Below, piece by piece: positions 1 through 64,000 of a stretch of DNA of 64,000 bases. Every line of letters begins with the position of its first letter. Within the stretch, counting starts at the first letter, position 1. The position numbers and the translations under genes were made by a program. The DNA is taken from contig JBAXUE010000001.1 of the NCBI GenBank assembly GCA_037129835.1, forward strand, positions 174,858 to 238,857. The letters are read 5' to 3'. The stretch comes from a bacterium (GTDB lineage: Bacteria > Patescibacteriota > CPR2 > UBA1875 > CAIMLA01). The notes below the pieces were generated by a model. It worked only from the letters and a program-made list of their open reading frames with translations. It ran no database searches and was not told where the DNA came from.

Positions 1-1312
1 CGCCCTAACAATAAATGTCACCACCGAGCTAGAAGGGACAGTTCTTTCGAAAATAATAAAACTTGTCGAAGAAGCACAAGGGAGTAAAGCCCCAATCCAA
101 AGGCTTGCAGATATTGTTTCAAGTTATTTTGTTGTTTTTGTAATCGGTATAGCTCTTTTGACTTTCCTTTTTTGGTTAACAATAGGCGGAATGGGTTTTG
201 AATTTGCTTTAATGATGGCCGTATCGGTTCTGGTTATTTCTTGTCCATGTGCTCTTGGGCTTGCCACCCCCGCAGCGATAATGGTTGGAACTGGAATCGG
301 AGCCAAGAACGGGATTCTGATCAAGTCGGGTGAGGCTCTGGAAAAAGCTGAACAATTAAAGGCGGTTGTTTTTGATAAAACAGGAACATTAACAAACGGT
401 AAGCCAGTGGTAACGGACATTTTGCTGATAGACAAAAAGACACCAGAAACAGAACTTATTTCGATAGCAGCTGCTATCGAGAAAATGAGCGAACATCCAT
501 TGGCGGATGCGATCATAGCAAAGGCAATATTAGAAAAAATAGAGTTACCAAGGGCAACTAGTTTTGCATCGGTTCCTGGTTTCGGGGCTTCTGCCTTTAT
601 CGGCAAAGTGCAATATTTTATAGGGAATGAAAAGTATTTTCTAAAAATAACGGGCTCGAAAATTGGCCTTAAAGCTATGGAAAATCTGGAGAAATCTGGC
701 AAGACTGTTGTTATTGTTTTTAAGAAAAGTGCTCCGATTGGTCTTATCGCGGTTGCCGATCAACCGAAGAACAATGCCGCTGAAGCAATCGAAAATATCC
801 AAAATCTCGGAATTGCCACTTATATGGTCACCGGTGATAATCAGCGGACTGCGGATGCGATTGCATCTGTTTTGGGAGTGGAATATGTGATTGCGGGTGT
901 ATTACCAGATGAAAAAGGCGAACACGTTGTTTCAATAAAAAATAATGAGGGCCCCGTTGCATTTGTCGGAGATGGCGTGAATGATTCGATTGCACTCGCT
1001 AGAGCTGATGTCGGGATTGCGATGGGCAGTGGAACTGATGTGGCTATCGAGTCTGGTGACATCGTCCTTGTAAAAAGTAGTGTCACGGACGTTTATAAGG
1101 CAATAAAACTTTCAAGGCTCACAATGTCAAAGATAAGAATCAACCTTTTTTGGGCATTTATCTATAATATTATCGGTATTCCTATAGCTGCTGGTGTTTT
1201 GTATTCGGCGTACGGTATTATTCTGAGACCAGAAATCGCAGGTGCAGCTATGGCACTTTCTAGTGTGAGCGTTATTACAAACTCACTTTTGTTGAGAATT
1301 CGAAAGCTATAA
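1..1312 (+). CDS. copA: Heavy-metal (Cu+) translocating P-type ATPase, 5'-truncated by window edge
   Basis: Reading frame is open from position 2. It contains the P-type ATPase hinge motif [36 protein letters not shown] and C-terminal TM helices. No start codon is present in the window. Confidence 0.85.
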
Positions 1313-1348
1313 TTTATAAATGTTCCAAAGTTTGTTAGAATGTAGAAT

Positions 1349-2305
1349 GTGAACTATGTAGATTTATTATTTATCATTGTTACCTTGATTTTCGCAATCT
1401 GGGGATATTTTAGAGGTGGGATAAAAGAATTTTATTCATTATTTTCTTTTTTTATTTCTATATATATCGCCCTAGTGTTATATAAAAATTTCTTATCATT
1501 GGTGGGTTGGATCACCTTCATGCCTGAAAGTTATGTCAAAGCTTTAGCTTTCTTTGGTATTTGGTTAATAGTAGAGGTGTTATTCTTTACGGTATTTTAT
1601 TTTGGCGCAGATAAATTGCCTCAGAGCTGGGAAAAATCTCGAACAAACGCAGCATTTGGTATACTTGGAGGAGGTTTAAAGGCACTTCTCATCTTATCAT
1701 TAATTTTTTTGTCACTACTTATGCTCCCTCTACCTAAGTATGTTCAAAAAAGTATTAGCAAATCATATTTTAGTAAGTTTGGTCATGACAACAGCCCTCA
1801 GTTAGTTTCTTTCGTAGACACAAACTTTAGTGGTCTTGGCAGTAATGTGATTAAAGCCGTTGCTGTTAGCCCGGATCAAAAAAAGATAGTCAAGCTTGGT
1901 TTTACGGAAAAAAATCCTATAATAAATATTGCAGAAGAAAAAGTAATGCTAACCAAAATTAATAAGGCTAGAACCGAAATCGGTGTTGATAAATTGGTTT
2001 TGGATGATAAGCTTTCGGAAGTTGCGCTTTCGCATGGGATAGAAATGTTTGCAGGAGGATTTTTATCTCATCTATCAGCAGACGGCAGTAGTCCGTTTGA
2101 TAGGTTGAATAAACAGCAAATAAGTTATTTTTTTGCTGGAGAAAATTTGGCGATTGCACCAGATTTGGATAGTGCCTTTAACGCACTAATGGAATCACCT
2201 GGGCATAAAGCAAACATTCTTTCTGGAGATTATGGCAAGGTGGGAATAGCGGTTTTAGGAGCTGGGAGCAAGGGTAATATATATGTACAAGAATTCACGG
2301 ATTAG
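1349..2305 (+). CDS. CvpA-like multi-TM N-terminus fused to a C-terminal CAP/SCP (YkwD-like) domain
   Basis: Four predicted TM helices, then GENLAIAPDLDSAFNALMESPGHKANILSGDYGKVGIAV, which is typical of the CAP superfamily. Confidence 0.55.
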   Translation: MNYVDLLFIIVTLIFAIWGYFRGGIKEFYSLFSFFISIYIALVLYKNFLSLVGWITFMPESYVKALAFFGIWLIVEVLFFTVFYFGADKLPQSWEKSRTNAAFGILGGGLKALLILSLIFLSLLMLPLPKYVQKSISKSYFSKFGHDNSPQLVSFVDTNFSGLGSNVIKAVAVSPDQKKIVKLGFTEKNPIINIAEEKVMLTKINKARTEIGVDKLVLDDKLSEVALSHGIEMFAGGFLSHLSADGSSPFDRLNKQQISYFFAGENLAIAPDLDSAFNALMESPGHKANILSGDYGKVGIAVLGAGSKGNIYVQEFTD

Positions 2306-2307
2306 TT

Positions 2308-2892
2308 ATGGTTAAGAAGTTGATCATCGCAACACTTGTGGCAATACTCTTTGTAGTATTCCTTCCTTATGGAATCGCACTATACTTGTCGCCGCAAAAT
2401 ACTTTAGCAAAAAGTGATGCCATAGTAGTAGTCTCTGGTGGTGATACCGACGCCAGAATTTCCGAAGGTGTAAGACTCTATGAACAAGGGTGGTCAAAAA
2501 AAATTATTTTTTCTGGGGCTGCTGCAGAAGGAGATGTCTCAAACGCTTTAGCGATGAAGCATATAGCCATAGATAGTGGAATTCCAGAATTGGCGATAAT
2601 GGTTGAGGAAAACTCCAAGACTACTCTAGAAAATGCTCGATTCACTGCCCAGATAATCAAGAAAAATAATTATAAGAGTATTATTCTGGTTACATCGCCA
2701 TACCATCAAAGGCGAGCATATAGTTTATTTAGAACTGAACTAGGTGATAATTTCACTATTATTAATCATTCGGCAAAAGATACAAATTGGAGTAAACGAA
2801 ACTGGTGGGACAATAACGTCGCTCGTTTTTTAACATTTGGTGAAGTTTCAAAGCTTTTTGTAATATTTTTCCAGAGTTTGGGGAGTAACTAA
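2308..2892 (+). CDS. DUF218/YdcF(SanA/ElyC)-family envelope protein
   Basis: N-terminal TM segment, VVVSGGDTDARI...IIFSGAAAEG...LVTSPYHQRRA motif arrangement of the DUF218 family. Confidence 0.6.
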   Translation: MVKKLIIATLVAILFVVFLPYGIALYLSPQNTLAKSDAIVVVSGGDTDARISEGVRLYEQGWSKKIIFSGAAAEGDVSNALAMKHIAIDSGIPELAIMVEENSKTTLENARFTAQIIKKNNYKSIILVTSPYHQRRAYSLFRTELGDNFTIINHSAKDTNWSKRNWWDNNVARFLTFGEVSKLFVIFFQSLGSN

Positions 2893-3737
2893 TGAGAGAA
2901 AATGAGATATACGATAACGAAGGCCGTATTCTAAAAGCTGGTGGAATTATTATTAATAACAATAATGATATTTTGTTATATTTGAACGAAGATAGAGGAT
3001 TTGCATTCCCTAAAGGCCATTTGGAACAAGGTGAGACTTTCGAAGAGTGCGCGCACAGAGAAGTAAAAGAAGAAACAGGCTTAGATGTAGTGATTGTTGA
3101 TTATTTGTCACCAATTATCTATTTGAACCAGCACGATAACAAAGAAGTCTATATTGAGATGTTTCTAATGAAGCCATTGAATTTGGAACTTTCAACAGAG
3201 CTAAACGACGACACCCTACTGTGGGCAGATTATAATACTGCTGTTGTAAATTTGAAGCCCAATAATAAGCACCAGCATAATAGTCTTTCAGACTATTTGG
3301 TTAAAAATAAAGACAGTATATATAGAGAAAAGGTTCTTTCGGCCAACGGAGAAGTAATGAAGGCGGGAGCTTTGATTTATCGAGATTGTGGAAAAGAATT
3401 TTTACTAACCCATAGAATAAAAAGGGCGGATTATAGTTTCCCGAAGGGACATCTAGAAGCTGGTGAGTCATTTGAAGAAGCTGCAAAAAGAGAGATTATC
3501 GAAGAAACAGGCTGTGCCGTTAAAATTATCAAACCACTCGAAGATTTTAACTATGAATATCCCGAGTCTGGTAAAGTTTGTGTCAGGATGTTTTTAGCAG
3601 AGTGCGTGAGTCAAGGGGATAATCACGAATCATTTGAATCCCCGGTGTGGGTAAAGCGGGAAGAAGTAGAATCTACACTTACTTATGAAAATCTTAAAGA
3701 ATATTTTAAAGAGAATACAAAGGATCTTTTTTTATGA
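2892..3737 (+). CDS. Tandem-domain NUDIX hydrolase
   Basis: Two Nudix boxes: GHLEQGETFEECAHREVKEETGL and GHLEAGESFEEAAKREIIEETG. Confidence 0.75.
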   Translation: MRENEIYDNEGRILKAGGIIINNNNDILLYLNEDRGFAFPKGHLEQGETFEECAHREVKEETGLDVVIVDYLSPIIYLNQHDNKEVYIEMFLMKPLNLELSTELNDDTLLWADYNTAVVNLKPNNKHQHNSLSDYLVKNKDSIYREKVLSANGEVMKAGALIYRDCGKEFLLTHRIKRADYSFPKGHLEAGESFEEAAKREIIEETGCAVKIIKPLEDFNYEYPESGKVCVRMFLAECVSQGDNHESFESPVWVKREEVESTLTYENLKEYFKENTKDLFL

Positions 3738-4999
3738 AAATTGCAGTAGCTATGTCGGGTGGGGTCGATTCTTCTGTCGCTGCGGCATTGATGGTCGATA
3801 AATATGGTACACAAAATGTTTTCGGCGTGACTATGAAACTATTTTGTTATGGTGAAAGCGGCGGTAGCGATAAAAGTTGTTGTTCGTTAGACGCGATAGA
3901 CGATGCAGCTATGGTTTGCAAACAGCTTGGGATAAGTCACTATGTTGTAAATCTAGAAAAAGATTTTGAGGCAGAAATAATAGATAATTTTATTTCAGAA
4001 TATAGTCAAGGAAGGACCCCAAATCCCTGTGTGAGATGTAATAGTCTCATTAAATTCAAGCATTTATTACGAAAGGCACAGGAGCTGGGTGCTGATATTC
4101 TAGTTACGGGTCATTATGCTCGGATTCTCCCTTCTTTGTCATCCCTGGTAGTTAACCCAGGGATCTCTAGCGGCCCCTCTGACTTGTCTAGCGAAGCCTT
4201 GGTCATCGACTCTGAGGTGAGCCTCATCGCTCAGACTCGAAGGGCGAAGATGGAAGAAGATCCTCATTTTCGTAAGGATGACAACGTTTTGGGACTTTTC
4301 TGCGGTCTTGATTCCGCCAAGGATCAATCATATTTCCTTTACAATCTTGATCAATATCAGCTGGGCCACATTTGGTTCCCACTAGGGGAGCTCACAAAGC
4401 CGGAAACACGTAAATTGGCTGAGAAATATGCTCTTAAAACGGCTCAAAAGACAGAATCGCAGGACATTTGTTTTGTAACAACTACCACACAGGATTTTTT
4501 ATCCAATAAGATAAAGATAAAAGCGGGAAACATAGTAGATAAAGCCGGGAATGTACTCGGTAAACACGACGGGATACCTTTTTATACCATAGGACAGCGA
4601 AAAGGTCTCGGAGGAGGGTTTACAGAGCCAATGTATGTTACAGGGTTCGACCTTGTAAGAAATGATCTCGTCGTGGGAAGAGAAGAAGAACTATATGATG
4701 ATGAGATGATGGTGAGTGATATACATTGGACTTATGGAGCACCCGATTTACCCACTGAGATGGAAGTAAAGATTCGGTATAATTCTAAAGCGAGTTCCGC
4801 TTCACTAAATACTTCGAGCGAAGTTGAGAAGTCACGGTCTGATAGTTCTCGATCTGGCAACTGCCGGACTTCGAACAATAAAGTATTAATTAGATTCCAA
4901 AAACCTCAAAAGGCCATTACCCCTGGGCAAACTGCTGTTTTTTATATAAAAGAAGAGGTCGTTGGCGGAGGCATTATTGAGTCTACTAGAAAATATTGA
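3734..4999 (+). CDS. mnmA: tRNA-specific 2-thiouridylase MnmA carrying an in-frame ~50-aa insertion
   Basis: N-terminal PP-loop motif MKIAVAMSGGVDSSVAAALM, plus a CxxC motif, GHYAR, DQSYFLY and a C-terminal TPGQTAVFY. The protein is about 60 aa longer than typical MnmA because of two extra segments. Confidence 0.9.
   Translation: MKIAVAMSGGVDSSVAAALMVDKYGTQNVFGVTMKLFCYGESGGSDKSCCSLDAIDDAAMVCKQLGISHYVVNLEKDFEAEIIDNFISEYSQGRTPNPCVRCNSLIKFKHLLRKAQELGADILVTGHYARILPSLSSLVVNPGISSGPSDLSSEALVIDSEVSLIAQTRRAKMEEDPHFRKDDNVLGLFCGLDSAKDQSYFLYNLDQYQLGHIWFPLGELTKPETRKLAEKYALKTAQKTESQDICFVTTTTQDFLSNKIKIKAGNIVDKAGNVLGKHDGIPFYTIGQRKGLGGGFTEPMYVTGFDLVRNDLVVGREEELYDDEMMVSDIHWTYGAPDLPTEMEVKIRYNSKASSASLNTSSEVEKSRSDSSRSGNCRTSNNKVLIRFQKPQKAITPGQTAVFYIKEEVVGGGIIESTRKY
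4134..4285 (+). mobile_element. About 150-bp palindromic insertion element with 9-bp terminal inverted repeats (TTGTCATCC ... GGATGACAA), inserted in-frame in mnmA
   Basis: Terminal inverted repeats at 4135-4144 and 4277-4285. Inner hairpin ATCCCTGG-N7-CCCAGGGAT at 4141-4164, plus a second imperfect hairpin TCGACTCTGAG-N13-CTCAGACTCGA. It encodes LSSLVVNPGISSGPS...EEDPHFRKDDN, which is absent from MnmA homologues at the GHYAR/LDSxKDQSYFLY junction. A second copy lies at 16242-16318. Confidence 0.6.
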
Positions 5000-5035
5000 C
5001 TGTAATGATATAATAAAAGCACAGAAATGCAGTCT

Positions 5036-5066
5036 ATCAGGTTCTCTTACAGAGAGCCTGTTTTGA
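5036..5066 (+). terminator. Hairpin CAGGTTCTCT-tac-AGAGAGCCTG followed by TTTTG; putative mnmA terminator
   Basis: Inverted repeat with a T-run, 37 nt after the mnmA stop. Confidence 0.45.
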
Positions 5067-5108
5067 TAGATACGGTTCGTACCATTTATTCAGTAGGAGG
5101 TGAGTACA

Positions 5109-5372
5109 GTGAAGACTGTCCGCGAAAGAGCGCTTCCAGAAGAAGTGGTGGTAGAGGCTCTTAGTCTTACTACCGCTGAGTCAGCGAAGGTAAGTACGCT
5201 AGTGCGCTGGTTGCAGTGCAACAAAAAATGGCGTCGTGACCGAGACAACAAATTTTCTGAGAAGCAACTAGGGGACGCTCTACGTGCTACCGAAACGGAC
5301 TTTCCTGATTATGAGCGCCGAATGGTACTTATGAACAAGCTGCTGGTACTAGATCAGGAGCGAGGGGGATGA
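5109..5372 (+). CDS. Hypothetical protein in a GC-rich island (GTG start after AGGAGGTGAG)
   Basis: ORF of about 88 aa. RBS AGGAGG at 5094-5099. GC content is clearly above the flanks. No recognisable motif. Confidence 0.4.
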   Translation: MKTVRERALPEEVVVEALSLTTAESAKVSTLVRWLQCNKKWRRDRDNKFSEKQLGDALRATETDFPDYERRMVLMNKLLVLDQERGG

Positions 5373-5392
5373 TCTTCTTGTACGAAAAACTG

Positions 5393-5456
5393 AATCGGCG
5401 GACAAAAGTAGCCGCCTGAGGGTCGCAGTGCGCAAGTGCTAGCGACCCTCGTCCTT
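5393..5456 (+). terminator. Two consecutive GC hairpins (GGCGG-N9-CCGCC, then GAGGGTCGC-N15-GCGACCCTC) followed by TTTTATT
   Basis: Inverted repeats are directly visible, with a T-run after the second hairpin. Confidence 0.5.
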
Positions 5457-5457
5457 T

Positions 5458-5486
5458 TATTGACGAAACATACATTTGGGTATAAA
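5458..5486 (+). promoter_or_regulatory. Sigma70-like promoter TTGACG-17-TAAAAT upstream of the 5547 ORF
   Basis: The -35 and -10 hexamers are separated by 17 nt. They are followed by a GGAGG RBS before the ATG at 5547. Confidence 0.4.
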
Positions 5487-5546
5487 ATACATCACCGTAG
5501 TCGGAGGGCAGAAAGCTGCCAGCCATTATCTATCTGGAGGTATGAT

Positions 5547-5972
5547 ATGGGGATGTCACTGCGCGACAAAGTTCTAGACAGAGTACAGTCGGCCGTCTCG
5601 GCAAGATCGCCAGTAATCATTGCTTACGATTTTGTCAGCGCCTACGAAATCGCTATTGATAGTGGCGACAATGAAGGCGATGACCTTGCCTGTGCTGTCG
5701 GTACTGCTCTTGAGGAGTATTTACTAGAGAACAGTCCAGACTTCGCGGCGAATATCGCTGTGAGGGCGTACATCTCTGCAATCGACATCGGTGGGGATAC
5801 CGGAACAGAGATTTGCAATCAGCTCAGAGTCATCTATACACGCGCGTGTGAAAAGTCAGGGGAGTTTCTTGCTTCTCTGCATTACCACCAGAACGGAATC
5901 GGTGCTGACCTGGCATACTTGGGTCGGAATGGCTGTACGGTTCGACCAAAATTCGGTTTTGGCCGTTCCTAG
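5547..5972 (+). CDS. Hypothetical protein (about 141 aa) in the GC-rich island
   Basis: ATG preceded by CTGGAGGT. The listed ORF start at 5436 lacks an RBS. Acidic and Ala-rich. No recognisable domain. Confidence 0.45.
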   Translation: MGMSLRDKVLDRVQSAVSARSPVIIAYDFVSAYEIAIDSGDNEGDDLACAVGTALEEYLLENSPDFAANIAVRAYISAIDIGGDTGTEICNQLRVIYTRACEKSGEFLASLHYHQNGIGADLAYLGRNGCTVRPKFGFGRS

Positions 5973-6052
5973 CTCGACTACGGTAGGTGCCCCTTTTGGG
6001 GGCGCCTACCAAGAGCATTGAGAATAAGCTATATTTAAGATAATATATTGAT

Positions 6053-7948
6053 ATGAGAATAAACGAAGTAAGAGATAAATATATAAAGTTCTATATAGAT
6101 AGAGGACACACCGAGATTGAGTCTTCTTCTTTAATTCCCCAAAATGACCCTACGACACTGTTTACTGGTTCGGGCATGCAACAGCTTATGCCATTTTTGC
6201 TCGGGACATCACATCCTAAGGGGAATATGTTAGTCGATTCGCAAAAATGTTTTAGAGCTGACGATATCGATGAAATTGGGGACAATAGGCACACTACTTG
6301 CTTTGAAATGCTCGGAAATTGGTCACTTGGTGAATATTTTAAACAAGAGCAATTATCTTGGTTTTTTGAATTTATTACAAAAGAGCTTTTGCTCGACCCA
6401 AATCGTTTATATGTCTCTGTCTTTATCGGTGATAAAGCTAACAATATACCCAAAGATAATGAATCCGTCGACATTTGGCAGAAACTTTTTCAAGAAAAGG
6501 GGATCGAGGCAAAGGCAGTAGAGATTGGTTCTGAAGAAAACGGTTATTCTGTCGGCATGCAAGGCGGTCGAATTTTTTATTATGATTCAAAGAAAAATTG
6601 GTGGAGCCGTGCTGGAATCCCTTCCGAAATGCCTTCTGGTGAGCCAGGCGGTCCTGACAGCGAAATGTTCTATGAATTTACTGAGATTGAGCACGACAAA
6701 TCTTATGGGGAACATTGTCATCCAAATTGTGATTGTGGAAGGTTTATGGAGATAGGGAACTCGGTTTTCATGCAATATATTAAAAATACCGATGCAACTT
6801 TTGCACTTCTGCCAAAACAAAATGTGGATTTTGGCGGTGGTTTAGAGAGGCTTACAGCAGTCACCGAGGGACATTCAGATATATTTAAAACTGATATTTA
6901 TCAGAATATTATGGACAAGATTGCCGAAATAACAGGGAAAAAATACGCAGATGCAGATTTTGATACGATAAAGTCATTCCGTATCCTAGCAGATCATATC
7001 AAGGGAGCGACATTTATCATTGCAGATGGAATAAAGCCGTCAAATCTGGGGCAAGGATACGTAGTCCGTAGATTAGTAAGAAGAGCTATCCGGTACGCGC
7101 AGCTCGCTGATATTTTTGAGCAAAATATGTGTTCAGAAATCGCAAAAACGGTAATCGCAGATTATAAAGAGAATTATCCAGAGTTGGCAAAAGCCGAGAA
7201 TACAATCATTTCTGAGCTCAATATCGAGGAAAATAAATTTTTGAAGACTCTAGAGAGCGGACTTAAGGAGTTCGAGAGATTAACTAGAAGCAGGGACAGG
7301 CTTTCTGGCAAAGAAATATTTGAACTATTTGCTTCCCATGGCTTCCCTTTTGAGCTTACTAGGGAATTGGCCGATGAAAAAGGGATAACACTAGACGAGG
7401 TAGGCTATAAAATCGAGTTTGAGAAACATCAAGAGGTTTCCCGTGCAGGTATCCACGAAAAGAAATTTGCCAGTGGACTAGAGAACAAGGAAGACCCGAA
7501 AATTATTCAATATCATACCGCCGCACATCTGATGCTAGCGGCTCTAAAAAAAGTATTAGGCGAAGGTGTTCATCAGAAAGGTTCTAATATCACCGCTGAA
7601 CGTATCCGTTTTGATTTTTCCCACCCTGAAAAGATGACAGATGTAGATAAGAAGGCAGTTGAGGACTGGGTAAACGATAAGATATCTCAAAATCTTGAAG
7701 TATTTATGACTGAAACTAATCCAAAGACTGCTAAAGAAAAGGGCGCAGAAGGAGAATTTTCTGATAAATATGGCGATAAAGTTACTGTATATAGCATTGG
7801 AGGAGATATCGATAGTGCTGAAGCAGTTTCAAAAGAGATATGTACTGGACCTCATGTGAAGAATACTTCAGAGATTGGCCGCTTTAGAATAAAAAAAGAA
7901 GAGTCTTCTAGTTCTGGCGTACGGAGAATTAAAGCGATTTTAGAATAA
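6053..7948 (+). CDS. alaS: Alanyl-tRNA synthetase, short form lacking the C-Ala domain
   Basis: Class II core LIPQNDPTTLFTGSGMQQ. Editing-domain motifs HTAAHLMLAAL and CTGPHV. The protein ends at 631 aa, right after the editing domain. Confidence 0.9.
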   Translation: MRINEVRDKYIKFYIDRGHTEIESSSLIPQNDPTTLFTGSGMQQLMPFLLGTSHPKGNMLVDSQKCFRADDIDEIGDNRHTTCFEMLGNWSLGEYFKQEQLSWFFEFITKELLLDPNRLYVSVFIGDKANNIPKDNESVDIWQKLFQEKGIEAKAVEIGSEENGYSVGMQGGRIFYYDSKKNWWSRAGIPSEMPSGEPGGPDSEMFYEFTEIEHDKSYGEHCHPNCDCGRFMEIGNSVFMQYIKNTDATFALLPKQNVDFGGGLERLTAVTEGHSDIFKTDIYQNIMDKIAEITGKKYADADFDTIKSFRILADHIKGATFIIADGIKPSNLGQGYVVRRLVRRAIRYAQLADIFEQNMCSEIAKTVIADYKENYPELAKAENTIISELNIEENKFLKTLESGLKEFERLTRSRDRLSGKEIFELFASHGFPFELTRELADEKGITLDEVGYKIEFEKHQEVSRAGIHEKKFASGLENKEDPKIIQYHTAAHLMLAALKKVLGEGVHQKGSNITAERIRFDFSHPEKMTDVDKKAVEDWVNDKISQNLEVFMTETNPKTAKEKGAEGEFSDKYGDKVTVYSIGGDIDSAEAVSKEICTGPHVKNTSEIGRFRIKKEESSSSGVRRIKAILE

Positions 7949-7954
7949 ATGTAA

Positions 7955-7980
7955 GAGGCCGCCCGATGGGCGGCCTTCTC
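7955..7980. terminator. GC hairpin GGCCGCCC-gat-GGGCGGCC between convergent genes
   Basis: Perfect 8-bp GC stem between the alaS stop and the stop of the minus-strand gene. Confidence 0.45.
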
Positions 7981-7987
7981 ACTCGTA

Positions 7988-8533
7988 CTAGTGATGGAAA
8001 ACAGGTTGTAGGGCTTTTGCCTTCTCACGTTTCTTTGGTGGTTCACCTAGCCTTCGAACGTAGCCGATAAGTAAGACGACGTACGTAAAGCCGACATTAC
8101 TCATTGCTAGGTATATCCAGTAGGCTTGGTTGCTGACGCCACTTGGTCTTAGGCCTAGAGATAGCACGGTGGCGAAGATTGGAATCGCGACTAAGGTCGC
8201 AAGAGCTCCCATCTTGTCAGACTGTGTTTCTCTGATAGTTCCTGTCGCTTCGCATTTGACTACGTCTAGTCGGCTGAGAACCAGGAGGACTACCGCAAGC
8301 GTAAGGAAAGGCCATAGTGCTCCTAGTCGGATAAGGACGCTGAAGGCTATACTACAAACCAAGAAGTAGAAACCGCCGAAGGCGATCATCCTTTTGAACG
8401 CTGGCGTGTAATCTTCGTCATCTTCGTTTAGAAACGTTGCAGCCAAAAGCTTACAAAAGTGCAGTATAGCTACATCGATATGAGTGAGTAGAGTCCCATC
8501 TTGTTGAAGAATGGGATCAAATTGACGGTACAT
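7988..8533 (-). CDS. Hypothetical integral membrane protein
   Basis: Several hydrophobic helices. Convergent with alaS. Slightly GC-richer than the flanks. Confidence 0.45.
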   Translation of the reverse strand: MYRQFDPILQQDGTLLTHIDVAILHFCKLLAATFLNEDDEDYTPAFKRMIAFGGFYFLVCSIAFSVLIRLGALWPFLTLAVVLLVLSRLDVVKCEATGTIRETQSDKMGALATLVAIPIFATVLSLGLRPSGVSNQAYWIYLAMSNVGFTYVVLLIGYVRRLGEPPKKREKAKALQPVFHH

Positions 8534-8716
8534 CGGATCCCTCCCTAGTCGTTTTGTCGTCCGAGGCGCTTATTTTACTCGCTTTTGGCTACACTTTCAA
8601 GGCATTTTGTTTGCATGAAATATGTAGAAATATAGAGTCTTTAGAAATACTTATAGATTGTTTGAATATCTTTAATCATTGCGATACAATAAATAAGTAA
8701 GAATTGAATTAAATAA

Positions 8717-9970
8717 ATGAAAATACTTCCAAGGATAAAGAAAAAAGAACCAAGGGTGCCACATTATGTGTCACTTGATATTGGTACAGAGTTTGTAAAG
8801 GCTTTGATTTTTCGTATTGATGAAGGTAGGGGCATAATTGTTGGTACTGGCCGTCAGCGTCAAAGGCTTGGCGATATGCACGGTGGTACGGTTACGGATA
8901 TTGCCGGAGTTGTTGAAAATTGTTCTAAGGCGCTTGATAAAGCTGAGGAAATGGCGGGAGTTGTCGCGGACCAATGTATCATCGGTATCGCCGGCGAGCT
9001 GGTAAAGGGCACAACGACTACAGTTCATTATGAAAGACTAAATTCAACAAAAAAGATAGACCTCGCTGAGCTCAAAAACATCGTAAATAAAGTTCAGTGG
9101 AAGGCATACGATGCCGCTCGTGAGCAGCTGGCTTGGGAAACTGGCCAGGAAGAGCTAGACGTGAAGCTTGTTTCAGCCTCGATTGTAGACGTTAAAATAG
9201 ACGGATATAAAGTTACTAACCCAGTCGGATTTCAGGGTAAGGATGTTTCAATAGGGATATTTAATGCATTTGCACCGATGGTACATCTTGGGGCACTTCA
9301 AACTATCGCCGCCGACCTGGGTCTCGAACTCGTTAGTATCGCTGCTGAGCCATATGCGGTCGCAAGATCTGTTGGAGTAGACGAAGCTGGAGAATTCAGC
9401 GCGATATTTATCGATATTGGCGGTGGTACAAGCGATATCGCGGTTGTACGTAACGGCGGTCTCGAGGGGACAAAAATGTTTGCTATCGGTGGCAGAAGCT
9501 TTACTAAGCGCGTAAGCCAGTCGTTCAATGTACCTTTTGCAAAGGCTGAAGAAATAAAGATTACATACGCAACGGATGGTTTAGAAGAAGACGACGCCGA
9601 TAAAGTAAGAGACGCCCTAGAGCTAGATGCTGAAGTTTGGCTATCTGGCGTAGAACTTTCACTTTCAGAGTTTTCTGATGTTGATTCATTGCCTTCTAGA
9701 ATTTTGCTTTGTGGCGGCGGCTCTGCTCTTCCAGAGATTAAGAAAGCACTTGAGAGTAAGGACTGGTATAAAGACCTGCCTTTTGCCAAGAAGCCGAAGG
9801 TAAGTTTTATTAAGCCAGAAGATGTTGCGAATATGGTAGATGATTCGGATACAATCAAGGATCAGCAGGATATCACCCCAATGGGACTTGCAAGTTTGCT
9901 TGTTGATATGGACATAGAAGATGAAGTAATGCCATCAATATTACAAAAAATAGTAAGATCAATGCAGTAG
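8717..9970 (+). CDS. Actin-like ATPase of the FtsA/PilM family
   Basis: N-terminal phosphate-1 motif VSLDIGTEFVKALIF, IGIAGELVKG, and C-terminal ILLCGGGSALPEIKK, which is the actin-fold adenosine motif. Confidence 0.6.
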   Translation: MKILPRIKKKEPRVPHYVSLDIGTEFVKALIFRIDEGRGIIVGTGRQRQRLGDMHGGTVTDIAGVVENCSKALDKAEEMAGVVADQCIIGIAGELVKGTTTTVHYERLNSTKKIDLAELKNIVNKVQWKAYDAAREQLAWETGQEELDVKLVSASIVDVKIDGYKVTNPVGFQGKDVSIGIFNAFAPMVHLGALQTIAADLGLELVSIAAEPYAVARSVGVDEAGEFSAIFIDIGGGTSDIAVVRNGGLEGTKMFAIGGRSFTKRVSQSFNVPFAKAEEIKITYATDGLEEDDADKVRDALELDAEVWLSGVELSLSEFSDVDSLPSRILLCGGGSALPEIKKALESKDWYKDLPFAKKPKVSFIKPEDVANMVDDSDTIKDQQDITPMGLASLLVDMDIEDEVMPSILQKIVRSMQ

Positions 9971-9985
9971 AGTGAGGGAATAGAA

Positions 9986-11587
9986 GTGGTTACACCAAAA
10001 ACAATTTATTTAGAATCTGACGAAGAGATTACTTCGGTTATAGATAAAATAAGAAAAACGGAGTTTGCAGATATTGTTCTCGTGATACCAAAGGGAGCCA
10101 CTATAACTCAAAGTATTGTAAATTTAAAGTTAATTAAGAAAAAAGCCGAATCTTTAAATAAAAATATTTCTATCGTTACTGGCGACAAAGTAGCAAGAAC
10201 TCTCGCTGAAAAGGTTGGTATTGCTACTGGTGCGACGGTGGGAGCCCTGGGTGCTGAAGTTTTTGAACCAGCTGTTGCTACGGGTTCTGCAAATGACCCA
10301 TTACAAGAAACAAACGAGGTAATTTTTGATAAAGAAGCGATCCCAATCGAATCAGATGATTTGGTAATAACCGAGGGCGAAGATACGGAAGCAGAAGCTG
10401 AAGAGAAAGAAGAACTTCTAGAAAATATTAAAGAAAATGGGAAAAAGACAAAAAAGGATAATTTGATGCCAAGTTTTCCTTGGAAGAAAATTCTTCTTTT
10501 TGGCGGGATTCCGCTTATAGCACTTCTTGTTGCGGCCTACATATATTTACCTCAAGCAAAGGCTAATATTTTTGAAGATGCGGAAAAAACACCCGTCACC
10601 TTAGACATCAGTGGCCAAAAAGGGGTCAAGCTAGATTTAGAAAAATCAGTTATACCAACCCAGGTAATAGAGGTTACTAAAGAGTCGAGCAAAAAATCGC
10701 CTGCTACAGGGAAGAAAGATGTTGGGACAAAAGCTACGGGTGTAATTACTATTGCTAATACCACAGCATCTGATTCATTACCGGTACAGACCTTTTCACC
10801 ATCGAGTAATACTGCGCTCGTCTATACCGCGACTCAAGCAGTTGTTGTTAAGGCTAAAACAGTTGAGAATATAAATGTTACAGCATCTGGAATAGGTGAA
10901 AATTATAACGGATTTACGAGCAGTGAATTTTTCGCAATAAAAGCTCCATCGGTTTCTGGAACATGTAATTCTGGGATGGCTGGAGGTACAACAAAGCAAG
11001 TTACTATAGTTACCCAAGGCGATTTTGACTCGGCAAAAGAAGCCTTAATCAAAACCGCTACAGAAGAAGCGACAACAGATTTTAACGCAAAAGCGAAGGA
11101 TTTAAAACTTATTGAGAGCACCAAAAAGACTGAAACAGTATCCGTAACATCGTCCCCAGAAGTTGGGGCAGAAGGCGAATCTTTCACAGTCATAGCTAAA
11201 ATAAGTGTCAGGGCGCTTGCGATTTCAAACAGCGATTTATCTGCACTTATTAAATATGAAGTAAAAAGACAGCTTGGCGGTACAAAAGAAATCATTGACG
11301 ATGGTTCGGGCGTTGTTAGCTTGTCAGTTGATGCTGCGAACCTAGACGAAGGTACGCTTTCAGGAACAGTCACTACCACTGCCTTTGTTGCGCCGAAGCT
11401 TGATAAAGAAAAAATACAGATAAATCTAGAGGGTCTTAATGACTCTCAAGCCAAGTCATATTTACTCGGATTAGACGGTGTTGGCACCGTCGAGCTAGAA
11501 TATTTCCCTTCATTTATCAAATCTTTCCCAAGAATAAAGGACCATATTTACGTAAATGTCAAAGTCTCAGATAGCTCAAAGGAATAG
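9986..11587 (+). CDS. Bitopic membrane protein: about 160-aa cytoplasmic domain, acidic linker, one TM, Thr/Ser/Val-rich extracytoplasmic domain
   Basis: TM segment ILLFGGIPLIALLVAAYIYL. No recognisable catalytic motif. Gene is directly downstream of the actin-like ATPase. Confidence 0.5.
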   Translation: MVTPKTIYLESDEEITSVIDKIRKTEFADIVLVIPKGATITQSIVNLKLIKKKAESLNKNISIVTGDKVARTLAEKVGIATGATVGALGAEVFEPAVATGSANDPLQETNEVIFDKEAIPIESDDLVITEGEDTEAEAEEKEELLENIKENGKKTKKDNLMPSFPWKKILLFGGIPLIALLVAAYIYLPQAKANIFEDAEKTPVTLDISGQKGVKLDLEKSVIPTQVIEVTKESSKKSPATGKKDVGTKATGVITIANTTASDSLPVQTFSPSSNTALVYTATQAVVVKAKTVENINVTASGIGENYNGFTSSEFFAIKAPSVSGTCNSGMAGGTTKQVTIVTQGDFDSAKEALIKTATEEATTDFNAKAKDLKLIESTKKTETVSVTSSPEVGAEGESFTVIAKISVRALAISNSDLSALIKYEVKRQLGGTKEIIDDGSGVVSLSVDAANLDEGTLSGTVTTTAFVAPKLDKEKIQINLEGLNDSQAKSYLLGLDGVGTVELEYFPSFIKSFPRIKDHIYVNVKVSDSSKE

Positions 11588-11588
11588 C

Positions 11589-11987
11589 TTGAGAGGAAGA
11601 ATACTTGCTATAGACGTTGGTGAAGCTAGAGTTGGATTGGCAATATCTGATGAGCTTCAGATTATTGCATCTCCTTTGGGTTTTGTTAGTCGTGAAGATT
11701 CTTTTCAAGAAATTGATTCTATTATTAAAAAAGAAGGTATAAGTGTTATATTAGTAGGAATGCCACTTCTTGCGAGCGGTGAGATGGGTTCGCAAACAAA
11801 GGATATCCAGAAATTTGCGAAAGAATTAAAGCAAACTACAGATCTGAATATTGATTTCGAAAATGAAATACTTTCTTCGGTTGAGGCAGAGAATAGACTA
11901 AAAGAGATGAAAAAACCTTATCAAAAAGGGGATATAGACGCGATGGCTGCTTGTATTATTTTAGAAACTTATTTAAGAGGGGTATAG
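11589..11987 (+). CDS. ruvX: Putative pre-16S rRNA nuclease / Holliday-junction resolvase-like YqgF
   Basis: ILAIDVGEARVGLAISD motif. The in-frame TTG at 11589 just after the upstream stop is the likely start. The ORF track start at 11556 overlaps the upstream gene. Confidence 0.75.
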   Translation: MRGRILAIDVGEARVGLAISDELQIIASPLGFVSREDSFQEIDSIIKKEGISVILVGMPLLASGEMGSQTKDIQKFAKELKQTTDLNIDFENEILSSVEAENRLKEMKKPYQKGDIDAMAACIILETYLRGV

Positions 11988-11988
11988 A

Positions 11989-13029
11989 TTGAAAAATAGC
12001 TTTATCGACAAGACATTGGTTTATATAAAAGAGAAACTCTGGCCCAAACTACTTTTGGGGCTTATTGCTTTAGTTTTTTTGGTAGCTTTGATTACGTTTT
12101 TTATTTTTAGCAGTTTTATTAATACGGGTAATGGCGGTAAAAATGATACTAACTTTGTAGTAGTTAATGGCCAGGGATTAAAAGTAATATCTACAAATCT
12201 CAAGACCAAAAATATTATCAGTAACGACCTTTTGTTTATGATATATATGAAATATGCAGGCCTATCTGGGAATATTAAAGCAGGAGACTATATTTTATCT
12301 CCATCTATGACTCCGATGCAGATTGCAGATATCCTTTCCCAAGGTAAGGTCGCGAGCAGAACGATAACTATCCCTGAGGGTTGGACCGTGGCGGAGATCG
12401 GCACTTATCTTGAGAAACAAGGGATAGTAAAGAAGTCTGATTTTGTCTTAGCCTCAAATAAAGAATATTCTTATGATTTTCTGTCCAGCAAGCCAGCAGA
12501 TGTTGGTTTAGAGGGCTTTCTTTTTCCAGACACTTATCAGATATCTATTACTGCAGACTCTGAATCTATTATTAAAACAATGTTAGATAATTTTGGGAAA
12601 AAAGTAACTCTTGACATGCGTCTGGCTGCGAAACAAACTGGATTTAGTCTTTACGAGACTATTACTCTCGCTTCTGTCGTTGAAGAAGAAGCTAATAAAC
12701 CAGCAGATCGAAAAATAGTCGCCGGGATATTTATTTCAAGACTCAATGAGGATATGATGCTTCAGTCTGATGTTACAGTAGCTTATGCGCTCGGTGAAGA
12801 CAGAAAAGAGTTAACGGCAGCAGATATTTCCCTAGATTCACCGTATAACACCTATGTTGTAGCGGGTCTTCCTAAAGGTCCAATCAGTAATCCTGGTCTG
12901 GAATCTATAAGCGCAGTTATTTACCCAGAGATAACTGATTTCAGATACTTTATCGCGGCCAATGATCAGATTTACTATGCCAAAAATATCGAAGAACATA
13001 ACGCAAATGTGGCTAAATATCTCAACTAA
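11989..13029 (+). CDS. mltG: Endolytic murein transglycosylase MltG (YceG family)
   Basis: N-terminal TM, IPEGWTVAEIGTYLEKQGIV, and a YceG-like C-terminus. The ruvX-mltG neighbourhood is conserved. Confidence 0.85.
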   Translation: MKNSFIDKTLVYIKEKLWPKLLLGLIALVFLVALITFFIFSSFINTGNGGKNDTNFVVVNGQGLKVISTNLKTKNIISNDLLFMIYMKYAGLSGNIKAGDYILSPSMTPMQIADILSQGKVASRTITIPEGWTVAEIGTYLEKQGIVKKSDFVLASNKEYSYDFLSSKPADVGLEGFLFPDTYQISITADSESIIKTMLDNFGKKVTLDMRLAAKQTGFSLYETITLASVVEEEANKPADRKIVAGIFISRLNEDMMLQSDVTVAYALGEDRKELTAADISLDSPYNTYVVAGLPKGPISNPGLESISAVIYPEITDFRYFIAANDQIYYAKNIEEHNANVAKYLN

Positions 13030-13067
13030 AGTAGTTTATTAATAAAACTATTTTGTGCTCAATGTAC

Positions 13068-13096
13068 TTGACAAAACAAGCCAAATAGCTTAAAAT
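13068..13096 (+). promoter_or_regulatory. Sigma70-like promoter TTGACA-17-TAAAAT
   Basis: Perfect -35 hexamer with 17-nt spacing to the -10, upstream of the LysM/CHAP gene. Confidence 0.45.
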
Positions 13097-13113
13097 TTAT
13101 ACTGTTTTAAGTT

Positions 13114-14382
13114 TTGGAGGTGGGTATTAGTACTCACACAAAAAGACTAATCGGTTGGATAAAAAATATAACCGCCGTATTGGCAAAAATATATAATAAA
13201 ATTAGTCATAAAGACCCAGATGTAAATCTAGGCACCAATAATGATATTGCTGGGAAAAATATAGTAAGCAAGTCTGGTTTTAAAACAGCAAGAAAAAAAT
13301 TAATTGTTTTTTTTCGCAGTCCACTAAGTGATATTTCCCACGTAAGTGTGATTATTGTTATTTGTATTGCCCTAATCACAGGACTTTCTTCAATTGTACC
13401 TACAGGTGGTCAGGTGTCGATCAATCCTTTTCTTACTAAGAAGATTGATTCCGCCGCCAACTATGTTTCTTCTGATGAAAAAAGGATATTTGAGGCGGAC
13501 CTTGTTACTACGCTCGCAAGTATACACAGCGATAAGCTAGGCCAAGATGCCGCGTCCGTGACGGAAAGTCTTTATAAAAAAGAAAATAATACTTCTGCGG
13601 AAGTAACAACAATAGCTAATGTGCCATTATTGGCACCCGCAATTGCTACTAGTAGCCAAGTCGGTCCTACATCTACATACGTCGTTCAAGATGGTGACAC
13701 ACTTTCACAAATTGCCTCGAAGTTTAATATTTCTACTGACACAGTTAGGTACGCGAATCAGCTTGATGATGAAAATAGTATCAAGCCTGGCTCTAGCCTT
13801 ATAATATTGTCAACTAGCGGTATTTTGTATACTGCTGATCCGGGAGATACAATCGCATCAGTTGCAGCAAAATATAATCTCAAAGAAGATGATATTATTG
13901 CGCAAAATAATTTGTATGGTGACGAGCTCACCGTGGGGATGAAAATAGTTTTACCAGATGCAGAAATACCGGCAGCTCCGACTCCTACACCAGATCCACA
14001 AGAAGAATCCTCAGTAGGAAATAATAGTAATAATTATGATCCTGGTATTTCATATGTCAAAACATCAACTGGACCTAACCATTTTCCATATGGTTGGTGT
14101 ACTTGGTGGGTAGCTCAAAAACGATATGTTCCTTGGAGTGGTAATGCTATCGATTGGTATTATAATGCTCAGTCATATGGTAGGCCAGTTGGCAGTACTC
14201 CTGTACCAGGATCCATACTTGTAACAGCAGAAAGTGGTTATGGACATGTGGCTTACGTTGAATCAGTTAATGGCAACGGCTCATTTAATGTTTCGGAAAT
14301 GAATTATCAAGGCTGGGGCATCGCCTCAAATCGTACGATTAGTAGGGGTGACGGAACACCAATAATCGGGTTTATATACTAA
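13114..14382 (+). CDS. Peptidoglycan hydrolase: TM anchor, two LysM domains, C-terminal CHAP domain
   Basis: LysM motifs YVVQDGDTLSQIASKFNIS and YTADPGDTIASVAAKYNL. The CHAP region has a conserved Cys (YGWCTWWVA) and His (GHVAYVESV). The start codon is ambiguous (TTG at 13114 or downstream). Confidence 0.75.
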   Translation: MEVGISTHTKRLIGWIKNITAVLAKIYNKISHKDPDVNLGTNNDIAGKNIVSKSGFKTARKKLIVFFRSPLSDISHVSVIIVICIALITGLSSIVPTGGQVSINPFLTKKIDSAANYVSSDEKRIFEADLVTTLASIHSDKLGQDAASVTESLYKKENNTSAEVTTIANVPLLAPAIATSSQVGPTSTYVVQDGDTLSQIASKFNISTDTVRYANQLDDENSIKPGSSLIILSTSGILYTADPGDTIASVAAKYNLKEDDIIAQNNLYGDELTVGMKIVLPDAEIPAAPTPTPDPQEESSVGNNSNNYDPGISYVKTSTGPNHFPYGWCTWWVAQKRYVPWSGNAIDWYYNAQSYGRPVGSTPVPGSILVTAESGYGHVAYVESVNGNGSFNVSEMNYQGWGIASNRTISRGDGTPIIGFIY

Positions 14383-14454
14383 GAATAAGCAAAGAAGCCG
14401 TGACAATAGGCCTTTCTGGTGCTATAATTATGCTTTGCAAAAAAGGAAAAATAT

Positions 14455-15747
14455 ATGTTTTGTGACAAAGCAGAAATCTCAATTAAGGCCGGTAATGGCG
14501 GCAATGGACACCTGTCTTTTTTGCATGAAAAATATCGGGAATTCGGTGGCCCAGACGGCGGTAACGGCGGAGATGGGGGAGATGTAATTTTTAGAGTTAA
14601 TTCTAGCTGGAATACGCTGTATCATTACAAAACAAATCGTAATCTATCAGCCGAAAACGGCGTAGAAGGGGTTGGTAGAGAGAAGCACGGCAGAAACGGG
14701 AAAGATCTTATTATTGATGTTCCAGTCGGAACTTCAATTTATGATGTAGAAACAGGAAATATTATCGCAGATCTAGAACAAGATGGTTCAGAGGTGGTAA
14801 TTGCTAAGGGCGGCCTGGGTGGTTTCGGTAATGCTCATTTTGCGTCTTCTACAAGACAAACTCCGAGGTTTGCAGAGCTAGGAACTAAAGGTGAAGAAAA
14901 GAGCCTGAGACTTGAGCTCAAGCTGATAGCAGACGTAGCTTTAGTAGGCCTTCCTAATATTGGTAAATCGACACTACTTTCTGTAATTTCGGCTGCAAAG
15001 CCCAAGATAGCTGATTATCAATTTACTACTATTGTTCCAAATCTTGGAGTAGTAGAAAGATTTGGAGTAGATGGGTTTGTTGCACTAGACTTACCCGGTC
15101 TTATCGAGGGAGCCGCTGAGGGCAAAGGTCTTGGTGACGAATTTCTACGTCATATTGAAAGAACTAGAGTCGTAGTTCACATTATTGATGGTATGGGCGA
15201 AAATATCACTGAAGATTATGCCAAAATTAATAAAGAAATATTGGCTTACAATAAAGATATTCTGAAAAAACCACAAATATTGGCAGTTTCCAGAATCGAT
15301 TTATTAAATGAAAAAGAAATAGCCGAGAAGTATGCAGAAACTAAGTTAATTATTGACGCTAATCCCAAGATATTTAAATCCGTAAAAGAGCCATTCATGT
15401 TTTCTGCAGTTACTCATAAGGGTGTTAATGAGCTAGTCTGGGCGATATCAAAAGAACTAAAAAGTGTACCGAAGGCAGTTAGCAAGATTGAACAAAAAGT
15501 TTATACAATCGCCGACGTAGATGATAAATCTGTACCAAAAATTGAAAAAATTGAGAAAGGCTATTCCGTGATTTCAGATAGATTAAATGGCTTTGTGATT
15601 AAAACTGATTTTTCAAATCCTTACGCAGTAGAGAGAATTTACGACATAATGACCAAGATGGGAATAATCAAAAAGATTGGTAAGATGGGTGCCATTTTCG
15701 GAGATAAAATATATTTAGGCGAAAAAACTGTCGATTATAGGGGATAG
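14455..15747 (+). CDS. obg: GTPase Obg/CgtA
   Basis: Gly-rich Obg fold region GGPDGGNGGDGGDVIF, plus GLPNIGKST G1 and DLPGLIEGA G3 motifs. Confidence 0.9.
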   Translation: MFCDKAEISIKAGNGGNGHLSFLHEKYREFGGPDGGNGGDGGDVIFRVNSSWNTLYHYKTNRNLSAENGVEGVGREKHGRNGKDLIIDVPVGTSIYDVETGNIIADLEQDGSEVVIAKGGLGGFGNAHFASSTRQTPRFAELGTKGEEKSLRLELKLIADVALVGLPNIGKSTLLSVISAAKPKIADYQFTTIVPNLGVVERFGVDGFVALDLPGLIEGAAEGKGLGDEFLRHIERTRVVVHIIDGMGENITEDYAKINKEILAYNKDILKKPQILAVSRIDLLNEKEIAEKYAETKLIIDANPKIFKSVKEPFMFSAVTHKGVNELVWAISKELKSVPKAVSKIEQKVYTIADVDDKSVPKIEKIEKGYSVISDRLNGFVIKTDFSNPYAVERIYDIMTKMGIIKKIGKMGAIFGDKIYLGEKTVDYRG

Positions 15748-15835
15748 GGCGTTTTAATAACACCAAAATCTAAATTTATTTATAAAATTGTGCCAAGGCA
15801 CGATTTTTTACTAACTTTTAGTATATAATGGCTAT

Positions 15836-16756
15836 ATGAATATCAAGGAAGCTAGTATTTGGGCTAGAAAAGTCCTGAAAGATAACGAAGTTGACTCGCC
15901 AGAGGCATCTGCGGATTTTTTGCTCAGGCAACTTTTAGCCATTGATAAAGCTCAGATGCTGACTCACCCAGAAGAGAAAATACCCAAGCTACAAGAGCTT
16001 AAGTTTCGCCGCTGGGTAAAGAAAAGATCAAAACACGAACCAGTCTGGTATATTACTGGGAAAATTGAGTTTATGGAGCTAGATCTCGCTGTTAATCAAA
16101 GTGTTCTTATCCCGCGACCTGAAACAGAGTTATTGGTTGAGAAAATACTCGCTCAATACAAAATACAAAATACAAAATACAAAATATTAGATGTCGGTAC
16201 GGGTAGTGGGACTATAATTCTTTCTTTGGCAAAACATCTTCCTTTGTCATCCCTGGTCGCAAACCCAGGGATCTCTAGCGTTCCCTCCGAAGGAGATCCT
16301 CGTGTTCGTAAGGACAACATATGCTTTTTTGCCTCTGATATTTCTTCAACAGCTCTGGATACAGCTAAGAAAAACAAGAAAAATAATAATATTGCTCCAG
16401 AAATCAAGTTTGTGGAAGGGGATTTGTTCGGTCCTTGGGCGGGAGAAAAATTTGATCTTGTCGTTGCAAATCTACCATATGTGCCTCACGAAGACATGGC
16501 TACTCTCGCATTTGATTTAACTCATTATGAGCCAAGAGTCGCCCTGGATGGAGGTATCCTAGGTCTTGAAGTCTATAAAAGATTTATTGAAGAATTGCCA
16601 AATTATTTAAATCCTGGCGCGAAAGTATTTATGGAAATCGGTTATGATCAGGGAAGATATATCGAGGATTTTGTACATAAATATTTGCCGAAAGCAAAAG
16701 TAGAAACACTGGGTGACTACCGCCAAATTGATCGAATAGTTGTCATAGAAACCTAG
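15836..16756 (+). CDS. prmC: Release-factor glutamine methyltransferase PrmC/HemK with an in-frame ~25-aa insertion
   Basis: LDVGTGSGTI SAM motif and the NLPY (NPPY-type) catalytic motif. Extra segment LSSLVANPGISSVPSEGDPRVRKDN lies between the SAM motif and motif II. Confidence 0.85.
   Translation: MNIKEASIWARKVLKDNEVDSPEASADFLLRQLLAIDKAQMLTHPEEKIPKLQELKFRRWVKKRSKHEPVWYITGKIEFMELDLAVNQSVLIPRPETELLVEKILAQYKIQNTKYKILDVGTGSGTIILSLAKHLPLSSLVANPGISSVPSEGDPRVRKDNICFFASDISSTALDTAKKNKKNNNIAPEIKFVEGDLFGPWAGEKFDLVVANLPYVPHEDMATLAFDLTHYEPRVALDGGILGLEVYKRFIEELPNYLNPGAKVFMEIGYDQGRYIEDFVHKYLPKAKVETLGDYRQIDRIVVIET
16156..16183 (+). repeat. Heptanucleotide tandem repeat (ATACAAA)x4 inside the prmC coding sequence
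   Basis: Four perfect 7-nt units, translated as QNTKYKIL. Confidence 0.8.
16242..16318 (+). mobile_element. Internally deleted (~75 bp) copy of the palindromic in-frame insertion element, inside prmC
   Basis: Shares CTTTGTCATCCCTGGT-N5-AACCCAGGGATCTCTAGCG and GATCCTC-N4-TTCGTAAGGA(TG)ACAAC with the mnmA copy, both nearly identical. Lacks the central ~80 bp. Confidence 0.55.
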
Positions 16757-16816
16757 AAAACAAAACATATACGTGCTAAAATCTTTTCGTCATTCTGAAC
16801 TTGTTTCAGAATTCTA

Positions 16817-16892
16817 CGGGCCCTTAGCTCATCTGGTAGAGCGCGTCCATGGCATGGATGAGGTGGCAGGTTCGAGTCCTGTAGGGTCCACC
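16817..16892 (+). tRNA. tRNA-Ala (anticodon GGC), CCA encoded
   Basis: Cloverleaf folds manually. Acceptor GGGCCCT/AGGGTCC contains the G3:U70 Ala identity pair. Anticodon loop is ATGGCAT. Confidence 0.85.
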
Positions 16893-17058
16893 AGATATTC
16901 AGCAGGCCCTATTTTATTAAGATGGTTTGCACCGAGGAGGTAGCAGGTTCCCAGCCCGACAGAGTCATTCTGGCGGGAAGTCGTGCCCGCCCGCCCGTAG
17001 TATGACGAAGGAGGGTTGGGTCCACCATATTGACCCCATATTACTTGGTTGGAACAAA
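16893..17058 (+). other. GC-rich structured non-coding segment downstream of tRNA-Ala. Candidate ncRNA or tRNA-end remnant plus one copy of the intergenic repeat family
   Basis: Hairpin GGCGGG-N8-CCCGCC. GGGTCCACCA at 17018-17027 duplicates the tRNA-Ala 3' end. Positions 17010-17056 resemble the repeats at 19837 and 25425. The 62-aa ORF at 16927..17115 is unlikely to be coding. Confidence 0.3.
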
Positions 17059-17085
17059 GAGGTAGAAATACCTCTTTTTGTGTTA
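17059..17085 (+). terminator. Rho-independent terminator AGAGGTA-gaaa-TACCTCT + TTTTTGTG
   Basis: Perfect 7-bp stem followed by a T-run. Confidence 0.6.
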
Positions 17086-17095
17086 ATATTATCTT

Positions 17096-17740
17096 ATGAG
17101 GGCGTTATTTTCTGAACCAACCGTTAAATTCTGCGAAGAAGCAACCAGGGGTATAATCAAAAGACCTTATTATGCTTTGTCCAATTTTGCATTCTTCATT
17201 TCCGCAATCGCGATTTTCGTCAAGGGGAAGGGTTCAAAACTTTCAAAAATATTTGGCACCACCGCTTTATTAATCGGGTTCTTTTCTTTGGTGTACGATT
17301 CAACCTATATTTATCTTGCCCAGTTGTTTGATATCAGCGGGATGCTTTTATTTGTTAACGTTTTGTTATACCTAAATCTTAAGAATGTATTCAAAGCAAA
17401 AACCCTACTACTTACCCAGTTGCTTTTATTCGTTTTAAATATGATTTTAATTATCACTTTTCAAGGTCACTCGGGTAATATCATATTTGGATTATACATA
17501 ACTGCAGTAGTTGTTTCCGAGGTTTATTTAATAAATAGTAAGATACACACAAATTTATGGAAATGGTTGGTGCCCTTCGGAATTTTTATTATCAGTTTCC
17601 TGATATGGATTTTGGATGCAAGGAAAATATTTTGTTCACCTGTCGGGTTACTCAATGGTAGGGCAATATTTCATTATCTTAACGCGATTGTAATTTACCA
17701 GTTATACAAATTTTACGATTCACAAAAAGAGTTAACCTAA
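17096..17740 (+). CDS. Hypothetical polytopic membrane protein (about 6-7 TM)
   Basis: Hydrophobic periodicity only. No recognisable motif. Confidence 0.45.
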   Translation: MRALFSEPTVKFCEEATRGIIKRPYYALSNFAFFISAIAIFVKGKGSKLSKIFGTTALLIGFFSLVYDSTYIYLAQLFDISGMLLFVNVLLYLNLKNVFKAKTLLLTQLLLFVLNMILIITFQGHSGNIIFGLYITAVVVSEVYLINSKIHTNLWKWLVPFGIFIISFLIWILDARKIFCSPVGLLNGRAIFHYLNAIVIYQLYKFYDSQKELT

Positions 17741-17765
17741 ACAGATCGTTCCCAGTTCTTGCCAT

Positions 17766-17880
17766 TCCAACAATTCAAGAACCAACTGGTTCCAATGAGA
17801 TAACAGGCAGTCCACCATAAATTTAATGGCTAATTGGAGCCATTAAATTTATATACCCAATTTTCAGTTGGAACCTTTTT
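17766..17880 (+). repeat. Intergenic structured repeat, copy a (nested inverted repeats, GTCCACCATAAATTTAATGGCT core)
   Basis: Shares CAGTCCACCATAAATTTAATGGCTA-N-GAGCCATTA...TTTATATACC-AA-TTT-CAGTTGGAACC with 25425-25530. Outer inverted repeat GTTCCAA/TTGGAAC. Inner palindrome TTTAATGGCT/AGCCATTAAA. Confidence 0.6.
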
Positions 17881-17939
17881 AGGGATAAATACAAATAATA
17901 ATTTGCCCACTAATGCTATAATTATGAAAAGGAGAAACT

Positions 17940-18320
17940 ATGAATAAAAATATAATATATGTAATTATTGCTGTCGTGATTGGAGTATTGGCTGTCGGTG
18001 GCTATTTTGTTTTTCGAAATAATGGTAATAATACGAATAACAGCCAAAAGCAAACAACAACTCCAACAGCAGCTGAAACAACTAATTCCGTTAGGATTAA
18101 GGACTTCGCCTTTAGCCCGTCAGAAATAAAAGTAAAAAAAGGTACCACTGTAACTTGGAAAAATGAAGACTCGGCAACGCATAAGATAAAGTCAGACGCC
18201 TTTGAGTCAGGTGATCTTGCAACTGGTGATACATATCAATTTAAATTCGAGAGCACGGGGACATTTAGTTATATCTGTTCCATACACCCCTCGATGAAAG
18301 GAACGGTGACTGTAGAATGA
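17940..18320 (+). CDS. Membrane-anchored type-1 copper (cupredoxin; amicyanin/plastocyanin-like) protein
   Basis: N-terminal TM, Thr-rich linker, and a cupredoxin fold with ligands H (ATHKI) and C-x2-H-x2-M (CSIHPSM), an amicyanin-type spacing. Confidence 0.6.
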   Translation: MNKNIIYVIIAVVIGVLAVGGYFVFRNNGNNTNNSQKQTTTPTAAETTNSVRIKDFAFSPSEIKVKKGTTVTWKNEDSATHKIKSDAFESGDLATGDTYQFKFESTGTFSYICSIHPSMKGTVTVE

Positions 18321-18538
18321 TAAGAGAAATTGCTACATTCCAAATCCTCGGCCTCCCTGTAGTTGTCTATGGGGGATTGGTGACATTAACAGCATTTGCC
18401 TTTACGGCATATATAGGATATACAAACAAAAGCGGCAAGGGGAAAATACCATTCAAGTGGCACTCCAGAATGGTAATAGCCTCTTTTGTCCTTGCACTTA
18501 TTCATGCATTCTTTGCTATTTCATTGTTTGTTGGATAG
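18317..18538 (+). CDS. Small two-TM membrane protein
   Basis: Two hydrophobic helices. Stop/start overlap with the upstream gene. Confidence 0.35.
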   Translation: MIREIATFQILGLPVVVYGGLVTLTAFAFTAYIGYTNKSGKGKIPFKWHSRMVIASFVLALIHAFFAISLFVG

Positions 18539-18551
18539 GAAGTGAGGTTTA

Positions 18552-18834
18552 TGTGACTAGAGTAAAAATAAGTGATTCAAACATAAGGCATTGCCGATGC
18601 CCTGGGTGTCCGGTTCAGGTTGAAAGTGATTGTGCAAATAGGATATTAAAAGAAAAAAAGGTAGATGAGAGTGCCGGTAATATAGGTGAACTTTACTGTG
18701 CTACGGGAAAATCCACTTGTAATGATCTTAATAAAAATGAAACCTGTATTTGTTCATCATGTCTTGTCTGGGATGAAAATAATCTTGGTTCAATGTATTA
18801 CTGTCTCCGTGGTAGTGCGGAAGATAATGGATAG
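18552..18834 (+). CDS. Small cysteine-rich protein (about 94 aa, about 14 Cys), possible metal-binding domain (DUF2769-like?)
   Basis: GTG start after a GGAAGTGAGG RBS. Motifs CRCPGCP, CxNDLNKNETCICSSC and YYC. Family assignment is from memory only. Confidence 0.4.
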
Positions 18835-18845
18835 AGTTTGATCTG

Positions 18846-19796
18846 ATGAATATACCCGATATTATCGAATCTTTTGGTTTCCCGGTTACTTTAGCTTTTT
18901 CAGCAAAAGGTAGAGCATTTTTTAGCGAAAGAATAACTGGTAATATTTGGGAAATAAAGGGAGACAAGATGGATCTTGTTTACAAGTTCCCAATTGTAAA
19001 TATTTCAGGGCATCACGAGACTGGGCTCATAGGAATCGCGGTGGATCCTGATTTTGACATCAGCGGTTATATATATGCTTTCTATACCTATGGTCGAGAT
19101 GAATACTCGATGAAGAATAAAGTGGTTCGATTCTTAGTTGGAAGCGGGAAAGAGGAGACGATTTTAGATAATATTCCTGCTGGCCGAATCCATAATGGCG
19201 GCATCATCGCCTTTGCTCCGGACAAAACCCTATATATCGGCGTTGGTATCGGTAACGAGGTTATGGATAGGTCTCAAGATATCGACTATCTCGGAGGTAA
19301 AGTCTTACGAATAAATAATGATGGCTCGATACCTAAAGATAACCCGTATAAGGAATCTCCGGTTTACTCCTATGGTCATAGGAATATATTTGGCCTCGCG
19401 TTTCATCCTAAAAATGGCAAACTCTTTATAAGCGAGGATGGCCCAGAAAAAAATGACGAAATAAATATTATCCAACCCGATGGAAATTACGGCTGGCCGG
19501 AGGTTACGGGAAAAGTCGGGAGTCCAAAGTTTGTAGACCCCATCATTACCTATACTCCCACTATTACTCCTACCCAATGTTGTTTTGATGAAAAGTATTT
19601 TTACTTTGGGAGCTATAATGATGGGGCAGTACATCGATTAACACTTGGTGGAAAGGATTATAATAAGGTCGAAAAGGATGAGACTGTATATCGTGGGAAA
19701 TCATTCGGGGTAATCGGGGTTTTCCATAGCCCAGATCACCAGTTTTATGTTACAACACCGAATAGAATCTCAAATTTTTCTCCAGAGGTAAGCTGA
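18846..19796 (+). CDS. Soluble quinoprotein glucose/sorbosone dehydrogenase-like beta-propeller (GSDH family)
   Basis: HNGGIIAFAPDKTLYIGVG, GGKVLRINNDGSIPKDNPY, YSYGHRNIFGLAFHP and GNYGWP, as in PQQ-dependent sugar dehydrogenases. Confidence 0.7.
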   Translation: MNIPDIIESFGFPVTLAFSAKGRAFFSERITGNIWEIKGDKMDLVYKFPIVNISGHHETGLIGIAVDPDFDISGYIYAFYTYGRDEYSMKNKVVRFLVGSGKEETILDNIPAGRIHNGGIIAFAPDKTLYIGVGIGNEVMDRSQDIDYLGGKVLRINNDGSIPKDNPYKESPVYSYGHRNIFGLAFHPKNGKLFISEDGPEKNDEINIIQPDGNYGWPEVTGKVGSPKFVDPIITYTPTITPTQCCFDEKYFYFGSYNDGAVHRLTLGGKDYNKVEKDETVYRGKSFGVIGVFHSPDHQFYVTTPNRISNFSPEVS

Positions 19797-19836
19797 TAAC
19801 TATATCTTTGAGTTCTTCCAAGCCATCAGTTCTTTA

Positions 19837-19930
19837 ACCAATAAGTTCCAACTATTTTCGAAGTAGTCCACCATTTTGACCACATCGAAAATACTTGGAA
19901 CCAAGGGGAGACACGAAAGTGTCTCTTTTG
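19837..19930 (+). repeat. Intergenic structured repeat, copy b, ending in the terminator hairpin GGAGACAC-gaaa-GTGTCTC + TTTTG
   Basis: ACCAATAAGTTCCAACTATTTTCGAAGTAGTCCACCAT shared with copies c and d. Internal inverted repeat GTTCCAACTATTTTCGA / TCGAAAATACTTGGAAC. Terminator at 19907-19930. Confidence 0.6.
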
Positions 19931-19982
19931 TATTCTAAAAGGTGTTTTTATGGGTTATTATATACTCAGGTATAGGGGGAAC

Positions 19983-22823
19983 ATGAAAATAGCTAAATTT
20001 AAACTTGCTTACCTTGGCCTTTCGGTGCTTTTGCTTATCTCAGCAACTTTTGTTGGTTTCAAATTTCTTTATAATAATTCTGCAGGTCAGCTAGCCAAGG
20101 GCTCATTTTATATTAGCCAATTTATTGACTCGAACTGGAAGGAAATCTACGACGAGTCCTTTGGGGTCGAATATCAAACTAAAACTTTTACTATTGCACC
20201 ACGTGACGGCAAGGTTCAGATACAGATAAATCAAAAGAATATTCCTTATTCGGATGTTGAATTTGTCCATTTGAATGCTTGCGGGGTGAATATTACTCCT
20301 GAATACGCAAAGTATGCGGTTACCGGTGAGAGCGTCCTAGCGGATATATCGGCCGATGATAATAACGTAATCGTCGCCCACGAGAAGCCAGTTGAAATAC
20401 TTTGGAACATGCCAATTGGTTGTACAGGCACAGCCACCATGACGATGAAGGCGAACGAGTACAGCTCAGCTGAAGCAGGAGCAATTCGCTTTCCATACTC
20501 TGGTGCTCCTAATCAGACTTATCAATTTATAAACAACGGAACCATCACCATAGACGGTAACATCAAGGAAGTTGACGGCATCGCCACTCCAAACTATTCA
20601 CCTACTTGGCTATCTGGCACTGGCCATCCTGGAGGTAGTACATATATCTATATGCAAGATGATGCAAAATACGTCTATCTTTCATATGACATCACCGGTG
20701 ATAATACCAATGAGCACGGACCTGACTGGCTCAAGATCATGGCGCTAAATACTAAAGACGGTAAAGAAAAAGAATATAAGATAAATGATGATCCAGGCCA
20801 ATACGGTCAATGTGGTTTTGGTCTGACTGGTAAAGTTTCATACAAACACCAGACATGTGAGGCAAAGATACCAAAGGCAGATCTGGTTGGTAGTCATCTC
20901 TCATTCTACTCGCTGTATTATGGAACTTTTTCAGGACCTCAGTTTAATAATTATCCTAGCGTTATAACAAGCCCATCAAATACACTGCCGGTTGTGAAGG
21001 GAATGGTATCTGACAATAGCGAAACTCCGGGAAACATCGGGGCTGTAAAATTCCGTGTCAGAGATAGAAATTCTTACTCGACCAGAGAAGAAGACAGTGG
21101 GGCATATGATGGTGTTTGCACTGCAGATGATGGAGTATTCTCTGGGTCTGAAGAGAATTTCACCTGTACTGCCACCGAAGCACTCTCTTATGGCATTAAC
21201 TATGCCTTTGATCTGGAGCTAACTCTGGAGGGCAGTAGTGTCCCGAATGCATACGGAGAGGCCGATTTTACACTCTACGATAATGATTATTCAATCGTTC
21301 ATGATTATAGCGACACCCTGGGTAGTTATCCAATTGGTCAATTTGTAAAGAATGGCAACAAGCTATACGGTGCTACAACTAGTGGTGGTGAACATGGCTA
21401 TGGCAATATATATTCGATGAACATAGACGGTACAAACATGACCAGTATTCACTCCTTTGATGGACAAGGTGATGTAGCTGGCGGTTACACAGTCAGTAAT
21501 TCCTTGGTTTTATCGGGTTCATATCTGTATGGTATGGTCCAAGGTGGAGGCGATGTCGATCAGGGCGGTGTATTCAGACTGAATGTAAACGGAAGCGACT
21601 ATTCAATGATTCACTCATTCAGCGGGTCCACCGACGGATACACCCCCTATGGTTCACTGACTGTATTAGGGAGTCGTCTGTATGGTATGAATGTCAATGG
21701 GGGAATAAATAGTCGGGGAACTATTTTTGGACTGGATATGGACGGGACCAACTTCTCGGTTATTCATAGTTTTGCAGGTCCTGAAGGTGGTAATCCTTTT
21801 AGCACCTTGATTGAGTCGGGTGGCGTTCTGTATGGTATGACAAACTCCGGTGGACTTCAGGATAATTTTGGTGTAATCTTTTCTATCTTGCCATCCGGTG
21901 CCGACTATCATATTTTACATTCATTTTCTGCATCTGATGGCTTTCAGCCGAGTGGGTCATTAACGCTCATTGGGGAAACACTGTTTGGGGCGACTCAGAG
22001 TAGCGGAGCAGAAAGTGGCAATGGGATTATCTTTAAAATCCAGAAGTCTGGGGCCGACTATTCTATCATTCATAATTTTGGCGATGATTTAAACGATGGG
22101 GACCTACCAACATATTCGTCGCTTCAGCTTTGGGGTGACAAACTATATGGAGTCACTGACATCGGGGGAGATAATAACATGGGGACAATATTCTCTATAA
22201 ATACGGATGGTACTGGCTACTCGCTGTTACATGAATTCGCTGGAGGCCCCTATGATGGTCAAACGGGTAGATTCTCGGTGCTCATTTCTAATGGCGTGCT
22301 TTACGGTACGACTTTTTATGGTGGCACATCAAGTCAGGGTGCCATGTTCAAAATGACACTTCCTGGGGCTGTCAGTAACCCAGGCAGTAGCGGTCCAGTA
22401 TTCACGAATCTACCCAGCGCTACCACGGTTATCAATATTACAGATGGTCAGACCATCACTACAAATCCCTATACTTTAAAAGTGAAGCCAACAGATGCCG
22501 ATGGTATTCAAAAGGTTGAGTTTTATATCGATAATATCCTTATCTGTACTGATACTACCGCCGATGTTGATGGCGTATATTCATGTGATTGGGATACTAG
22601 TAAATATCACTCAGATGTTAAAGTCTTGGCTTATGATACGAATGGCAATGTATCCACTGCACTAACTCGTTCGGCTACTGTGAGGCTGGCCAGTACGACT
22701 ACAGGAACATTGCCAGAGACAGGTGGTAAGAATAATCTAGGAAACATCTTATGGCTCATCGGTTTACTCGGCGTAGCGTTCGTAGGTGCTCGTTCAACAC
22801 TAAAGGATAAGGGAGGGGAATAA
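19983..22823 (+). CDS. Large sortase-anchored surface protein: signal peptide, N-terminal domain, about 8 tandem ~40-aa beta-propeller-like repeats, Ig-like domain, LPETG sorting signal
   Basis: Repeats of the form G-x-LYG-x-T-x-GG-x4-G-x-[IV]F-x-[IL]-x3-G-x3-S-[IV]-[IL]HSF (GloVer-like). C-terminal LPETGG followed by a hydrophobic segment and a basic tail (ARSTLKDKGGE). ATG at 19983 preceded by an AGGGGGAAC RBS. Confidence 0.75.
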   Translation: MKIAKFKLAYLGLSVLLLISATFVGFKFLYNNSAGQLAKGSFYISQFIDSNWKEIYDESFGVEYQTKTFTIAPRDGKVQIQINQKNIPYSDVEFVHLNACGVNITPEYAKYAVTGESVLADISADDNNVIVAHEKPVEILWNMPIGCTGTATMTMKANEYSSAEAGAIRFPYSGAPNQTYQFINNGTITIDGNIKEVDGIATPNYSPTWLSGTGHPGGSTYIYMQDDAKYVYLSYDITGDNTNEHGPDWLKIMALNTKDGKEKEYKINDDPGQYGQCGFGLTGKVSYKHQTCEAKIPKADLVGSHLSFYSLYYGTFSGPQFNNYPSVITSPSNTLPVVKGMVSDNSETPGNIGAVKFRVRDRNSYSTREEDSGAYDGVCTADDGVFSGSEENFTCTATEALSYGINYAFDLELTLEGSSVPNAYGEADFTLYDNDYSIVHDYSDTLGSYPIGQFVKNGNKLYGATTSGGEHGYGNIYSMNIDGTNMTSIHSFDGQGDVAGGYTVSNSLVLSGSYLYGMVQGGGDVDQGGVFRLNVNGSDYSMIHSFSGSTDGYTPYGSLTVLGSRLYGMNVNGGINSRGTIFGLDMDGTNFSVIHSFAGPEGGNPFSTLIESGGVLYGMTNSGGLQDNFGVIFSILPSGADYHILHSFSASDGFQPSGSLTLIGETLFGATQSSGAESGNGIIFKIQKSGADYSIIHNFGDDLNDGDLPTYSSLQLWGDKLYGVTDIGGDNNMGTIFSINTDGTGYSLLHEFAGGPYDGQTGRFSVLISNGVLYGTTFYGGTSSQGAMFKMTLPGAVSNPGSSGPVFTNLPSATTVINITDGQTITTNPYTLKVKPTDADGIQKVEFYIDNILICTDTTADVDGVYSCDWDTSKYHSDVKVLAYDTNGNVSTALTRSATVRLASTTTGTLPETGGKNNLGNILWLIGLLGVAFVGARSTLKDKGGE

Positions 22824-22828
22824 ATACT

Positions 22829-24829
22829 ATGAATTTTAATTTAAAAAAGACATTCAGCAATATTTTAGTTTTTGTTTTTATGTTTAATTTTTTAATGCCA
22901 GTAGCCCAGGCTGCAGCGCCAGTACAAAGTGTTTTTTTATACGAGCCTGGGGTTAGTCCAACCAATATTCAAATAGACTTTTATCCAAACGAATGGAGCG
23001 ATGTAATAGATTATTGGACGGTTGAATACAAAAAAAGTACCGATACTACCTGGACATCTATGCTATCCGCAAATAACGGGGGCAGCAATTGGGCGCGCAT
23101 TACCGGCTTGTTGCCGGGAACTTCATATGATATTAGGGTTTATGCGACAAACAGTGATGGACAGGGTCCATATAGTGATATTACTACAGTTTCTACCCCG
23201 TCATATGGGCCTGCTGCAGTAGATTTTTTTGGCAGTGGAAGAAACGACTATGGTGAGGATTGGACCGAGTCTAATAGCGACAATACAAATACGTCTTTTA
23301 GTAATCCTAGCGGTGTCGCCATAGACAAGAATCATCATAGGTTATTTGTTGCTGATGGTGGTGGCGATGGTGATCGTAATCATAGAATTATGGTCTTTAA
23401 TCTGGATAGTAATAATGAACCCCTGGACCACATAGCAGATGCGGCAATTTACTCTGTGGATATAGATGGTGATGAGTCGCTTTTGAGAGCGCCAAGAAAT
23501 GTCTTGTACGATAATGACAGTGACACCTTATTTATAGCTGATAGTGATAACGGTAGGATTGTGGTTGTAGATGGCTCCGAGGATCTTATTGTCGAGGGTA
23601 CAGAAGACGACCCTTGGGCTATCCCAGTGGCACAGAACATCTTGGGAGCTGGCGATTTTGATTACCCTCTTGGTATGACCCTAGACAGTGTAAATGGCAG
23701 ATTGTTTGTTGCAGAGAAAGATAAAACAAAAGGTAGTGTTTACGGCAGTGTAAACGTATTTGACGTAAGACCTGCAGGAAGTACTGCAAAAACGATGTGT
23801 GGTGTAACTACAACGGGCATCGAAGATACGACTCCTTCATGCAGCTTGTGGGCAAGTGATGCACTTAGACCTAGAGATGTTGCCTTTGATAGCGTAGGTC
23901 AAGTTCTTTATGCTGCGTATGCAGACCAAAATAGGGTTTTGTCCTTTGATGCTAGAGCTGAGGAAAGTGAAAATAAAACAATGTGTGGAGTGACTACGAC
24001 TGGACTACCCACTAGCGATACAACTGCCATGACCCCATCTTGTGTTTTGGGTCAAACAAATATGGATGATACCGATGGCGATACCACTCAAAGTGGACTA
24101 GATGTTCCCAGAGGTTTGTGGTTTGATCAAGATAACGACCGCCTGTTTGTAGCTGATTTGGGTAATAACCGCGTTCTACAGTTTAATGGTCTGTCATCTA
24201 TGACTAATGGCATGGATGCGACTGCTGTTTTTGGACAAGGGGCCTTTACACAAGACAATAGTCAAACAACTCAATATGAGCTCGATAGTCCAAATGCAGT
24301 TACTATAGACCCTATCACCAAGCGTTTATATGTTAGCGATAACCAAAACAATCGTATAATGGTCTTTGCCTTAGAGGATCCACCAGAGCCACCAGCAACC
24401 CCACCAACTTTCGTCGATTTACCTGGTACAAGCTCTGCTATTAACGTCACCGAAGGCCAAACGATTACAACCAACCCATACACCATAAAGGTAAAACCAA
24501 CAGATACTGACGGTATCAAGAAAGTCGAGTTCTATATCGATAATATTCTTATTTGTACCGATACAACAGCAGATAGTGACGGTGTCTACTCCTGTGATTG
24601 GGATACCTCGAAATACCACTCTGATATCAAAGTGCTGGCCTATGACACAAATGACAATGTATCAACAGCCCTAACTCGCTCTGCTACTGTGAGACTAGCT
24701 AGTACTACTACAGGAAAGCTTCCAGAAACTGGCGGTAATAATAATCTAGGAAACATCTTATGGCTCATCGGTTTACTCGGCGTAGCTTACGCAAGCAGAC
24801 GCCTGATGCTCAAAAAAATAAATATTTAA
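22829..24829 (+). CDS. Sortase-anchored surface protein: signal peptide, fibronectin-III-like domain, about 6 NHL-type beta-propeller repeats, Ig-like domain, LPETG sorting signal
   Basis: Signal peptide MNFNLKKTFSNILVFVFMFNFLMPVAQA. NHL-like repeats (SNPSGVAIDKNHHRLFVADGG...NHRIMVF, NNRVLQF, NNRIMVF). C-terminal 130 aa are about 90% identical to the C-terminus of the upstream gene, including LPETGG. Confidence 0.75.
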   Translation: MNFNLKKTFSNILVFVFMFNFLMPVAQAAAPVQSVFLYEPGVSPTNIQIDFYPNEWSDVIDYWTVEYKKSTDTTWTSMLSANNGGSNWARITGLLPGTSYDIRVYATNSDGQGPYSDITTVSTPSYGPAAVDFFGSGRNDYGEDWTESNSDNTNTSFSNPSGVAIDKNHHRLFVADGGGDGDRNHRIMVFNLDSNNEPLDHIADAAIYSVDIDGDESLLRAPRNVLYDNDSDTLFIADSDNGRIVVVDGSEDLIVEGTEDDPWAIPVAQNILGAGDFDYPLGMTLDSVNGRLFVAEKDKTKGSVYGSVNVFDVRPAGSTAKTMCGVTTTGIEDTTPSCSLWASDALRPRDVAFDSVGQVLYAAYADQNRVLSFDARAEESENKTMCGVTTTGLPTSDTTAMTPSCVLGQTNMDDTDGDTTQSGLDVPRGLWFDQDNDRLFVADLGNNRVLQFNGLSSMTNGMDATAVFGQGAFTQDNSQTTQYELDSPNAVTIDPITKRLYVSDNQNNRIMVFALEDPPEPPATPPTFVDLPGTSSAINVTEGQTITTNPYTIKVKPTDTDGIKKVEFYIDNILICTDTTADSDGVYSCDWDTSKYHSDIKVLAYDTNDNVSTALTRSATVRLASTTTGKLPETGGNNNLGNILWLIGLLGVAYASRRLMLKKINI

Positions 24830-25380
24830 GACTTATCCTTGCTGGGGTTGGGGTTGCTTCGCTTCTTGCTTTTGGTATTTTCTTTCCATGGAAACCATTT
24901 GCCGATAACTTGTTCAACAAGAATGGACTAAACATCACCATGTCTAAAGAAGAAGAGGGATCCTTTCAAGATTTTGGTATAGAGATACCGAAGCTTGATG
25001 TAAAAGCGCCGGTTATGGCCAACGTAAATGGTGATAATAAGTCAGAATACAACAAGTCACTGACGAAGGGACTCGCTCACTACAAGGGGACCTCTCTACC
25101 TGGCGAAAAGAGCAATATCTTTGTTTTTGGTCACTCAAGTAGCGACACAGACGGTGGACGTTACGCTAAAATATTTAGAAAACTAGACGATCTAAAAAGT
25201 GGCGATAAGATAACTGTGTATTATAAGAGCAAGAAACATGAGTACACAGTAACCGATAAGAAAGTTGTCGAGGCCGACGACCTTTCACCTCTCAACCTGA
25301 CTGATGGTGAACAGCTAACTTTGATGACCTGCTGGCCGATAGGAACCGTAGAAAAGAGATTGATAGTTATCGCGAAATAG
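24760..25380 (+). CDS. Sortase (transpeptidase), N-terminal TM anchor
   Basis: Catalytic His in IFVFGHSS, TLxTC motif LTLMTCWP, and a downstream Arg. The ATG at 24760 has an AGGAAA RBS and overlaps the last 70 nt of the upstream LPETG gene in another frame. Confidence 0.8.
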   Translation: MAHRFTRRSLRKQTPDAQKNKYLRLILAGVGVASLLAFGIFFPWKPFADNLFNKNGLNITMSKEEEGSFQDFGIEIPKLDVKAPVMANVNGDNKSEYNKSLTKGLAHYKGTSLPGEKSNIFVFGHSSSDTDGGRYAKIFRKLDDLKSGDKITVYYKSKKHEYTVTDKKVVEADDLSPLNLTDGEQLTLMTCWPIGTVEKRLIVIAK

Positions 25381-25424
25381 CATCTATTCTAGACTGATTC
25401 AGCACTTTCCAGGCGAGTAATTCC

Positions 25425-25530
25425 TTTACCAACAAGTTCCAACTATTTTCGACGCAGTCCACCATAAATTTAATGGCTATTTAGAGCCATTATTTTTATA
25501 TACCAAATTTACAGTTGGAACCTTTGAGCG
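25425..25530 (+). repeat. Intergenic structured repeat, copy c
   Basis: Near-identical to copy a over CAGTCCACCATAAATTTAATGGCTA and TATATACCAAATTTACAGTTGGAACCTTT. Confidence 0.6.
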
Positions 25531-26891
25531 TGAGATGGTATTATTTCGGTATGGAGCAACTAGGTCAAAATCAATCAATCGAAACTGATGACGTTAAACC
25601 GCCAGAAGTCTTTGAGGCTAAAGCAGATGCTGATCCTGCCTTGGCGGCATATTCTTCTCAACCTGAGAATAATCCACTCTCGCAAGCTTTTATGGAAAAA
25701 TATGGGGTTGAATATTCCGACCCTCAAGCCTTAGCTGAAAATCCAGACAAACCTTCACCGGAAATTTCTATGGTGATCCCGGTTCACAATGAGGGTGAAA
25801 GTATTGTTGGGTTGCTCGAGTCCCTAGCGTCACAGGTAAGCGATAAAAGCGCCGAAATTGTATTAGTAATAAATAATGACACAGTCGGGACTAGAGACAT
25901 TATTGATAAGGCAATCGCGGAAGGTAAAATTGACGGTTCTAAATTGCGCCTAGTCGATTGTAGCTACGAAACAAAAGAAGATGGTGATGCTAAGATGGGC
26001 GGGGTTGGGTTAGCCAGGAAAATTGGTATGGACTATGCCGTAAGCTCTGGCTCTGAAACGATAGTCTCCTTAGACGCAGACTGGAAGGTCGAAGACGGCT
26101 TTATTGACCAGGTTGACCAAACAATGTCGCCAGATATCGATGGATTCACCTTTCAAACTGAAGGAATTGCTAACGATGATAGTTCACGTGAATATATGAG
26201 GGTGATGGGTCAGGTCCAGCGCTACAGAGAAGCACTAGGTATTTCTGCAATAAAAAAAGAGGTTGATTTAGAATCGCCGCTAGACAAGAATACAGGTGCA
26301 GTCCATGTGGTCAGAGCTTCTAGCTATGCCAAGGCTGGTGGCATGGTCCCTGTCGTCACAGGTGAGGACGGTAGGTTTGGTGCAAGGGTTTCTGAGAGTG
26401 GCGCTCGACTAAAGAAATCAGAAATTACAGTTGGCGTTGAAATTAGGGAGAGTGACACGCCGGGTGGTCAAGGGGAAAGCCTAAAGAAATTCAACGAAGG
26501 CCTTGTTACAAACCCAGATAAGCCGGGCGAATATATCACGATTGATGAGGCTCAAGAAAAGATGGATAACAGCAAAGAATTTCAGGCAGAACAGAAAAGA
26601 CAAGAAAAAATTGATGAGATCTCAAAAGAACTTATCCAAGAACTTACTAGTTTTTATAACAATAACAAAGAAAAATTACAGACATTAGAAATTGAAGACA
26701 TTGATTCAATTAAAGAAGAGGCAAATACCAGTCCGCTAATAAGCAAGTATCTACTATCTTCAGAGAACGATTTTAGCCAACTGATTGGGATACTTAAGGA
26801 CAGCACTACAGTAGATCAATTCATTTCGGGATTAAGAGATAAGCTGGGCGACGCTGTTAAGGGAAGGGTAGAGGAGTCCGTAGCTTCGTAA
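25515..26891 (+). CDS. Family-2 glycosyltransferase with long C-terminal charged/coiled-coil tail
   Basis: ISMVIPVHNEGESI and a DxD (LDAD) arrangement. C-terminal 130 aa are Lys/Glu-rich. Confidence 0.6.
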   Translation: MEPLSVRWYYFGMEQLGQNQSIETDDVKPPEVFEAKADADPALAAYSSQPENNPLSQAFMEKYGVEYSDPQALAENPDKPSPEISMVIPVHNEGESIVGLLESLASQVSDKSAEIVLVINNDTVGTRDIIDKAIAEGKIDGSKLRLVDCSYETKEDGDAKMGGVGLARKIGMDYAVSSGSETIVSLDADWKVEDGFIDQVDQTMSPDIDGFTFQTEGIANDDSSREYMRVMGQVQRYREALGISAIKKEVDLESPLDKNTGAVHVVRASSYAKAGGMVPVVTGEDGRFGARVSESGARLKKSEITVGVEIRESDTPGGQGESLKKFNEGLVTNPDKPGEYITIDEAQEKMDNSKEFQAEQKRQEKIDEISKELIQELTSFYNNNKEKLQTLEIEDIDSIKEEANTSPLISKYLLSSENDFSQLIGILKDSTTVDQFISGLRDKLGDAVKGRVEESVAS

Positions 26892-26916
26892 ATCTTCTTC
26901 CATTCTTTTAACTCTC

Positions 26917-27015
26917 CCACCAATAAGTTCCAACTATTTTCGACGCAGTCCACCATATATTTAATTGCCGATTCGGGTCATTATTTTTTTGTACTTATTT
27001 TTCGCTGGAATGAAA
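26917..27015 (+). repeat. Intergenic structured repeat, copy d (3' half degenerate)
   Basis: ACCAATAAGTTCCAACTATTTTCGACGCAGTCCACCATATATTTAAT is shared with copies b and c. The right arm has diverged. Confidence 0.5.
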
Positions 27016-27083
27016 GAGGGCGTTTGATTTCTGCTTTTCGATATTATTGAGTTATAATTAAACAAATAATTATTAGGGGGGAT

Positions 27084-27788
27084 ATGTTTTTATATAAAAT
27101 AAACAATCTGACAAAAACTTACGGCGAAAAAGAGGCCAAAGTAGTTGCGCTAAATGACATCAATCTTGAGATTCCTTCAGGGAAATTTATAGTTATTCTG
27201 GGAGCGAGTGGCTCAGGTAAAAGTACGCTGCTAAATATTATGGGAGGTATGGACAAGCCGACTTCGGGCGAAGTCTTTTTTAATGATCAAAGTATTTCAA
27301 AATATAATAAAGGGGAACTAACAAAATATCGGAAAAGTAATATTGGTTTTGTTTTTCAATCATATAATCTACTGCCAGATCTAACAGCTCTTGAGAATGT
27401 AGAATTTTCAACAGAAATAGCCAAACTACCGAGGATAAAAGCAGAAGAAGCCTTGGGTCTAGTAGGGCTAGATAAGAGACAAAGACATTATCCAAGTGAA
27501 ATGTCGGGTGGCGAGCAACAGCGTGTATCTATAGCAAGGACGCTGGCCAAGAATCCGAAGGTTTTACTTTGCGATGAACCAACAGGAGCCCTTGACTATA
27601 AAACGGGCATCAAGGTCCTTGAACTACTCCACAACGTACACGAAGACGGACTTACCTCGGTGATAGTGATTACTCACAACCAAGATATTGCCAAGATTGC
27701 TGATATGGTAATAAAGATGCGCAGCGGTGAGATAATTGATATAAATGAAAACAAAAAGCCGCTCAAGCCTTCGGAAGTGAAGTGGTAA
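27084..27788 (+). CDS. ABC transporter ATP-binding protein (MacB/LolD/FtsE-like)
   Basis: Walker A GASGSGKST, signature LSGGEQQRV, Walker B LLLCDEPTGALD. Confidence 0.9.
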   Translation: MFLYKINNLTKTYGEKEAKVVALNDINLEIPSGKFIVILGASGSGKSTLLNIMGGMDKPTSGEVFFNDQSISKYNKGELTKYRKSNIGFVFQSYNLLPDLTALENVEFSTEIAKLPRIKAEEALGLVGLDKRQRHYPSEMSGGEQQRVSIARTLAKNPKVLLCDEPTGALDYKTGIKVLELLHNVHEDGLTSVIVITHNQDIAKIADMVIKMRSGEIIDINENKKPLKPSEVKW

Positions 27789-27789
27789 G

Positions 27790-30108
27790 GTGAAAACCGG
27801 CAACAAAATAATCGTTCGACGTAATTTTGAACAACTTGGCGCCTTTATTTCAACACTTTTAATAATTGCGGTCGCCGTTGGGTTTTTTGTTATTATTAAA
27901 TCAGTGGTCGCTTCTTACCAAAATAGAGGAGAAGAGTATTTTCAGACAAATGCCTTGGCCGAATATTCTTTTTTTGGTGAAGGCTTTAATGAATCGGATG
28001 TTTCGGAAATAAATAATGTCGCAGGGGTCAAAGATGTTTTTGCCCGCAATGTTTTTGATGTCAAAAATGAAGACAAAACCTTTCGTGTTATATCGGCTCC
28101 ACAGAGTCCTCAAATAAACATTCCATATATTTATGAAGGCGAGATGCCGAAAGGGTCAGCTCAGTGCTTACTCGCCAAAAAATACGCTGATGCCAACGGT
28201 TTACATCTTGGTGATTATCTCGATATCACTATAGCTGGTCAGGTATACAAACTAAAGATTACTGGCCTAATGGCTTCCCCAGAATATGTTTATTTGTCAA
28301 AAAATGTTGCAGTCCCATTTGCTAACCCTAAAGAATTTGGGATTGTTATGGTTGATAATGATTTTTTTCAAATTATCGGTAATCCATACTATAACGAAAT
28401 ACTTTTGTCTTTTAACGCCGACGCAAATCAGTCAAAAACTGTCGAAAGTGTAAAAAAAGCGATTGATAGCAGTAAAATTGTTTCTGAAACTGAGAAAAAG
28501 GATCAGTTGAGCTATAGTTTTTTTAAGGCAGATTTGAAGCAAATCAACCTTTTTGCCTATATCTTTCCTCTTGTATTTTTATTTATTACGGGAGTAATTA
28601 TACTGGTAATCCAAAAAAGAAATGTTATTCACGATCGACGACAAATCGGTGTTATGAAGGCGATGGGGCTGTATGATCGAGAAATTATTTGGATTTATGT
28701 CAAAAGTGCCTTACTACTATCGACTTTGGGAATATTTATAGGAATCATTCTGTCGATACTTATCGGTCAGTTTATCGTAAGTATGTTTGGTTCTATGTAT
28801 GAATTGCCGAATTATATTTATCAAAATGATTTTATTACATGGATTGTTCCTGCGTTAGCAGTTTTGGTCATTAGTACGATAGCCAGTTTTTGGGCCGTAA
28901 TATCGGTCACCAAGATTGTTCCAGCTGAAGCTATGCATGCAGAAACTCCGAAACAAGGTAAGGATATCTGGCTTCAAAGATGGAGATTTTGGGACCATTT
29001 GTCATTTAATAGTCGATATGCCATCAAGTCGGCAGTCAGAAATCGCGGAAGATTTTGGGCGGTAGTTATCGGGATGATTGCCACAATTTCATTGTTATCA
29101 TTTTCCTTTGGTTTTAAGGATTCGCTCCAAGAAACAGTAACTAATGGTTTTGAGAATACTGCCAAATATGACCTCTCAGTTTATCTAAGTGAAGTCCCTT
29201 TTGAGACGGATCAATCGTTTCTAGGAGATAAAGGTGTAATTGATTATCAAAAAACAAATCTTATAAAGACTACCATCAAGAACGGATCCAAAAGTAAAGA
29301 TGTTACGCTTGAGATTTCTAATGATATTTTCTCGATGCATAATATCAAGAATCTAGAGGGAAACAGACCCGATATCGCTAATGGCATAGCTTTGCCAAGA
29401 TACATCGCGAAATTAATGGACGTAAAGAAGGGCGATATAGTAAGTATTTCAACTTCTGATAAGCAGATTGATACAGAGGTAACTGTTTCTGACATTACCG
29501 ATCAAACCGCCAATTTTTATGCCCTAGCTACTTATGATTTTGCTCAAGAATATCTAAAATTAGATAATAAAAGTTATAATACAATCTTTATAAAAAGCAA
29601 CAATCCGAGTGCGTTGCGAGATAAAATTACCGAGAGCAATACCTCAATGTGGGTTACTTTGAGATTAGAAGACGCAAAGAGCTTGAAGAATATGATGATG
29701 ATATTTGATCCATTTATATATTCACTGATTTTCTTTGCGATGGTTTTGGGGGTGGCAGTCTTGTTTGCTATTATGACTATCAATATTGCCTCGAGAGAAT
29801 ATGAATTTGTACTCCTGAGGGTAATGGGTTATTCGCCACTACAAATAATTGTCGCGTATATCAAAGAGCTTCTGATACAGATAATTATTGCACTACCTCT
29901 TGGTATTGTACTTGGGAATCTAATGCTCATGGGTATAGGCGACGCGTTTTCTACCGATGCCTTTGAAATGATTGGTCGGATTTATCCCACAAGCTATCTA
30001 TACTCGTTTTTGCTTTTAATTTCTGTGATGGTAATTGTAACTTTCTTTGCCTTCAGGAAAATCAACAAGCTTGATCTTGTAGCTGGCCTTAAAGAGCGAG
30101 AAGAGTAG
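27790..30108 (+). CDS. ABC transporter permease, double FtsX-domain (MacB-type) with large extracytoplasmic domains
   Basis: Two blocks of four TM helices with FtsX-like C-terminal hairpins. Stop/start overlap with the ATPase. Confidence 0.8.
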   Translation: MKTGNKIIVRRNFEQLGAFISTLLIIAVAVGFFVIIKSVVASYQNRGEEYFQTNALAEYSFFGEGFNESDVSEINNVAGVKDVFARNVFDVKNEDKTFRVISAPQSPQINIPYIYEGEMPKGSAQCLLAKKYADANGLHLGDYLDITIAGQVYKLKITGLMASPEYVYLSKNVAVPFANPKEFGIVMVDNDFFQIIGNPYYNEILLSFNADANQSKTVESVKKAIDSSKIVSETEKKDQLSYSFFKADLKQINLFAYIFPLVFLFITGVIILVIQKRNVIHDRRQIGVMKAMGLYDREIIWIYVKSALLLSTLGIFIGIILSILIGQFIVSMFGSMYELPNYIYQNDFITWIVPALAVLVISTIASFWAVISVTKIVPAEAMHAETPKQGKDIWLQRWRFWDHLSFNSRYAIKSAVRNRGRFWAVVIGMIATISLLSFSFGFKDSLQETVTNGFENTAKYDLSVYLSEVPFETDQSFLGDKGVIDYQKTNLIKTTIKNGSKSKDVTLEISNDIFSMHNIKNLEGNRPDIANGIALPRYIAKLMDVKKGDIVSISTSDKQIDTEVTVSDITDQTANFYALATYDFAQEYLKLDNKSYNTIFIKSNNPSALRDKITESNTSMWVTLRLEDAKSLKNMMMIFDPFIYSLIFFAMVLGVAVLFAIMTINIASREYEFVLLRVMGYSPLQIIVAYIKELLIQIIIALPLGIVLGNLMLMGIGDAFSTDAFEMIGRIYPTSYLYSFLLLISVMVIVTFFAFRKINKLDLVAGLKEREE

Positions 30109-30389
30109 TGGTCCCGCTTTTTTGTAAAATTCTTAAAACGGTTTGGTCCGGTGACCGTTAGTCACATTTATTTGGCGATATTGACACTAGAATATAACAG
30201 TAATTTGTGCTAAGATAACGTGATTATATCGTCATATAATATTTAAAACATATACAATAAAATAATAAATTATCAAAATAATAATAAGTTCAAACTAAAT
30301 AAATATTTTCCGTACGGTCAGCATGTTTTACCGGCAACAAAAGGGCTGCAATCTTAGTTTTGTACCCTTGCGAAAATAAAGGAAACGAT

Positions 30390-31547
30390 ATGAAAATACT
30401 AATGGATGCTCCAACGAAGATAAATGGCGGCCTTACTACTCATACGAATGGTATTTTTCAAGCTGCTTTAATAAATCCTGATATAAATATATTGGGTATT
30501 GATTTTAGTAGAGACGTTCTGAAACCTCAAACTATCAGCAAAGGAGCGGCTGGTAAAATAATAACTTACCCACTACCCGAAGATTTCTTTAAAAGATTGT
30601 ATTATGAAAATTCGTTAAAGGCCTTTACTGCTAAAATGAAAAACAAAATTAATATTTTTGAAAGTAATATAATATCTTTTAAGCCCGATTTAATTATGAT
30701 AAATGGAACTACTTGGAAGCAATTTGCTCTTTTTTGTGCAGCAAAAAAATTCAATATCCCCGTTATCCAATATCATGGGAGTTGTATTACAAACGAAACA
30801 AAACACTATCCGAAGTATGTACAAGAAACTATTAAAAAAATTGAATGTAGTTACATGCACCCGGTAGTCAAAATGAGAATATTCCCTTCTCAAATTATAA
30901 AAACTACCCTTGAAGATCAAGTGTGGAAGAAAAAATCGATTAACTCAATCATAATACACAGCGGTGTTAGAATTTCAGAAATGAAAATAAACCCCGGAGC
31001 AGGAAATTATTCAGTTGGGATGGTCTGTAGATGGTCTCCAGAAAAAAATCCAAATTATATTGTTGAATTAGCCGACTTTAATAGGAAGAAAAATGGACCG
31101 TTAACATTTAATATCGTATCCGAGCTTGAGGCCAATCACTCGAATTATGAAAAAGCCTCAGAGAGTTGTATCGTTTTTACTCCAATGGCATATGACTTAC
31201 TTGTAGATTTTTATCGAAATTGTAGTGTTATTATCTGCCCATCTCTTTTTGAAACATATGGTAGAGTCCCGCTAGAAGCAGTTGCGCATGGAGTACCTGC
31301 GTTAGTTAGCCATAATATGGGAGTTGCTGAAGTGTACAAAAAGGTAGGATTAGCTGATTTAATCGTCGATTTTAATGATGTTAACTCTGTCTATAAAAAG
31401 ATAATATCTCTAAAGAATTATCAAATTCCAAGAGAAATAGTAAACGAAATAAGGCAATATTATTCAGAAGAAAGAGTTTACGGGGAATACATGGAATTAT
31501 TTAGGAGTGTAGCGAACCATTCATTGGCTTTTGGTCTTGGTCTTTAG
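30390..31547 (+). CDS. Glycosyltransferase family 1 (GT4-like)
   Basis: C-terminal CPSLFETYGRVPLEAVAHGVPALVS E-x7-E-type motif. ATG at 30390 after an AAAGGAAAC RBS. The track start at 30360 lacks an RBS. Confidence 0.7.
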   Translation: MKILMDAPTKINGGLTTHTNGIFQAALINPDINILGIDFSRDVLKPQTISKGAAGKIITYPLPEDFFKRLYYENSLKAFTAKMKNKINIFESNIISFKPDLIMINGTTWKQFALFCAAKKFNIPVIQYHGSCITNETKHYPKYVQETIKKIECSYMHPVVKMRIFPSQIIKTTLEDQVWKKKSINSIIIHSGVRISEMKINPGAGNYSVGMVCRWSPEKNPNYIVELADFNRKKNGPLTFNIVSELEANHSNYEKASESCIVFTPMAYDLLVDFYRNCSVIICPSLFETYGRVPLEAVAHGVPALVSHNMGVAEVYKKVGLADLIVDFNDVNSVYKKIISLKNYQIPREIVNEIRQYYSEERVYGEYMELFRSVANHSLAFGLGL

Positions 31548-32372
31548 TTTTTCTTTTAGTTTAATATTCTCTTTCTTGAGTTTTTTTATTTCATCCATGT
31601 ATTCCTTTATTGTAGTAGCAAAAAAGGAAAGAGAATCACTGTGTAGGGTCTTTTTGATTTTCACGTGTGATTCGTCTTTGTATTTTGTTAGTTCATGATT
31701 GCGTTCCCATCTATATGTGTAAGCATTTTGGTGGACCCTGTAGGTGAAAATATAATCATCAATGAAACCAACATTAAGTTTTTTCTCTGGCTTTGATAGT
31801 TCTAGCCATAAAAAATAATCTTGTGTTCGGTCTAGCCACGATGGCCAGGTGATATCTTCCAGGGTTTTTCTGCTGATTGTGGGTGTACCGTTATGAATAA
31901 AATTCTTAATAATAAGTCTTTCATAAAAATGGTCGTCTGGGAATTTGCTCTGATAAGTAACGGGAATAAACTTTCCCGTTTCGTTAATCCATTTTGCCTT
32001 GCCATAAAACCAGTCAACATCTGGATTTTCTGTTATGTATTTTGCTCGTGTTTTTAAACTATTGGGCGGTAGCATATCATCGTCATCCATAAAGATGACA
32101 TAATCATTTGTGGCCGAAGCAAGGCCTATTTTATAGTTGCAACCAGTGCCCTTATTCGTTTTATTGGTGATAGTGATTAGGTTTAGATATTTGCCTTTAG
32201 CTTTATTGAGATAATCAGAAGTCATATCCGTCGAGGCGTCATCGATAATAATATGCTGGAAAGTAAAATTATCGCCAGATTGCTGCTGAACACTTTTTAT
32301 GCATTTTTCTAAATAGCCAGATTTTAAACGGTTATATGTTGGTGTAATTATAGAAAATGATACTTTTTTCAT
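31521..32372 (-). CDS. Glycosyltransferase family 2
   Basis: FSIITPTYNR and the acidic motif FMDDDDML, with a GT-A fold arrangement. Confidence 0.8.
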   Translation of the reverse strand: MKKVSFSIITPTYNRLKSGYLEKCIKSVQQQSGDNFTFQHIIIDDASTDMTSDYLNKAKGKYLNLITITNKTNKGTGCNYKIGLASATNDYVIFMDDDDMLPPNSLKTRAKYITENPDVDWFYGKAKWINETGKFIPVTYQSKFPDDHFYERLIIKNFIHNGTPTISRKTLEDITWPSWLDRTQDYFLWLELSKPEKKLNVGFIDDYIFTYRVHQNAYTYRWERNHELTKYKDESHVKIKKTLHSDSLSFFATTIKEYMDEIKKLKKENIKLKEKLKTKTKSQ

Positions 32373-32406
32373 TTATTCTTCCTTAATACTGAGTTAAGAT
32401 TATAAC

Positions 32407-33036
32407 ATGAAAACAGTAATTTTTGATTTTGATGGCACTCTTGCGGACACATTTGTCTTTGCTTTAGAGATTGCGAACAAGTATGCGGCCAAATACCATC
32501 TCGGTCAATTTACCCCCGATGATTTGGAGAAAATGAAAAAATTGTCGCTTGCAGAGATTGTAAAAAAATATAAGATTTCTTGGTTTAATTTGATAAGAAT
32601 GGTTTTAACATCACGTCGTGAAATAACGGCTAGGTTAGAAGAAATCAACACATTTCCTGGGCTGCCAGAAATGATGAAAAGACTCCATGAAGAAGGCTAT
32701 CAGATCGCTGTCGTATCGACAAATTCGAAGAAAAACATCGATTATTTTGTAAATAAATATTTTCCTGATGATGTTTCTATAATCCACACTTCGCTTAACC
32801 CATTTAACAAGGATATGATTTTAAGAAAACTGCTTACGAAATTTGATATTCAGTTGAAAGATGCACTGTATGTAGGAGACGAAATTCGCGACATAGATGC
32901 TGCCAAAGGGGCCGGGATAAAAGTTATCAGCGTTGATTGGGGATATAACAGTAAGACTTATCTAAAAGAAAAAAATCCAATCGTTGTGAGTAGCTCCAAG
33001 GCATTATATGAGACAATCGTAAAGCTATTCAAATAA
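32407..33036 (+). CDS. HAD-superfamily phosphatase (phosphoglycolate phosphatase-like)
   Basis: Motif I VIFDFDGTLADT, motif II VVSTNS, motif III K...GDEIRD. Confidence 0.75.
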   Translation: MKTVIFDFDGTLADTFVFALEIANKYAAKYHLGQFTPDDLEKMKKLSLAEIVKKYKISWFNLIRMVLTSRREITARLEEINTFPGLPEMMKRLHEEGYQIAVVSTNSKKNIDYFVNKYFPDDVSIIHTSLNPFNKDMILRKLLTKFDIQLKDALYVGDEIRDIDAAKGAGIKVISVDWGYNSKTYLKEKNPIVVSSSKALYETIVKLFK

Positions 33037-33067
33037 AGGCTTTTTTCTGCTAGAATGTAGCTTAATT

Positions 33068-35506
33068 ATGGCAAAATACGACCACAAAAAAATAGAAAAA
33101 AAGTGGCACGACGTTTGGACTGAAACAGAAATATATGTCGCTAACGATAATGATGAGCGCGAAAAGTACTATAACTTAGTGATGTACCCATACCCCTCGG
33201 GGGATTTACATATCGGACACTGGTACAACTTTTCTGGTGGTGATTTTTACGCTCGTTATAAAAGAATGAATGGTTATAACGTCTTAAATCCTATCGGATT
33301 TGATTCGTTTGGGCTTCCCGCAGAGAACGCGGCTATTAAGCGTGGTATCGCTCCCAAGACGTGGACATATGACAATATAGATAATATGCTGAAACAGTTA
33401 CATCGAATCGGGGCGAGCTATGATTGGGATAGAATGGTTATTACTAGTGACCCCGAGTATTACAAATGGACTCAATGGATGTTTCTGGAGCTGTACAAGA
33501 GGGGGCTAGCTTATAAAAAGAAACAAGTAGCCAACTGGTGTACAGATTGTAATACGGTTCTTGCTAATGAACAGGTTGTAGACGGCAAATGTGAGCGCTG
33601 TGGCAATGATGTAATCCAAAAAGAACTTGATCAGTGGCTTTTTAAGATTACTGACTACGCCGATGAGCTTATCTCTGGTCTTGATCAGGTTGATTGGCCA
33701 GAACGCACCAAAATAGCACAACGCAACTGGATAGGTAGAAGTGAGGGCGCAGAAGTTAATTTCAAGGTGGATGGTTCGAAGCATGTAATTAAAGTATTTA
33801 CTACTCGTATTGATACTCTTTATGGCGCTACTTTTATGGTTCTTGCGCCAGAAAACCCTCTAGTCGAAAAAATAACTACTAAAGAGCAATTTGAATTGGT
33901 AGAAAAGTACATATCTATGACAAAGGGCAAAACTGAGCTAGATAGAATGCAAGAAAAGGTCAAAACAGGAGTTTTTACCGGAGCCTATGCATTAAACCCT
34001 ATAAATAATGAGAAAATACCCGTTTGGATAGGCGACTACGTTCTGATGGGCTATGGAACAGGTGCTATTATGGCCGTTCCTGCTCATGACGAACGTGATA
34101 ACGAATTTGCCAAGAAATATAAGTTACCTATTATAGAAGTAGTCGAGCCAATTAATAATAAAAAAGAAATAATGTTCACCGCCTACGGCAAGTTAATTAA
34201 TTCTGGTGATTTCACTGGCCTTACATCTGAAGAAGCAAAAACTAAAATTATAGCCCTTCTATCTAAAGAGGAAAAAGCTACCAAGAAAATAAATTATAAG
34301 CTTAGGGATTGGTTAATTTCACGTCAAAGATACTGGGGCTCTCCAATACCAATAGTTTACTGTGACAAATGTGGTGAGGTACCAGTGCCAGAAAAAGATC
34401 TGCCAGTAGTGCTTCCAGAGGAAGTGAACATGAAGTCAACTGGTGAATCTCCTTTGAAATATGAAAAGGATTTTTATGATACAACTTGTCCAAAGTGTGG
34501 CGGTAAAGCAACTCGCGAAACCGATACTATGGACACTTTCGTATGCTCTAGTTGGTACTATCTGCGATATGCAGATCCTAAAAACGATAGAGAATTCGCA
34601 TCTAAAGAGAAAATGAAACAGTGGCTGCCTGTAGATATGTATATTGGTGGCGCAGAGCACACAGTACTTCATTTATTGTATTCACGTTTCTTCACAAAAG
34701 CACTTAGGGATGGGGGATATTTAGATTTTGACGAGCCATTTATGAAACTACGTCATCAGGGGATGATACTAGGGCCTGACGGGTTGAAAATGTCAAAATC
34801 AAAAGGAAATGTAATAGATCCTGACATAGAGGTAGAAAAGTACGGTGCCGACGCTATTCGTATGTATCTTTCGTTTATGGGACCGTACGAACAAGGTGGA
34901 CCATGGAACCCGAACGGTCTCGTCGGCGTCCGTAGGTTTCTTGATAAATTTTATGAATTTGCGCAAATAATTTGTTCAGCATCTAATAATCAAGATGCTA
35001 ATAGTATTAAACAAGCCGATTTAGACAAGATTATTTCTAAATTGATTGATAAAGTCTCAAGAGATTTTCCCGAGATGAAATTTAATACCTGTATTTCCGG
35101 TTTCATGGAAACCATGAACAGCCTTGTGGCCTTAGCGAAAGAATTTCCCATTACGGATAATAGTAAGGTGTGGAAGAAGGCAATTTCGCAGATGTTACTT
35201 GTGATGGCTCCATTTGCACCCTTTCTTACAGAAGAGTTGTGGTATAACCTTGGCAATAATGGCAGTATTCACCTTCAGCAATGGCCAACTTCAGATAAAT
35301 CTTTATTAATAGATGACTTAGTAACGGTCGCGATTCAAGTAAATGGCAAAGTACGCGATACTTTGCTTGTTTCGCCAGGTGCAGAAGAGGTAGATTTGTT
35401 GAAAATAGCGAAAGAATCTGATAAAGTCGCAAAATATCTTGAAGGTAAAAATATTTTAAAATCATTCTATGTTAAGAGTAAAATCCTTAGCATTGTCACG
35501 GATTAA
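33068..35506 (+). CDS. leuS: Leucyl-tRNA synthetase
   Basis: HIGH motif (DLHIGHWYNF), KMSKS motif (LKMSKSKGN), zinc knuckles CxxC and a CP1 editing domain. Confidence 0.92.
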   Translation: MAKYDHKKIEKKWHDVWTETEIYVANDNDEREKYYNLVMYPYPSGDLHIGHWYNFSGGDFYARYKRMNGYNVLNPIGFDSFGLPAENAAIKRGIAPKTWTYDNIDNMLKQLHRIGASYDWDRMVITSDPEYYKWTQWMFLELYKRGLAYKKKQVANWCTDCNTVLANEQVVDGKCERCGNDVIQKELDQWLFKITDYADELISGLDQVDWPERTKIAQRNWIGRSEGAEVNFKVDGSKHVIKVFTTRIDTLYGATFMVLAPENPLVEKITTKEQFELVEKYISMTKGKTELDRMQEKVKTGVFTGAYALNPINNEKIPVWIGDYVLMGYGTGAIMAVPAHDERDNEFAKKYKLPIIEVVEPINNKKEIMFTAYGKLINSGDFTGLTSEEAKTKIIALLSKEEKATKKINYKLRDWLISRQRYWGSPIPIVYCDKCGEVPVPEKDLPVVLPEEVNMKSTGESPLKYEKDFYDTTCPKCGGKATRETDTMDTFVCSSWYYLRYADPKNDREFASKEKMKQWLPVDMYIGGAEHTVLHLLYSRFFTKALRDGGYLDFDEPFMKLRHQGMILGPDGLKMSKSKGNVIDPDIEVEKYGADAIRMYLSFMGPYEQGGPWNPNGLVGVRRFLDKFYEFAQIICSASNNQDANSIKQADLDKIISKLIDKVSRDFPEMKFNTCISGFMETMNSLVALAKEFPITDNSKVWKKAISQMLLVMAPFAPFLTEELWYNLGNNGSIHLQQWPTSDKSLLIDDLVTVAIQVNGKVRDTLLVSPGAEEVDLLKIAKESDKVAKYLEGKNILKSFYVKSKILSIVTD

Positions 35507-35509
35507 GTG

Positions 35510-36001
35510 ATGATAATATTTATTAATGGTAATATGAATTCTGGGAAAACTACCGTATCAAAGGTGTTAGAGAAAAAAATACCAAATACTGCAAGACTTG
35601 AAGTAGATGCTTTGAGGCACTTTATTTCTTGGATGCCTGTCCACGATAGTGTTAGATATAATTTGGAAAACACTGTTTCTCTAATTCGTAATTTTGTAAA
35701 AAACGGATTTAATGTAGTTGTTCCATATCCGCTTTCACCAGAGAGCTATAAATATTTAAACAAAGAGTTAAGCGATATTGAAACAGAGGTTTTTTATTTT
35801 ACCTTAAATCCTTCTATTAAGCATTTGCTCTTAAATCGTGGGACAAGAGAGTTGCCCAAGGAAGATATTGAACAAATAAACTTTTTGCATGCAGTTAAAA
35901 TTGCCGAAGTAAATTTTGGTATCACGTTAGATAATTCAGAGCAAACACCTGAAGAAACCGCCAACATTATTATTCAGTCTATTAAGGAACGCACCCAATG
36001 A
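35510..36001 (+). CDS. P-loop NTPase / small-molecule kinase-like protein (AAA_33-like)
   Basis: Walker A GNMNSGKTT, about 160 aa. Starts 4 nt after the leuS stop. Confidence 0.5.
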   Translation: MIIFINGNMNSGKTTVSKVLEKKIPNTARLEVDALRHFISWMPVHDSVRYNLENTVSLIRNFVKNGFNVVVPYPLSPESYKYLNKELSDIETEVFYFTLNPSIKHLLLNRGTRELPKEDIEQINFLHAVKIAEVNFGITLDNSEQTPEETANIIIQSIKERTQ

Positions 36002-36069
36002 TTAATGATTGTGCTGGATTAACTTTTGTGCTATAATTTGCTTTGTTTTTAGTAATTTGAAAGTAGAAA

Positions 36070-36525
36070 ATGCAGGAGATATCGGTAAAGGAAATATTTA
36101 AGAAGCAAATGGGCGCATCAGAAGATGTGGAGCTAGATTTTGACCCAGAGCAAATTGATATACCGGAATCAATAATCCTAAAGTCCTTATCGGGGAAAGC
36201 TAAGTTATTTCGTTTGGAAGATACAGTAATGGTAACTGTCAAATTAAAGGCCGAGCTGAACCTAATATGTGATCGCTGTCTTGATAATTTTGATACAAAA
36301 GTCGAATTTGTCGCCGAGAGAGAATATCTTTTTGACCGGAAGCAAGAGAATGAAAACGACGAAGGTTATGTAGATAAATACTTCAACGTGGACATATTAC
36401 CAGAAGTTCGGGAAGAATTAATACTCGCAGTACCGACCAAAAATCTTTGTAAAAAAGATTGTGTGGGGATATGTCTGACATGTGGAGTCAATCTGAATCA
36501 CCAAGAATGTAAATGTAAAATATAG
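36070..36525 (+). CDS. yceD: YceD/DUF177 family protein (23S rRNA accumulation protein)
   Basis: C-terminal CxxC...CLTCGVNLN Cys cluster. Conserved position upstream of rpmF. Confidence 0.75.
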   Translation: MQEISVKEIFKKQMGASEDVELDFDPEQIDIPESIILKSLSGKAKLFRLEDTVMVTVKLKAELNLICDRCLDNFDTKVEFVAEREYLFDRKQENENDEGYVDKYFNVDILPEVREELILAVPTKNLCKKDCVGICLTCGVNLNHQECKCKI

Positions 36526-36550
36526 TTACGGAATACTAAAAGGAGTAAAA

Positions 36551-36781
36551 ATGGCAGTACCAAAGAAAAAGAAAACATCTTCACAGGGGAAGCAAAAAAG
36601 ATCACATGACGCGCTGGTAATAACCAAGCTAGTTAAATGTTCTAAATGCGGTGAATCCGTAAGATCACACACAGCATGTGCTACATGTGGCTACTACGGG
36701 GACAAAAAAGTTTTGAATATTGAGAGTAAGCTAGATAAAAAACTCAAAAAAGAACAGAAAAAAGACGCAAAAGAGGAATAA
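36551..36781 (+). CDS. rpmF: 50S ribosomal protein L32
   Basis: MAVPKKKTS N-terminus and a CxxC...CxxC zinc ribbon. Confidence 0.9.
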   Translation: MAVPKKKKTSSQGKQKRSHDALVITKLVKCSKCGESVRSHTACATCGYYGDKKVLNIESKLDKKLKKEQKKDAKEE

Positions 36782-36790
36782 GCATAAAAA

Positions 36791-37291
36791 ATGGCTTCAA
36801 ACAGGCACCTCTCCAGAATAATAGCTTTCCAAACCCTATACGAATGGGAGTTTTTGCGGCATAAATGTTCTGAGGATATGACCGAAGGCGTTGATCCAAA
36901 GGCTGGGCTAGAGCCAGCAATGGAACGGAATTATAATGAATATGCTAAAAGCCTAGAGAATCGCACTTTTATTGAGAATTTGGTATGGGGAGTTATCGAT
37001 AAGCAAACGAACATTGATGCTATCCTGGCACCTGCTGCTCCAGATTGGCCGATAGACCAAATTTCTCTAGTAGACCTCGTAATAATGAGAATGGGTATTT
37101 ACGAGCTCTTGTTTGCCGTAGAAGTGCCTCCTAAAGTGGCTATAAACGAGGCTGTCGAGCTAGCAAAGGCTTTTGGGGGAGAGAATTCATCAAAGTTTGT
37201 AAACGGCGTCCTGGGGACTGTATTTCGAGCATCTGATAAATATGATCCTACCGAAGATAAAAGATTGTTAGAAAAAAAGAAAGGCAAGTAA
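36791..37291 (+). CDS. nusB: Transcription antitermination factor NusB
   Basis: RIIAFQTLYEWEF N-terminal helix. About 165-aa all-helical protein. Confidence 0.8.
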   Translation: MASNRHLSRIIAFQTLYEWEFLRHKCSEDMTEGVDPKAGLEPAMERNYNEYAKSLENRTFIENLVWGVIDKQTNIDAILAPAAPDWPIDQISLVDLVIMRMGIYELLFAVEVPPKVAINEAVELAKAFGGENSSKFVNGVLGTVFRASDKYDPTEDKRLLEKKKGK

Positions 37292-37335
37292 TTTACGGTT
37301 TAGTGTTGGGAATTTGAAATATCGAATTTCAAACA

Positions 37336-38040
37336 TTGGCCGAGAAAGGCAACATGGAACTAGAAAAAATAGAAGAAATTCTCGGAGTAACCTTCAAAGA
37401 TAAGGAGTTTTTGCAAACTGCGCTTACACACCGATCATACTTGAACGAGAACAGAGAATTTGCAAAACATAATGAAAGATTAGAGTTTTTGGGCGATGCA
37501 GTTCTTGAGTTAGTGACTACAGAATATCTTTATAGGAACTATCAAAATCCAGAAGGGGAGCTGACGAATTGGCGTAGTGCACTTGTGAAAACAGAAACGA
37601 TTTCTGGGGTTTCTAAGGAGCTCGGTGTAGAGGAATTTATACTTATGAGCAGAGGAGAAACCAAAAGCTTCGGACGTAGCCGACAACTTATTCTTGCGAA
37701 TACCTTTGAAGCAATAATCGGAGCGATATATCTGGACCAGGGACTAGAAGCCGCGAACAAATTTATTACAAAAAATCTTCTTTTTAAACTAGACCATATC
37801 CTCGAAGCAAAATTATATATTGACCCCAAAAGCCAGTTTCAAGAGATGGCACAGGAAAGAGACGGCATCACCCCGAGATATAATGTTGTTTCAGAAGAAG
37901 GTCCAGATCATGACAAGACGTTTATAGTTGGAGTTTTTGTCGGTGAAAAAAAGTGGGGTGAAGGCAACGGAACCTCGAAACAGGTTGCACAGCAGAGTGC
38001 AGCAGCGGATGCAATAAATAAGTATAAAGAAAAATTATGA
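37336..38040 (+). CDS. rnc: Ribonuclease III
   Basis: Signature ERLEFLGDAVLELV, catalytic E in FEAIIGAIYLD, and a C-terminal dsRBD. Confidence 0.9.
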   Translation: MAEKGNMELEKIEEILGVTFKDKEFLQTALTHRSYLNENREFAKHNERLEFLGDAVLELVTTEYLYRNYQNPEGELTNWRSALVKTETISGVSKELGVEEFILMSRGETKSFGRSRQLILANTFEAIIGAIYLDQGLEAANKFITKNLLFKLDHILEAKLYIDPKSQFQEMAQERDGITPRYNVVSEEGPDHDKTFIVGVFVGEKKWGEGNGTSKQVAQQSAAADAINKYKEKL

Positions 38041-38375
38041 TTGATGTCTTCCACCATCTAATCCATGAACATACGAACAAAGAAACAGAAAAATACCAAA
38101 AAATTCACGAAAAAAAATGGATTATATTCATAGATAAATATATTTACCTAGTTGCACTTGTGGGTATATTGATGACCCTGCCTCAAATATATGATATTTG
38201 GATTTTAAATAAAGTCGACGGTGTATCGGTTATTTCTTGGTCTAGCTATGGTTTGATGGCAGTTTTTTGGACTATTTATGGTTTGGGTCATAAGGAAAAA
38301 GTAATTATTTACTCAAATATCTGTTGGATAATTCTCGATTTCTTAATTGTTTTAGGCGTATTTATCTTCAGATAG
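38037..38375 (+). CDS. Small three-TM membrane protein, hypothetical
   Basis: Hydrophobic helices. Stop/start overlap with rnc. Confidence 0.4.
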   Translation: MIDVFHHLIHEHTNKETEKYQKIHEKKWIIFIDKYIYLVALVGILMTLPQIYDIWILNKVDGVSVISWSSYGLMAVFWTIYGLGHKEKVIIYSNICWIILDFLIVLGVFIFR

Positions 38376-38446
38376 GGAGAATTGAATGCGGGTATTCTTA
38401 AAAACGTTGCTACTAGCAGTGTTTTTTTAGTACAATATATAAGTTA

Positions 38447-41400
38447 ATGTATTTAAAAAGAATTGAAATTATAGGCTTTAAATCATTCGCGCAAAAAAGC
38501 GTGCTTGATTTTGATATATCTGGAACGACTGGGATTACGGCTGTAGTCGGTCCTAATGGTTCTGGCAAAAGTAATGTCGCTGACGCAATCCGTTGGGTTA
38601 CTGGCGATCAGAGTAGCAAAAATTTACGCAGCAAAAAAAGTGAAGATATTATTTTTTGCGGTAGTTCGGTAAGACCAAGAGGTTCATATGCGCAGGTTAC
38701 TTTGTTGCTTGCAGATAAAGAACCATTCAAGTTTCAAGTTAATAATAGAGAATTTGAACTTTCTGAACTTGAAATATCAAGAAAGCTTTTTCGATCTGGA
38801 GATAGTGATTATCTGATAAATAATAAAAAAGTACGGTTGACTGATATTCAACAGCTGTTAGCTTCTCTTGGTTTTGGTCAGTCCTCTTACACTGTTATCG
38901 GCCAAGGGATGGTTGATAGACTACTTTTCTTTTCACCATCTGAGCGAAAAGTCCTTTTCGACGAAGCGGCTGGGGTAAAGCAGTATGAAATTAAAAGAGA
39001 ACAAAGTTTACGCAAATTGGAGTCTACGGATTTAAATTTGATAAGACTAAGAGATATTTTGACTGAGTTAGAGCCAAGAGTTACGAATCTCCGAAGGTTA
39101 GTAAAAAGAGCCGAAGGCAGAAAAGAGTTAGAAGCCCAAATCCAGGAAGTCCAAACAAAATATTACGGAGCGCTAGTGGCTGAATATTCTAGTATTGTCG
39201 AATCAGCAGAAGTAAAAAAGACAGATATTAACAACAAAATATTACAAATCGAGAATAAAATCACCTTACTCTCTGAACGTCATCAATCAGCAACTATAAA
39301 TCCTTTTACCGAAGAGAGAAAACAGCTCGAAGATGATATTGCCCACGAAATTTCTAGAAGGAATAATCTCAGAGAAGGTGTTGCTTATCTCCGTGGCCAA
39401 ATAGAGAGTCTTAAGAGAAATGAAGATCAATCAAAGTCGAAGAAAAAATATCTGGAAACAGAAAACGAAAGTATCGAGGCAAAGCTAGCGGAACTGAGGA
39501 AGGAAATAAGCCACGGCTCAAAAGAGCTAAAAGACTTGAATAGTGAAATCAAGACTGAACAATCAAAGTTATTGGAAATAGAAAAAACTTTAGAAGTTTT
39601 AGATCAAGAACTTGCGAATCCGAAGACAGATAATTTTTCAAAGGAACTGGCTGCCGCAGAAACAAAAAAGGAAGAAATCGAAGCCAAGAGGCAAGAAATA
39701 ACTGCGAAGCTTTATAATTTACGGCAAGAACATAGTATTTCTCAAGAAAAACAAGAGCAGGCAGCGAGGAGCCATAAAGCCCTAGCGGAAATAGTATCGT
39801 CTTTAAATTCTGTCCTTCAGGCGACCCAGTCAAAATTTTCAGATGCAAAATTACGTGAAAATCAAATAAAAAAGAACATTGCGTTAAAAGAGAATGAGTT
39901 AGATAAAGTTGCTAAAACTCTCGATAATGTCGAAAAAGACCTACACGAACTTGCTTCTCAGGTTACTGATTCCAATATTTCAGAGCTAGAAAGCGAAATT
40001 TCTCTTGTTGTTATAAACCACCGTGGTTTACTTTCAAAAATCTCAGCAGCGAAGAATGTCGCGGATTTTGCGAAAATTAAACTTGAATATATAGATTTTG
40101 GTGCAAATCTCGATAAAATGTTAAGCCGATTTAAATATGTCGCCAAAGCAGTTAATCATAAGGAACGTGATCGCATAGAAAATCTTTTGCTAGAAGCGAG
40201 AAGTAGAACAGCGGTTAAAACCAAAGAATTACAGGCTTTGCAATTTGATTTAGTTAGAACTGAGTCTGAAATCTCGTCTCTAGAAGCCAAGATAGCCGAC
40301 ACGGTCACGCAGATAAAAACTAGGGAATTAGAGAAACAGGCTCTTGAGTTAGTGGAAACTACAGAAGTCGATGAACGTCTGGAATCAGAGCTTGCTAAGC
40401 AATTAGGTAAATATAATGAAAAACTTGCAGTTTTGGCAATCGAAATTCGAAAAAACAGCGGGGCTGCCAGTGAACGCCAAAATATGGTATTGAGGCAAAA
40501 GGACCTTTCACAACAAAAGCACAGAGAACTAAGGCAAATTATTCACAATCTAGAGCTAGAAATTTCAAGAAAACAATCAAGGCAAGATAATTTTGAGGCA
40601 GATATTCAAAAAAATGAATCGCGAATTATTATGATAATAAATGAAATCTCAGATATTGAGAAAGCAGCTACTGTAGCGGGCGGGGGAGAGAGTGAGCAAG
40701 CAATTGTCGCAAAAGAAAGAGAGCTTTCAAGGGCGGAAGAGGATATAGCTAAGCTTCGCGGTGGGCTTACACAGCTGATTGCCAAAGAAAGAGAGCATGA
40801 GCAGAGAACTTCAGGACTCCAAGTAGAACGACAGAATCTTGAAAGAGAAAAAACAAACTTTATTGCTCAATTATCAGCTCTTGATATTGATTTTGCCAAA
40901 GTGACCATTCGTTTAGAAGACGTAAATTTCGAGATTAATTCCTCTAATATAAATATTCCAACAGGGGTAAAATATGATTTGCTAGATCAAATGGAAAAGG
41001 ACGTTTTGAAGCTTAAAATAGATAATATCCGTAGAAAAATAGATACTACTGTCGGAATAGACCCAGAGATGGAGGCAGAATATCATGAGCTTGAAGCTAG
41101 GGCGACTGCGATGACCGCTCAGGTTACAGATCTTGCAAATGCCAAAGCCGATTTAGAGAAAGTTGTTAGTGAGCTCGATGAACGAATAAAGGGGCAATTT
41201 TCAACTGTATTTAAAGAAATAGCGATTGAGTTTAATAAATATTTTTCTACGTTGTTTTCTGGGGGAACGGCAAAGTTATCATTAGGTGAGAATGAAGATG
41301 GAGTATTTGGTATTGATATATCTGCGAATCCGCCTGGAAAAAGAATTCAGAGTTTATCTTCTCTATCTGGCGGTGAACGCACTATGACATCTCTTGCACT

Positions 41401-41659
41401 GCTTTTCGCCATCCTTTCAGTCAATCCTAGCCCCTTTGTTGTGCTAGATGAGGTAGATGCTGCGCTTGATGAATCAAACACTATTAGATATGTAGAAATA
41501 CTGAAAGATTTAGCAAAAAAGACTCAATTTATTGTAATCTCACATAATAGAGATACGATGAAATCTGCTTCGCTCTTGTACGGCGTGACTATGGACGAAA
41601 GTCATATCTCGAAACTTCTTTCGGTGAAACTAAACGATGCCTTGGTCTTGGCAAAGTAG
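38447..41659 (+). CDS. smc: Chromosome partition protein SMC
   Basis: N-terminal Walker A GPNGSGKSN, long coiled coils, C-terminal LSGGERTMTSLALLFA signature and DEVDAALD Walker B. Confidence 0.9.
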   Translation: MYLKRIEIIGFKSFAQKSVLDFDISGTTGITAVVGPNGSGKSNVADAIRWVTGDQSSKNLRSKKSEDIIFCGSSVRPRGSYAQVTLLLADKEPFKFQVNNREFELSELEISRKLFRSGDSDYLINNKKVRLTDIQQLLASLGFGQSSYTVIGQGMVDRLLFFSPSERKVLFDEAAGVKQYEIKREQSLRKLESTDLNLIRLRDILTELEPRVTNLRRLVKRAEGRKELEAQIQEVQTKYYGALVAEYSSIVESAEVKKTDINNKILQIENKITLLSERHQSATINPFTEERKQLEDDIAHEISRRNNLREGVAYLRGQIESLKRNEDQSKSKKKYLETENESIEAKLAELRKEISHGSKELKDLNSEIKTEQSKLLEIEKTLEVLDQELANPKTDNFSKELAAAETKKEEIEAKRQEITAKLYNLRQEHSISQEKQEQAARSHKALAEIVSSLNSVLQATQSKFSDAKLRENQIKKNIALKENELDKVAKTLDNVEKDLHELASQVTDSNISELESEISLVVINHRGLLSKISAAKNVADFAKIKLEYIDFGANLDKMLSRFKYVAKAVNHKERDRIENLLLEARSRTAVKTKELQALQFDLVRTESEISSLEAKIADTVTQIKTRELEKQALELVETTEVDERLESELAKQLGKYNEKLAVLAIEIRKNSGAASERQNMVLRQKDLSQQKHRELRQIIHNLELEISRKQSRQDNFEADIQKNESRIIMIINEISDIEKAATVAGGGESEQAIVAKERELSRAEEDIAKLRGGLTQLIAKEREHEQRTSGLQVERQNLEREKTNFIAQLSALDIDFAKVTIRLEDVNFEINSSNINIPTGVKYDLLDQMEKDVLKLKIDNIRRKIDTTVGIDPEMEAEYHELEARATAMTAQVTDLANAKADLEKVVSELDERIKGQFSTVFKEIAIEFNKYFSTLFSGGTAKLSLGENEDGVFGIDISANPPGKRIQSLSSLSGGERTMTSLALLFAILSVNPSPFVVLDEVDAALDESNTIRYVEILKDLAKKTQFIVISHNRDTMKSASLLYGVTMDESHISKLLSVKLNDALVLAK

Positions 41660-41722
41660 ATTTCGTTGACAAAAGGCTAATTTTAGGCTAAAATTTATAG
41701 GCGTAATAACTAGGAGATACCG

Positions 41723-42142
41723 TTGGTTGTAATCAGACTTACTAGAATAGGAAAGAAAAAGCAGGCGTTTTATCGTATCGTAGCAGCAGACTCTCATCGT
41801 TTTGTTAATTCAAAATTTATTGAAATTCTTGGTTGGTATAATCCAAAAACCAAGGAAGTTTCACTCAAAAACGACCGAATTACTGAGTGGATTTCTAAAG
41901 GCGCTCAGCCTTCTATTACTGTAGCAAAGCTACTTAAAGCTAGCGGTATGAAATTACCAGATTGGGTCAAGATAACCGAAAAAGTTAGTAAACCCAAGAA
42001 GGAGCCAGTAGTAAAAGAGGTTAAAGCAGAGGAAATAGTCGAAGAGCAGCCCATAGAGGAAGATACAACTTCAAAAAGTGAAGAAGTAAGCACTGAGACT
42101 GAAATAAAAGAAGAAATCGCCGAAACTAAAGAGGCAGAATAA
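41723..42142 (+). CDS. rpsP: 30S ribosomal protein S16 with acidic C-terminal extension
   Basis: VVIRLTRIGKKKQAFYRIVAADSHR. TTG start. Confidence 0.88.
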   Translation: MVVIRLTRIGKKKQAFYRIVAADSHRFVNSKFIEILGWYNPKTKEVSLKNDRITEWISKGAQPSITVAKLLKASGMKLPDWVKITEKVSKPKKEPVVKEVKAEEIVEEQPIEEDTTSKSEEVSTETEIKEEIAETKEAE

Positions 42143-42209
42143 AAAAAATCCTGGTTGCACCAGGATTTTTTATTGTATATAATGAAATTACCTAATTAAG
42201 GAGAATGTC

Positions 42210-42581
42210 ATGGCAGAAAAAGAAGCCGATCAGGAGTTCGTAGAATACGTAGTAAAACAGCTGGTAACAAAACCAGAAGCAGTGGTGACCACTAGAAAGA
42301 TCGATGAGCTCGGAGTTCTTATAGAGCTCACAGTCGATCGAGAAGATATGGGAGTTATTATAGGTAAAGAGGGTAAAACAGCTAAATCAATAAGAACTTT
42401 ACTTCGAGTCCTTGGAGCTAAGATTGATTCAAGAATTAATCTAAAAATAGTAGAACCAGAGGGCGGAGAAGCGCCTGTTAAGGTGGCTAAAACCGAAGAA
42501 GTTGAAGAACAGCCAGTTGTTGCTGAAGTTGTCGTAGAAGAAGATGACGATGAAGCTCCTATGGCTGACCTAGATCTGTAA
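42210..42581 (+). CDS. KH-domain RNA-binding protein (YlqC/UPF0109-like) with acidic tail
   Basis: KH motif VIIGKEGKTAKSIRTLLRV. Conserved position between rpsP and trmD. Confidence 0.75.
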   Translation: MAEKEADQEFVEYVVKQLVTKPEAVVTTRKIDELGVLIELTVDREDMGVIIGKEGKTAKSIRTLLRVLGAKIDSRINLKIVEPEGGEAPVKVAKTEEVEEQPVVAEVVVEEDDDEAPMADLDL

Positions 42582-42662
42582 CAGAAATATTTTAATAACA
42601 AAGCCAGAAGACTATCTGGCTTTGTTTTGTTATAATAAGAAAATATCAATGGAGAATAAAAA

Positions 42663-43337
42663 GTGAATTTTGTCGTTATAACCTTATTTCCCGAAATGTT
42701 TGAGGGAATAATTAGTAATAGTATCTTGGGTCGAGCAGGAGAAAAGAATCTAATTTCTGTAGATTTTATAAATCTTAGAGATTTTGGCCTGGGCGCAAGA
42801 AAACAAGTCGATGATACGCCTTATGGTGGTGGATCGGGGATGGTTCTGCGTGTCGACGTAGTTGAGAAGGCGATAGAATCAGCAAAATTGAAAATTCAAA
42901 ACACTGAATACAAAATATTACTTATGACCCCACAGGGGATTAGGCTTAAACAAGATAACCTTAGTGAAATGGCTGCAAATAACAACAATTATATTGTCAT
43001 TTGTGGTCATTATGAGGGTTTTGACGAGAGAATACGCAGCTTGGTTGATAAAGAGATTTCAATCGGTGATTTTGTCTTAACGGGTGGGGAAATACCTGCA
43101 ATGGCATTTATTGATGGGATTTCTAGGCTACTACCTGGTGTACTAGGCAGTGCTAATTCTCACGTTGACGAAACACATTCCGAAAACGGTAGGATAGAAT
43201 ACCCTCAATATACCAGACCAGAAAGTTGGGATGGAGTTGATGTGCCGACGGTGCTTTTGTCAGGTAATCACAAGAAGATACAAGAATGGCGCGATAACGC
43301 TTCAAGGGTAAAAAGTCATAAAGTTGTTGAAAAATAA
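42663..43337 (+). CDS. trmD: tRNA (guanine37-N1)-methyltransferase
   Basis: FxVITLFPEMF N-terminus, YGGGSGMVL, GHYEGFDER, and a SPOUT knot fold. Confidence 0.9.
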   Translation: MNFVVITLFPEMFEGIISNSILGRAGEKNLISVDFINLRDFGLGARKQVDDTPYGGGSGMVLRVDVVEKAIESAKLKIQNTEYKILLMTPQGIRLKQDNLSEMAANNNNYIVICGHYEGFDERIRSLVDKEISIGDFVLTGGEIPAMAFIDGISRLLPGVLGSANSHVDETHSENGRIEYPQYTRPESWDGVDVPTVLLSGNHKKIQEWRDNASRVKSHKVVEK

Positions 43338-43360
43338 CGAAAAATTTACTATTATAGCTT

Positions 43361-43570
43361 ATGATAAGGAGGAAAATGACTAAAATAATTGTAGATGATG
43401 ATATGTGTATTGGTTGCGGTTCTTGTATTTCGGCCTGTCCGGAATGTTTTGAACTAAGCGAAGACGGAAAATCACTTTCAAAAGGTGTTTCTTGTGATAG
43501 TTGCGATCTAGACGAAGTCGCCTTGGATTGTCCAGTTCAAGCAATAACGATAAAAAAAGATGAGTCTTAG
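43361..43570 (+). CDS. Small 4Fe-4S ferredoxin
   Basis: CIGCGSCISACP cluster-binding motif. 69 aa. Confidence 0.7.
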   Translation: MIRRKMTKIIVDDDMCIGCGSCISACPECFELSEDGKSLSKGVSCDSCDLDEVALDCPVQAITIKKDES

Positions 43571-44198
43571 AAGCTGGCAAATAATTAGCGCAGTAATCGG
43601 AGTATTATTACTAGTTGCTGTTGTTTTTTTATTGATATTTGGATCTAAGATATCTGATTTTAATAAATTAAAAGAAGCTGAAATTAATTTAAACTTAGAC
43701 AAGCAACAAAAAAAACTAGAATTAGAGTGTCAAAGATTTAAAGAAGTAGTTACTACCACCTATATAGCTGATGATATTTTCGGTTCTTTTGAATTTTCTT
43801 ATCCAAAAGTTTGGTCTACTTTTGTAACAAAGGCCGTAAATTCAAATCAAAAGGGGACAATGACCTTTAGAGGGGATCCAAGCATGATAATTTTAAATGG
43901 AACCGATTATAATAATGCATATACAGCTATTAAAATTGAAGTTATTGCTCAAAAATACGTAGATTATTTATCGGGTGCTGAATATAATTTAGGCAAGCTA
44001 CTTTTTACGGAATCGGATATAACCGTTTCTGGCATAAAAGGGAAAAGTTTCGTTGGCAAACCTAAAAATCGCGACGTTACAATGAAATTTATCATAGTAC
44101 CAATAAGAGATAAGACCTTGTATATAGGGACCGATGATGTGGATCGTTTCTCAGACAATTTAAATAACGTAGTTGATAGCTTTAAAATCTATAAGTAA
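43560..44198 (+). CDS. Membrane-anchored hypothetical protein
   Basis: N-terminal TM IISAVIGVLLLVAVVFLLIF, then a coiled region and a beta-rich domain. No known motif. Confidence 0.45.
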   Translation: MSLRSWQIISAVIGVLLLVAVVFLLIFGSKISDFNKLKEAEINLNLDKQQKKLELECQRFKEVVTTTYIADDIFGSFEFSYPKVWSTFVTKAVNSNQKGTMTFRGDPSMIILNGTDYNNAYTAIKIEVIAQKYVDYLSGAEYNLGKLLFTESDITVSGIKGKSFVGKPKNRDVTMKFIIVPIRDKTLYIGTDDVDRFSDNLNNVVDSFKIYK

Positions 44199-44268
44199 AT
44201 TTATATATAAGTATATAAGCCATTAGACTTCTTTTATTAACCAAACAGAGATATAATAGTTTTTCGAT

Positions 44269-46335
44269 ATGGAAAAAAATAAGTTTATTTTACATTCAAA
44301 ATATAGTCCTGAGGGAGACCAGCCGACAGCAATTAAAAAATTAGCCGCCGGTATTGATAATGGTCTTAAGCATCAAACATTACTAGGAGTAACAGGTTCT
44401 GGGAAAACTTTTACAATGGCCAAGCTTATCGAACATGTCCAAAAACCAACTTTAATTATTTCCCATAATAAGACTCTTGCCGCTCAACTTTATTCAGAAT
44501 TTAAAGAATTTTTTCCTGATAATGCAGTTCACTATTTTGTATCATATTATGATTACTATCAACCCGAGGCATATATTCCAAGAACAGACACATATATCGA
44601 AAAAGATGCCGATATCAATGAAGAGATAGACCGATTGCGCAACGCTGCTACCAGCGCGCTATTGTCACGTTCGGACACCTTGATTATCGCTTCTGTTTCT
44701 TGTATCTACGGCCTGGGTAATCCTGAAGAGTATCAAAATCTTTCAGTGGCTATAAAAGTAGGGGAAGAAAGAAGTAGAGATAGGGTTTTGAGATTACTTT
44801 CGGATGTCCAATATGAAAGAAATGACAAGAGCCTAGAAAGGGGCAATTTCAGAGTTCGTGGGAGTATCCTTGATATTTTTCCTTCGTATGAAGAATTCGC
44901 ATATAGAATTGAATTTGATGGAAATATTGTAGAAAATATAAAGCTAATTAACCCTCTTACTGGCGAGATTTTGAATAAATTTCAAGAAATTACAATATAT
45001 CCAGCAAAGCATTTTGTTACTACCAAAGAAAGAATAGCCGAAGCATCAATAAAAATACAAAAAGAACTTGAAGAACGGGTTAAATTTTTCGAATCGGAGA
45101 ATAAGTTACTCGAAGCCCAAAGAATATCACAAAGAACAAATTATGACTTAGAAATGCTGTCAGAGCTTGGCTATTGCTCGGGGATAGAAAATTATTCGAG
45201 ATTACTTTCTAATCGTGAGGTGGGCAGTGAGCCGGCAACGTTAATTGACTATTTCCCTGATGACCTACTTATCTTAATAGACGAGTCACACATGACAGTT
45301 CCGCAGATTAGGGGTATGTACAATGGCGATCAGGCTCGCAAGCAAAACTTGGTGGACTTTGGTTTTCGTCTTCCGAGCGCTCTCGATAACAGACCTATGA
45401 AATTCAATGAATTTGAATCTCATATCAAACAAGCTATTTATGTGTCGGCAACACCGGCTGAATATGAACTTAGAAATAGCACAGGTGGTAAAGTCTCTAC
45501 TAGTGCGGAATTTTATGAAAATAGACGAAAAGGGATCGAATACGAAGCGATTGCGGAGCAGGTTATTCGACCTACGGGGTTAATTGATCCTACTATAGAA
45601 GTACGACCAATCGAGGGACAAATAGATGATCTAATTAAAGAAATCAGAAATAATACGGCCAAAAATCACCGAACTATCATTACAACACTTACAAAAAGAA
45701 TGTCTGAAGAATTGTCTCAATATTTATCAGAACTTGGTATTAAGGTGAAATATATTCATTCGGATATTCACACGCTTGAACGCCCAGAAATATTGCGGGA
45801 TTTACGGCTTGGTGTTTATGATGTTATTGTCGGTATTAATCTCCTACGGGAGGGGATAGATTTGCCAGAAGTATCTTTGGTTGCTATTTTAGATGCTGAT
45901 AAAGAGGGTTTTCTGCGTGGGGAGCAAGCCTTGATACAAACCATAGGACGAGCAGCAAGGCACCAAGAAGGTCGGGTAATAATGTATGCAGATAGGATGA
46001 CTGGATCGATGGAACGGGCAATAGCGGAGACAGATAGAAGGCGTAAGATACAAATCGAATATAATGATAAAAACGGTATTACCCCACAATCAATCAAAAA
46101 GGCTATATCGAATTTGGTTCACTCAAAAGAAATAGAAAAAGAAGCCCCAGAATTTGATATAACTAAAGTTCCGGCCGAAGATTTAGGGCGTTTGGTTAAG
46201 GATTTGGAGAGAAAAATGGATCTAGCGGCTAAAAATCTCGAGTTTGAAAGAGCGGCAGACCTAAGAGACCAAATATCATCTATTGAGCAAATAAAAGAGA
46301 AGAATAAGATTAGTAAGCACTTAAAGAGTTTATAA
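44269..46335 (+). CDS. uvrB: Excinuclease ABC subunit B
   Basis: Helicase motif [10 protein letters not shown] and a C-terminal UVR domain ([10 protein letters not shown]). Confidence 0.93.
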
Positions 46336-46342
46336 ATGGGCT

Positions 46343-46370
46343 GAGGCCAGAATGCAAGCATTCTGGCCTC
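46343..46370. terminator. Hairpin GAGGCCAGAATGC-aa-GCATTCTGGCCTC after uvrB
   Basis: Perfect 13-bp inverted repeat. Confidence 0.5.
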
Positions 46371-46379
46371 ATAAATCTC

Positions 46380-46760
46380 GCCATTGATGGGGGTACTAGT
46401 TCGCGGAAACTCTTGGAAATGCAGCATTTGCAGCAGTGATGAGGTGGTTTGCAAGAGCGCGATTGCTGCTAGAGTACTTTCTGGCAGTTTCCTGCGGCGT
46501 TGTGCCTACGAACTTGTCGCATGAGGAGCCCTTGGGTAAGTGGTTATTGCGACAGTTTGTTTGAAGTCTGTTAGCCAGAGCGTACTCCGCCGTACCTTCT
46601 TCGCAGTTGCAAAGAAAGATAGAACACAATCCAGCTTTTGTACAGATCATCCGGGCACCCCCTTTCGTGGGGTTGCTTTGAGGGATAGAACTTGACACAA
46701 AAAAAGAGAGCTATAAACACCAGCCTTGTTGGCTAGGGTTACTCTCTTTGTGTATTCGTA
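46380..46760. other. GC-rich non-coding island (candidate structured ncRNA; identity unresolved) ending in a minus-strand terminator-like hairpin AGAGAG-N-CTCTCT + T7
   Basis: No plus-strand ORF. Only weak minus-strand ORFs. GC is clearly above the genome average. Conserved RNase P (GGAAAGUCCGG, ACAGAANCCGGCUUA) and tmRNA landmarks were sought by eye and not convincingly found. Confidence 0.3.
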
Positions 46761-46829
46761 TCACATGTCTATTATAATACAGCAAGTCAAAAATAGGAAT
46801 AATTAGGCCTCTTGGGGCGCGTAAAAGCC

Positions 46830-46858
46830 TTGAAATATCTTGACATCCGCTGTAGAAT
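46830..46858 (+). promoter_or_regulatory. Sigma70-like promoter TTGAAA-17-TAGAAT for uvrA
   Basis: Hexamers with 17-nt spacing, 39 nt upstream of the uvrA ATG. RBS GAGGTGAGG. Confidence 0.45.
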
Positions 46859-46896
46859 GGAGGAGTTCTATCGCTAATTTTTGAGGTGAGGTCAAG

Positions 46897-49716
46897 ATGT
46901 ATGAAAATATTGTGATTCGTGGTGCCAGAGAGCACAATCTAAAAAACATTGATGTTACTATCCCAAGGGATAAGTTGGTTGTCATAACTGGTCTTTCTGG
47001 TTCAGGCAAGTCATCGCTCGCTTTTGACACTATTTATGCAGAAGGCCAAAGAAGATATGTAGAAAGTCTATCTAGTTATGCTAGGCAATTCTTGGGTCTA
47101 ATGGAGAAGCCAGACGTAGATCAAATAGAGGGTCTATCACCGGCGATTTCAATCGACCAGAAATCAACTACTAGAAACCCACGTTCTACTGTGGGTACAG
47201 TCACTGAGATATATGATTATCTTAGATTACTATTTGCTCGTATTGGCATACCTCATTGCCCAGTATGTGGTCGCGTGATCACAAAGCAAACTATAGTTCA
47301 GATTGTTGAGCAAATTTTAAGTAAACCCAAAGATAGTAAGTTTATGATATTAGCTCCTATTATCAAGGACAAAAAAGGAGTACACAAGTACGTTTTTGAT
47401 GGTCTAAAAAAAGCTGGATACGCTCGAGTGAGAGTAGATGGCAAGCTTTATGATATTGAAGAAGAGCATGGACTTGATAAAAACAAAAAACACACAATCG
47501 ATGCAGTAATTGACAGACTTATGGTAGACCCAGAAATCACAAAAAGACTGACTGAGTCGGTGGAAAATGCTCTTAATCTTGGCGAGGGTGTGATGATCTT
47601 CCTCGATAGTGATACTCAAGAAGAACAAGTTTTTTCACAAAATTTTGCTTGTCCAAATTGCCATATTAGTTTACCCGAGATCACTCCTAGAAGTTTTTCG
47701 TTTAATAGCCCTCATGGTGCATGCCCAGTGTGTACTGGCCTAGGGACTAAGTTGGAAATAGATCCCTCTCTGGTAATGCCAAATCAGAAATTAACAATAG
47801 CAGAGGGTGCCATTAGGCCTTGGAGTAGGACGACCGCGAGGATGAGTTGGTACAGTAAAATCCTTGAAGAAGTAGGCAAAAAATATGATTTTTCGGTAAA
47901 TGACTCAGTGGATAGCCTTAGCGATAAGGTAATTGACATTATTATGTACGGGACTGGACAAGAGAGTTTTACTGTACATTTAGGTACTAGAGTCTATGAG
48001 GCAACCTACGAAGGTGTTATCGCCAATCTCGAACGGCGTTATCATGAGACTGACTCAGATTATGTCCGTAAGGAAATTGAAAAATATATGGCGCTTCGAG
48101 TTTGTCCTAAATGTAAGGGAAAAAGGCTAAAACCTGAATTTTTAGCAGTAACCATAGATGGAAAAAATATTTATGACGTTACAAATATGTCTATTGATAT
48201 AACTGCTGATTTATTTAATGAAATCAAACTAAGCGATCGCGATCTAGAAATAGCAAAGCAAATATTAAAAGAAGTGAGAGAGCGACTCGGCTTTTTAATT
48301 AATGTTGGATTGAATTATCTTACTCTTGACCGTTCGGCGAATACTTTATCCGGTGGAGAGGCGCAAAGAATCCGTCTAGCGACGCAAATCGGTTCTTCTT
48401 TAATGGGCGTTATTTATATATTAGATGAGCCATCTATCGGCTTGCACCAAAGAGATAATTTTAGGTTAATCGAAACATTAAAGAGATTAAAATCTCTTGG
48501 TAATTCTGTGATCGTCGTAGAGCATGATGAAGACACGATGAATGAAGCAGATTGGATTATCGATGTTGGTCCAGGTGCTGGTGAGCACGGCGGCGAAATA
48601 ATAGCCGAAGGAACGCCAGAACAGATAAAGAAGAACAAGAATTCTCTTACCGGACAGTATTTGTCTGGCCATAAAACAATCGAAGCGCCAGAGAAAAGAA
48701 GAAAGGGTAACGGGAAAGATATTACTATAGTAGGTGCCGCCGAAAATAATCTTAAAAATGTAACAGTTTCGGTTCCATTGGGAATGTTGGTACTTGTTAC
48801 GGGAGTATCTGGATCGGGTAAATCAAGCTTAATAAATGATATTTTGGCAAAAAAATTATCTCAGGTTTTTCATCACGCTCAGGAGCCAGCCGGCAAACAT
48901 CTTGAAATCTTAGGACTAAAAAATCTTGATAAAGTTATTGATATAGATCAATCTCCGATCGGCCGAACTCCTAGATCAAATCCAGCGACGTATACCGGAG
49001 TATTCACAGATATACGCGATCTTTTCGCCGGTACGCCTGAGGCAAGAATAAGAGGATATAAACAAGGACGTTTTAGTTTTAATGTTAAAGGCGGTCGTTG
49101 CGAATCATGTCGAGGCGAAGGTATTTTAAAAATAGAGATGCACTTTTTGCCCGATGTCTATGTGACATGTGAAGAATGTGCCGGGAAAAGATACAATAAA
49201 GAAGCATTGGAAATCCATTATAAGGGAAAAAATATTTCTGACGTTCTTGATATGACTGTAGCTGAAGCATACGAATTTTTCCAAAACATCCCTCAAATTA
49301 AGCGCAAACTCGAAACACTTGTAGAGGTTGGCCTAGGATATATTCGCTTGGGACAGCCAGCGACTACACTTTCGGGGGGAGAGGCACAACGCGTCAAACT
49401 GGCTTCTGAACTCGCAAAAAGAGCAACTGGTAAAACTTTATATATCTTGGATGAGCCCACCACGGGTCTTCATTTCGATGATGTAAATAGACTCATGACA
49501 GTGCTAAATAAGCTAGTAGATACTGGAAATACAGTTTTGGTTATTGAGCATAATTTAGAAGTAATTAAGTGCGCAGATTGGATTATCGACCTTGGACCAG
49601 AGGGTGGCAATGCTGGTGGAGAAATCGTGGCAACAGGAACGCCTGAAAGCGTTGCTAAAAATCCTCGATCCTTCACTGGCCAATATCTTGCCAAGGTTAT
49701 TAATAATAGAACCTAG
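46897..49716 (+). CDS. uvrA: Excinuclease ABC subunit A
   Basis: Two ABC modules ([20 protein letters not shown]) and zinc-finger Cys pairs (CPNC...[12 protein letters not shown]...CEEC). Confidence 0.93.
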
Positions 49717-49764
49717 TCAGAAGGGACTATCTAAGTATTTGTAGCAAGTCACACCTCGAAAGGA

Positions 49765-50046
49765 GTGACAATCGTGGTAATACTGAGAAACCCATCAGAC
49801 TACAAAACAATGTCAACGGTTGAGCTTAGGTCGGAGAAGAGAATTCTTGAGATGATAATCTATATCGAGGATTTCTTCTATATAGACAATCTCAAGAAAA
49901 CCGTGGCCGAAGGTGGCACAGAGATTATAAATGTGTTACCTCGCGGATATCTATCACGAGTGCTCATGGCATCTCGGATCGTTAAAGGCGCCAATAGCAG
50001 AGTCGATATAATCGAACTTGAGCTCGCGCGGCGGGCAGACCCTTAG
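49765..50046 (+). CDS. Hypothetical small protein (about 78-93 aa)
   Basis: ORF between uvrA and uvrC. No recognisable motif. Confidence 0.35.
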   Translation: MTIVVILRNPSDYKTMSTVELRSEKRILEMIIYIEDFFYIDNLKKTVAEGGTEIINVLPRGYLSRVLMASRIVKGANSRVDIIELELARRADP

Positions 50047-50052
50047 GGGTCT
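50023..50052 (+). terminator. GC hairpin GCGGGCAGACCC-tta-GGGGTCTGCCCGC
   Basis: Perfect 12-13-bp stem overlapping the stop codon of the small ORF. Confidence 0.45.
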
Positions 50053-50074
50053 GCCCGCTAGAAAGTAAACATTT

Positions 50075-51499
50075 ATGAATAATAATATTATGCAAGAGAA
50101 GCTAAATAATTTACCAAAAAATCCCGGAGTCTATCTGTACCGAAATATAAAGGGCAATATTATTTACGTTGGGAAGGCAATTAATCTAAAAAATCGAGTA
50201 ACTTCATATTTTCGTGGCAACCATGATATAAAAACCGTAGAACTCGTAAAAAACATTTCCGATTTTGAGTGGATCGTAGTTGGTTCAGAGATTGAGGCTT
50301 TACTACTTGAGGCAGAACTGATTAAGCGCTATAAGCCTCACTATAATATAGATTGGAAAGACGACAAAAATTATTGCTATATCAAAATAACCAAAGAGGA
50401 TTATCCTCGCATTTATATAGTTCGTCAAGTTGTGGATGACAAGGCGGACTACTTGGGTCCATATATCGATGCTAATGCTGTCAGAATGAGTTTAAAGGTC
50501 TTACGAAAGGCTTTTCCTTTTTGTACCTGTACTTTGAATCCCGACTCTACTTGTCTCTATTATCATTTAAATCTCTGCCATGGTCATGGTTCAAAATATA
50601 TTTCAAAAGTTGACTACCAGTCGAGTATTAGGGGATTGGTTAATTTTTTATCAGGTAAGCGCGAAGAAGTTATGAAAGATTTGAGAAGACTAATGAAGAT
50701 GTATTCAAATTCCAAACAATTTGAGCTTGCAGCAGATATCAGAAACCGCATAGCAGCATTAGAGAGAATGCGCTATCAGCACGTCATAGAAGAAAAAAGA
50801 GAAGTTGAGCTCGACAAGGCGCTAATTACTTTAAAAACCGTTTTAGCATTACCTCAGCTACCAAGAAGAATCGAGTGTTATGATATCTCAAATATATTCG
50901 GACGTAATGCAGTTGGCTCGATGGTTGTATTTAAGGATGGGATACCCAGTAAGAACGATTATCGACGATTTGAGATAAAAACAGTGAAAAGGATTGATGA
51001 TTATGCGATGCATCGGGAGGTGCAGAAACGTCGTTTTGCAAATCTTATTAAGGGCACAAAAGATTCGTTCAAAGAAGTACCGGATTTGGTTATTATAGAT
51101 GGCGGTAAAGGCCAACTTTCGTCGGTAATGGAAATTGTAGAGCCTCTACACTTGCAAACGAAGTTTGTTGGTTTGGCGAAAAGATTGGAAGAATTAGTTG
51201 TTTTGACTTCTGATGGAAGCTTCGATACGGTTCAGCTCGAGTTAAATTCGGAAGCATATTTTCTGGTACAACGTATTCGTGACGAGGCGCATCGTTTCGC
51301 TATAACCTATCATCGGAATCTTCGATCCAAAGAACTGACAAGTTCTAGTTTAGACAATGTTCCTGGGATTGGCCCTATAACAAAAAAGAAATTAATGACA
51401 AAGTTTGGTTCACTTGATATGATAAAGGCCGCATCGGAGGAAGAGTTGTCGGGTATGTTGAGTAAAAAAGTTATACAAAAACTGAAAGAATATTTATGA
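50075..51499 (+). CDS. uvrC: Excinuclease ABC subunit C (compact form)
   Basis: GIY-YIG motif (GVYLYRN...IYVGKA), UVR domain, endonuclease V-like region and C-terminal HhH (GIGPITKKKL). Confidence 0.9.
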   Translation: MNNNIMQEKLNNLPKNPGVYLYRNIKGNIIYVGKAINLKNRVTSYFRGNHDIKTVELVKNISDFEWIVVGSEIEALLLEAELIKRYKPHYNIDWKDDKNYCYIKITKEDYPRIYIVRQVVDDKADYLGPYIDANAVRMSLKVLRKAFPFCTCTLNPDSTCLYYHLNLCHGHGSKYISKVDYQSSIRGLVNFLSGKREEVMKDLRRLMKMYSNSKQFELAADIRNRIAALERMRYQHVIEEKREVELDKALITLKTVLALPQLPRRIECYDISNIFGRNAVGSMVVFKDGIPSKNDYRRFEIKTVKRIDDYAMHREVQKRRFANLIKGTKDSFKEVPDLVIIDGGKGQLSSVMEIVEPLHLQTKFVGLAKRLEELVVLTSDGSFDTVQLELNSEAYFLVQRIRDEAHRFAITYHRNLRSKELTSSSLDNVPGIGPITKKKLMTKFGSLDMIKAASEEELSGMLSKKVIQKLKEYL

Positions 51500-52458
51500 A
51501 AAAAATAGTTGTAATGGGTGGGGGTACAGGACTCGCTACCTTACTTAGGGGAATCAGAGACTATCCAATTGATATTAGCGCTATAGTAACTATGACCGAT
51601 GACGGTGCAAGTTCGGGAAGATTGCGAAAAGACGTCGGGATATTACCCCCTGGCGATATCCGTAAATGCATCGCAGCCCTTTCTGACGATGAGACAATGC
51701 TTACTGAACTGTTTGAGTACAGATTCAAAAAAGGTTTCGGTATCTCTGGTCATAGTGTTGGCAATCTATTAATCACGGCCTTAAAAGAAATGACGGGCAG
51801 TTTTGAATTAGCAATCGCTGAAATATCTAGTATTTTGAACATCCGTGGGAAAGTTTTGCCAGCAAGCCTTACTGATGTGGATCTCGTTGCTGATTTTGAA
51901 GATGGTCGGAAAGTAATTGGTGAATCGAAAATCACAAAATATGGATATAAACACAAAATTACTCAAATATCATTGACTAAAGCTGCTAAAATCAATCCAG
52001 AAGCACTTGAATCTATTGAAAACGCAGATGTTATTTTTGTTGGCCCAGGAAGCCTCTATACCAGTGTAATACCAAATTTCTTGCCAACAAAAATGAAAAA
52101 GACTTTTAATGACAGTACCGCCTTTAAGGTATTCGTCTGCAATGTATCAACAGAGAGGGGGGAGACAGAGGGTTTTACTGTTTCAGACCACATAGAATCG
52201 TTACGAAAACACGGAGTTGCCTGCGATGCAGTGCTAGTTAACAGCAATACCTTGGCTAGTTGTACAGGAGATGGCTATGTTTGTTCGGTCCCAAATGATA
52301 GCGAGGGAATAGACCATATATGTATATATTCGGATTTAGTAAGTGAAGAAAATCCGCTGTATCATGATCATAATAAGCTTGGGGTTGCGGCGTGGAAAAT
52401 AATCTTAGGGAGTCAAAAAATTAAAAAAAACACAACCAGAAAGCCAATTGTGTTATAA
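51496..52458 (+). CDS. yvcK: YvcK/UPF0052 (CofD-like) family protein
   Basis: MKKIVVMGGGTGLATLLRG Rossmann-like N-terminus characteristic of gluconeogenesis factor YvcK. Confidence 0.8.
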   Translation: MKKIVVMGGGTGLATLLRGIRDYPIDISAIVTMTDDGASSGRLRKDVGILPPGDIRKCIAALSDDETMLTELFEYRFKKGFGISGHSVGNLLITALKEMTGSFELAIAEISSILNIRGKVLPASLTDVDLVADFEDGRKVIGESKITKYGYKHKITQISLTKAAKINPEALESIENADVIFVGPGSLYTSVIPNFLPTKMKKTFNDSTAFKVFVCNVSTERGETEGFTVSDHIESLRKHGVACDAVLVNSNTLASCTGDGYVCSVPNDSEGIDHICIYSDLVSEENPLYHDHNKLGVAAWKIILGSQKIKKNTTRKPIVL

Positions 52459-52511
52459 AAAACTATTGTGGTTGTTTACGAAATGCTTAAAAAGTAGTAA
52501 AATGTCTTGGT

Positions 52512-52730
52512 ATGAAAAACATTTTTGAAATAATAATAGTTGTATTCTCAATATTCGTAGTAATAGCAATATTGCTACAGCAGAAAGGCTCGGGTCTTTC
52601 AGGGGTTTTTGGCGGTTCCGACGTATCATATCTTTCGAAGCGTGGCGCTGAAAAATTTTTAGTATATTTCACAATTTTTTGTGTAATCGTGATATGCATT
52701 AGTGCTTTATCATTAATAATATTTGTCTAA
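52512..52730 (+). CDS. secG: Preprotein translocase subunit SecG
   Basis: Two TM helices separated by LLQQKGSGLSGVFGG, a typical SecG signature. Confidence 0.65.
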   Translation: MKNIFEIIIVVFSIFVVIAILLQQKGSGLSGVFGGSDVSYLSKRGAEKFLVYFTIFCVIVICISALSLIIFV

Positions 52731-54490
52731 TGAAACTTTCTGGCCTTGGCATTAGGTTAAAATTAATGCTCAAAAAAATAGCTATAGATGTTAAGAATAC
52801 CCACATCAAAGATTTGCGTAACCGCTTTTTGTCTTCACTAAAGAAAATTCCTGATATTATTCATCTAAAGAATTTAGTATTTTTTAGCGGAATACTAAGT
52901 GTTTTGGTCTTAGTTTTATTTGTTCAAAGATTTAACAGTTTAGGTAAGTACTATATTATTAAGAAGCCTGAGTATGGTTCTACATATAATCAGGGCGTCG
53001 TGGGGTTAATAGATAAAATAAACCCATTATTTATTCGCAATGAAGCAGAAAACACGGCTACAAAGCTGATATTTTCTGGTTTAACTAGGGTGGTTGATGG
53101 TAATACAATAATCCCAGATTTGGCTAAGTCATGGACTGTTTCAGAGGACGGCAAGGTTTATGATTTTATTTTGAAAAAAAATATCAGCTGGCATGACGGA
53201 GAGACATTTACTGCCGATGATGTTATATACACAATCGGGCTAATACAGAATAGCGAGACGAAAACTTCTTTATTCAATACTTGGAACGGTGTTACGACAC
53301 AAAAGGTAAATGACTATGAGGTGAAATTTACCTTACCCGCACAATATCCGGATTTTTTAAATGTGGCATCTCAGGCAATGTTGCCAAAGCATTTATTAAG
53401 TTCAGTCGACCCAAAAAACATCAAGATTGCCGAATTTAACCAAGTACCTGTCGGTACAGGGCCATATAAATTTATTCGCTTTGATCAGCTGGGTTCTCAG
53501 TCAGAGGTAGTTCTCGAAAGTAACGACAATTTTGCTATAAGTAGACCTTTTATTCAGGGAATCAATCTTATTATTTATGATGACGACAAATCTCTTTATG
53601 ATGGTTTGGCAAGAAGGCAAATAGACGGTGTTTTAGAGATTAATCCCGAAAGCTTCTCTGAAATAAAGAATTTCTCAAATACTAATATTAAATCAATATA
53701 TTTTCCTGAAGCACAGGTTTTGTACTTAAACACAAAAAATACTATTCTTTCGGATAAATCAGTGAGAGAAGCAATTACGGCCTCTATTGATCGAACATCT
53801 TTGATAAACAAGGTTTTTGGAACCAGGGCACAAGCGCAATCCACACCGATTGGGCCGGGGCAACCAGGATATGACAGCGATGCAAGTTCGGTCAAATTTG
53901 ACATCTCTAATGCTAATAAAATCTTGGATTCATTGGGCTGGGTAATGGGTCAAGATGGTAATAGATTTAAAGATGGTAAAAAATTAGAACTTAGGCTTAT
54001 TTATCCAGATAATTATGAAAATTTTGAAGTCGCGTCGATTCTAAAAACTCAGCTTAGAACAATCGGAATCAACATAAGTCCTGTCGGAGTCGACCCAGGA
54101 GTACTTAGCTTTAGTTATATCAAATCTAGAAATTTTGACCTACTTCTTGTTCCACAAAACCTTGGAGTGGGCCAGGATTGGTTTAGTTTCTGGGACTCGT
54201 CTCAAATAAATTTCCCTGGACTTAATTTGAGCGGTTTCTCAGATAAAAGACTCGATAAGTTTGTTGAGCAACTTCACAAGAGTGGTGACGCTACATATCG
54301 TGCAGAAAGATTTAAGCAAGCCCAAGCAGTGATATTAGAACAGAACCCAGTCGTTTACCTTTATCGGAGAGAACATCTGTCAGCTATTGCCGATAAGGTT
54401 AAGGGTTACGAACAATCAAAATATGGCACTTCGCTGGATATTTTAAATAATATTTATGCATGGTATATAAACACTAAAGATACTTATTAG
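52730..54490 (+). CDS. ABC transporter substrate-binding protein, family 5 (peptide/nickel, OppA/DppA-like), membrane-anchored
   Basis: N-terminal TM anchor and SBP_bac_5 signature region LAKSWTVSEDGKVYDFILKKNISWHDGETFTADDVIYT. Confidence 0.8.
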   Translation: MKLSGLGIRLKLMLKKIAIDVKNTHIKDLRNRFLSSLKKIPDIIHLKNLVFFSGILSVLVLVLFVQRFNSLGKYYIIKKPEYGSTYNQGVVGLIDKINPLFIRNEAENTATKLIFSGLTRVVDGNTIIPDLAKSWTVSEDGKVYDFILKKNISWHDGETFTADDVIYTIGLIQNSETKTSLFNTWNGVTTQKVNDYEVKFTLPAQYPDFLNVASQAMLPKHLLSSVDPKNIKIAEFNQVPVGTGPYKFIRFDQLGSQSEVVLESNDNFAISRPFIQGINLIIYDDDKSLYDGLARRQIDGVLEINPESFSEIKNFSNTNIKSIYFPEAQVLYLNTKNTILSDKSVREAITASIDRTSLINKVFGTRAQAQSTPIGPGQPGYDSDASSVKFDISNANKILDSLGWVMGQDGNRFKDGKKLELRLIYPDNYENFEVASILKTQLRTIGINISPVGVDPGVLSFSYIKSRNFDLLLVPQNLGVGQDWFSFWDSSQINFPGLNLSGFSDKRLDKFVEQLHKSGDATYRAERFKQAQAVILEQNPVVYLYRREHLSAIADKVKGYEQSKYGTSLDILNNIYAWYINTKDTY

Positions 54491-54556
54491 TTTTATTGAC
54501 CCAAGTAGGATAATCGAGTATAATATTACAGCATTTCAAGTGCAGACTTGGCTTCT

Positions 54557-54643
54557 GCGGACGTGGCGGAATTGGTATACGCGCTAGCATGAGGGGCTAG
54601 TGATCGCAAGGTCTTGGAGGTTCAAGTCCTCTCGTCCGCACCA
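54557..54643 (+). tRNA. tRNA-Leu (anticodon GAG), long variable arm, CCA encoded
   Basis: Manual cloverleaf: acceptor GCGGACG/CGTCCGC, anticodon loop ATGAGGG, T arm GAGGTTCAAGTCCTC. Confidence 0.8.
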
Positions 54644-54644
54644 A

Positions 54645-54721
54645 GGGCGCCTAGCTCAGTTGGTTAGAGCATCTCGTTTACACCGAGAGGGTCAGAGGTT
54701 CGAATCCTCTGGCGCCCACCA
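54645..54721 (+). tRNA. tRNA-Val (anticodon TAC)
   Basis: Acceptor GGGCGCC/GGCGCCC, D arm GCTCAGTTGGTTAGAGC, anticodon loop TTTACAC, T loop TTCGAAT. Confidence 0.85.
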
Positions 54722-54829
54722 TTCGACTCGCTAACTCGCTCATGGCTTACAGCCATAGAGTTTGAGGGGAGAATGTCCTGAGTGAGGTTGTAAAACCGAA
54801 TCGAATGGACAAAAGTAAATATTATTTGT

Positions 54830-54905
<76 letters not shown>

Positions 54906-54951
54906 CTTAAATAAGAGAATAATTTTCATCGTTGGTTTGAAAGTTTTACGA

Positions 54952-55026
54952 GCGAGAGTAGCTTAGCGGTAGAGCGCAACCTTGCCAAGGTTGAGGTCGC
55001 GGGTTCGATCCCCGTCTCTCGCTCCA
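54952..55026 (+). tRNA. tRNA-Gly (anticodon GCC)
   Basis: Acceptor GCGAGAG/CTCTCGC, anticodon loop TTGCCAA, T loop TTCGATC, discriminator U. Confidence 0.85.
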
Positions 55027-55040
55027 TTAATATTATTTAG

Positions 55041-55114
55041 GGCCTGATGGCGGAGTGGTTACGCAGCGGTCTGCAAAACCGCGTACCCCGGTTCAATTCC
55101 GGGTCAGGCCTCCA
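55041..55114 (+). tRNA. tRNA-Cys (anticodon GCA)
   Basis: Acceptor GGCCTGA/TCAGGCC, anticodon stem-loop GCGGT-CTGCAAA-ACCGC, T arm CCCGGTTCAATTCCGGG. Confidence 0.8.
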
Positions 55115-55199
55115 GCCCGGGTGGCGGAATTGGTATACGCGACGGACTTAAAATCCGTTGGCTTCGGTCTTGCGGGTTCAAGTCCCGCCTCGGGCACCA
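55115..55199 (+). tRNA. tRNA-Leu (anticodon TAA), long variable arm
   Basis: Acceptor GCCCGGG/CTCGGGC, anticodon loop CTTAAAA, T arm CGGGTTCAAGTCCCG. Abuts tRNA-Cys. Confidence 0.8.
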
Positions 55200-55282
55200 A
55201 GAAAAGCTTCGAATATTATCGAGGCTTTTCTTTTATAAAATATATAGTGATTTATTTTATAAAATTAGTGTATAATATCCTC

Positions 55283-55741
55283 ATGACAAAAAAAGCTAAA
55301 GAATCTCTTTCGAGCGAATTCAAGGAAGAAATAAAAAAATCTCGTAGCGGGTTAAACGGAGTATTTAATGTAATTATCGCAATATTAACAATTATATTAA
55401 TTTTCGGTACAGTCGGAATGGCTGCCTATCAGATGTTGTATAAATCAACTAATGTTGAGAATAAAACCGTAGAAGAAAAAATCGAATCCCGCCCCAAAGA
55501 GGAGGCGGTAGTCGCGACAACAACACCAGTGCCGACATCAACACCAGTACCCGTAGTTGCTACTCCGGAGCCAACAGCTGAACCTGTGGTATCAAAAAGT
55601 GGCGAATACACTGTTGCCGCTGGAGATGTTTTGGGAACAATAGCCAGTAAATACAATACCACGGTTGCAAAACTAAAGGAGCTTAATAGCATTACAGATG
55701 AGAATTCCTTGCAAATAGGCGATATAATAAAAGTACCATAA
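55283..55741 (+). CDS. Membrane-anchored LysM-domain protein with Pro/Thr-rich linker
   Basis: ATG after a TATAAT box at 55271. TM helix, PTSTPVPVVATPEPT linker, and C-terminal LysM YTVAAGDVLGTIASKYNTTVAKLKELN. The track ORF start at 55055 overlaps the tRNAs and is rejected. Confidence 0.65.
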   Translation: MTKKAKESLSSEFKEEIKKSRSGLNGVFNVIIAILTIILIFGTVGMAAYQMLYKSTNVENKTVEEKIESRPKEEAVVATTTPVPTSTPVPVVATPEPTAEPVVSKSGEYTVAAGDVLGTIASKYNTTVAKLKELNSITDENSLQIGDIIKVP

Positions 55742-55769
55742 TAATATAAATATTAATTTAGGAGGTAAC

Positions 55770-56318
55770 ATGAGTGTTTGGTTAATAGTCATAATAGTCA
55801 TCGCGGCGGTGATACTTTTCGTTATAGTAACTTACAACGGACTTATTACGTTGAAAAATAGAGTCCAAGAAGCAGCCAGTGATATTGATGTCCAATTGAA
55901 GCGACGCTTTGAGCTTATCCCAAATTTAGTAAACACAGTAAAGGGGTATGCCAAACACGAGACTGAGCTTTTCGAAAAAGTAACTAAAGAACGAGCTAGT
56001 ATGGCGAACGGCTCTACTGCTGATAAAATAAATTCTAGTAATCAGCTTTCCGAAACATTAAAATCTCTTTTTGCTGTAGCAGAAGCATACCCTGACTTAA
56101 AGGCTAATCAGAATTTTCTTCAGATGCAGGCCGATCTTACAGATACACAAGATAAAATAATGGCCTCACAAAGATTTTATAATGCAAACGTGCGAGATTT
56201 TAACACAAAACTCCAGGTGTTTCCTACAAATATCTATGGTAAACAGCTAGGGTTTACACAATTTGAATTCATTGAGGCTGCAGATGCAGAAAAACAAAAT
56301 GTTAAAGTTGAATTTTAG
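55770..56318 (+). CDS. lemA: LemA family protein
   Basis: N-terminal TM, then LITLKNRVQEAASDIDVQLKRRFELIPNLV, the canonical LemA region. Confidence 0.85.
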   Translation: MSVWLIVIIVIAAVILFVIVTYNGLITLKNRVQEAASDIDVQLKRRFELIPNLVNTVKGYAKHETELFEKVTKERASMANGSTADKINSSNQLSETLKSLFAVAEAYPDLKANQNFLQMQADLTDTQDKIMASQRFYNANVRDFNTKLQVFPTNIYGKQLGFTQFEFIEAADAEKQNVKVEF

Positions 56319-56339
56319 TTATTTACCTTAAAACCCTTA

Positions 56340-57251
56340 ATGGCAACTACTTATACTCACATTACAGAGAATAAAACAAAGACATTTATAATTGTCTTGT
56401 TTTTCCTTTTCTTAATTATGGGGGTTGGTTACATAATGGCTTTGTCTTTCGATATTTATTGGCTTTTCCCCGCGGCGGTAGTGATCGCATCAGCCCAAGC
56501 CATTATTTCTTATTGGTGGAGCGACAAGATTGCTCTCGCCATTTCCGGCGCAAAAAAAGTAGAAAAAATAAATGAGCCAGAGCTATATAAACTTGTGGAA
56601 AATCTTTCTATCGCATCTGGACTCCCAATCCCTGGGGTGTATGTTATTGAAGATATGGCCCCAAACGCTTTTGCTACAGGTAGAAATCCCGAGCATTCAG
56701 CCATTGCCGTTACAAGGGGTTTATTAACTAAGCTTAGCAAGCCTCAACTTGAAGGGGTTCTAGCGCATGAATTTTCGCATATCGGTAACGACGATATTTT
56801 GCTGCAAACAGTTTTGGTTGTTTTAGTTGGTGTCGTTGTAATGATTTCAGATTGGTTCTTGAGAATTTCCTTTAGCAACGGAATAGATAATGATAATAGT
56901 GATTCTTCACAAGCGCATCTTATTTTTATGGCCGCTGGTATTGTCCTTGCATTATTATCTCCTCTTTTTGCGACACTTATTCAATTAGCAGTTTCAAGAC
57001 AGCGAGAATACCTCGCTGATGCTAGTGGGGCACTGTTAACTAGAAACCCAGAGGGTTTAGCGACAGCGCTTGAGGCTATTTCCGCTGATTCTGTACCTCT
57101 TTCACATGCGAATAAAGCAACTGCACATATGTATATTGCTAATCCTATGGCAGATCATAAAGGTTCTGCTAGAGGCTGGTTCGCCGGTATGTTTAGTACA
57201 CACCCTCCTACTGAAGAACGCGTTAAAGAACTGAGAGAAATGGCGATGTAG
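56340..57251 (+). CDS. htpX: M48-family zinc metalloprotease (HtpX-like)
   Basis: HEFSHIGNDD HExxH motif between TM helices, and a downstream Glu in REYLADASG. Confidence 0.8.
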   Translation: MATTYTHITENKTKTFIIVLFFLFLIMGVGYIMALSFDIYWLFPAAVVIASAQAIISYWWSDKIALAISGAKKVEKINEPELYKLVENLSIASGLPIPGVYVIEDMAPNAFATGRNPEHSAIAVTRGLLTKLSKPQLEGVLAHEFSHIGNDDILLQTVLVVLVGVVVMISDWFLRISFSNGIDNDNSDSSQAHLIFMAAGIVLALLSPLFATLIQLAVSRQREYLADASGALLTRNPEGLATALEAISADSVPLSHANKATAHMYIANPMADHKGSARGWFAGMFSTHPPTEERVKELREMAM

Positions 57252-57314
57252 ACAATCTCCGCCTCATATATAATAAAAGGTCCATAATAGGGCCTTTTTT
57301 GGTATAATATATAT

Positions 57315-59348
57315 ATGAAAAGTTTATCCATTGCTGAAGCAAATAAAAGAGCAGAAAAACTCAGAACTGAGCTCGATAAAATTCGATATGATTATCATGT
57401 TCTAGATACGGAAAGTGTCTCGGAATCCGTAAAATCTTCTTTGATGCACGAGCTTTCATTGTTAGAAGACGAATTTCCTGAGTTAATTACACCTGAATCG
57501 CCGACACAAAGGATTGCCGGAGAGCCGTTGCCAGGCTTTAAGAAAGTAGTTCATAGCATACCTGGGAATTCGCTTAATGATGTTTTTAATGAATCAGAAA
57601 TATCTTCCTGGGAAAAAAGAATCAAATCAATTGCTGAGAGCGACGAGATTTTTGAAGGAAAAATAAATTATTTCGCTGAGTTGAAAATAGATGGTTTATC
57701 GGTTTATCTAGTTTACAAAGATGGGCTTCTGCAAACAGCGGCTACTAGAGGTAATGGAAAAATAGGGGAAGATGTGACGGCCAACATCAAAACCATCGAG
57801 GCAATTCCCCTTAGGCTGCGTCTCGACACAAAGGAATTGTTAGACATTACAAATAATGGAAATATTGAAGTCAGGGGCGAAGTATTTATGACTCACAAAG
57901 AGCTAGAGAGAATAAACAAACAACGCGAAACAAATGGCGAAGCGGTTTACGCAAACCCACGAAATCTAGCAGCTGGGACTTTGAGGCAGTTGGATCCCAA
58001 AGTAGTAGCTGGTAGAAAGCTTGAATTCGCAGTTTGGGCTGTTTTTGACTCCAAGGCCAAAACACATGAAGAGGAACATTCATTAGCAAAAAAACTAGGC
58101 TTTAAGGTCGAAGAACATTCGAAACAATGCAAAGATATATCTGAGGTTGTTGAATTTATAGAAAAATGGGATAAACCAAGACATGTTTTGCCTTATCAAA
58201 CAGACGGTATGGTTATAAATGTAAATAATTCAAAAATATTTTCACGACTTGGGATGGTAGGTAAGGCTCCCAGAGGGGCGGTAGCTTATAAATATTCGGC
58301 AGAACAAGGCACCACGAAGATTCTTGAAATTCGAGTAAATGTAGGCAGAACCGGGGCGATTACACCATTTGCTGTCATGGAGCCAGTGAAGCTTGCTGGG
58401 ACTACTGTTACAAGAGCAACTCTTCATAATGCAGACGAAATAGATCGTAAGGATATACGACTGGGGGATACGGTAATAGTACAAAAGGCTGGAGATATCA
58501 TTCCCGAAGTAGTTCGAAGTCTCCCTGAACTTAGAGACGGTAAGGAAAAAAAATTCGTTATGCCAACAAAATGTCCGATTTGCGGTGGTCCAGTATCAAA
58601 GCCCGAGGGCGAAGCCGTGGCAAGATGTATTTCTACTGATTGTTTTGCGATCGAAAAAGAAAGAATAATACATTTTGTTTCTAGAGACGCTTTTAATATT
58701 GAAGGTTTGGGAGAAAAAATAGTTGAGCAGTTAATAATCGAAGGAATTATTGCAGACGCTGCCGATTTGTTTGTATTAGAAAAGGGTGACCTCGAGCCCC
58801 TAGAGAGATTTGCGGATAAAAGTGCTAGTAATCTAGTAGCTTCGATATCTGATCACAAGAGAATACCTCTAAATAGGCTAATATATGCACTTGGGATACG
58901 CTTTGTCGGTGCCATAACGGCTAACGATCTAGCTAATTATTTTGATAACTTGGACCAAATAGCAAAAGCAACAAAAGATGAGCTTACGTCGATTGAGGGT
59001 ATCGGAGAAGTCGCTTCTGAGAGTATTGAGAGTTGGTTCAAAGACAATAAAAACAAGAAATTGATTGCCAAGTTGATTGAATCTGGGGTTGATTTTGAAA
59101 AAAAACGAAGTGTATCCGATAAACTTAAAGGTATGACGTTTGTAATAACCGGTAGTCTAGAGTCAATAAGTCGAGATGTGGCAGAACAAAAAATCAGAGA
59201 ACTCGGCGGAAAAGCCACCAGCTCAGTATCTGCGAATACCTCTTATTTAGTTATTGGCGAGAAGCCAGGCTCAAAGCTGGCGAAAGCAGAGCAGTTCGGA
59301 GTAAAAATAATTTCTGAATCGGAGTTTCTAGCTTTAATTAACCAATAA
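57315..59348 (+). CDS. ligA: NAD-dependent DNA ligase
   Basis: Adenylation motif ELKIDGLSVYLVY (KxDG), OB fold, zinc finger CPICGG...C, HhH and BRCT domains. Confidence 0.92.
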   Translation: MKSLSIAEANKRAEKLRTELDKIRYDYHVLDTESVSESVKSSLMHELSLLEDEFPELITPESPTQRIAGEPLPGFKKVVHSIPGNSLNDVFNESEISSWEKRIKSIAESDEIFEGKINYFAELKIDGLSVYLVYKDGLLQTAATRGNGKIGEDVTANIKTIEAIPLRLRLDTKELLDITNNGNIEVRGEVFMTHKELERINKQRETNGEAVYANPRNLAAGTLRQLDPKVVAGRKLEFAVWAVFDSKAKTHEEEHSLAKKLGFKVEEHSKQCKDISEVVEFIEKWDKPRHVLPYQTDGMVINVNNSKIFSRLGMVGKAPRGAVAYKYSAEQGTTKILEIRVNVGRTGAITPFAVMEPVKLAGTTVTRATLHNADEIDRKDIRLGDTVIVQKAGDIIPEVVRSLPELRDGKEKKFVMPTKCPICGGPVSKPEGEAVARCISTDCFAIEKERIIHFVSRDAFNIEGLGEKIVEQLIIEGIIADAADLFVLEKGDLEPLERFADKSASNLVASISDHKRIPLNRLIYALGIRFVGAITANDLANYFDNLDQIAKATKDELTSIEGIGEVASESIESWFKDNKNKKLIAKLIESGVDFEKKRSVSDKLKGMTFVITGSLESISRDVAEQKIRELGGKATSSVSANTSYLVIGEKPGSKLAKAEQFGVKIISESEFLALINQ

Positions 59349-59787
59349 ATCGGTCTAGAATATCGGTAATTATATCTTCGTGGAGACCGAAATGTTCCGC
59401 AAAGCTATATATTGTGTAGCTATTTTTGTCTCCAGGTACCACCTCTCTTGAAATTTCAGCCTTGTCGATGAGTGCTAATAAATCATTTGCGCTTATGCCC
59501 CTGTATGAGAAACCTTCAGGATTCTCAGGGTGAGAATCTGCATAAGAAACATACGCAAGCCGTATTGTTGTGGCCGCCTCTTTTTTTAGTATATTAACTA
59601 GTGGCGTAAAGTATTTTTCTATTTTAAGTTCAGCTGCATTATCTTTTTTTGATAATTCAAACTTTTCCGTCTGGTTATTACCTGTTGAGTCGCTGTTGTT
59701 TTCTGGTCCCATATTCTTCCATAATTTATACTTAAATGTTATACTGATTTGGTAATTTAGGCAAATAAATGAATCAAATAACAACAA
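59338..59787 (-). CDS. Hypothetical protein (convergent with ligA; true start probably at an internal Met)
   Basis: ORF only. No recognisable motif. Confidence 0.35.
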   Translation of the reverse strand: MLLFDSFICLNYQISITFKYKLWKNMGPENNSDSTGNNQTEKFELSKKDNAAELKIEKYFTPLVNILKKEAATTIRLAYVSYADSHPENPEGFSYRGISANDLLALIDKAEISREVVPGDKNSYTIYSFAEHFGLHEDIITDILDRFIG

Positions 59788-60059
59788 AGGAAGTTTCTAA
59801 TCTGGCTATCTTGGCTAGGGTGGGGCTGACATCAGAAGAGGAAGTGGCGCTGGCTTCACAGATGACCGATATCCTAGAGTTTGCTTCAGAGCTTGAGAAA
59901 GTGAACACAGACGGAGTATTACCGACTAGCCAGGTTTCAGGACTAACTAGTGTATTTCGAGAAGATAAAGCAGTTGATTCCATATTTTCTAGGGATGAGC
60001 TACTTTCAAATACACCGGAGGTAGAGTCAAGCTCGATTAAGGTGAAAAAGGTATTATAG
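59769..60059 (+). CDS. gatC: Glutamyl/aspartyl-tRNA amidotransferase subunit C
   Basis: VSNLAILARVGLTSEEEVALASQMTDILEFASEL, a typical GatC. Confidence 0.8.
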   Translation: MNQITTKEVSNLAILARVGLTSEEEVALASQMTDILEFASELEKVNTDGVLPTSQVSGLTSVFREDKAVDSIFSRDELLSNTPEVESSSIKVKKVL

Positions 60060-60061
60060 GA

Positions 60062-60496
60062 GTGAAAAAGATTCTTTCTAACAAATTATTAAAAAGGCTT
60101 ATTATTTTCGGATTAATCTGGGGGCTGATATCTTGTTTTTTTATTGGATTATTTGAATTTTATAGCTATCAAAACATTTTTGTTTCATATCTAAGTTATA
60201 CTGTATTCCTTCCAGCAAAAATTGTAACCCTATTATTACCAATTAGAAACACTTTGTTGGAGGTATATCAGCAATTCAGTTTTCAAAATTTAATAAATAT
60301 CGAAACCGCTGGTTCCGGCTTTGGCATGATAGTAGTACTAGGCTTAGTATGGATCATTAGATACATTCTCATTTGCGTTTTTTTCGTGGGAATTATTCTT
60401 GGCGAAATATTACTAGCCCTGCTAATTTCTGTGTTGTTTTCTACAGCCCTGTATCCGTTTTTGCTTAATAGAGGATTTAAACATGTCATTAATTAG
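60062..60496 (+). CDS. Hypothetical four-TM membrane protein inserted between gatC and gatA
   Basis: Hydrophobic helices only. Confidence 0.4.
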   Translation: MKKILSNKLLKRLIIFGLIWGLISCFFIGLFEFYSYQNIFVSYLSYTVFLPAKIVTLLLPIRNTLLEVYQQFSFQNLINIETAGSGFGMIVVLGLVWIIRYILICVFFVGIILGEILLALLISVLFSTALYPFLLNRGFKHVIN

Positions 60497-61946
60497 TATT
60501 TCAGAATTGAATAAAAAATTTACACAAAAGCCTGATTCTATTTTAGATAACATGCAAAAAGCCCTTATTAGAATTGACGAAGCTGAGGACGAAGTAAATG
60601 CGCTAGTAACAGTAGCCGCTAAGGAGGCAATTGTAGATGCAAAAACTTCTGTGGAAAGATACGCTTCTAAAAAACCATTAAGCGCTATTGACGGCATCGT
60701 AGTTACAATAAAAGACGTTTTTTGTACAGATGGGATTCGTACAACTGCTTCTAGCAAAATGCTTGAGGAATTTGTTCCGGTTTATGATGCAACCGTGGTA
60801 AGTAAGCTTAAAGAAGCGGGTGCTATCATGGTCGGGAAAAATAATTGTGACGCCTGGGCACATGGTGCCAGTACTGAAAATTCTGACTATGGTGTTACTA
60901 AAAATCCTTGGGATTTAACTCGGGTTTCTGGAGGTTCTTCCGGAGGTTCTGCAGCAGCTGTGGCACTAGGGGAATGTGATTTTTCTATTGGTTCTGATAC
61001 TGGTGGTTCCATTCGTCAACCTGCCGGATTTTGCGGTGTCGTCGGCCTTAAACCGACATATGGACGAGTTTCTCGCTATGGTCTTATTGCAATGGCATCT
61101 TCCTTGGACTGTGTTGGACCCTTGGCAAAAAGTACCGTAGATGTAGCACAGATTTTAGAAGTTATTGCTGGACATGATGAAAAAGATTCTACGTCAGTAA
61201 ATATTCCTGTACCAAAATACACTGAACTGATAGACAAGCCATTGAGAGGTAAGAAAATCGGTTGGGCGAAAGAATATTTTGATGTTGCCTTAAATAAGGA
61301 AATAAAATCAGCAATCGAGAATGCAAGAGACGAATTTATAGCGCTGGGTGCTGAAATTGTGGATATTAGTCTTCCAAATATAAAGTATGGAGTTCCTGTT
61401 TATTATATAATTCAACCAGCCGAAGTTAGCTCAAATCTTGGTAGATACGATGGAATAAAATATGGGTACAGTACTGAGAACAGTGAAAACTTGATAGACC
61501 ATTATTTTAAATCGAGAGATGAGGGTTTCGGCGCTGAAGCAAAAAGACGAATAATGCTCGGAACTTTCGTCCTATCAGCCGGCTATTATGATGCTTATTA
61601 CAACAAGGCAATGAAGGTTCGCACTCTTATCAAACAAGATTTTGAAAAAGCTTTTGAAAATGTAGATATTATTCTTTCGCCTGTTTCACCGACAACTGCA
61701 TTTAAAATAGGGGAGAAAACAGCCGATCCGATGGAAATGTATTTAGCAGACGTCTATACAGCGGCAATAAATCTATCTGGCAATCCCGCCTTGTCACTAC
61801 CTTGTGGTTTTGATTCGAACAAATTGCCTATAGGGATGCAGATTATTGGGAAACATTTTGACGAAAGCTTGGTTTTAAATTTTGGTAATATGTATGAAAA
61901 AAAGACAGAAAAAGATGATTGGAGAGGCTACAAAACTGTAGTATAA
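60483..61946 (+). CDS. gatA: Glutamyl/aspartyl-tRNA amidotransferase subunit A
   Basis: Amidase signature GGSSGGSAAAVA, Ser-cisSer-Lys triad context. Confidence 0.92.
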   Translation: MSLISISELNKKFTQKPDSILDNMQKALIRIDEAEDEVNALVTVAAKEAIVDAKTSVERYASKKPLSAIDGIVVTIKDVFCTDGIRTTASSKMLEEFVPVYDATVVSKLKEAGAIMVGKNNCDAWAHGASTENSDYGVTKNPWDLTRVSGGSSGGSAAAVALGECDFSIGSDTGGSIRQPAGFCGVVGLKPTYGRVSRYGLIAMASSLDCVGPLAKSTVDVAQILEVIAGHDEKDSTSVNIPVPKYTELIDKPLRGKKIGWAKEYFDVALNKEIKSAIENARDEFIALGAEIVDISLPNIKYGVPVYYIIQPAEVSSNLGRYDGIKYGYSTENSENLIDHYFKSRDEGFGAEAKRRIMLGTFVLSAGYYDAYYNKAMKVRTLIKQDFEKAFENVDIILSPVSPTTAFKIGEKTADPMEMYLADVYTAAINLSGNPALSLPCGFDSNKLPIGMQIIGKHFDESLVLNFGNMYEKKTEKDDWRGYKTVV

Positions 61947-61955
61947 GGAGAAAAA

Positions 61956-62720
61956 ATGGGTAAAAATCAAAAATTAAAAGAACAAAGAAAGATCGATAAG
62001 GTTAGAAAACAGCTTACGAAAGAAAAAAAGCTGAAGCTAAGCGGTCTTGTCTTTCTTGGAATTATTCTCGGTATAATCGTTGGAACGGGCGTATATTTTG
62101 GTACCTTGGGTTTGAAAAATTGGTTCGGTTCAAATAATAGCAACAAGACTAAGCAGGTGGACAGCTCAAAATTAAAAACTTATAAAAAAGGAGAACATGT
62201 GTATACACAAGCACCAGATATGCAAATAGACACGAGTAAAAATTATGTCGCAAAATTTGAAACAATTAACGGTAATTTCGAAGTTGCTTTGAATGCCAAG
62301 GACGCTCCCAAGACTACAAATAATTTCGTAGTTCTTGCAAAGGATGGTTTCTATGACGGTTTGACTTTCCATAGAATAGTCAAAGACTTTATGATTCAGG
62401 GCGGTGACCCGGATGGTACTGGTTCGGGAGGACCTGGCTACAAGTTTGATGACGAAAAATTCTCTGGTGACTACACTGTTGGGACAATCGCGATGGCAAA
62501 TTCTGGCAAAAATACAAATGGTTCACAATTCTTTATTATGACAGGTGACTATTCTGGCGGAAAACTTCCTAAAGATTATATAATTTTTGGAAAAGTTACA
62601 TCTGGTCTTGACGTTGTTACAAAGATTGGATCAACAGAAACTAAAGCTGGCTCTGGCGGAGAAAACTCTACACCAGTTAGTAAGGTTACGATTAATAAGG
62701 TAACAATCGAGGAAAAGTGA
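61956..62720 (+). CDS. ppiB: Membrane-anchored cyclophilin-type peptidyl-prolyl isomerase
   Basis: N-terminal TM. FHRIVKDFMIQGGDP...GGPGY...GTIAMAN cyclophilin motifs. Confidence 0.85.
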   Translation: MGKNQKLKEQRKIDKVRKQLTKEKKLKLSGLVFLGIILGIIVGTGVYFGTLGLKNWFGSNNSNKTKQVDSSKLKTYKKGEHVYTQAPDMQIDTSKNYVAKFETINGNFEVALNAKDAPKTTNNFVVLAKDGFYDGLTFHRIVKDFMIQGGDPDGTGSGGPGYKFDDEKFSGDYTVGTIAMANSGKNTNGSQFFIMTGDYSGGKLPKDYIIFGKVTSGLDVVTKIGSTETKAGSGGENSTPVSKVTINKVTIEEK

Positions 62721-63178
62721 GTCTACTTACAGGATTATTCGGATTATTAGTCGTCGTGATATTGGTTGTTTCGATACCAGTATTTTTCGGCGGTTTTGGA
62801 AGAAAAGACAAAAATAAAACGTCTAAGAATGGTGATGGTCACGGCATAGACAAACAATTTGTTAGAAATAAATGGTTGGAAATAAACAAGATATTTCGAC
62901 TCGGTGGTGGTAGTAATCTAAAATCTAGTGTGATGGAAGCAGATAAATTGGTTGATTATGTCTTGGTCGGAAAAAAAATTAGTGGTAATACGATGGGCGA
63001 ACGGTTAAAATCGGCAAAAAAATACTTCCCGAATCAGGCAGATTATAATGATCTCTGGTTCGCACACAAAGTAAGGAATAATATTGCTCACGAAGCAACA
63101 CATCAGCTTGGTGTCGGAGAAGCAAAAAGAGCGATGGAATATTTTGAGAAATCTTTAAAAAAACTGGGAGCACTATGA
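62717..63178 (+). CDS. Membrane-anchored hypothetical protein with a possible HEPN-like R-x4-H motif
   Basis: N-terminal TM. C-terminal helical region with HKVRNNIAHE (R-x4-H). Weak evidence. Confidence 0.4.
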   Translation: MSLLTGLFGLLVVVILVVSIPVFFGGFGRKDKNKTSKNGDGHGIDKQFVRNKWLEINKIFRLGGGSNLKSSVMEADKLVDYVLVGKKISGNTMGERLKSAKKYFPNQADYNDLWFAHKVRNNIAHEATHQLGVGEAKRAMEYFEKSLKKLGAL

Positions 63179-63462
63179 ATAAAAAACTATTCAAATCGAT
63201 AGGCATCTTACTCGGTTCGTCGGTGGCCGTAACTGTGTTGACAGCATTGGTTCTTGGATTCCCATATGCGTATCTAAAAGAATATTATGGAGTAGTATGT
63301 ATCGTGGCACCCTGCCCGGAGCCTTATCTGATTTTTGGATATCAATTTGTTGGCGCATATTTCTTGAGAGACTTATGTATTTGGTTTGTTTTTATCGCCT
63401 TTATTGTTTTTTTATATAATTACCTAAAAACGAAGAACGTGCTGTGGAGAAAAGTTAAATGA
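63175..63462 (+). CDS. Small three-TM membrane protein, hypothetical
   Basis: Hydrophobic helices. Translationally coupled to its neighbours. Confidence 0.4.
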   Translation: MNKKLFKSIGILLGSSVAVTVLTALVLGFPYAYLKEYYGVVCIVAPCPEPYLIFGYQFVGAYFLRDLCIWFVFIAFIVFLYNYLKTKNVLWRKVK

Positions 63463-64000
63463 ATAAATATGAAGTGGTTATTGGTTTAGAAGTCCATGCT
63501 CAGCTGAAAACAAAGAGTAAGATGTTTTGTACTTGTAACAATATGTCAGTTGACGCAGAACCGAATACAAATGTCTGTCCAGTTTGCCTGGGAATGCCAG
63601 GGATGTTGCCAGTCGCCAACAAAAAGGCACTAGAGTGGACATATCTACTAGGGATGGCTCTGGGTTCGAAAATACCAAATGAATTTAACTTTGAACGTAA
63701 AAACTATTTCTATCCAGACCTACCAAAAGCATATCAGATTACTTCAAGCTCAGTTCCTCCAGTGATTGGTGGGACGCTAGATATTGAGATTGATGGAAAC
63801 ATTCGCACTATAAGGATTCACCATGTGCATCTAGAAGAAGATGCAGGAAAGCTGACCCACCCAAGCGTCGGGGGTTATAGTTTGGTAGATTTGAACAGAG
63901 CGGGAACACCTCTGATGGAAGTAGTGACAGAGCCAGTTATGAGAAGTCCTTTAGAGGCTAGAATATTTATGCAAGATTTTCGAAGTATTCTGAGGTATCT
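63459..64000 (+). CDS. gatB: Glutamyl/aspartyl-tRNA amidotransferase subunit B, 3'-truncated by window edge
   Basis: MNKYEVVIGLEVHAQLKTKSKMFC...NVCPVCLGMPG N-terminal GatB signature. Continues past position 64000. Confidence 0.85.
   Translation, partial: MNKYEVVIGLEVHAQLKTKSKMFCTCNNMSVDAEPNTNVCPVCLGMPGMLPVANKKALEWTYLLGMALGSKIPNEFNFERKNYFYPDLPKAYQITSSSVPPVIGGTLDIEIDGNIRTIRIHHVHLEEDAGKLTHPSVGGYSLVDLNRAGTPLMEVVTEPVMRSPLEARIFMQDFRSILRY

Follow-up and report, generated by a model that had tools for sequence, protein, structure and literature searches.

Intergenic repeats beside tRNA-Ala as probable junctions of recombinase-less gene cassettes with a conserved antisense micro-ORF

Related systems and layout of the locus

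Integrons hold promoter-proximal, co-oriented cassettes that contain no mobility genes, with imperfectly palindromic attC sites of about 60–140 nt and a recombinase that is encoded elsewhere. In archaeal integrases of the SSV type, attP is located inside the int ORF, and integration sets part of this ORF against the tRNA-derived repeat. For tRNA-targeting integrases, the shared tRNA-derived sequence is usually 20–50 nt long. The ssrA-GIs of Dehalococcoides are islands arranged in tandem behind an RNA gene whose end resembles that of tRNA-Ala, each bounded by a 20-nt direct repeat of the 3′ end of the gene; some ssrA islands are without the integration module, and for these mobilisation in cis or in trans was proposed; ORFs overlap the att site on the complementary strand (PMC3146451). 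The tycheposons of Prochlorococcus insert at tRNA genes, including tRNA-Ala(GGC), with partial tRNAs at both flanks, and carry their own tyrosine or serine recombinase together with replication modules; in tycheposon islands, new insertions push older elements inward, and degenerate remnants and partial tRNAs accumulate (bioRxiv 10.1101/2020.12.28.424599).

Here we analysed a family of intergenic repeats in a 64-kb stretch of bacterial DNA (the window; coordinates are positions within it). The five repeats are best explained as the junctions of small, recombinase-less gene cassettes inserted serially at the 3′ end of tRNA-Ala, a reading to which we assign a probability of roughly 0.7. Similar to the ssrA-GIs, the array is tandem, anchored at an RNA gene, marked by direct repeats of the 3′ end, and lacking an integration module, as do some of the Dehalococcoides islands; it differs in that the repeat is 8–13 nt rather than 20 nt, the cassettes are much smaller (0.7–5.6 kb), no cassette contains an integrase module, and the distal arm encodes a 22-residue micro-ORF. 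Insertion at tRNA genes, apparently successive insertions, and partial or degenerate tRNA remnants are shared with the tycheposons, whereas the elements here have no recombinase or replication modules and instead show a stereotyped arm of terminator- and promoter-like signals and an arm with the micro-ORF. The co-oriented cassettes, the palindromic junctions, and the absence of mobility genes resemble integrons, but the crossover would lie at a central tRNA-derived core rather than at the GTT of R′, the anchor is a tRNA gene rather than attI/intI, and the cassettes bring promoter-like and terminator signals. As in SSV-type integrases, a tRNA-matching att core is located within a protein-coding frame; unlike in these, the ORF has 24–46 codons and no recombinase domain, and it starts at the core rather than running through it. 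The structure of the array is of a known kind (tandem tRNA/tmRNA islands), and the micro-ORF is the unusual part.

The array begins after the intact tRNA-Ala(GGC) and a decayed tRNA-Ala(UGC)-like sequence and has five cores within 10 kb. Its features are as follows.

16818-16893, plus strand: intact tRNA-Ala(GGC), with the 3′ end GTAGGGTCCACCA containing the 8-nt core (Rfam 55 bits, ARAGORN, and sequence)
16909-17027, plus strand: decayed tRNA-Ala(UGC)-like sequence with a GC-rich insert of ~65 nt; its 3′ end is core copy e
17020-17028, plus strand: core e, GTCCACCAT
17029-17083, plus strand: right arm of e (tRNA-trailer type), with 90% identity to that of locus L006; GTTGGAAC at 17048-17055, with TTGGAAC 21 nt past the core; terminator hairpin with a T-run at 17056-17077
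17096-17740, plus strand: cassette 1, ceramidase-family membrane protein (Pfam PF05875)
17732-17818, minus strand: left arm of junction a, equal to micro-ORF a (28 aa, MVDCLLSHWNQLVLELLEWQELGTICLG); GGTTCCAA at 17788-17795, 14 nt ahead of the core
17810-17818, plus strand: core a, GTCCACCAT, inside the repeat that was originally observed
17819-17875, plus strand: right arm of a, with a 13-6-13 palindrome (terminator-type hairpin) at 17819-17850, then ATATACCCAA, then GTTGGAACC at 17867-17875
17940-19796, plus strand: cassette 2, cupredoxin, small membrane ORF, DUF2769 protein, and glucose/sorbosone dehydrogenase (Pfam)
19800-19874, minus strand: left arm of junction b, equal to micro-ORF b (24 aa, MVDYFENSWNLLVKELMAWKNSKI)
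19866-19874, plus strand: core b (match to GTCCACCAT)
19875-19931, plus strand: right arm of b, tRNA-Ala trailer type, with TTTGACCACATCGAAAATAC, then TTGGAACC at 19895-19902, and a terminator hairpin at ~19905-19929 by folding; 90% identical to the sequence directly 3′ of the intact tRNA-Ala(UGC) in locus L015
19950-25380, plus strand: cassette 3, two LPXTG-type surface proteins and a sortase (Pfam Big_7, fn3, NHL, Sortase), with LPETGG motifs in the translations
25367-25465, minus strand: left arm of junction c, equal to micro-ORF c (32 aa, MVDCVENSWNLLVKELLAWKVLNQSRIDAISR), whose tail overlaps the sortase stop codon
25457-25465, plus strand: core c (match to GTCCACCAT)
25466-25544, plus strand: right arm of c, with a terminator-like hairpin at 25471-25492, then TTTTTATATA; GTTGGAACC at 25514-25522 and a promoter-like TTGGAA-N18-TATTAT at 25515-25544
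25515-26891, plus strand: cassette 4, family-2 glycosyltransferase (Pfam)
26816-26956, minus strand: left arm of junction d, equal to micro-ORF d (46 aa as read), its conserved part at 26891-26956, MVDCVENSWNLLVGELKEWKKIY
26948-26956, plus strand: core d (match to GTCCACCAT)
26957-27016, plus strand: right arm of d, a decayed hairpin-type arm (36 bits to the right-arm profile), with a mismatched hairpin and GCTGGAAT in place of GTTGGAAC
27084-30108: ABC exporter genes, after the right arm of d

Cores, arms and insertion at the tRNA-Ala end

Each of the five copies reported in the earlier note was found where it had been placed and contains GTCCACCAT. This sequence occurs at 17020, 17810, 19866, 25457, and 26948, five times on the plus strand of the window and never on the minus strand, compared with 0.22 occurrences expected from shuffles (none of 100 shuffles reached five), and it is restricted to 17.0–27.0 kb. 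A repeat search returned a 126-nt family at 17753, 25400, and 26891 and a 62-nt family that adds 19813, and profile searches with the left or the right arm revealed no extra copy in the other 54 kb of the window. The core comprises 8–9 bp, GTCCACCA(T), and its octamer is identical to the last 8 nt of tRNA-Ala(GGC) at 16818-16893, in agreement with the note. Copy e matches 12 of the last 13 nt of tRNA-Ala, so that the tRNA-derived identity is short (8–13 nt across the cores), and all cores are oriented as tRNA-Ala. The sequence at 16909-17027 was not called a tRNA by ARAGORN or Rfam; it contains TTTGCACCGAGGAGGTAGCAGGTTC, which corresponds to the stretch from anticodon to T-arm in the genuine tRNA-Ala(UGC) of locus L014, and GTTGGGTCCACCA, which equals 12 of 13 nt of the tRNA end. 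Since its 3′ end is core copy e, this decayed tRNA-Ala(UGC)-like sequence is taken as the proximal anchor of the array. The Rfam gathering search of the whole window and the Rfam E-value searches of 16.9–27.2 kb and 16.89–17.10 kb returned tRNAs and chance matches only. The family is indeed linked to the tRNA-Ala 3′ end, and this link proves to be the key to it, in the form of a putative crossover core at an insertion site; the SINE-like retroelement origin that had been suggested from it is not upheld.

Comparison of the junctions revealed a common three-part layout, in which a left arm of ~65 nt ends the upstream block, the core follows, and a right arm starts the next block. The right arms are of two kinds, one consisting of a terminator hairpin and a promoter-like TTGGAA, and the other (type b/e) of a tRNA-Ala trailer with its own terminator. 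In the nine hairpin-type right arms (a, c, and d, two of L010, three of L012, and that of L018), the core is followed by an A/T-rich stretch, the hairpin, TTTTTATAC, ACCCAA, and GTTGGAACCTTTG, in this order. The hairpin stems vary by copy (GGCT/AGCC, CCCT/AGGG, and GGCTT/AAGCC) with the pairing maintained: across the nine junctions, 96% of cells are paired, four of the six pairs are changed on both sides, and the covariation score was reached by no shuffle. The hairpin with its T-run reads as an intrinsic terminator of the upstream cassette. In most copies, a TAnnAT hexamer is located 18 nt past TTGGAA and is directed into the next gene, and TTGGAA-N18-TAnnAT therefore looks like the promoter of the following cassette. 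The hairpins of a, b, and c fold better than shuffles (z from −3.6 to −5.8); copy d has no stable fold and represents a decayed version of the a/c type.

Several structural features that the earlier note ascribed to the whole family belong to part of it. The consensus AAGTTCCAACTATTTTCGA(C/A)G(C/T)AGTCCACCAT describes b, c, and d well, but neither a (~65% identity) nor e (17010-17056), which has only the core and the right side in common with the other copies. The outer inverted repeat, GTTCCAA/TTGGAAC, is present in a, b, and c, is reduced to one half in e, and has decayed in d. The 13-6-13 inner palindrome is found in a and c, and d has a decayed form of it; copy b has one long 17-bp hairpin instead, with a terminator after it. 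Compensatory changes, which would mark the stems as RNA structures, are confined to the terminator-type hairpin of the right arm, the outer stem being invariant.

The spacing of the conserved motifs is regular. GTTCSAR is located 14 nt ahead of the core in 16 cassette arms, compared with 9 nt in three genuine tRNAs, and TTSGAAC is located 21–22 or 49–51 nt past the core. The inverted GTTCSAA/TTSGAAC pair, which forms the “outer stem”, may represent a pair of recombinase-binding sites that mimic the tRNA T-loop. The left arm was also considered as a tRNA or tRNA-like structure and rejected: arms a–d match only 8 nt, within the range of the shuffled controls, and the distance from T-loop to core is 14 nt, not 9. 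By eye, a sigma-54 promoter in TGGAAC-N3-TTGGT has the wrong spacing, and the 13-6-13 palindrome is no Xer/dif site, as its arms are unlike dif and the hairpin covaries as a terminator.

Analysis of the arms across loci indicated that left and right arms assort independently and that homology stops at the core, as seen in the following identities.

Junction c versus L006 (the orthologous sortase locus of a relative): left arm 95%, right arm 37%
Junction e versus L006: left arm 3%, right arm 90%
Junction b versus the tRNA site of L015: left arm 34%, right arm 90%
Junction c versus L012:2221: left arm 45%, right arm 92%

In L015, the intact tRNA-Ala(UGC), ending in CAGGTCCACCA, is directly followed by a b-type arm that begins TTTTGACCAC and also reads TTTTGACCACATCGAAAAGACTTGGAACC, then a terminator. 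L014, a metagenome contig from another sample, has the same genes, tRNA, and arm, with ~1.17 kb located between the tRNA and the arm. This insert is bounded by exact direct repeats of GTCCACCA (8 bp), carries an HNH-type ORF, and reads GGTTCGAG-N14-GTCCACCA at its distal end. Judged by their sequences, these two contigs of relatives of the window's genome, L015 and L014, are an empty and an occupied state of one site at which insertion takes place in the last 8 nt of tRNA-Ala.

Similar arrangements were found at other loci. L012 has four cores on one strand within 3.8 kb, of which the last is located at a tRNA-like end; in L010, three cores fall within 1.6 kb; L008 has two copies around a three-gene block, and L003 has a 180-nt repeat that flanks one gene and terminates exactly at GTGGAC. 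The arrays at these loci are always co-oriented, and the micro-ORF is always antisense to the flanking genes; the arrays or sites of L014, L015, and L012 are tRNA-anchored, as in the window. DNA pattern scans of genome and metagenome collections yielded L002, L003, L005/8/9, and L006 as real loci and L001 and L007 as chance matches, and the pattern scan of the viral collection yielded chance matches only. A HEPN-like assignment of the truncated 119-aa ORF beside L003 copy 1 found no Pfam support and was dropped. The cargo in other genomes includes a P-type ATPase, inositol-phosphate enzymes, thymidylate synthase, an OLD-type nuclease, HU, and an HNH nuclease. The association with downstream envelope or surface genes holds within the window and not for the family at other loci; because the cargo there is not envelope-related, a surface-protein regulon is ruled out, and a riboregulator of such a regulon, as proposed in the note, is also not supported, given the lack of an Rfam match and the invariant outer stem.

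A micro-ORF on the minus strand of the left arm

The minus strand of the left arm encodes a micro-ORF with the 22-residue consensus MVDxxxNSWNxLVxELxxWxxL. In the window copies it starts with ATG-GTG-GAC, and TGGTGGAC is the complement of the core. A set of 17 copies from 12 loci was compared. The frame is open in all 17 copies for at least 21 codons, and the other five frames each have stops in 11–16 of the 17. For codons 11–22, pS is 0.89 and pN is 0.39 (pN/pS of 0.44), with synonymous sites saturated. In a comparison of b, c, and d, this frame has 13 synonymous and 14 non-synonymous codon differences, against 2:22 and 4:21 in the other two frames, and the Leu at one position is encoded by TTA, CTG, and TTG in different copies. 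The micro-ORF is under coding-type constraint and has the sequence properties of a protein-coding gene. This conserved coding frame on the reverse complement was absent from the earlier note.

A profile of the four window peptides, searched exhaustively with an HMM against 1.84 billion proteins, recovered eight independent short members with HMMER E-values of 2e-5 to 4e-4 and the core [LM]VDxxxN[SH]WNx[LIV][LIV]xELxxW[QRE]xL, and the family is present in several uncultivated lineages. The peptide has no match in Pfam, NCBIfam, or PHROGs, and none by tblastn against phage and plasmid collections. A word-indexed protein search gave no match with the first peptide alignment and, with a wider one, returned only already-known members and one weak one. 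AlphaFold predicted a single helix for micro-ORF c (pLDDT of 84.5); the conserved hydrophobic residues follow a heptad pattern, and the peptide is amphipathic and acidic. A double-glycine leader peptide was rejected as there is no GG, and the N-terminal stub of an integrase or another long protein was rejected as no long protein carrying the motif came up in the exhaustive HMM search. As regards a type I toxin, the antisense overlap of the micro-ORF with the 3′ end of the convergent gene is present, and the peptide contains no membrane-spanning hydrophobic stretch. The micro-ORFs have neither a Shine-Dalgarno sequence nor a convincing promoter, while the neighbouring genes have clear Shine-Dalgarno sites, so the coding signature might be inherited from functional master copies elsewhere.

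The peptide overlaps the DNA site closely. In copies that retain the core, Val is always GTG and Asp always GAC, and the preceding codon is NTG except in L003b (CAA) and L019a (AGG), where the site consists of GTGGAC without the full octamer. Asn10 is always AAC with a T before it, which yields an invariant TTGGAAC exactly 14 nt from the core, and the other codons vary freely. In L013 and L017, the core is lost (GTAGAC) and the peptide is retained; conversely, e, L010:379, L012:3692, and L014:6437 are core sites without the ORF. The frozen core codons, the kept peptide, and the ORF-less cores together place the left arm under two overlapping constraints, one acting on a DNA site and one on a peptide.

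Explanations for the array

We propose to explain the three-part anatomy, the homology break at the core, the one empty and occupied site in relatives, and the coding-type constraint on the micro-ORF by cassettes that integrated successively at the 3′ end of tRNA-Ala through site-specific recombination. The first part of each junction would be the distal arm of the upstream cassette, with GTTCCAA 14 nt ahead of the core and the micro-ORF on the opposite strand, whose NTG-GTG-GAC start would be the reverse complement of the crossover core. The second part would be the crossover core itself, GTCCACCA(T), corresponding to the acceptor 3′ strand plus ACCA of tRNA-Ala. The third part would be the proximal arm of the next cassette, which takes one of two forms: a terminator hairpin followed by TTGGAACC, readable as the −35 element of a promoter directed outward, or the trailer native to tRNA-Ala, in which TTGGAACC lies 21 nt past the core and a terminator is present. 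The “inner palindrome” of the hairpin-type arm would act as an intrinsic terminator that insulates adjacent cassettes.

Pfam scans of the larger ORFs, both within the array and to either side across the 64-kb window, revealed neither an integrase nor another recombinase nor a transposase, and the related loci contain no recombinase or transposase apart from one integrase fragment in L020. With no recombinase in the window, the cassettes would be non-autonomous and CIME-like; they would either rely on a recombinase from another part of the genome or beyond, acting in trans, or persist as fixed relics. The micro-protein, a predicted single amphipathic helix with a heptad pattern, may have a role in the element, such as that of an accessory or directionality factor. 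Besides the absent recombinase, two features of the array run against the cassette reading. The shared tRNA-derived core is only 8–13 nt long, much shorter than is usual for tRNA-targeting integrases, and the native-trailer arm of junction b is located in the middle of the array, where simple serial insertion predicts it at the far end.

A further-reaching version of the cassette reading is rather unlikely. It describes an integron-like tRNA-Ala cassette system of small-genome uncultivated bacteria, in which cassettes with promoters and terminators but no mobility genes would be shuffled by a recombinase that is supplied in trans and reads the T-loop-like GTTCSAA, and the 22-residue coiled-coil micro-protein encoded at each cassette end would take part in the control of recombination. 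The start codon of the micro-protein would then be built from the tRNA CCA end, and its expression would be set by which arm is joined across the crossover site.

It is unlikely that the cassettes are target-specific transposons, in which a DDE-type or other transposase targets and duplicates the octamer GTCCACCA and the GTTCSAA/TTSGAAC motifs are subterminal transposase-binding repeats. The exact 8-bp direct repeat around the L014 insert and the inverted TTSGAAC-type motifs near both cassette ends, at fixed distances from the core, would fit such elements, but no transposase is present, the very ends have no terminal inverted repeats, and adjacent cassettes have a single core in common. In addition, the distal arm mimics the 3′ portion of a tRNA (GGTTCGAG-N14-GTCCACCA in L014), the hallmark of an attP/attB-type site.

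That the micro-ORF is the functional unit and the rest hitch-hikes with it seems improbable. The arms would in that case be antisense small genes, encoding for example a type-I-toxin-like or PSM-like amphipathic peptide, each with the 3′ UTR of the convergent gene as its antisense regulator, which would agree with the strong coding signature, the predicted amphipathic helix, and the constant convergence with the 3′ end of the upstream gene, often with overlap. However, the hydrophobicity of the peptide is too low for a membrane toxin, the V, D, and N codons are frozen (GTG GAC ... AAC) in core-retaining copies, which points to a DNA site, and arrays contain ORF-less core sites (again e, L010:379, L012:3692, and L014:6437); the tRNA anchoring and the empty/occupied pair would also be left unexplained.

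An integron-like array (CALIN) is very improbable. The ~100-nt junctions would be attC sites with the R″/R′ boxes TTCCAAC/GTTGGAA, recombining as folded single strands. The layout alternates gene and repeat, all genes point the same way, the sites form imperfect palindromes 70–125 nt in length, and TTCCAAC and GTTGGAA agree with RYYYAAC and GTTRRRY at 6 of 7 positions each; nevertheless, homology stops at the central GTCCACCA rather than at G|TT of R′, a tRNA gene serves as the anchor, and no IntI is present in the window. Furthermore, single cassettes contain as many as three genes (cassette 3; in cassette 2, four ORFs are read) along with their own terminator and promoter-like sites, and one arm is protein-coding. 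An ordinary, degenerating intergenic repeat of the MITE or REP kind, or a shared structured RNA that controls envelope genes, can practically be set aside, since the intergenic position of all copies and the significantly better folding of hairpins a, b, and c than of shuffles are outweighed by the absent Rfam match, the outer stem without covariation, the functionally unrelated cargo of other loci, and the lack of copies elsewhere in the 64 kb; the MITE origin suggested in the note fails in particular because the two halves are inherited independently and all copies lie in a single 10-kb array next to a tRNA gene.

On the reading as recombinase-less cassettes, an accessory patch of surface proteins, a sortase, a glycosyltransferase, and redox proteins would have been assembled from modules of 1–5 kb without mobility genes, in a host with a small genome that, judging by its gene content, is probably a member of the CPR (Patescibacteria). 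The signature GTTCCAA-N14-GTCCACCA on the tRNA-Ala strand would allow metagenomes to be searched for such arrays. The distal arm would be dual-coded, holding a DNA recombination site and a conserved micro-protein of an unannotated family within the same 30 nt, and the micro-protein is a candidate for a new accessory factor of site-specific recombination.

Sequences at core sites and micro-ORFs in related loci

Three loci related to the array, from other genomes or metagenome contigs, carry the following features (own coordinates):
L003, 3007-3090: the heptamer CTTGACA (reverse complement TGTCAAG), present seven times and directly adjoining a core site
L003, 4848-5207, minus strand: ORF of 119 aa with the C-terminal end ...KPPKWWT*
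L014, 6445-7605: 1.17-kb insert at the tRNA-Ala end
L019, 250-480: tandem pair of copies of the micro-ORF, the conserved 22-residue frame that starts at the core

The CTTGACA copies of L003 occur in alternating CTTGACATAT and CTTGACAAAC units with a spacing of ~12 nt, and the series looks like iterons or stacked -35 boxes. In the same locus, the neighbouring micro-ORF takes both its ATG and its core from the final codons of the 119-aa ORF. The 119-aa ORF, which gave no match to Pfam, appears to be a gene cut short at the site of insertion. The L014 insert contains an ORF for an HNH-type nuclease (...CPNCHRQLDR...) and carries (G)TTCGAACC / GGTTCGAG motifs close to each of its own ends; the nuclease may be either cargo or a component of the mobility mechanism. 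The two micro-ORFs of L019, separated by only ~136 nt, represent an "empty" cassette, and their neighbours are the gene for tRNA-Ile(GAT) and a block that includes an FtsK/SpoIIIE gene.

tRNA-like array ends and a tRNA cluster

Window 16909-17031: decayed tRNA-Ala(UGC)-like sequence, directly downstream of the intact tRNA-Ala(GGC)
L012 (a further related locus), 3692-3771: similar tRNA-like end closing the array
Window 54557-55199: six clustered tRNA genes (Leu, Val, Phe, Gly, Cys, Leu)

The T-loop region of the decayed window sequence is replaced by a GC-rich insert of ~65 nt; the L012 end carries a shorter hairpin insert. No core repeats are associated with the six-tRNA cluster.

Other repeat pairs in the window

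Window 22408-22707 and 24417-24716: 300-nt repeat pair, 75% identical
Window 4134-4182 and 16242-16290: 49-nt repeat pair, 88% identical

The 300-nt repeat, located in cassette 3, corresponds to the C-terminal Big_7 and LPETGG anchor region common to two adjacent surface proteins, and is a paralogous duplication. The 49-nt repeat, with the palindrome CCCTGG-N7-CCCAGGG in its interior, lies within two unrelated housekeeping ORFs, MnmA-like and PrmC-like, in identical codon phase, with both copies reading LSSLV(V/A)NPGISS(G/V)PS. This repeat appears to be a short palindromic element that entered both ORFs in frame, in the manner of the Rickettsia palindromic elements.

Follow-up and report, generated by a model that had tools for sequence, protein, structure and literature searches.

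The sortase locus described here probably represents an operon of three genes by which an uncultured, Berkelbacteria-like member of the CPR/Patescibacteria presents two large beta-propeller proteins in covalent linkage to its cell wall; the start of the sortase gene is dual-coded within a substrate gene. The window, i.e., the whole stretch of 64 kb that was analysed, encodes the three proteins on the forward strand, as it does all other features given below, and the reading frames proposed in the initial annotation were confirmed: gene 1 (positions 19983-22823, 946 aa), gene 2 (22829-24829, 666 aa) and the sortase gene (24760-25380, 206 aa). The embedded sortase start is a family-wide trait in the CPR. 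This trait, a relic start in gene 1 and the existing NCBI entry for the sortase were all absent from the initial annotation.

A terminator-like hairpin, GGGGAGACAC-GAAA-GUGUCUCUUUU (19905-19932), recognized from the sequence and its MFE fold, ends the preceding gene and is the 5' boundary of the unit. Gene 1 carries a GGGGG Shine-Dalgarno sequence 4 nt upstream of ATG 19983; an upstream ATG at position 19950 was rejected as start codon. The N-terminus consists of MKIAKFK followed by 19 hydrophobic residues (19983-20078) and resembles a signal or anchor sequence, while profile searches yielded no family match for residues 33 to 453 (approximate limits). Further downstream, the GloVer model TIGR03803 matches with 201 bits (cut-off 44) in seven tandem stretches (21342-22367), whose L[YF]G cores fall on residues 461, 515, 566, 616, 667, 721, and 773. 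A Big_7 Ig-like domain (residues 820-874, 22440-22604; 34.5 bits vs. 24.1) marks the beginning of the constant C-terminal module, which ends in a sorting signal (22710-22820) made up of LPETG (22710-22724), the hydrophobic segment NILWLIGLLGVAFV (22743-22784) and the tail GARSTLKDKGGE (22785-22820).

The Shine-Dalgarno sequence of gene 2, GGGAGGGG, sits within the end of gene 1. Gene 2 encodes a signal peptide with the putative cleavage site AQA|A (22829-22912), an fn3 domain (22952-23191; 39.2 bits vs. 25), an NHL-type propeller (about 23276-24373; 58.7 bits vs. 20) and a Big_7 domain (24449-24616; 37.8 bits vs. 24.1). The fn3 and NHL matches of gene 2 and the Big_7 matches of both genes exceed the Pfam gathering cut-offs, and the propeller and FN3 assignments made initially agree with the profile matches. 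The gene 2 sorting signal (24719-24826) comprises LPETG (24719-24733), the hydrophobic segment NILWLIGLLGVAYA (24752-24793) and the tail SRRLMLKKINI (24794-24826); it scores 15.6 bits with TIGR01167, just below the curated cut-off of 15.9 (E = 0.019). In both substrates, LPETGG is followed by a hydrophobic stretch of 14-16 residues and a charged tail at the extreme C-terminus, and none of the other open reading frames in the 64 kb window ends in such an LPXTG signal. The original description of both C-termini as Ig-like domain, LPETGG, hydrophobic stretch and basic tail therefore applies overall, with the reservation that the gene 1 tail is weakly basic (net charge about +1) and only that of gene 2 is clearly so (+4).

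Gene 2 and the sortase gene share 70 nt (24760-24829), in which the gene 2 frame reads WLIGLLGVAYASRRLMLKKINI up to its stop codon and the sortase frame (+2) reads MAHRFTRRSLRKQTPDAQKNKYL, a basic tail predicted to be cytoplasmic; the overlap thus holds 23 sortase codons plus the gene 2 stop. As proposed initially, the sortase has a ribosome-binding site of its own within gene 2. The translation-initiation region (24740-24786) comprises AGGA (24748-24751), which derives from a conserved gene 2 Gly codon GGA and is located 8 nt 5' of the start codon, ATG 24760-24762, which is formed by the conserved gene 2 Leu-Trp codons TTA TGG, and the first nine sortase codons. This internal Shine-Dalgarno sequence is modest, and it is absent in many distant family members. 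Between lineages, the initiation region is 79-94% identical, as compared to 74-81% for in-register flanking DNA of the module. Across five lineages, third-position identity of the substrate gene rises from 0.42 upstream to 0.84 in the overlap, and that of the sortase gene is 0.77 in the overlap and 0.40 downstream. In eight more distant CPR pairs, silent-site identity amounts to 0.43 vs. 0.72 in the overlap, with the same direction in 8/8. Judged from these comparisons, both reading frames are under purifying selection across the overlap.

Among CPR sortase pairs, 23 of 39 overlap by at least 20 nt, as compared to only 9 of the 155 remaining gene pairs in these loci that run in the same direction (Fisher p = 1e-12) and none of ten non-CPR sortase loci; the conservative figure for overlaps of at least 20 nt is 28 of 56 loci. 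All members of the family stem from MAGs or metagenome contigs. The architecture with ATG embedded in Leu-Trp codons recurs in loci L004, L005, L085, L087, and L088, the sortases of which are 63-72% identical to that of the window. It is not always intact, as L001 and L088 contain a substrate with an in-frame TGA ahead of the hydrophobic segment. It is possible, albeit less likely in our view, that the overlap is real but functionless, a frozen accident or ratchet that arose when an upstream start was recruited in compact CPR genomes and that is now inseparable without damage. Overlap length and start position indeed differ by lineage (20 to 80 nt in relatives), about a quarter of the loci feature short gaps or overlaps of 1-4 nt instead, overlapping basic tails should come at low cost since Lys/Arg-rich tails read Lys/Asn/Gln-rich in other frames, and simulations account neutrally for many long overlaps (PMC3887535). 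On the other hand, such overlaps are rare among the other gene pairs of the same compact loci, the persistence across many CPR classes argues for more than drift, and the single GGA-to-TGA change that creates an ATGA junction in L001 and L088 indicates that the architecture is not irreversible.

The sortase passes the superfamily cut-offs of PF04203 (98 bits vs. 26.6) and TIGR01076 (82.8 vs. 39.35). A basic N-tail precedes a transmembrane helix (residues 24-44, 24829-24891), and the catalytic domain spans residues 74-206 (24979-25377) with His125 (25132-25134), Cys191 in the motif TLMTC (25330-25332) and Arg200 (25357-25359). The catalytic triad noted at the outset withstood alignment: its residues do not vary among 20 homologs and line up with their catalytic counterparts in solved sortases, e.g., GH, TLVTC and R of class C structure 8t28. 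An AF2 model (pLDDT 85 overall, above 90 in the catalytic domain) predicts the eight-stranded beta-barrel sortase fold and matches solved sortases in Foldseek with E = 4e-12 and an rmsd of 1.8-2.0 Å over about 137 residues. NCBI lists the identical 206-aa product (P0001) as a class D sortase. The class D models do not support this assignment, as the scores for NF033746 (77.6 vs. 165) and NF058671 (80.2 vs. 140) fall below cut-off, and the class D substrate motif is of the LPxTA/LPNTA type, while both neighboring substrates carry LPETGG. In fact, the protein stays below every NCBIfam class cut-off, and class A models are not among its matches. From the adjacent LPETGG substrates, and from these only, we infer that it may be specific for LPETGG.

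Among PDB entries, class C enzymes match best both by sequence and by predicted fold, with A. oris SrtC-1 (2xwg) and GBS SrtC1 (3tbe) as examples at about 30% identity to the catalytic core, and the top NCBIfam model is likewise class C (NF033745). It nevertheless appears very unlikely that the enzyme polymerizes pili in the manner of class C sortases, with the gene 1 and gene 2 proteins as pilus subunits instead of monomers anchored to the wall: the NF033745 score of 85.3 bits is well under the cut-off of 160, the sortase lacks the DP[WFY] lid as well as a C-terminal transmembrane helix, its C-terminus immediately following the final strand, and the substrates are propeller proteins of 666-946 aa without a YPK pilin motif.

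Overlaps exceeding 59 nt frequently reflect annotation errors (PMC3887535), and the true sortase start could then be Met61 (ITMSKEE...) or a non-canonical codon past the gene 2 stop. This reading is largely refuted and its probability is very small. ATG 24760 is the only ATG, GTG or TTG in the sortase frame ahead of Met61, and it is the sole start that preserves the transmembrane helix, because Met61 falls after it; an enzyme starting at Met61 would lose its only helix and with it membrane anchor and export signal. In addition, the N-terminal sequence MAHRFTRRS..QKNKYL is conserved, and the silent sites of the substrate gene are constrained exactly over the overlap. For the close homologs P0004-P0006, gene callers gave shortened versions of 146-159 aa, which would fit a downstream start but are themselves likely an artefact of gene finding. 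Gene finders such as Prodigal limit same-strand overlaps to 60 nt. It is equally improbable that -1 frameshifting or transcriptional slippage at the A7 run (CUC AAA AAA A) near the gene 2 end yields a single substrate-sortase polypeptide tethered by a two-helix hairpin: the sortase is read in the -1 frame with respect to gene 2, the A7 run is kept in five lineages, the topology (out-TM-in, then in-TM-out) would be consistent and LPxTG proteins without a transmembrane helix of their own lie directly 5' of the sortase in L007, L015, L018, and L052, but neither a canonical X_XXY_YYZ heptamer nor a downstream stimulatory structure was found, the A-run merely encodes Lys in both frames, the silent-site constraint extends over all 70 nt beginning with the ATG and not just the part 3' of the run, and the overlap starts with a conserved ATG and its AGGA.

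The initial annotation had taken the overlap to indicate tight translational coupling, a claim that found no support. Termination-reinitiation needs stop and start codons within about -8 to +6 nt of each other (PMC10666635), and the sortase start, located 70 nt 5' of the gene 2 stop, lies far outside this range; an RNA structure sequestering the sortase start was looked for and not found. Ribosomes more probably start independently at the internal AGGA-ATG than by termination-reinitiation.

Gene 1, which has retained a relic of the sortase start, would once have been a substrate gene directly next to the sortase gene. A 47-mer at 22731-22777, identical to 24740-24786, contains a copy of the AGGA, an ATG (22751) and the first nine sortase codons. 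The relic ATG opens a 19-codon reading frame, MAHRFTRRSVRRCSFNTKG, that stops at 22810 just 5' of the gene 2 Shine-Dalgarno sequence. In L087, the gene 1 ortholog (GloVer, 204 bits) directly abuts the sortase gene, and the live sortase start is located at the position of the relic; identity between both loci amounts to 88% for the passenger, 79% for the module and 72% for the sortase. The 47/47 identity between genes 1 and 2 is left unexplained by the best model unless gene conversion is invoked. The locus comparison suggested initially, which was to reveal a constant C-terminal module with variable passengers, was positive: the unit of Big_7, anchor and sortase occurs in relatives on four passengers, i.e., GloVer, fn3-NHL, GLUG and ELWxxDGT.

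An intrinsic-terminator-like hairpin, UAAUGGCU-AUUUAG-AGCCAUUA with a U-run (25471-25497), closes the operon and sits inside one copy of an intergenic repeat family. The locus is bracketed by this family, as had been noted, with four copies. The repeats are not part of the system because they are absent from L004, L005, and L085-L088. Genes for a GT2 and an ABC/FtsX (MacB-type) protein are present according to HMM matches; they are not conserved sortase neighbors in the same six loci, and the notion of a wider island is not supported. The locus may plausibly serve in adhesion or host attachment.

Among known systems, yhcR-yhcS of Bacillus subtilis resembles the locus in that a bicistronic transcript carries the gene for a large secreted protein ending in a sorting signal and, immediately after it, that for a small, N-terminally anchored, dedicated sortase, while no long overlap comparable to the 70 nt in the window is mentioned (PMC3222306). 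The only comparable class D locus in the sample, from Priestia, has a sortase gene that starts 67 nt past the LPXTG gene. YhcS is a class D enzyme, whereas the window sortase scores below the cut-offs of the class D models, and the YhcR motif, which we take to be of the LPDTS/LPXTA type, differs from LPETG. The locus shares with the SrtA paradigm of S. aureus the tripartite LPXTG signal, a His-Cys-Arg transpeptidase, an N-terminal anchor and the inferred attachment to peptidoglycan. Class A sortases act on numerous unlinked substrates, and their genes usually lie apart from those of the substrates, whereas the window sortase is dedicated and its gene is adjacent to and overlaps that of a substrate. 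Class C pilus sortases provide the nearest solved structures to its core (rmsd about 1.9 Å), while gaps of 56-141 nt follow the pilin gene in the annotated class C loci sampled. Coupled ATGA or TGATG pairs (PMC10666635; PMC6728339) are likewise co-directional genes of the same pathway with overlapping coding sequences, but classical overlaps comprise 1-8 nt and not the 70 nt (20-80 nt in relatives) of dual-coding sequence found here. Family fam000526, the same kind of protein from the same lineage, is reported from over half of the CPR genomes, with near-ubiquity in Microgenomates (Meheust et al., 2019; PMC6744442); that survey gives presence/absence only, without embedded start, dual coding or passenger-swapping module, and full-text literature searches did not find these three features described. 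The LPXTG-sortase system as such is ordinary and already publicly annotated, while the conserved overlap is apparently undescribed.

By analogy with the family, the gene 1 and gene 2 proteins would be exported via their N-terminal signals and held in the membrane by the C-terminal LPETGG, hydrophobic and charged signal that follows the Big_7 stalk, upon which the type-II membrane sortase (His125/Cys191/Arg200) would cut between Thr and Gly and move the protein to peptidoglycan. Sortase translation would begin independently at the internal site, and ribosomes translating gene 2 and crossing the sortase start may keep sortase output under substrate output. Through the overlap, the anchor signal would be joined inseparably to the 5' end of the sortase gene, and this unit, together with Big_7, would have been recombined onto different passengers in related genomes. 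As a tentative extension, which we consider conceivable though not probable, the CPR sorting signal and the dedicated sortase 5' end could form one unsplittable, dual-coded anchor-plus-enzyme cassette. Upstream recombination, in or before Big_7, might then give any secreted passenger an anchor and a private sortase in one step and drive fast surface-protein turnover in episymbionts, the conserved 47-mer might act as a recombination or gene-conversion hotspot, and partners in many CPR lineages might rely on a signal other than LPXTG, with [VI]LGE some 20-35 residues ahead of the transmembrane helix, that is outside curated models.

Since the LPXTG-sortase system is textbook, the gain is architectural and evolutionary and involves no new biochemical principle. 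Overlaps this long tend to be written off as errors, and the locus provides a clean, conserved natural case in which the gene for an enzyme and the sequence encoding its recognition signal overlap extensively on the same strand under dual-coding constraint. Because of the long overlap, CPR sortases are often missed or shortened by automated gene calling; several database homologs lack the membrane anchor, so that predictions of CPR surface proteomes are systematically affected. Sortases are unusually common in the CPR, and sortase-anchored proteins are prime candidates for the attachment of ultrasmall CPR episymbionts to their hosts. The architecture offers a testable mechanism by which passengers would be swapped onto a constant anchor-plus-enzyme unit, with implications for surface variation and host range.

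Reading of the open reading frames placed three genes exactly where the initial annotation had located them. Gene 1 is read on the + strand from the ATG at 19983, which is preceded by GGGGG and preferred over an upstream ATG at 19950, and its 946-aa product comprises a hydrophobic signal at the N-terminus, seven GloVer repeats (TIGR03803, 201 bits; cut-off 44) and an Ig-like domain of the Big_7 family. The ~420 residues between signal and GloVer repeats (residues about 33–453, window positions 19983–21341) matched no Pfam or NCBIfam family; this region is 88% conserved in the ortholog at L087, one of the related loci from other genomes and metagenome contigs (designated L001–L091). Gene 2 (22829–24829, + strand) encodes 666 aa with a canonical signal peptide (..PVAQA/AAP), an fn3 domain, an NHL-type propeller and, again, Big_7. 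Both proteins end in the predicted succession of LPETGG, hydrophobic stretch and basic tail (..ASTTTG[TK]LPETGG[KN]NNLGNILWLIGLLGVA.. followed by the charged residues), the tail being clearly basic in gene 2 (SRRLMLKKINI) and weakly so in gene 1 (GARSTLKDKGGE). No other ORF with an LPETGG-type sorting signal was found in the 64 kb window. As judged from its residues, the gene 2 signal appears anatomically complete, with a borderline score of 15.6 bits for the curated LPXTG_anchor model (cut-off 15.9).

The ORF at 24760–25380 matched PF04203 (98 bits) as well as TIGR01076. The catalytic triad that had been proposed is present: His125, Cys191 (TLMTCWP) and Arg200 are invariant in the 20 homologs compared and coincide, in the alignment, with the active-site residues of class C sortases of solved structure. 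The AF2 model (pLDDT 85) superimposes on solved sortases with ~1.9 Å over ~137 residues, and the protein has one TM helix, which is N-terminal (residues 24–44). Assignment to an NCBIfam class was rejected, every class model scoring under its cut-off (class C 85 vs. 160, D 78 vs. 165, E 52 vs. 160, F 37 vs. 166). The fold is nearest to class C, yet defining features of that class are missing. As neither a C-terminal helix nor a DP[WFY] lid is present in the sequence and the YPK pilin motif is absent from the gene 1 and gene 2 proteins, we read the enzyme as a probable anchoring sortase rather than a pilus sortase. NCBI already holds the identical 206-aa protein as "MAG: class D sortase [bacterium]", and its database relatives stem from Berkelbacteria and other CPR. 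At the level of annotation, the interpretation of the locus as a sortase with its substrates is right.

With regard to the sortase start, the frame contains no ATG, GTG or TTG between 24760 and Met61, which itself lies downstream of the only TM helix, so that 24760 is the sole start giving a membrane-anchored, exported enzyme. From this ATG to the end of the gene 2 stop codon, 70 nt (24760–24829) are read in two frames. The ATG lies within TTA TGG ("LW" of the hydrophobic segment), its A being the third base of Leu and its TG opening the Trp codon, and an AGGA 8 nt upstream is supplied by a Gly codon. An ATG at the identical Leu-Trp position occurs in L004, L005, L085/L086, L087 and L088, the sortases of which share 63–72% identity with that of the window. 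Dual coding was tested by codon-position conservation over five lineages: third-position identity of the substrate was 0.42 upstream of the overlap vs. 0.84 inside, while that of the sortase was 0.40 downstream vs. 0.77 inside. Because the silent sites of either frame are frozen exactly where the other frame codes, the overlap appears truly dual-coding. A second, codon-aware test took eight CPR pairs of greater distance, each with its most conservative start, and yielded 0.43 vs. 0.72, with the same direction in 8/8 pairs (Fisher p = 1e-4). Start-codon scan and silent-site conservation thus both uphold the proposal of a sortase start embedded in the substrate gene.

Homologous sortases were found in 80 GTDB species genomes, all of them CPR. 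Most of these genomes feature a large co-directional upstream gene whose product has a TM helix followed by a basic tail at its C-terminus, and the sortase usually starts inside the gene directly upstream. When overlap was defined conservatively, by the start nearest the TM helix with a basic N-tail still in front of it, it amounted to ≥10 nt in 32 and to ≥20 nt in 28 of 56 loci. Long overlap as a trait of all sortases is ruled out by ten annotated non-CPR loci (one each from Streptococcus, Listeria, Latilactobacillus, Bacillus, Priestia and Streptomyces, two each from Enterococcus and Clostridium; classes A, C, D and one unclassed sortase), in which the enzyme starts 4–151 nt past the upstream gene, the gap being 56–141 nt where that gene encodes a pilin or LPXTG protein. 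Under identical ORF rules and in the same loci, overlaps of ≥20 nt occurred in 23 of 39 pairs with the sortase downstream vs. 9 of 155 other co-directional pairs (odds ratio 23, p = 1e-12). Since the latter so seldom overlap, general CPR compaction is not the explanation, and long overlap is not a trait of all CPR genes either.

Full-text literature searches yielded no published description of the embedded-start sortase architecture. Overlaps >59 nt are routinely thrown out as misannotation (PMC3887535), which probably accounts for the deposition of the close sortase homologs P0004, P0005 and P0006 as N-terminally truncated proteins of 146–159 aa without a TM helix; for P0006, encoded at L005, the DNA contains the whole ORF of 210 aa, overlapping by 70 nt. 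This suggests that gene callers systematically truncate CPR sortases owing to the long overlap. The loci L005 and L027 belong to one MAG, CAIMLA01, in which a minimum of two distinct pairs of sortase and substrate are encoded. In one, an LPETG/GLUG protein is accompanied by a sortase sharing 71% identity with that of the window; in the other, a 291-aa LPKTG protein is accompanied by one sharing 36%. Both pairs have embedded starts, which would fit an arrangement where every substrate has a sortase to itself.

The postulated tight translational coupling of enzyme and substrate is unsupported, because termination-reinitiation is effectively confined to −8 to +6 nt (PMC10666635) and the sortase start lies 70 nt before the end of gene 2. 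Neither an mRNA structure masking the embedded start nor a frameshift stimulator was detected (Z-scores −1.2 to +1.4, no conserved fold). Going by the family, the surface proteins would be Sec-exported and retained by their sorting signals, and the sortase would cleave between Thr and Gly and transfer them to peptidoglycan. Its own initiation would be independent, at the internal AGGA-ATG, and would more plausibly be limited by gene 2-translating ribosomes crossing the site; a lower output would suit an enzyme of which less is required than of its substrate. More speculatively, the C-terminal helix of the substrate and the N-terminal helix of the sortase could insert at one membrane site, since a single stretch of a few dozen nucleotides encodes both, and the overlap could make signal and enzyme one heritable unit. 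That the overlap is instead a frozen accident without function seems to us rather unlikely.

Metagenomes were probed with the 119-aa C-terminal module, and the unit of Big_7, LPETGG and embedded sortase was found on several passengers, i.e., variable N-terminal domains: ELWxxDGT repeats in L085/L086 (512 bits), GLUG repeats in L088 and also L005, and, in L087, the GloVer-containing ortholog of gene 1 (943 aa). A constant C-terminal module on variable N-terminal domains, as envisaged in the initial annotation, is therefore seen across related loci. At L087, the sortase directly follows the gene 1 ortholog and has a live embedded start (MVHRFTRRS..). Because identity between the window and L087 is 88% for the passenger, 79% for the module and 72% for the sortase, passengers and anchor-plus-enzyme units appear to differ in history. 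Gene 1 of the window keeps AGGA, ATG (22751) and the opening dozen or so codons of the sortase, past which it runs into the ribosome-binding site of gene 2; we read this AGGA/ATG as a likely relic of a past gene 1-sortase junction. In L089–L091, Big_7 is alike but the signal is VPNTG/SPNTG, with neither an embedded ATG nor an adjacent sortase.

The modules of gene 1 and gene 2 show 52 synonymous and 9 non-synonymous codon differences, and their DNA identity of ~76–80% rules out recent gene conversion of the whole module. The identical part is only a 47-mer at 22731–22777 and 24740–24786 (47/47 bases), the latter comprising the sortase initiation region. Between lineages this stretch is also the best conserved (79–94% vs. 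74–81% for in-register module DNA), with 3–10 differences. As lineages differ at these 3–10 sites and gene 1 no longer precedes a sortase, zero differences in one genome require more than dual-coding constraint. Short-tract gene conversion would be the simplest explanation. The relic start, from which a 19-codon ORF runs right up to the SD of gene 2, may have its own function; no RNA structure explaining the 47-mer was found.

Some relatives carry variant signals. At L001 (2860–2945; likewise L002, L003 and L088), representing a related population present in three assemblies, the SD-supplying Gly codon GGA is replaced by TGA. The substrate ends with LPQTGGNNNQ, without a hydrophobic segment; a new ATG 12 nt upstream makes a classical ATGA stop/start junction (sortase MKYFMAHRF..), and the former signal is intact in frame past the TGA (NILWLIGLLGAAFVSAQLILKKINI, then stop). 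This TGA could be a nonsense mutation, a position that ribosomes read through, or the source of a released protein form. A code with UGA = Gly was rejected for the window, where the code is standard and TGA stops 7 of 37 long ORFs, and is unlikely in L001 with its Gly-rich 669-aa ORF free of other TGA codons. We read the TGA as a putative nonsense change that also created the ATGA junction.

A comparison of the last 60 aa of the upstream gene in loci L028–L082 (e.g., L043, L044, L051, L065, L077, L079) revealed no LPxTG-like motif in the sortase-overlapping partner in 20 of 56 CPR loci, most of which bear the label Microgenomates or Parcubacteria. There, a [VI]LGE(x)T motif recurs 19–34 residues ahead of a TM helix that is followed by a basic tail; none of the NCBIfam sorting-signal models covers these tails, which may constitute a non-canonical sorting signal. 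Four other partners have NP[LIV][ST]x near the helix and two TPP[TK]P. The partners in L007, L015, L018 and L052 stop a few residues after LPETG/LPKTG (e.g., ..ILPETGGNWYLGWVNSLF, then stop), lacking hydrophobic segment and basic tail, and the sortase starts 13–56 nt further downstream; their signal may be truncated, or else the helix of the sortase itself may somehow take over.

Hairpins at 19905–19932 and 25471–25497 bound the gene 1-gene 2-sortase unit. Profile matches corroborate the neighbouring GT2 (25515–26891) and the exporter of ABC ATPase and FtsX-type permease (27084–30108), but not their membership in a sortase island: both are absent from the sortase neighbourhoods of relatives and were therefore left out of the system. 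Similarly, the bracketing intergenic repeat exists in four copies (17757–17878, 19813–19932, 25404–25525 and 26895–27016; core AAGTTCCAACTATTTTCGAnGnAGTCCACCAT) but is absent from related sortase loci. Every copy lies just 3' of a + strand gene; in three, an outer stem formed by GUUCCAAC...GUUGGAAC encloses an inner hairpin (z = −4.9, −4.5 and −2.8), the 3' arm of the fourth is gone, and no Rfam family matched. On the minus strand, a short ORF, MVD[CY]xxxxWNxLVxELxxW.., can be read in each copy, and some of the differences in it are synonymous. The idea that the repeat is a gene for a small minus-strand peptide (MVDCxENSWNLLV...) was set aside in view of the conserved long-range stem and inner hairpin on the RNA, and the repeat looks like a structured REP/MITE-like or terminator element. 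Upstream, 17096–19796 encodes a ceramidase-like membrane protein, a cupredoxin/plastocyanin-like protein, a small membrane protein, a Cys-rich DUF2769 protein and a glucose/sorbosone dehydrogenase-type propeller (GSDH, 194 bits). Together these genes look like a small redox/copper cluster, which is uncommon in CPR.

As the enrichment of sortases in CPR has been published (PMC6744442) and the protein was already deposited at NCBI, the sortase and its substrates form a system of known kind. Domain content, triad, predicted fold, single possible start, two-frame selection, family-wide distribution and module sharing were computed here. What appears new is the conserved, genuinely dual-coding overlap of a dedicated sortase with the sorting signal of its substrate, and the recombining anchor-plus-enzyme module that arises from this overlap.

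Follow-up and report, generated by a model that had tools for sequence, protein, structure and literature searches.

A two-substrate sortase operon of an uncultured, CPR-like bacterium with old paralogous tails, a putative relic sortase start and a short, probably converted repeat

The locus was examined within a window of 64,000 nucleotides, the whole stretch of DNA that was analysed (contig JBAXUE010000001.1). It is a three-gene operon in which two genes for sortase substrates, termed gene 1 and gene 2, are followed by the gene for their sortase (Table 1). Gene 1 begins at 19950 in the list of open reading frames, and the 946-aa form recorded at NCBI begins at ATG 19983, which is preceded by AGGGGGAA. 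The stop codon of gene 1 lies 5 nt from the ATG of gene 2, in front of which stands GGGAGGGG with a Shine-Dalgarno sequence at 22811-22818. Terminator-like sites were found neither at the gene 1/gene 2 junction nor at the gene 2/sortase junction. The G+C content of genes 1 and 2 (42-43.5%) is like that of their neighbours, and a foreign origin was rejected on composition. Repeats of ~70 nt flank the unit; of four copies, only that at 19845-19901 is fully palindromic (DNA fold -13.2 kcal/mol, z = -5.6). An integron-type cassette array was considered and is not supported, as the other copies lack the full palindrome and no integrase family was present in the genes called to the left and right.

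Table 1. Coordinates of the features of the operon in the window
Feature	Position	Strand	Description
Upstream (promoter/leader) region of operon	19866..19975	+	Conserved; hairpin and T-run at ~19906-19932
Gene 1	19983..22823	+	946 aa from ATG 19983; GloVer-repeat passenger, Big_7, LPETGG sorting signal
Passenger block of gene 1	19970..22472	+	Common with L017 at ~91% nt (sliding identity, Nei-Gojobori counts)
Tail module, copy 1	22374..22823	+	Linker, Big_7 Ig domain, LPETGG, hydrophobic stretch, weakly basic end; ungapped alignment to 24383-24829
47-nt perfect repeat, copy 1	22731..22777	+	Codons NNLGNILWLIGLLGV of gene 1; AGGA, ATG and 9 codons in the sortase frame
Putative relic of sortase 5' end	22751..22810	+	19-codon frame MAHRFTRRSVRRCSFNTKG, then stop
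Gene 2	22829..24829	+	666 aa; predicted signal peptide, then FN3, NHL beta-propeller, Big_7, LPETGG sorting signal (Pfam fn3, NHL, Big_7)
Tail module, copy 2	24383..24829	+	Ungapped alignment to the gene 1 tail
47-nt perfect repeat, copy 2	24740..24786	+	Functional ribosome-binding site, ATG, first 9 sortase codons
Sortase	24760..25380	+	206 aa; first 70 nt (24760-24829) out of frame within the gene 2 sorting signal
Terminator-like hairpin and T-run	25471..25492	+	Closes the gene 1-gene 2-sortase unit

Both substrates carry a bacterial Ig domain, Big_7 (PF17957), that scores above the gathering threshold (34.9 bits in gene 1 and 37.8 bits in gene 2 against a cut-off of 24.1). The sorting signal of gene 2, LPETGG-NNNLGN-ILWLIGLLGVAYA-SRRLMLKKINI, contains the LPXTG motif, the hydrophobic stretch and the basic end, and that of gene 1, LPETGG-KNNLGN-ILWLIGLLGVAFVGA-RSTLKDKGGE, has a weaker basic end with a net charge of ~+1. 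Secretion signals are predicted by inspection at the N-terminus of gene 2 (MNFNLKKTFSNILVFVFMFNFLMPVAQA) and, from ATG 19983, at that of gene 1 (MKIAKFKLAYLGLSVLLLISATFVG). Homology between the gene 2 signal peptide and the membrane anchor of the sortase was considered from an alignment and dropped as low-complexity similarity.

The third protein matched the sortase domain PF04203 with 98 bits (cut-off 26.6) and TIGR01076 with 82.8 bits (cut-off 39.35). The catalytic His, the Cys of the TLxTC motif and the Arg were read in FVFGHSS, LTLMTCWP and EKRLIVIAK, respectively, and are conserved in P0001-P0013, and inspection of the N-terminus predicts a membrane anchor in which the basic MAHRFTRRSLRKQTPDAQKNKYLR is followed by LILAGVGVASLLAFGIFF. 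Scores against the class-specific NCBIfam models stayed below their cut-offs (class C 85.3 against 160, class D 77.6 against 165, SrtD 80.2 against 140, class E 52 against 160); the NCBI label for this protein is 'class D sortase'. On the basis of family score, motifs and predicted anchor, the enzyme is assigned as a sortase, with a predicted transpeptidase activity on LPETG.

A preliminary description of this DNA had placed the start of the sortase at the ATG in the gene 2 copy of a sequence shared by both substrate genes, and this placement is upheld: ATG 24760 opens the 206-aa frame that gives the 98-bit match to PF04203. The sortase start thus lies out of frame within the sorting signal of its substrate, with an overlap of 70 nt. 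The overlap is likewise 70 nt in L009/L007/L008, L017/L018 and L019-L022, 76 nt in L005 and 67 nt in L014, and an overlap of 67-76 nt is therefore kept in six related lineages, that of the window included. When orthologous junctions were compared, the stretch matching the 47-nt repeat was 87-93% identical (pS 0-0.21) and the stretch past it 74-90% identical (pS 0.24-0.35), with a pS of 0.58-0.81 in the Ig part; synonymous change is suppressed in the overlap (pS 0-0.35) while both frames are open and conserved, the pattern of a dual-coding overlap. No other ATG, GTG or TTG precedes the membrane anchor of the sortase, and start 24760 is also recorded at NCBI and called in one ENA contig; its conservation together with the absence of another start codon argues that ATG 24760 is the real start. 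In this clade, the 67-76 nt at the 3' end of the substrate gene, which encode its hydrophobic helix and basic end, would then have a second role in another frame, supplying the sortase with its ribosome-binding site, start codon and basic cytoplasmic N-terminus, and the sortase ATG would arise from the codons xTA-TGG (Leu/Val-Trp). Since the sortase start overlaps the substrate gene, translation of the sortase is presumably coupled to that of the substrate. The sorting signal of L002 contains an in-frame TGA. An alternative genetic code was rejected and this TGA is read as a real stop, because 11 of the window's 52 long ORFs terminate with TGA, and the L002 gene has no second TGA in frame. A search of public collections with the conserved core TATGGCYCATCGGYTTACTCGGYG returned one locus in genome_contigs and one in metagenome_contigs, and full-text literature searches turned up no description of a sortase/substrate overlap and no study of CPR sortases; the matches to 'choice-of-anchor' were unrelated.

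The preliminary description had also reported that the two substrate genes share a 3' module of ~430 bp with ~90% DNA identity. The shared module stands, and aligns ungapped at an offset of +2009 from ~22374/24383 to the stop codons (BLAST E = 5e-82), but the identity was overestimated: it is 71.7% (311/434) over the span described and 79.6% in the 111-codon core and over the best ungapped segment (22440-22777, 338 nt). The coordinates that had been paired with the gene 1 tail, 24420-24829, are ~20 nt out of register with this alignment. At the protein level, the tails are identical at 103 of 111 residues in the core (93%) and at 114 of 145 overall. The Ig parts have a pS of 0.805 and a pN of 0.053 (omega < ~0.07), and of 94 codons for conserved residues 56 differ between the tails, against 57.2 expected at random. 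With synonymous sites saturated, the two tails are, as judged from their codons, old paralogues under strong purifying selection. A recent origin of the entire 430-bp module, duplicated from the gene 2/sortase junction as had been proposed, is consequently very improbable: the proposal accounts for the shared 47 nt and the 93% core protein identity, but not for a DNA identity of 72-80%, a pS of 0.81 and a codon choice as different as random draws, nor for a gene 1 tail that is no closer to that of gene 2 than to that of L019. In the Ig part, L019 is 82% identical to the gene 1 tail and 79% to the gene 2 tail. The signs of earlier conversion patches within the Ig core are only suggestive: runs tests gave P = 0.008-0.02, uncorrected, and the longest-run tests were not significant. 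A protein search with the tail module alone returned 5 fragments.

Within these tails lies a perfect direct repeat of 47 nt, which contains the sequence AGGAAACATCTTATGGCTCATCGGTTTACTCGG that the preliminary description had correctly located in both genes. The repeat spans the start of the sortase, from its ribosome-binding site through the ATG to codon 9. When searched with up to 3 mismatches, the window contained these 2 matches and no others (0 expected). The next longest identical run between the tails is 14 nt; a run of 47 nt was reached in 1 of 200,000 codon-column shuffles and has a probability of ~1e-8 if codons are drawn at random for the conserved residues. The gene 1 tract is identical to that of gene 2 at 47/47 positions, to that of L019 at 43/47 and to that of L017 at 41/47, and the functional junctions of different loci differ from one another by 3-8 nt within it.

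Assemblies of short metagenomic reads may be broken or joined where a repeat occurs, and the odd junction in L006 could be a chimera of this kind, which raises the question of whether the tandem arrangement arose from collapsed or chimeric repeats. The chance of such an artefact is close to negligible. The tail copies differ at >20% of sites, the 47-nt run is shorter than the read or k-mer (contigs named k141), and the gene 1-gene 2-sortase order is 100% identical in contigs of three separate ENA assembly records, of which ERZ27300174 and ERZ27300165 span both junctions and ERZ27299960 (L001) covers the gene 2 tail/sortase junction only. The misassembly against which the preliminary description had cautioned is thereby answered.

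In gene 1, the ATG of the repeat opens only the 19-codon frame described earlier as a dead end. The first 9 codons of this frame are identical to those of the sortase, and later codons still resemble the N-termini of the L002 and L017 sortases (IRKRPANTQK) before the stop is reached; to the right of the tract, gene 1 DNA is 37-60% identical to the functional junctions. The orthologue of gene 1 in L017/L018, from another metagenome (89% nt identity over 2.8 kb), is directly followed by an intact sortase of its own that overlaps its tail by 70 nt, and the 19-codon frame of gene 1 is therefore read as the relic of such a junction. The earlier view of this ATG as a vestige of a substrate/sortase junction is thus supported, by the overlaps in L009, L019, L005 and L014 as well as in L017/L018. 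Of the two origins that had been offered for it, the former presence of a sortase belonging to gene 1 fares better than the copying of the tail from the gene 2/sortase junction, against which the saturated synonymous sites speak. The gene 1 tail would then derive from a substrate/sortase junction whose own sortase was lost. The simplest reading of this loss is a deletion from ~codon 20 of the gene 1 sortase to just upstream of the gene 2 ribosome-binding site, and the remaining sortase would now serve both substrates.

Because the relic has decayed to the right of the 47 nt, the identity of the two tracts is best read as a recent short patch, probably of gene conversion between the tails. A long identical run set between diverged flanks, here 76.5% identical in the core to its left and 37% identical to its right, is the pattern by which gene conversion is recognized. 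Conversion is also favoured over mere retention by the perfect match of the gene 1 tract to gene 2 where it differs from L019 and L017 by 4-6 nt. On this reading only the 47-nt patch is recent and the rest of the module is old; the patch would probably have been seeded in a core held nearly invariant by dual coding. Either of the two tails could have been the donor. Alternatively, selection might keep the tract identical because the internal start of gene 1 is still used, whether for the 19-codon peptide, as a ribosome-loading site ending at 22810 at the gene 2 Shine-Dalgarno sequence, or as a shared RNA or DNA binding site. The tract covers ~-20 to +27 around the ATG, roughly the footprint of an initiating ribosome, and the 19-codon frame stops 1 nt before the GGGAGGGG of gene 2. 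This alternative is nevertheless decidedly unlikely, as 3-8 of these 47 positions vary between functional junctions and function therefore does not need identity. Moreover, the relic frame diverges and stops right past the tract, and the gene 1 stop is already 5 nt from the gene 2 ATG, so that an extra frame is unneeded for coupling. Folds of both contexts were no better than those of shuffled sequences (z = +0.4 to +0.8), giving no sign of a stable RNA structure, and an Rfam search of the window matched tRNAs only, with nothing at the tract.

Four types of passenger occur on the one tail: GloVer, FN3+NHL, Glug and ELWxxDGT. The GloVer repeats of gene 1 (TIGR03803) scored 200.9 bits against a cut-off of 44, in 7 stretches, and GloVer homologues carry a Big_7+LPXTG, SLH, PG_binding_1 or T9SS tail. 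The upstream region of the operon is 92.6% identical to its counterpart in L019, where it precedes an ELWxxDGT gene; its identity to L009 is 85%, and homology to L017 begins only at ~19970. From there the body of gene 1 matches L017 with a pS of 0.216, a pN of 0.056 and an omega of 0.23; identity falls abruptly at both ends of this block, and past ~22472 the comparison is saturated. The cassette shuffling proposed in the preliminary description is thus real, although its clear breakpoints lie at the passenger/tail boundary (~22472) and at the ribosome-binding site (~19970) and not at the sortase start. Passengers have been exchanged on a constant frame of promoter and tail, and gene 1 is a mosaic whose GloVer body would be a later arrival or exchange (dS ~0.25 to L017). 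An insertion of gene 1 between the promoter and a resident gene fits as well, given the weak similarity of the gene 2 signal peptide to that of L009/L002 (E = 0.022, a single comparison). L019 was also considered as a recombinant, gene 1-like to the left and gene 2-like to the right of the tract, and this was rejected on the similar affinities of its Ig part (82% and 79%); its likeness to gene 2 past the tract arises because the gene 1 relic has decayed.

Taken together, an operon with old paralogous tails, a relic sortase start, a recent 47-nt conversion patch and exchanged passengers is the best joint explanation, to which we assign a probability of about 0.6 on data from one genome and six single-gene relatives; a second genome with the tandem arrangement was not found. 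Among the relatives, the contigs L002, L017 and L019 occur together in two samples. In a different account, crossing-over took place at the 47-nt repeats, in a recombination event that brought in, and could again remove, the whole gene 2 unit (2009 nt from tract to tract), by RecA-type homologous insertion of a circular intermediate or by unequal exchange at the dual-coded core, with the identity as its footprint. The direct repeats do bracket exactly one gene unit, and, as the tract has the same codon register in both genes, deletion from tract to tract would keep gene 1 in frame and give it a working tail that overlaps the sortase, which is the single-gene architecture of L017 and L019; L019 has one substrate behind the promoter region that is 92.6% like that of the window, and passenger exchange at the locus is demonstrated. 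Identical copies would, however, require donor and recipient tracts that were identical beforehand, whereas between loci the functional tracts show 3-8 differences. With an L019 Ig part only slightly closer to gene 1 than to gene 2, affinity does not change sharply at the tract, and all three assemblies are tandem, with no deletion or circular form seen. We consider this account unlikely. A further, doubtful idea is that the dual-coded segment acts as a portable docking site for adding, dropping or patching substrate genes by homologous exchange, and that the unit may be one of several cassettes bounded by the ~70-nt repeats beside a tRNA gene, their order varying between related genomes.

In Firmicutes and Actinobacteria, the class B, C and D systems include dedicated sortases encoded beside their LPXTG substrates. 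The present locus resembles these in that the genes for LPETG substrates directly precede that of a sortase, which has the His, TLxTC Cys and Arg residues and a predicted N-terminal anchor, and in that two substrates would share one enzyme. It differs in that the sortase start lies, throughout the clade, 67-76 nt inside the substrate sorting signal in another frame, and in that the enzyme scores below the class-specific cut-offs and the host is uncultured and CPR-like. As in the choice-of-anchor families (TIGR03803, GloVer; TIGR04534, ELWxxDGT), a given passenger is found on different C-terminal anchors. The reverse holds here too, in that a single tail/sortase module carries four unrelated passengers, and the breakpoints of the swaps are visible in the DNA. 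Short-tract gene conversion, or concerted evolution, occurs between paralogous surface-protein genes, and shares with the present case a patch of perfect identity between diverged paralogous flanks, but the patch here is very short (47-49 nt) and lies on a dual-coded stretch of which one copy is a non-functional second-frame relic. Long out-of-frame gene overlaps with translational coupling are likewise of a known kind, with two conserved same-strand frames and suppressed synonymous change, whereas here the N-terminus of an enzyme is paired with a signal peptide-like segment of its own substrate, and the coupling is the presumed one described above.

The locus is an instructive but fairly ordinary case of modular evolution. 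For annotation, it illustrates that overlapping sortases get truncated, gene callers trimming them to 146-159 aa with loss of the membrane anchor, and that the start of gene 1 is easily misplaced. It gives a DNA-level view of how surface proteins are assembled in little-known uncultured bacteria, with a constant promoter, Ig stalk, LPXTG signal and sortase and interchangeable passengers, and in which a conserved out-of-frame overlap links the start of an enzyme to the sorting signal of its substrate. Should the overlap serve as an anchor for recombination, dual coding would here have made a reusable site of exchange.

The three co-directional ORFs of the locus are listed in the table. Gene 1 encodes seven GloVer repeats (TIGR03803, 200.9 bits) and a Big_7 domain, gene 2 encodes FN3, NHL repeats and Big_7. 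At the C-terminus of both substrates, LPETGG precedes a hydrophobic stretch and a charged end. The third ORF encodes a sortase (PF04203, 98 bits) with FGHS, TLMTC and KRL motifs and a basic, then hydrophobic N-terminus; none of the class-specific NCBIfam sortase models reached its cut-off for this 206-aa protein. The true start of gene 1 is likely ATG 19983, which has a Shine-Dalgarno sequence (AGGGGGAA) ahead of it, begins the NCBI-recorded 946-aa form and lies ~13 nt downstream of where homology to the related locus L017 begins. The first ATG of the ORF (19950) falls within conserved upstream sequence and probably does not serve as the start. As neither gene junction (gene 1/gene 2 or gene 2/sortase) has a terminator-like site and one lies just past the sortase, the three genes look like one operon. 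A six-tRNA gene cluster (Rfam RF00005) is located at 54557-55196 of the window.

Features of the locus and of related loci (window coordinates unless a locus is named)
Feature	Position	Strand	Remarks
Gene 1	19950-22823	+	ORF list
Gene 2	22829-24829	+	ORF list
Sortase ORF, 206 aa	24760-25380	+	ORF list; 70-nt overlap with gene 2
47-nt tract	22731-22777, 24740-24786		perfect direct repeat
Terminator-like site	25471-25492		immediately past sortase
~70-nt intergenic element	17754-17818, 19808-19874, 25397-25465, 26889-26956	+	nhmmer E = 2e-13 to 5e-21
~70-nt element, L009	about 4340-4410, 7160-7232		flanks substrate-sortase unit
~70-nt element, L019	3436-3507		flanks substrate-sortase unit
tRNA-Ala(ggc)	16818-16893
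Degenerate tRNA-like sequence	16895-17027		behind tRNA-Ala(ggc)

Sortase relatives and their contigs have the same arrangement, with the sortase start inside the substrate gene. The overlap is 70 nt in L009/L007/L008 (sortase P0006), L017/L018 (P0005) and L019-L022 (P0004), 76 nt in L005 (P0003) and 67 nt in L014 (P0009). In all of these the sortase ATG is built from xTA-TGG (Leu/Val-Trp) of the substrate hydrophobic stretch, and at overlapping junctions the sortase frame starts M-A/V-H/N-... and is Arg/Lys-rich. In the more distant L016, a small LPETG protein ends just 1 nt into the sortase. Between orthologous junctions the 47-nt tract is 87-93% identical (pS 0-0.21), the stretch after it 74-90% (pS 0.24-0.35), and the Ig part adjoining the overlap has a pS of 0.58-0.81; the lower pS across the overlap is the mark expected of dual coding. 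Full-text literature searches found no description of a conserved 67-76 nt out-of-frame overlap between sorting signal and sortase start. Gene callers often avoid overlapping calls and cut these sortases to 146-159 aa, so that the membrane anchor is lost; the window sortase and its relatives are inconsistently annotated, short in ENA/JGI contig calls and as 206 aa at NCBI. In L002 (also L003 and L004; three samples), a GGA-to-TGA change at 2864-2866 places a stop, TGA being an ordinary stop in this group, right behind LPQTGGNNNQ of the Glug-type substrate. The protein thereby lacks the hydrophobic and basic part of the sorting signal, which is still encoded intact and in frame downstream, and the change also destroys the GGA of the sortase ribosome-binding site and makes an upstream ATG (MKYF-MAHRF…).

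The tails of genes 1 and 2 align without gaps at a 2009-nt offset. The preliminary description had them as a duplicated module of about 90% identity, but DNA identity over its span is 71.7% (311/434), and it is 79.6% in the 111-codon core (GQTITT...LLGVA; protein 103/111). Left of the tract the core is 76.5% identical (protein 87/95), the tract itself 47/47 (protein 15/15), and the DNA to its right 37%. Third codon positions hold 80 of the 123 differences, the Ig part has pS 0.805 and pN 0.053, and 56 of 94 same-residue codons differ, versus 57.2 expected under independent draws from window codon usage. With synonymous differences as many as random codon draws would give, the tails are old paralogues, kept alike at the protein level, and not a recent copy of the whole tail. 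Nor is the arrangement an assembly artefact, the other scenario raised earlier: the copies differ at >20% of positions, the identical run is only 47 nt, and at this locus the window agrees at 100% with contigs of three separate ENA assembly records, of which ERZ27300174 (372 kb) and ERZ27300165 (5.5 kb) span both junctions and ERZ27299960 (1.8 kb) only the gene 2 tail/sortase junction. The last contig (L001, ERZ27299960:k141_74750) carries at 1-29 a Nextera-type adapter remnant (…AGATGTGTATAAGAGACAG) joined to the gene 2 tail.

On L017/L018 the gene 1 orthologue P0127 has its own overlapping sortase directly behind it (MVHRFTRRSIRKRPTDTQKNKY...). In gene 1 the sortase frame, opened by ATG 22751, reads MAHRFTRRSVRRCSFNTKG and stops after 19 codons, and right of the tract its DNA shares 37-60% identity with the functional junctions, which share 77-83% among themselves. 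There gene 1 has lost both coding constraints. The intact P0127 junction, the decayed window copy and the truncated frame mark the gene 1 frame as a relic and support the second option of the preliminary description, a former sortase belonging to gene 1. In the simplest history, a deletion would have begun near codon 20 of this lost sortase and ended immediately ahead of the gene 2 Shine-Dalgarno. Separately, L006 (1-270) has a sortase body as in L007/L009 behind a degraded junction with stops in both frames (after …GEALIID and MAHRLTR) and six changes within 24 nt, and is 100% identical from GATACTCAAAAAAATAAATATC on, past that junction; this contig is either another relic tail in decay or an assembly chimera.

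The shared sequence quoted in the preliminary description is real and part of the 47-nt repeat, which has no further copy within the window. The first nine residues from ATG 22751 are those of the sortase opened by ATG 24760. Fifteen consecutive identical codons have P ~1e-8, codon-column shuffles gave a 47-nt run in only 1 of 200,000, and the next longest identical run is 14 nt; the identity is an outlier against a saturated background. Among functional junctions the tract is identical at 43/47 positions between gene 2 and L019, 41/47 between gene 2 and L017, 39/47 between L019 and L017, and 42/45 (whole-codon positions) between L002 and L009. Plain retention under the old dual-coding constraint fits poorly, as it predicts at least 3-8 changes, as among functional junctions, and more since the loss of constraint; genes 1 and 2 instead match at 47/47 positions, and the identity breaks off sharply at either end. 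The best reading of these sequences is a short gene-conversion patch between the two tails, which would probably have been seeded in a 25-nt core of the tract that is unchanged even between distant junctions. Alternatively, the repeats may mark where a crossover brought in the 2009-nt gene 2 unit; a deletion from one tract to the other would keep the reading frame and restore the L017/L019 architecture. Selection on a still-used internal start in gene 1 may also keep the tract identical. An RNA element in the tract found no support from RNA structure folding or Rfam.

Beyond the tract, gene 1 is a mosaic. Upstream of ~19965 the promoter region matches L019 at 92.6% and L009 at 85%, from ~19970 to ~22472 the match is to L017 (~91%, pS 0.216), and from 22473, at the start of Big_7 (ITTNPY), divergence from L017 is saturated (pS 0.746). 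The cassette shuffling proposed earlier is thus real, but with clear breakpoints at ~19970 and ~22472 rather than at the sortase start. The dN/dS comparison suggested alongside it gave an omega of 0.23 for the passenger and ~0.03-0.07 for the tail. A single kind of tail/sortase module is joined to four passenger types at the various loci: GloVer (gene 1, L017), FN3+NHL (gene 2), Glug (L002, L009) and ELWxxDGT (L019; TIGR04534, 510 bits). GloVer homologues elsewhere have SLH, PG_binding_1 or T9SS anchors instead.

The ~70-nt element (…TTCCAGGCGAGTAATTCCTTTACCAAyAAGTTCCAACTATTTTCGACGCAGTCCACCAT) has four copies in the window, confined to 9 kb adjoining the tRNA-Ala gene and each past a gene block (ceramidase; cupredoxin to GSDH; gene 1-gene 2-sortase; GT2). 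Its end, GTCCACCA, resembles a tRNA 3' end, and at 19845-19901 the element forms an imperfect palindrome of 24 bp with outer arms TTCCAAC…TTGGAA (DNA fold -13.2 kcal/mol, z = -5.6). Elements and blocks together look like a cassette array; no integrase was seen near it. Block order differs between relatives (L019 770-972 and 3436-3577 versus window 16818-17099 and 19866-19998): in L019 the substrate-sortase unit lies between tRNA-Ala(tgc) and the window's pre-ceramidase sequence (87.7% identical) with nothing intervening, whereas in the window ~2.8 kb (ceramidase to GSDH) lies in between. A tRNA-Arg is just upstream of the L017 unit and a tRNA-Glu further upstream of the L009 unit. The degenerate tRNA-like sequence resembles the 3' half of the L019 tRNA-Ala(tgc), with ~60 extra bases ahead of …GGGTCCACCA; ARAGORN called no tRNA there.

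The Glug, GloVer and ELWxxDGT units (L002/L003, L017/L018, L019/L021), each with its own sortase, occur together in two samples, ERZ27300155 and JGI 3300021473, and may come from one genome; if so, the paralogous tracts of that genome differ (39/47 for L019 versus L017), without homogenisation. Each ingredient of the locus is of a known kind: clusters of substrate and sortase genes, modular surface proteins of the 'choice-of-anchor' type, paralogues that undergo gene conversion, and overlapping genes. It is unusual to see them combined, with an out-of-frame overlap of 67-76 nt that is conserved, a decayed copy of it in a second substrate gene, and the probable 47-nt conversion patch on that decayed copy.
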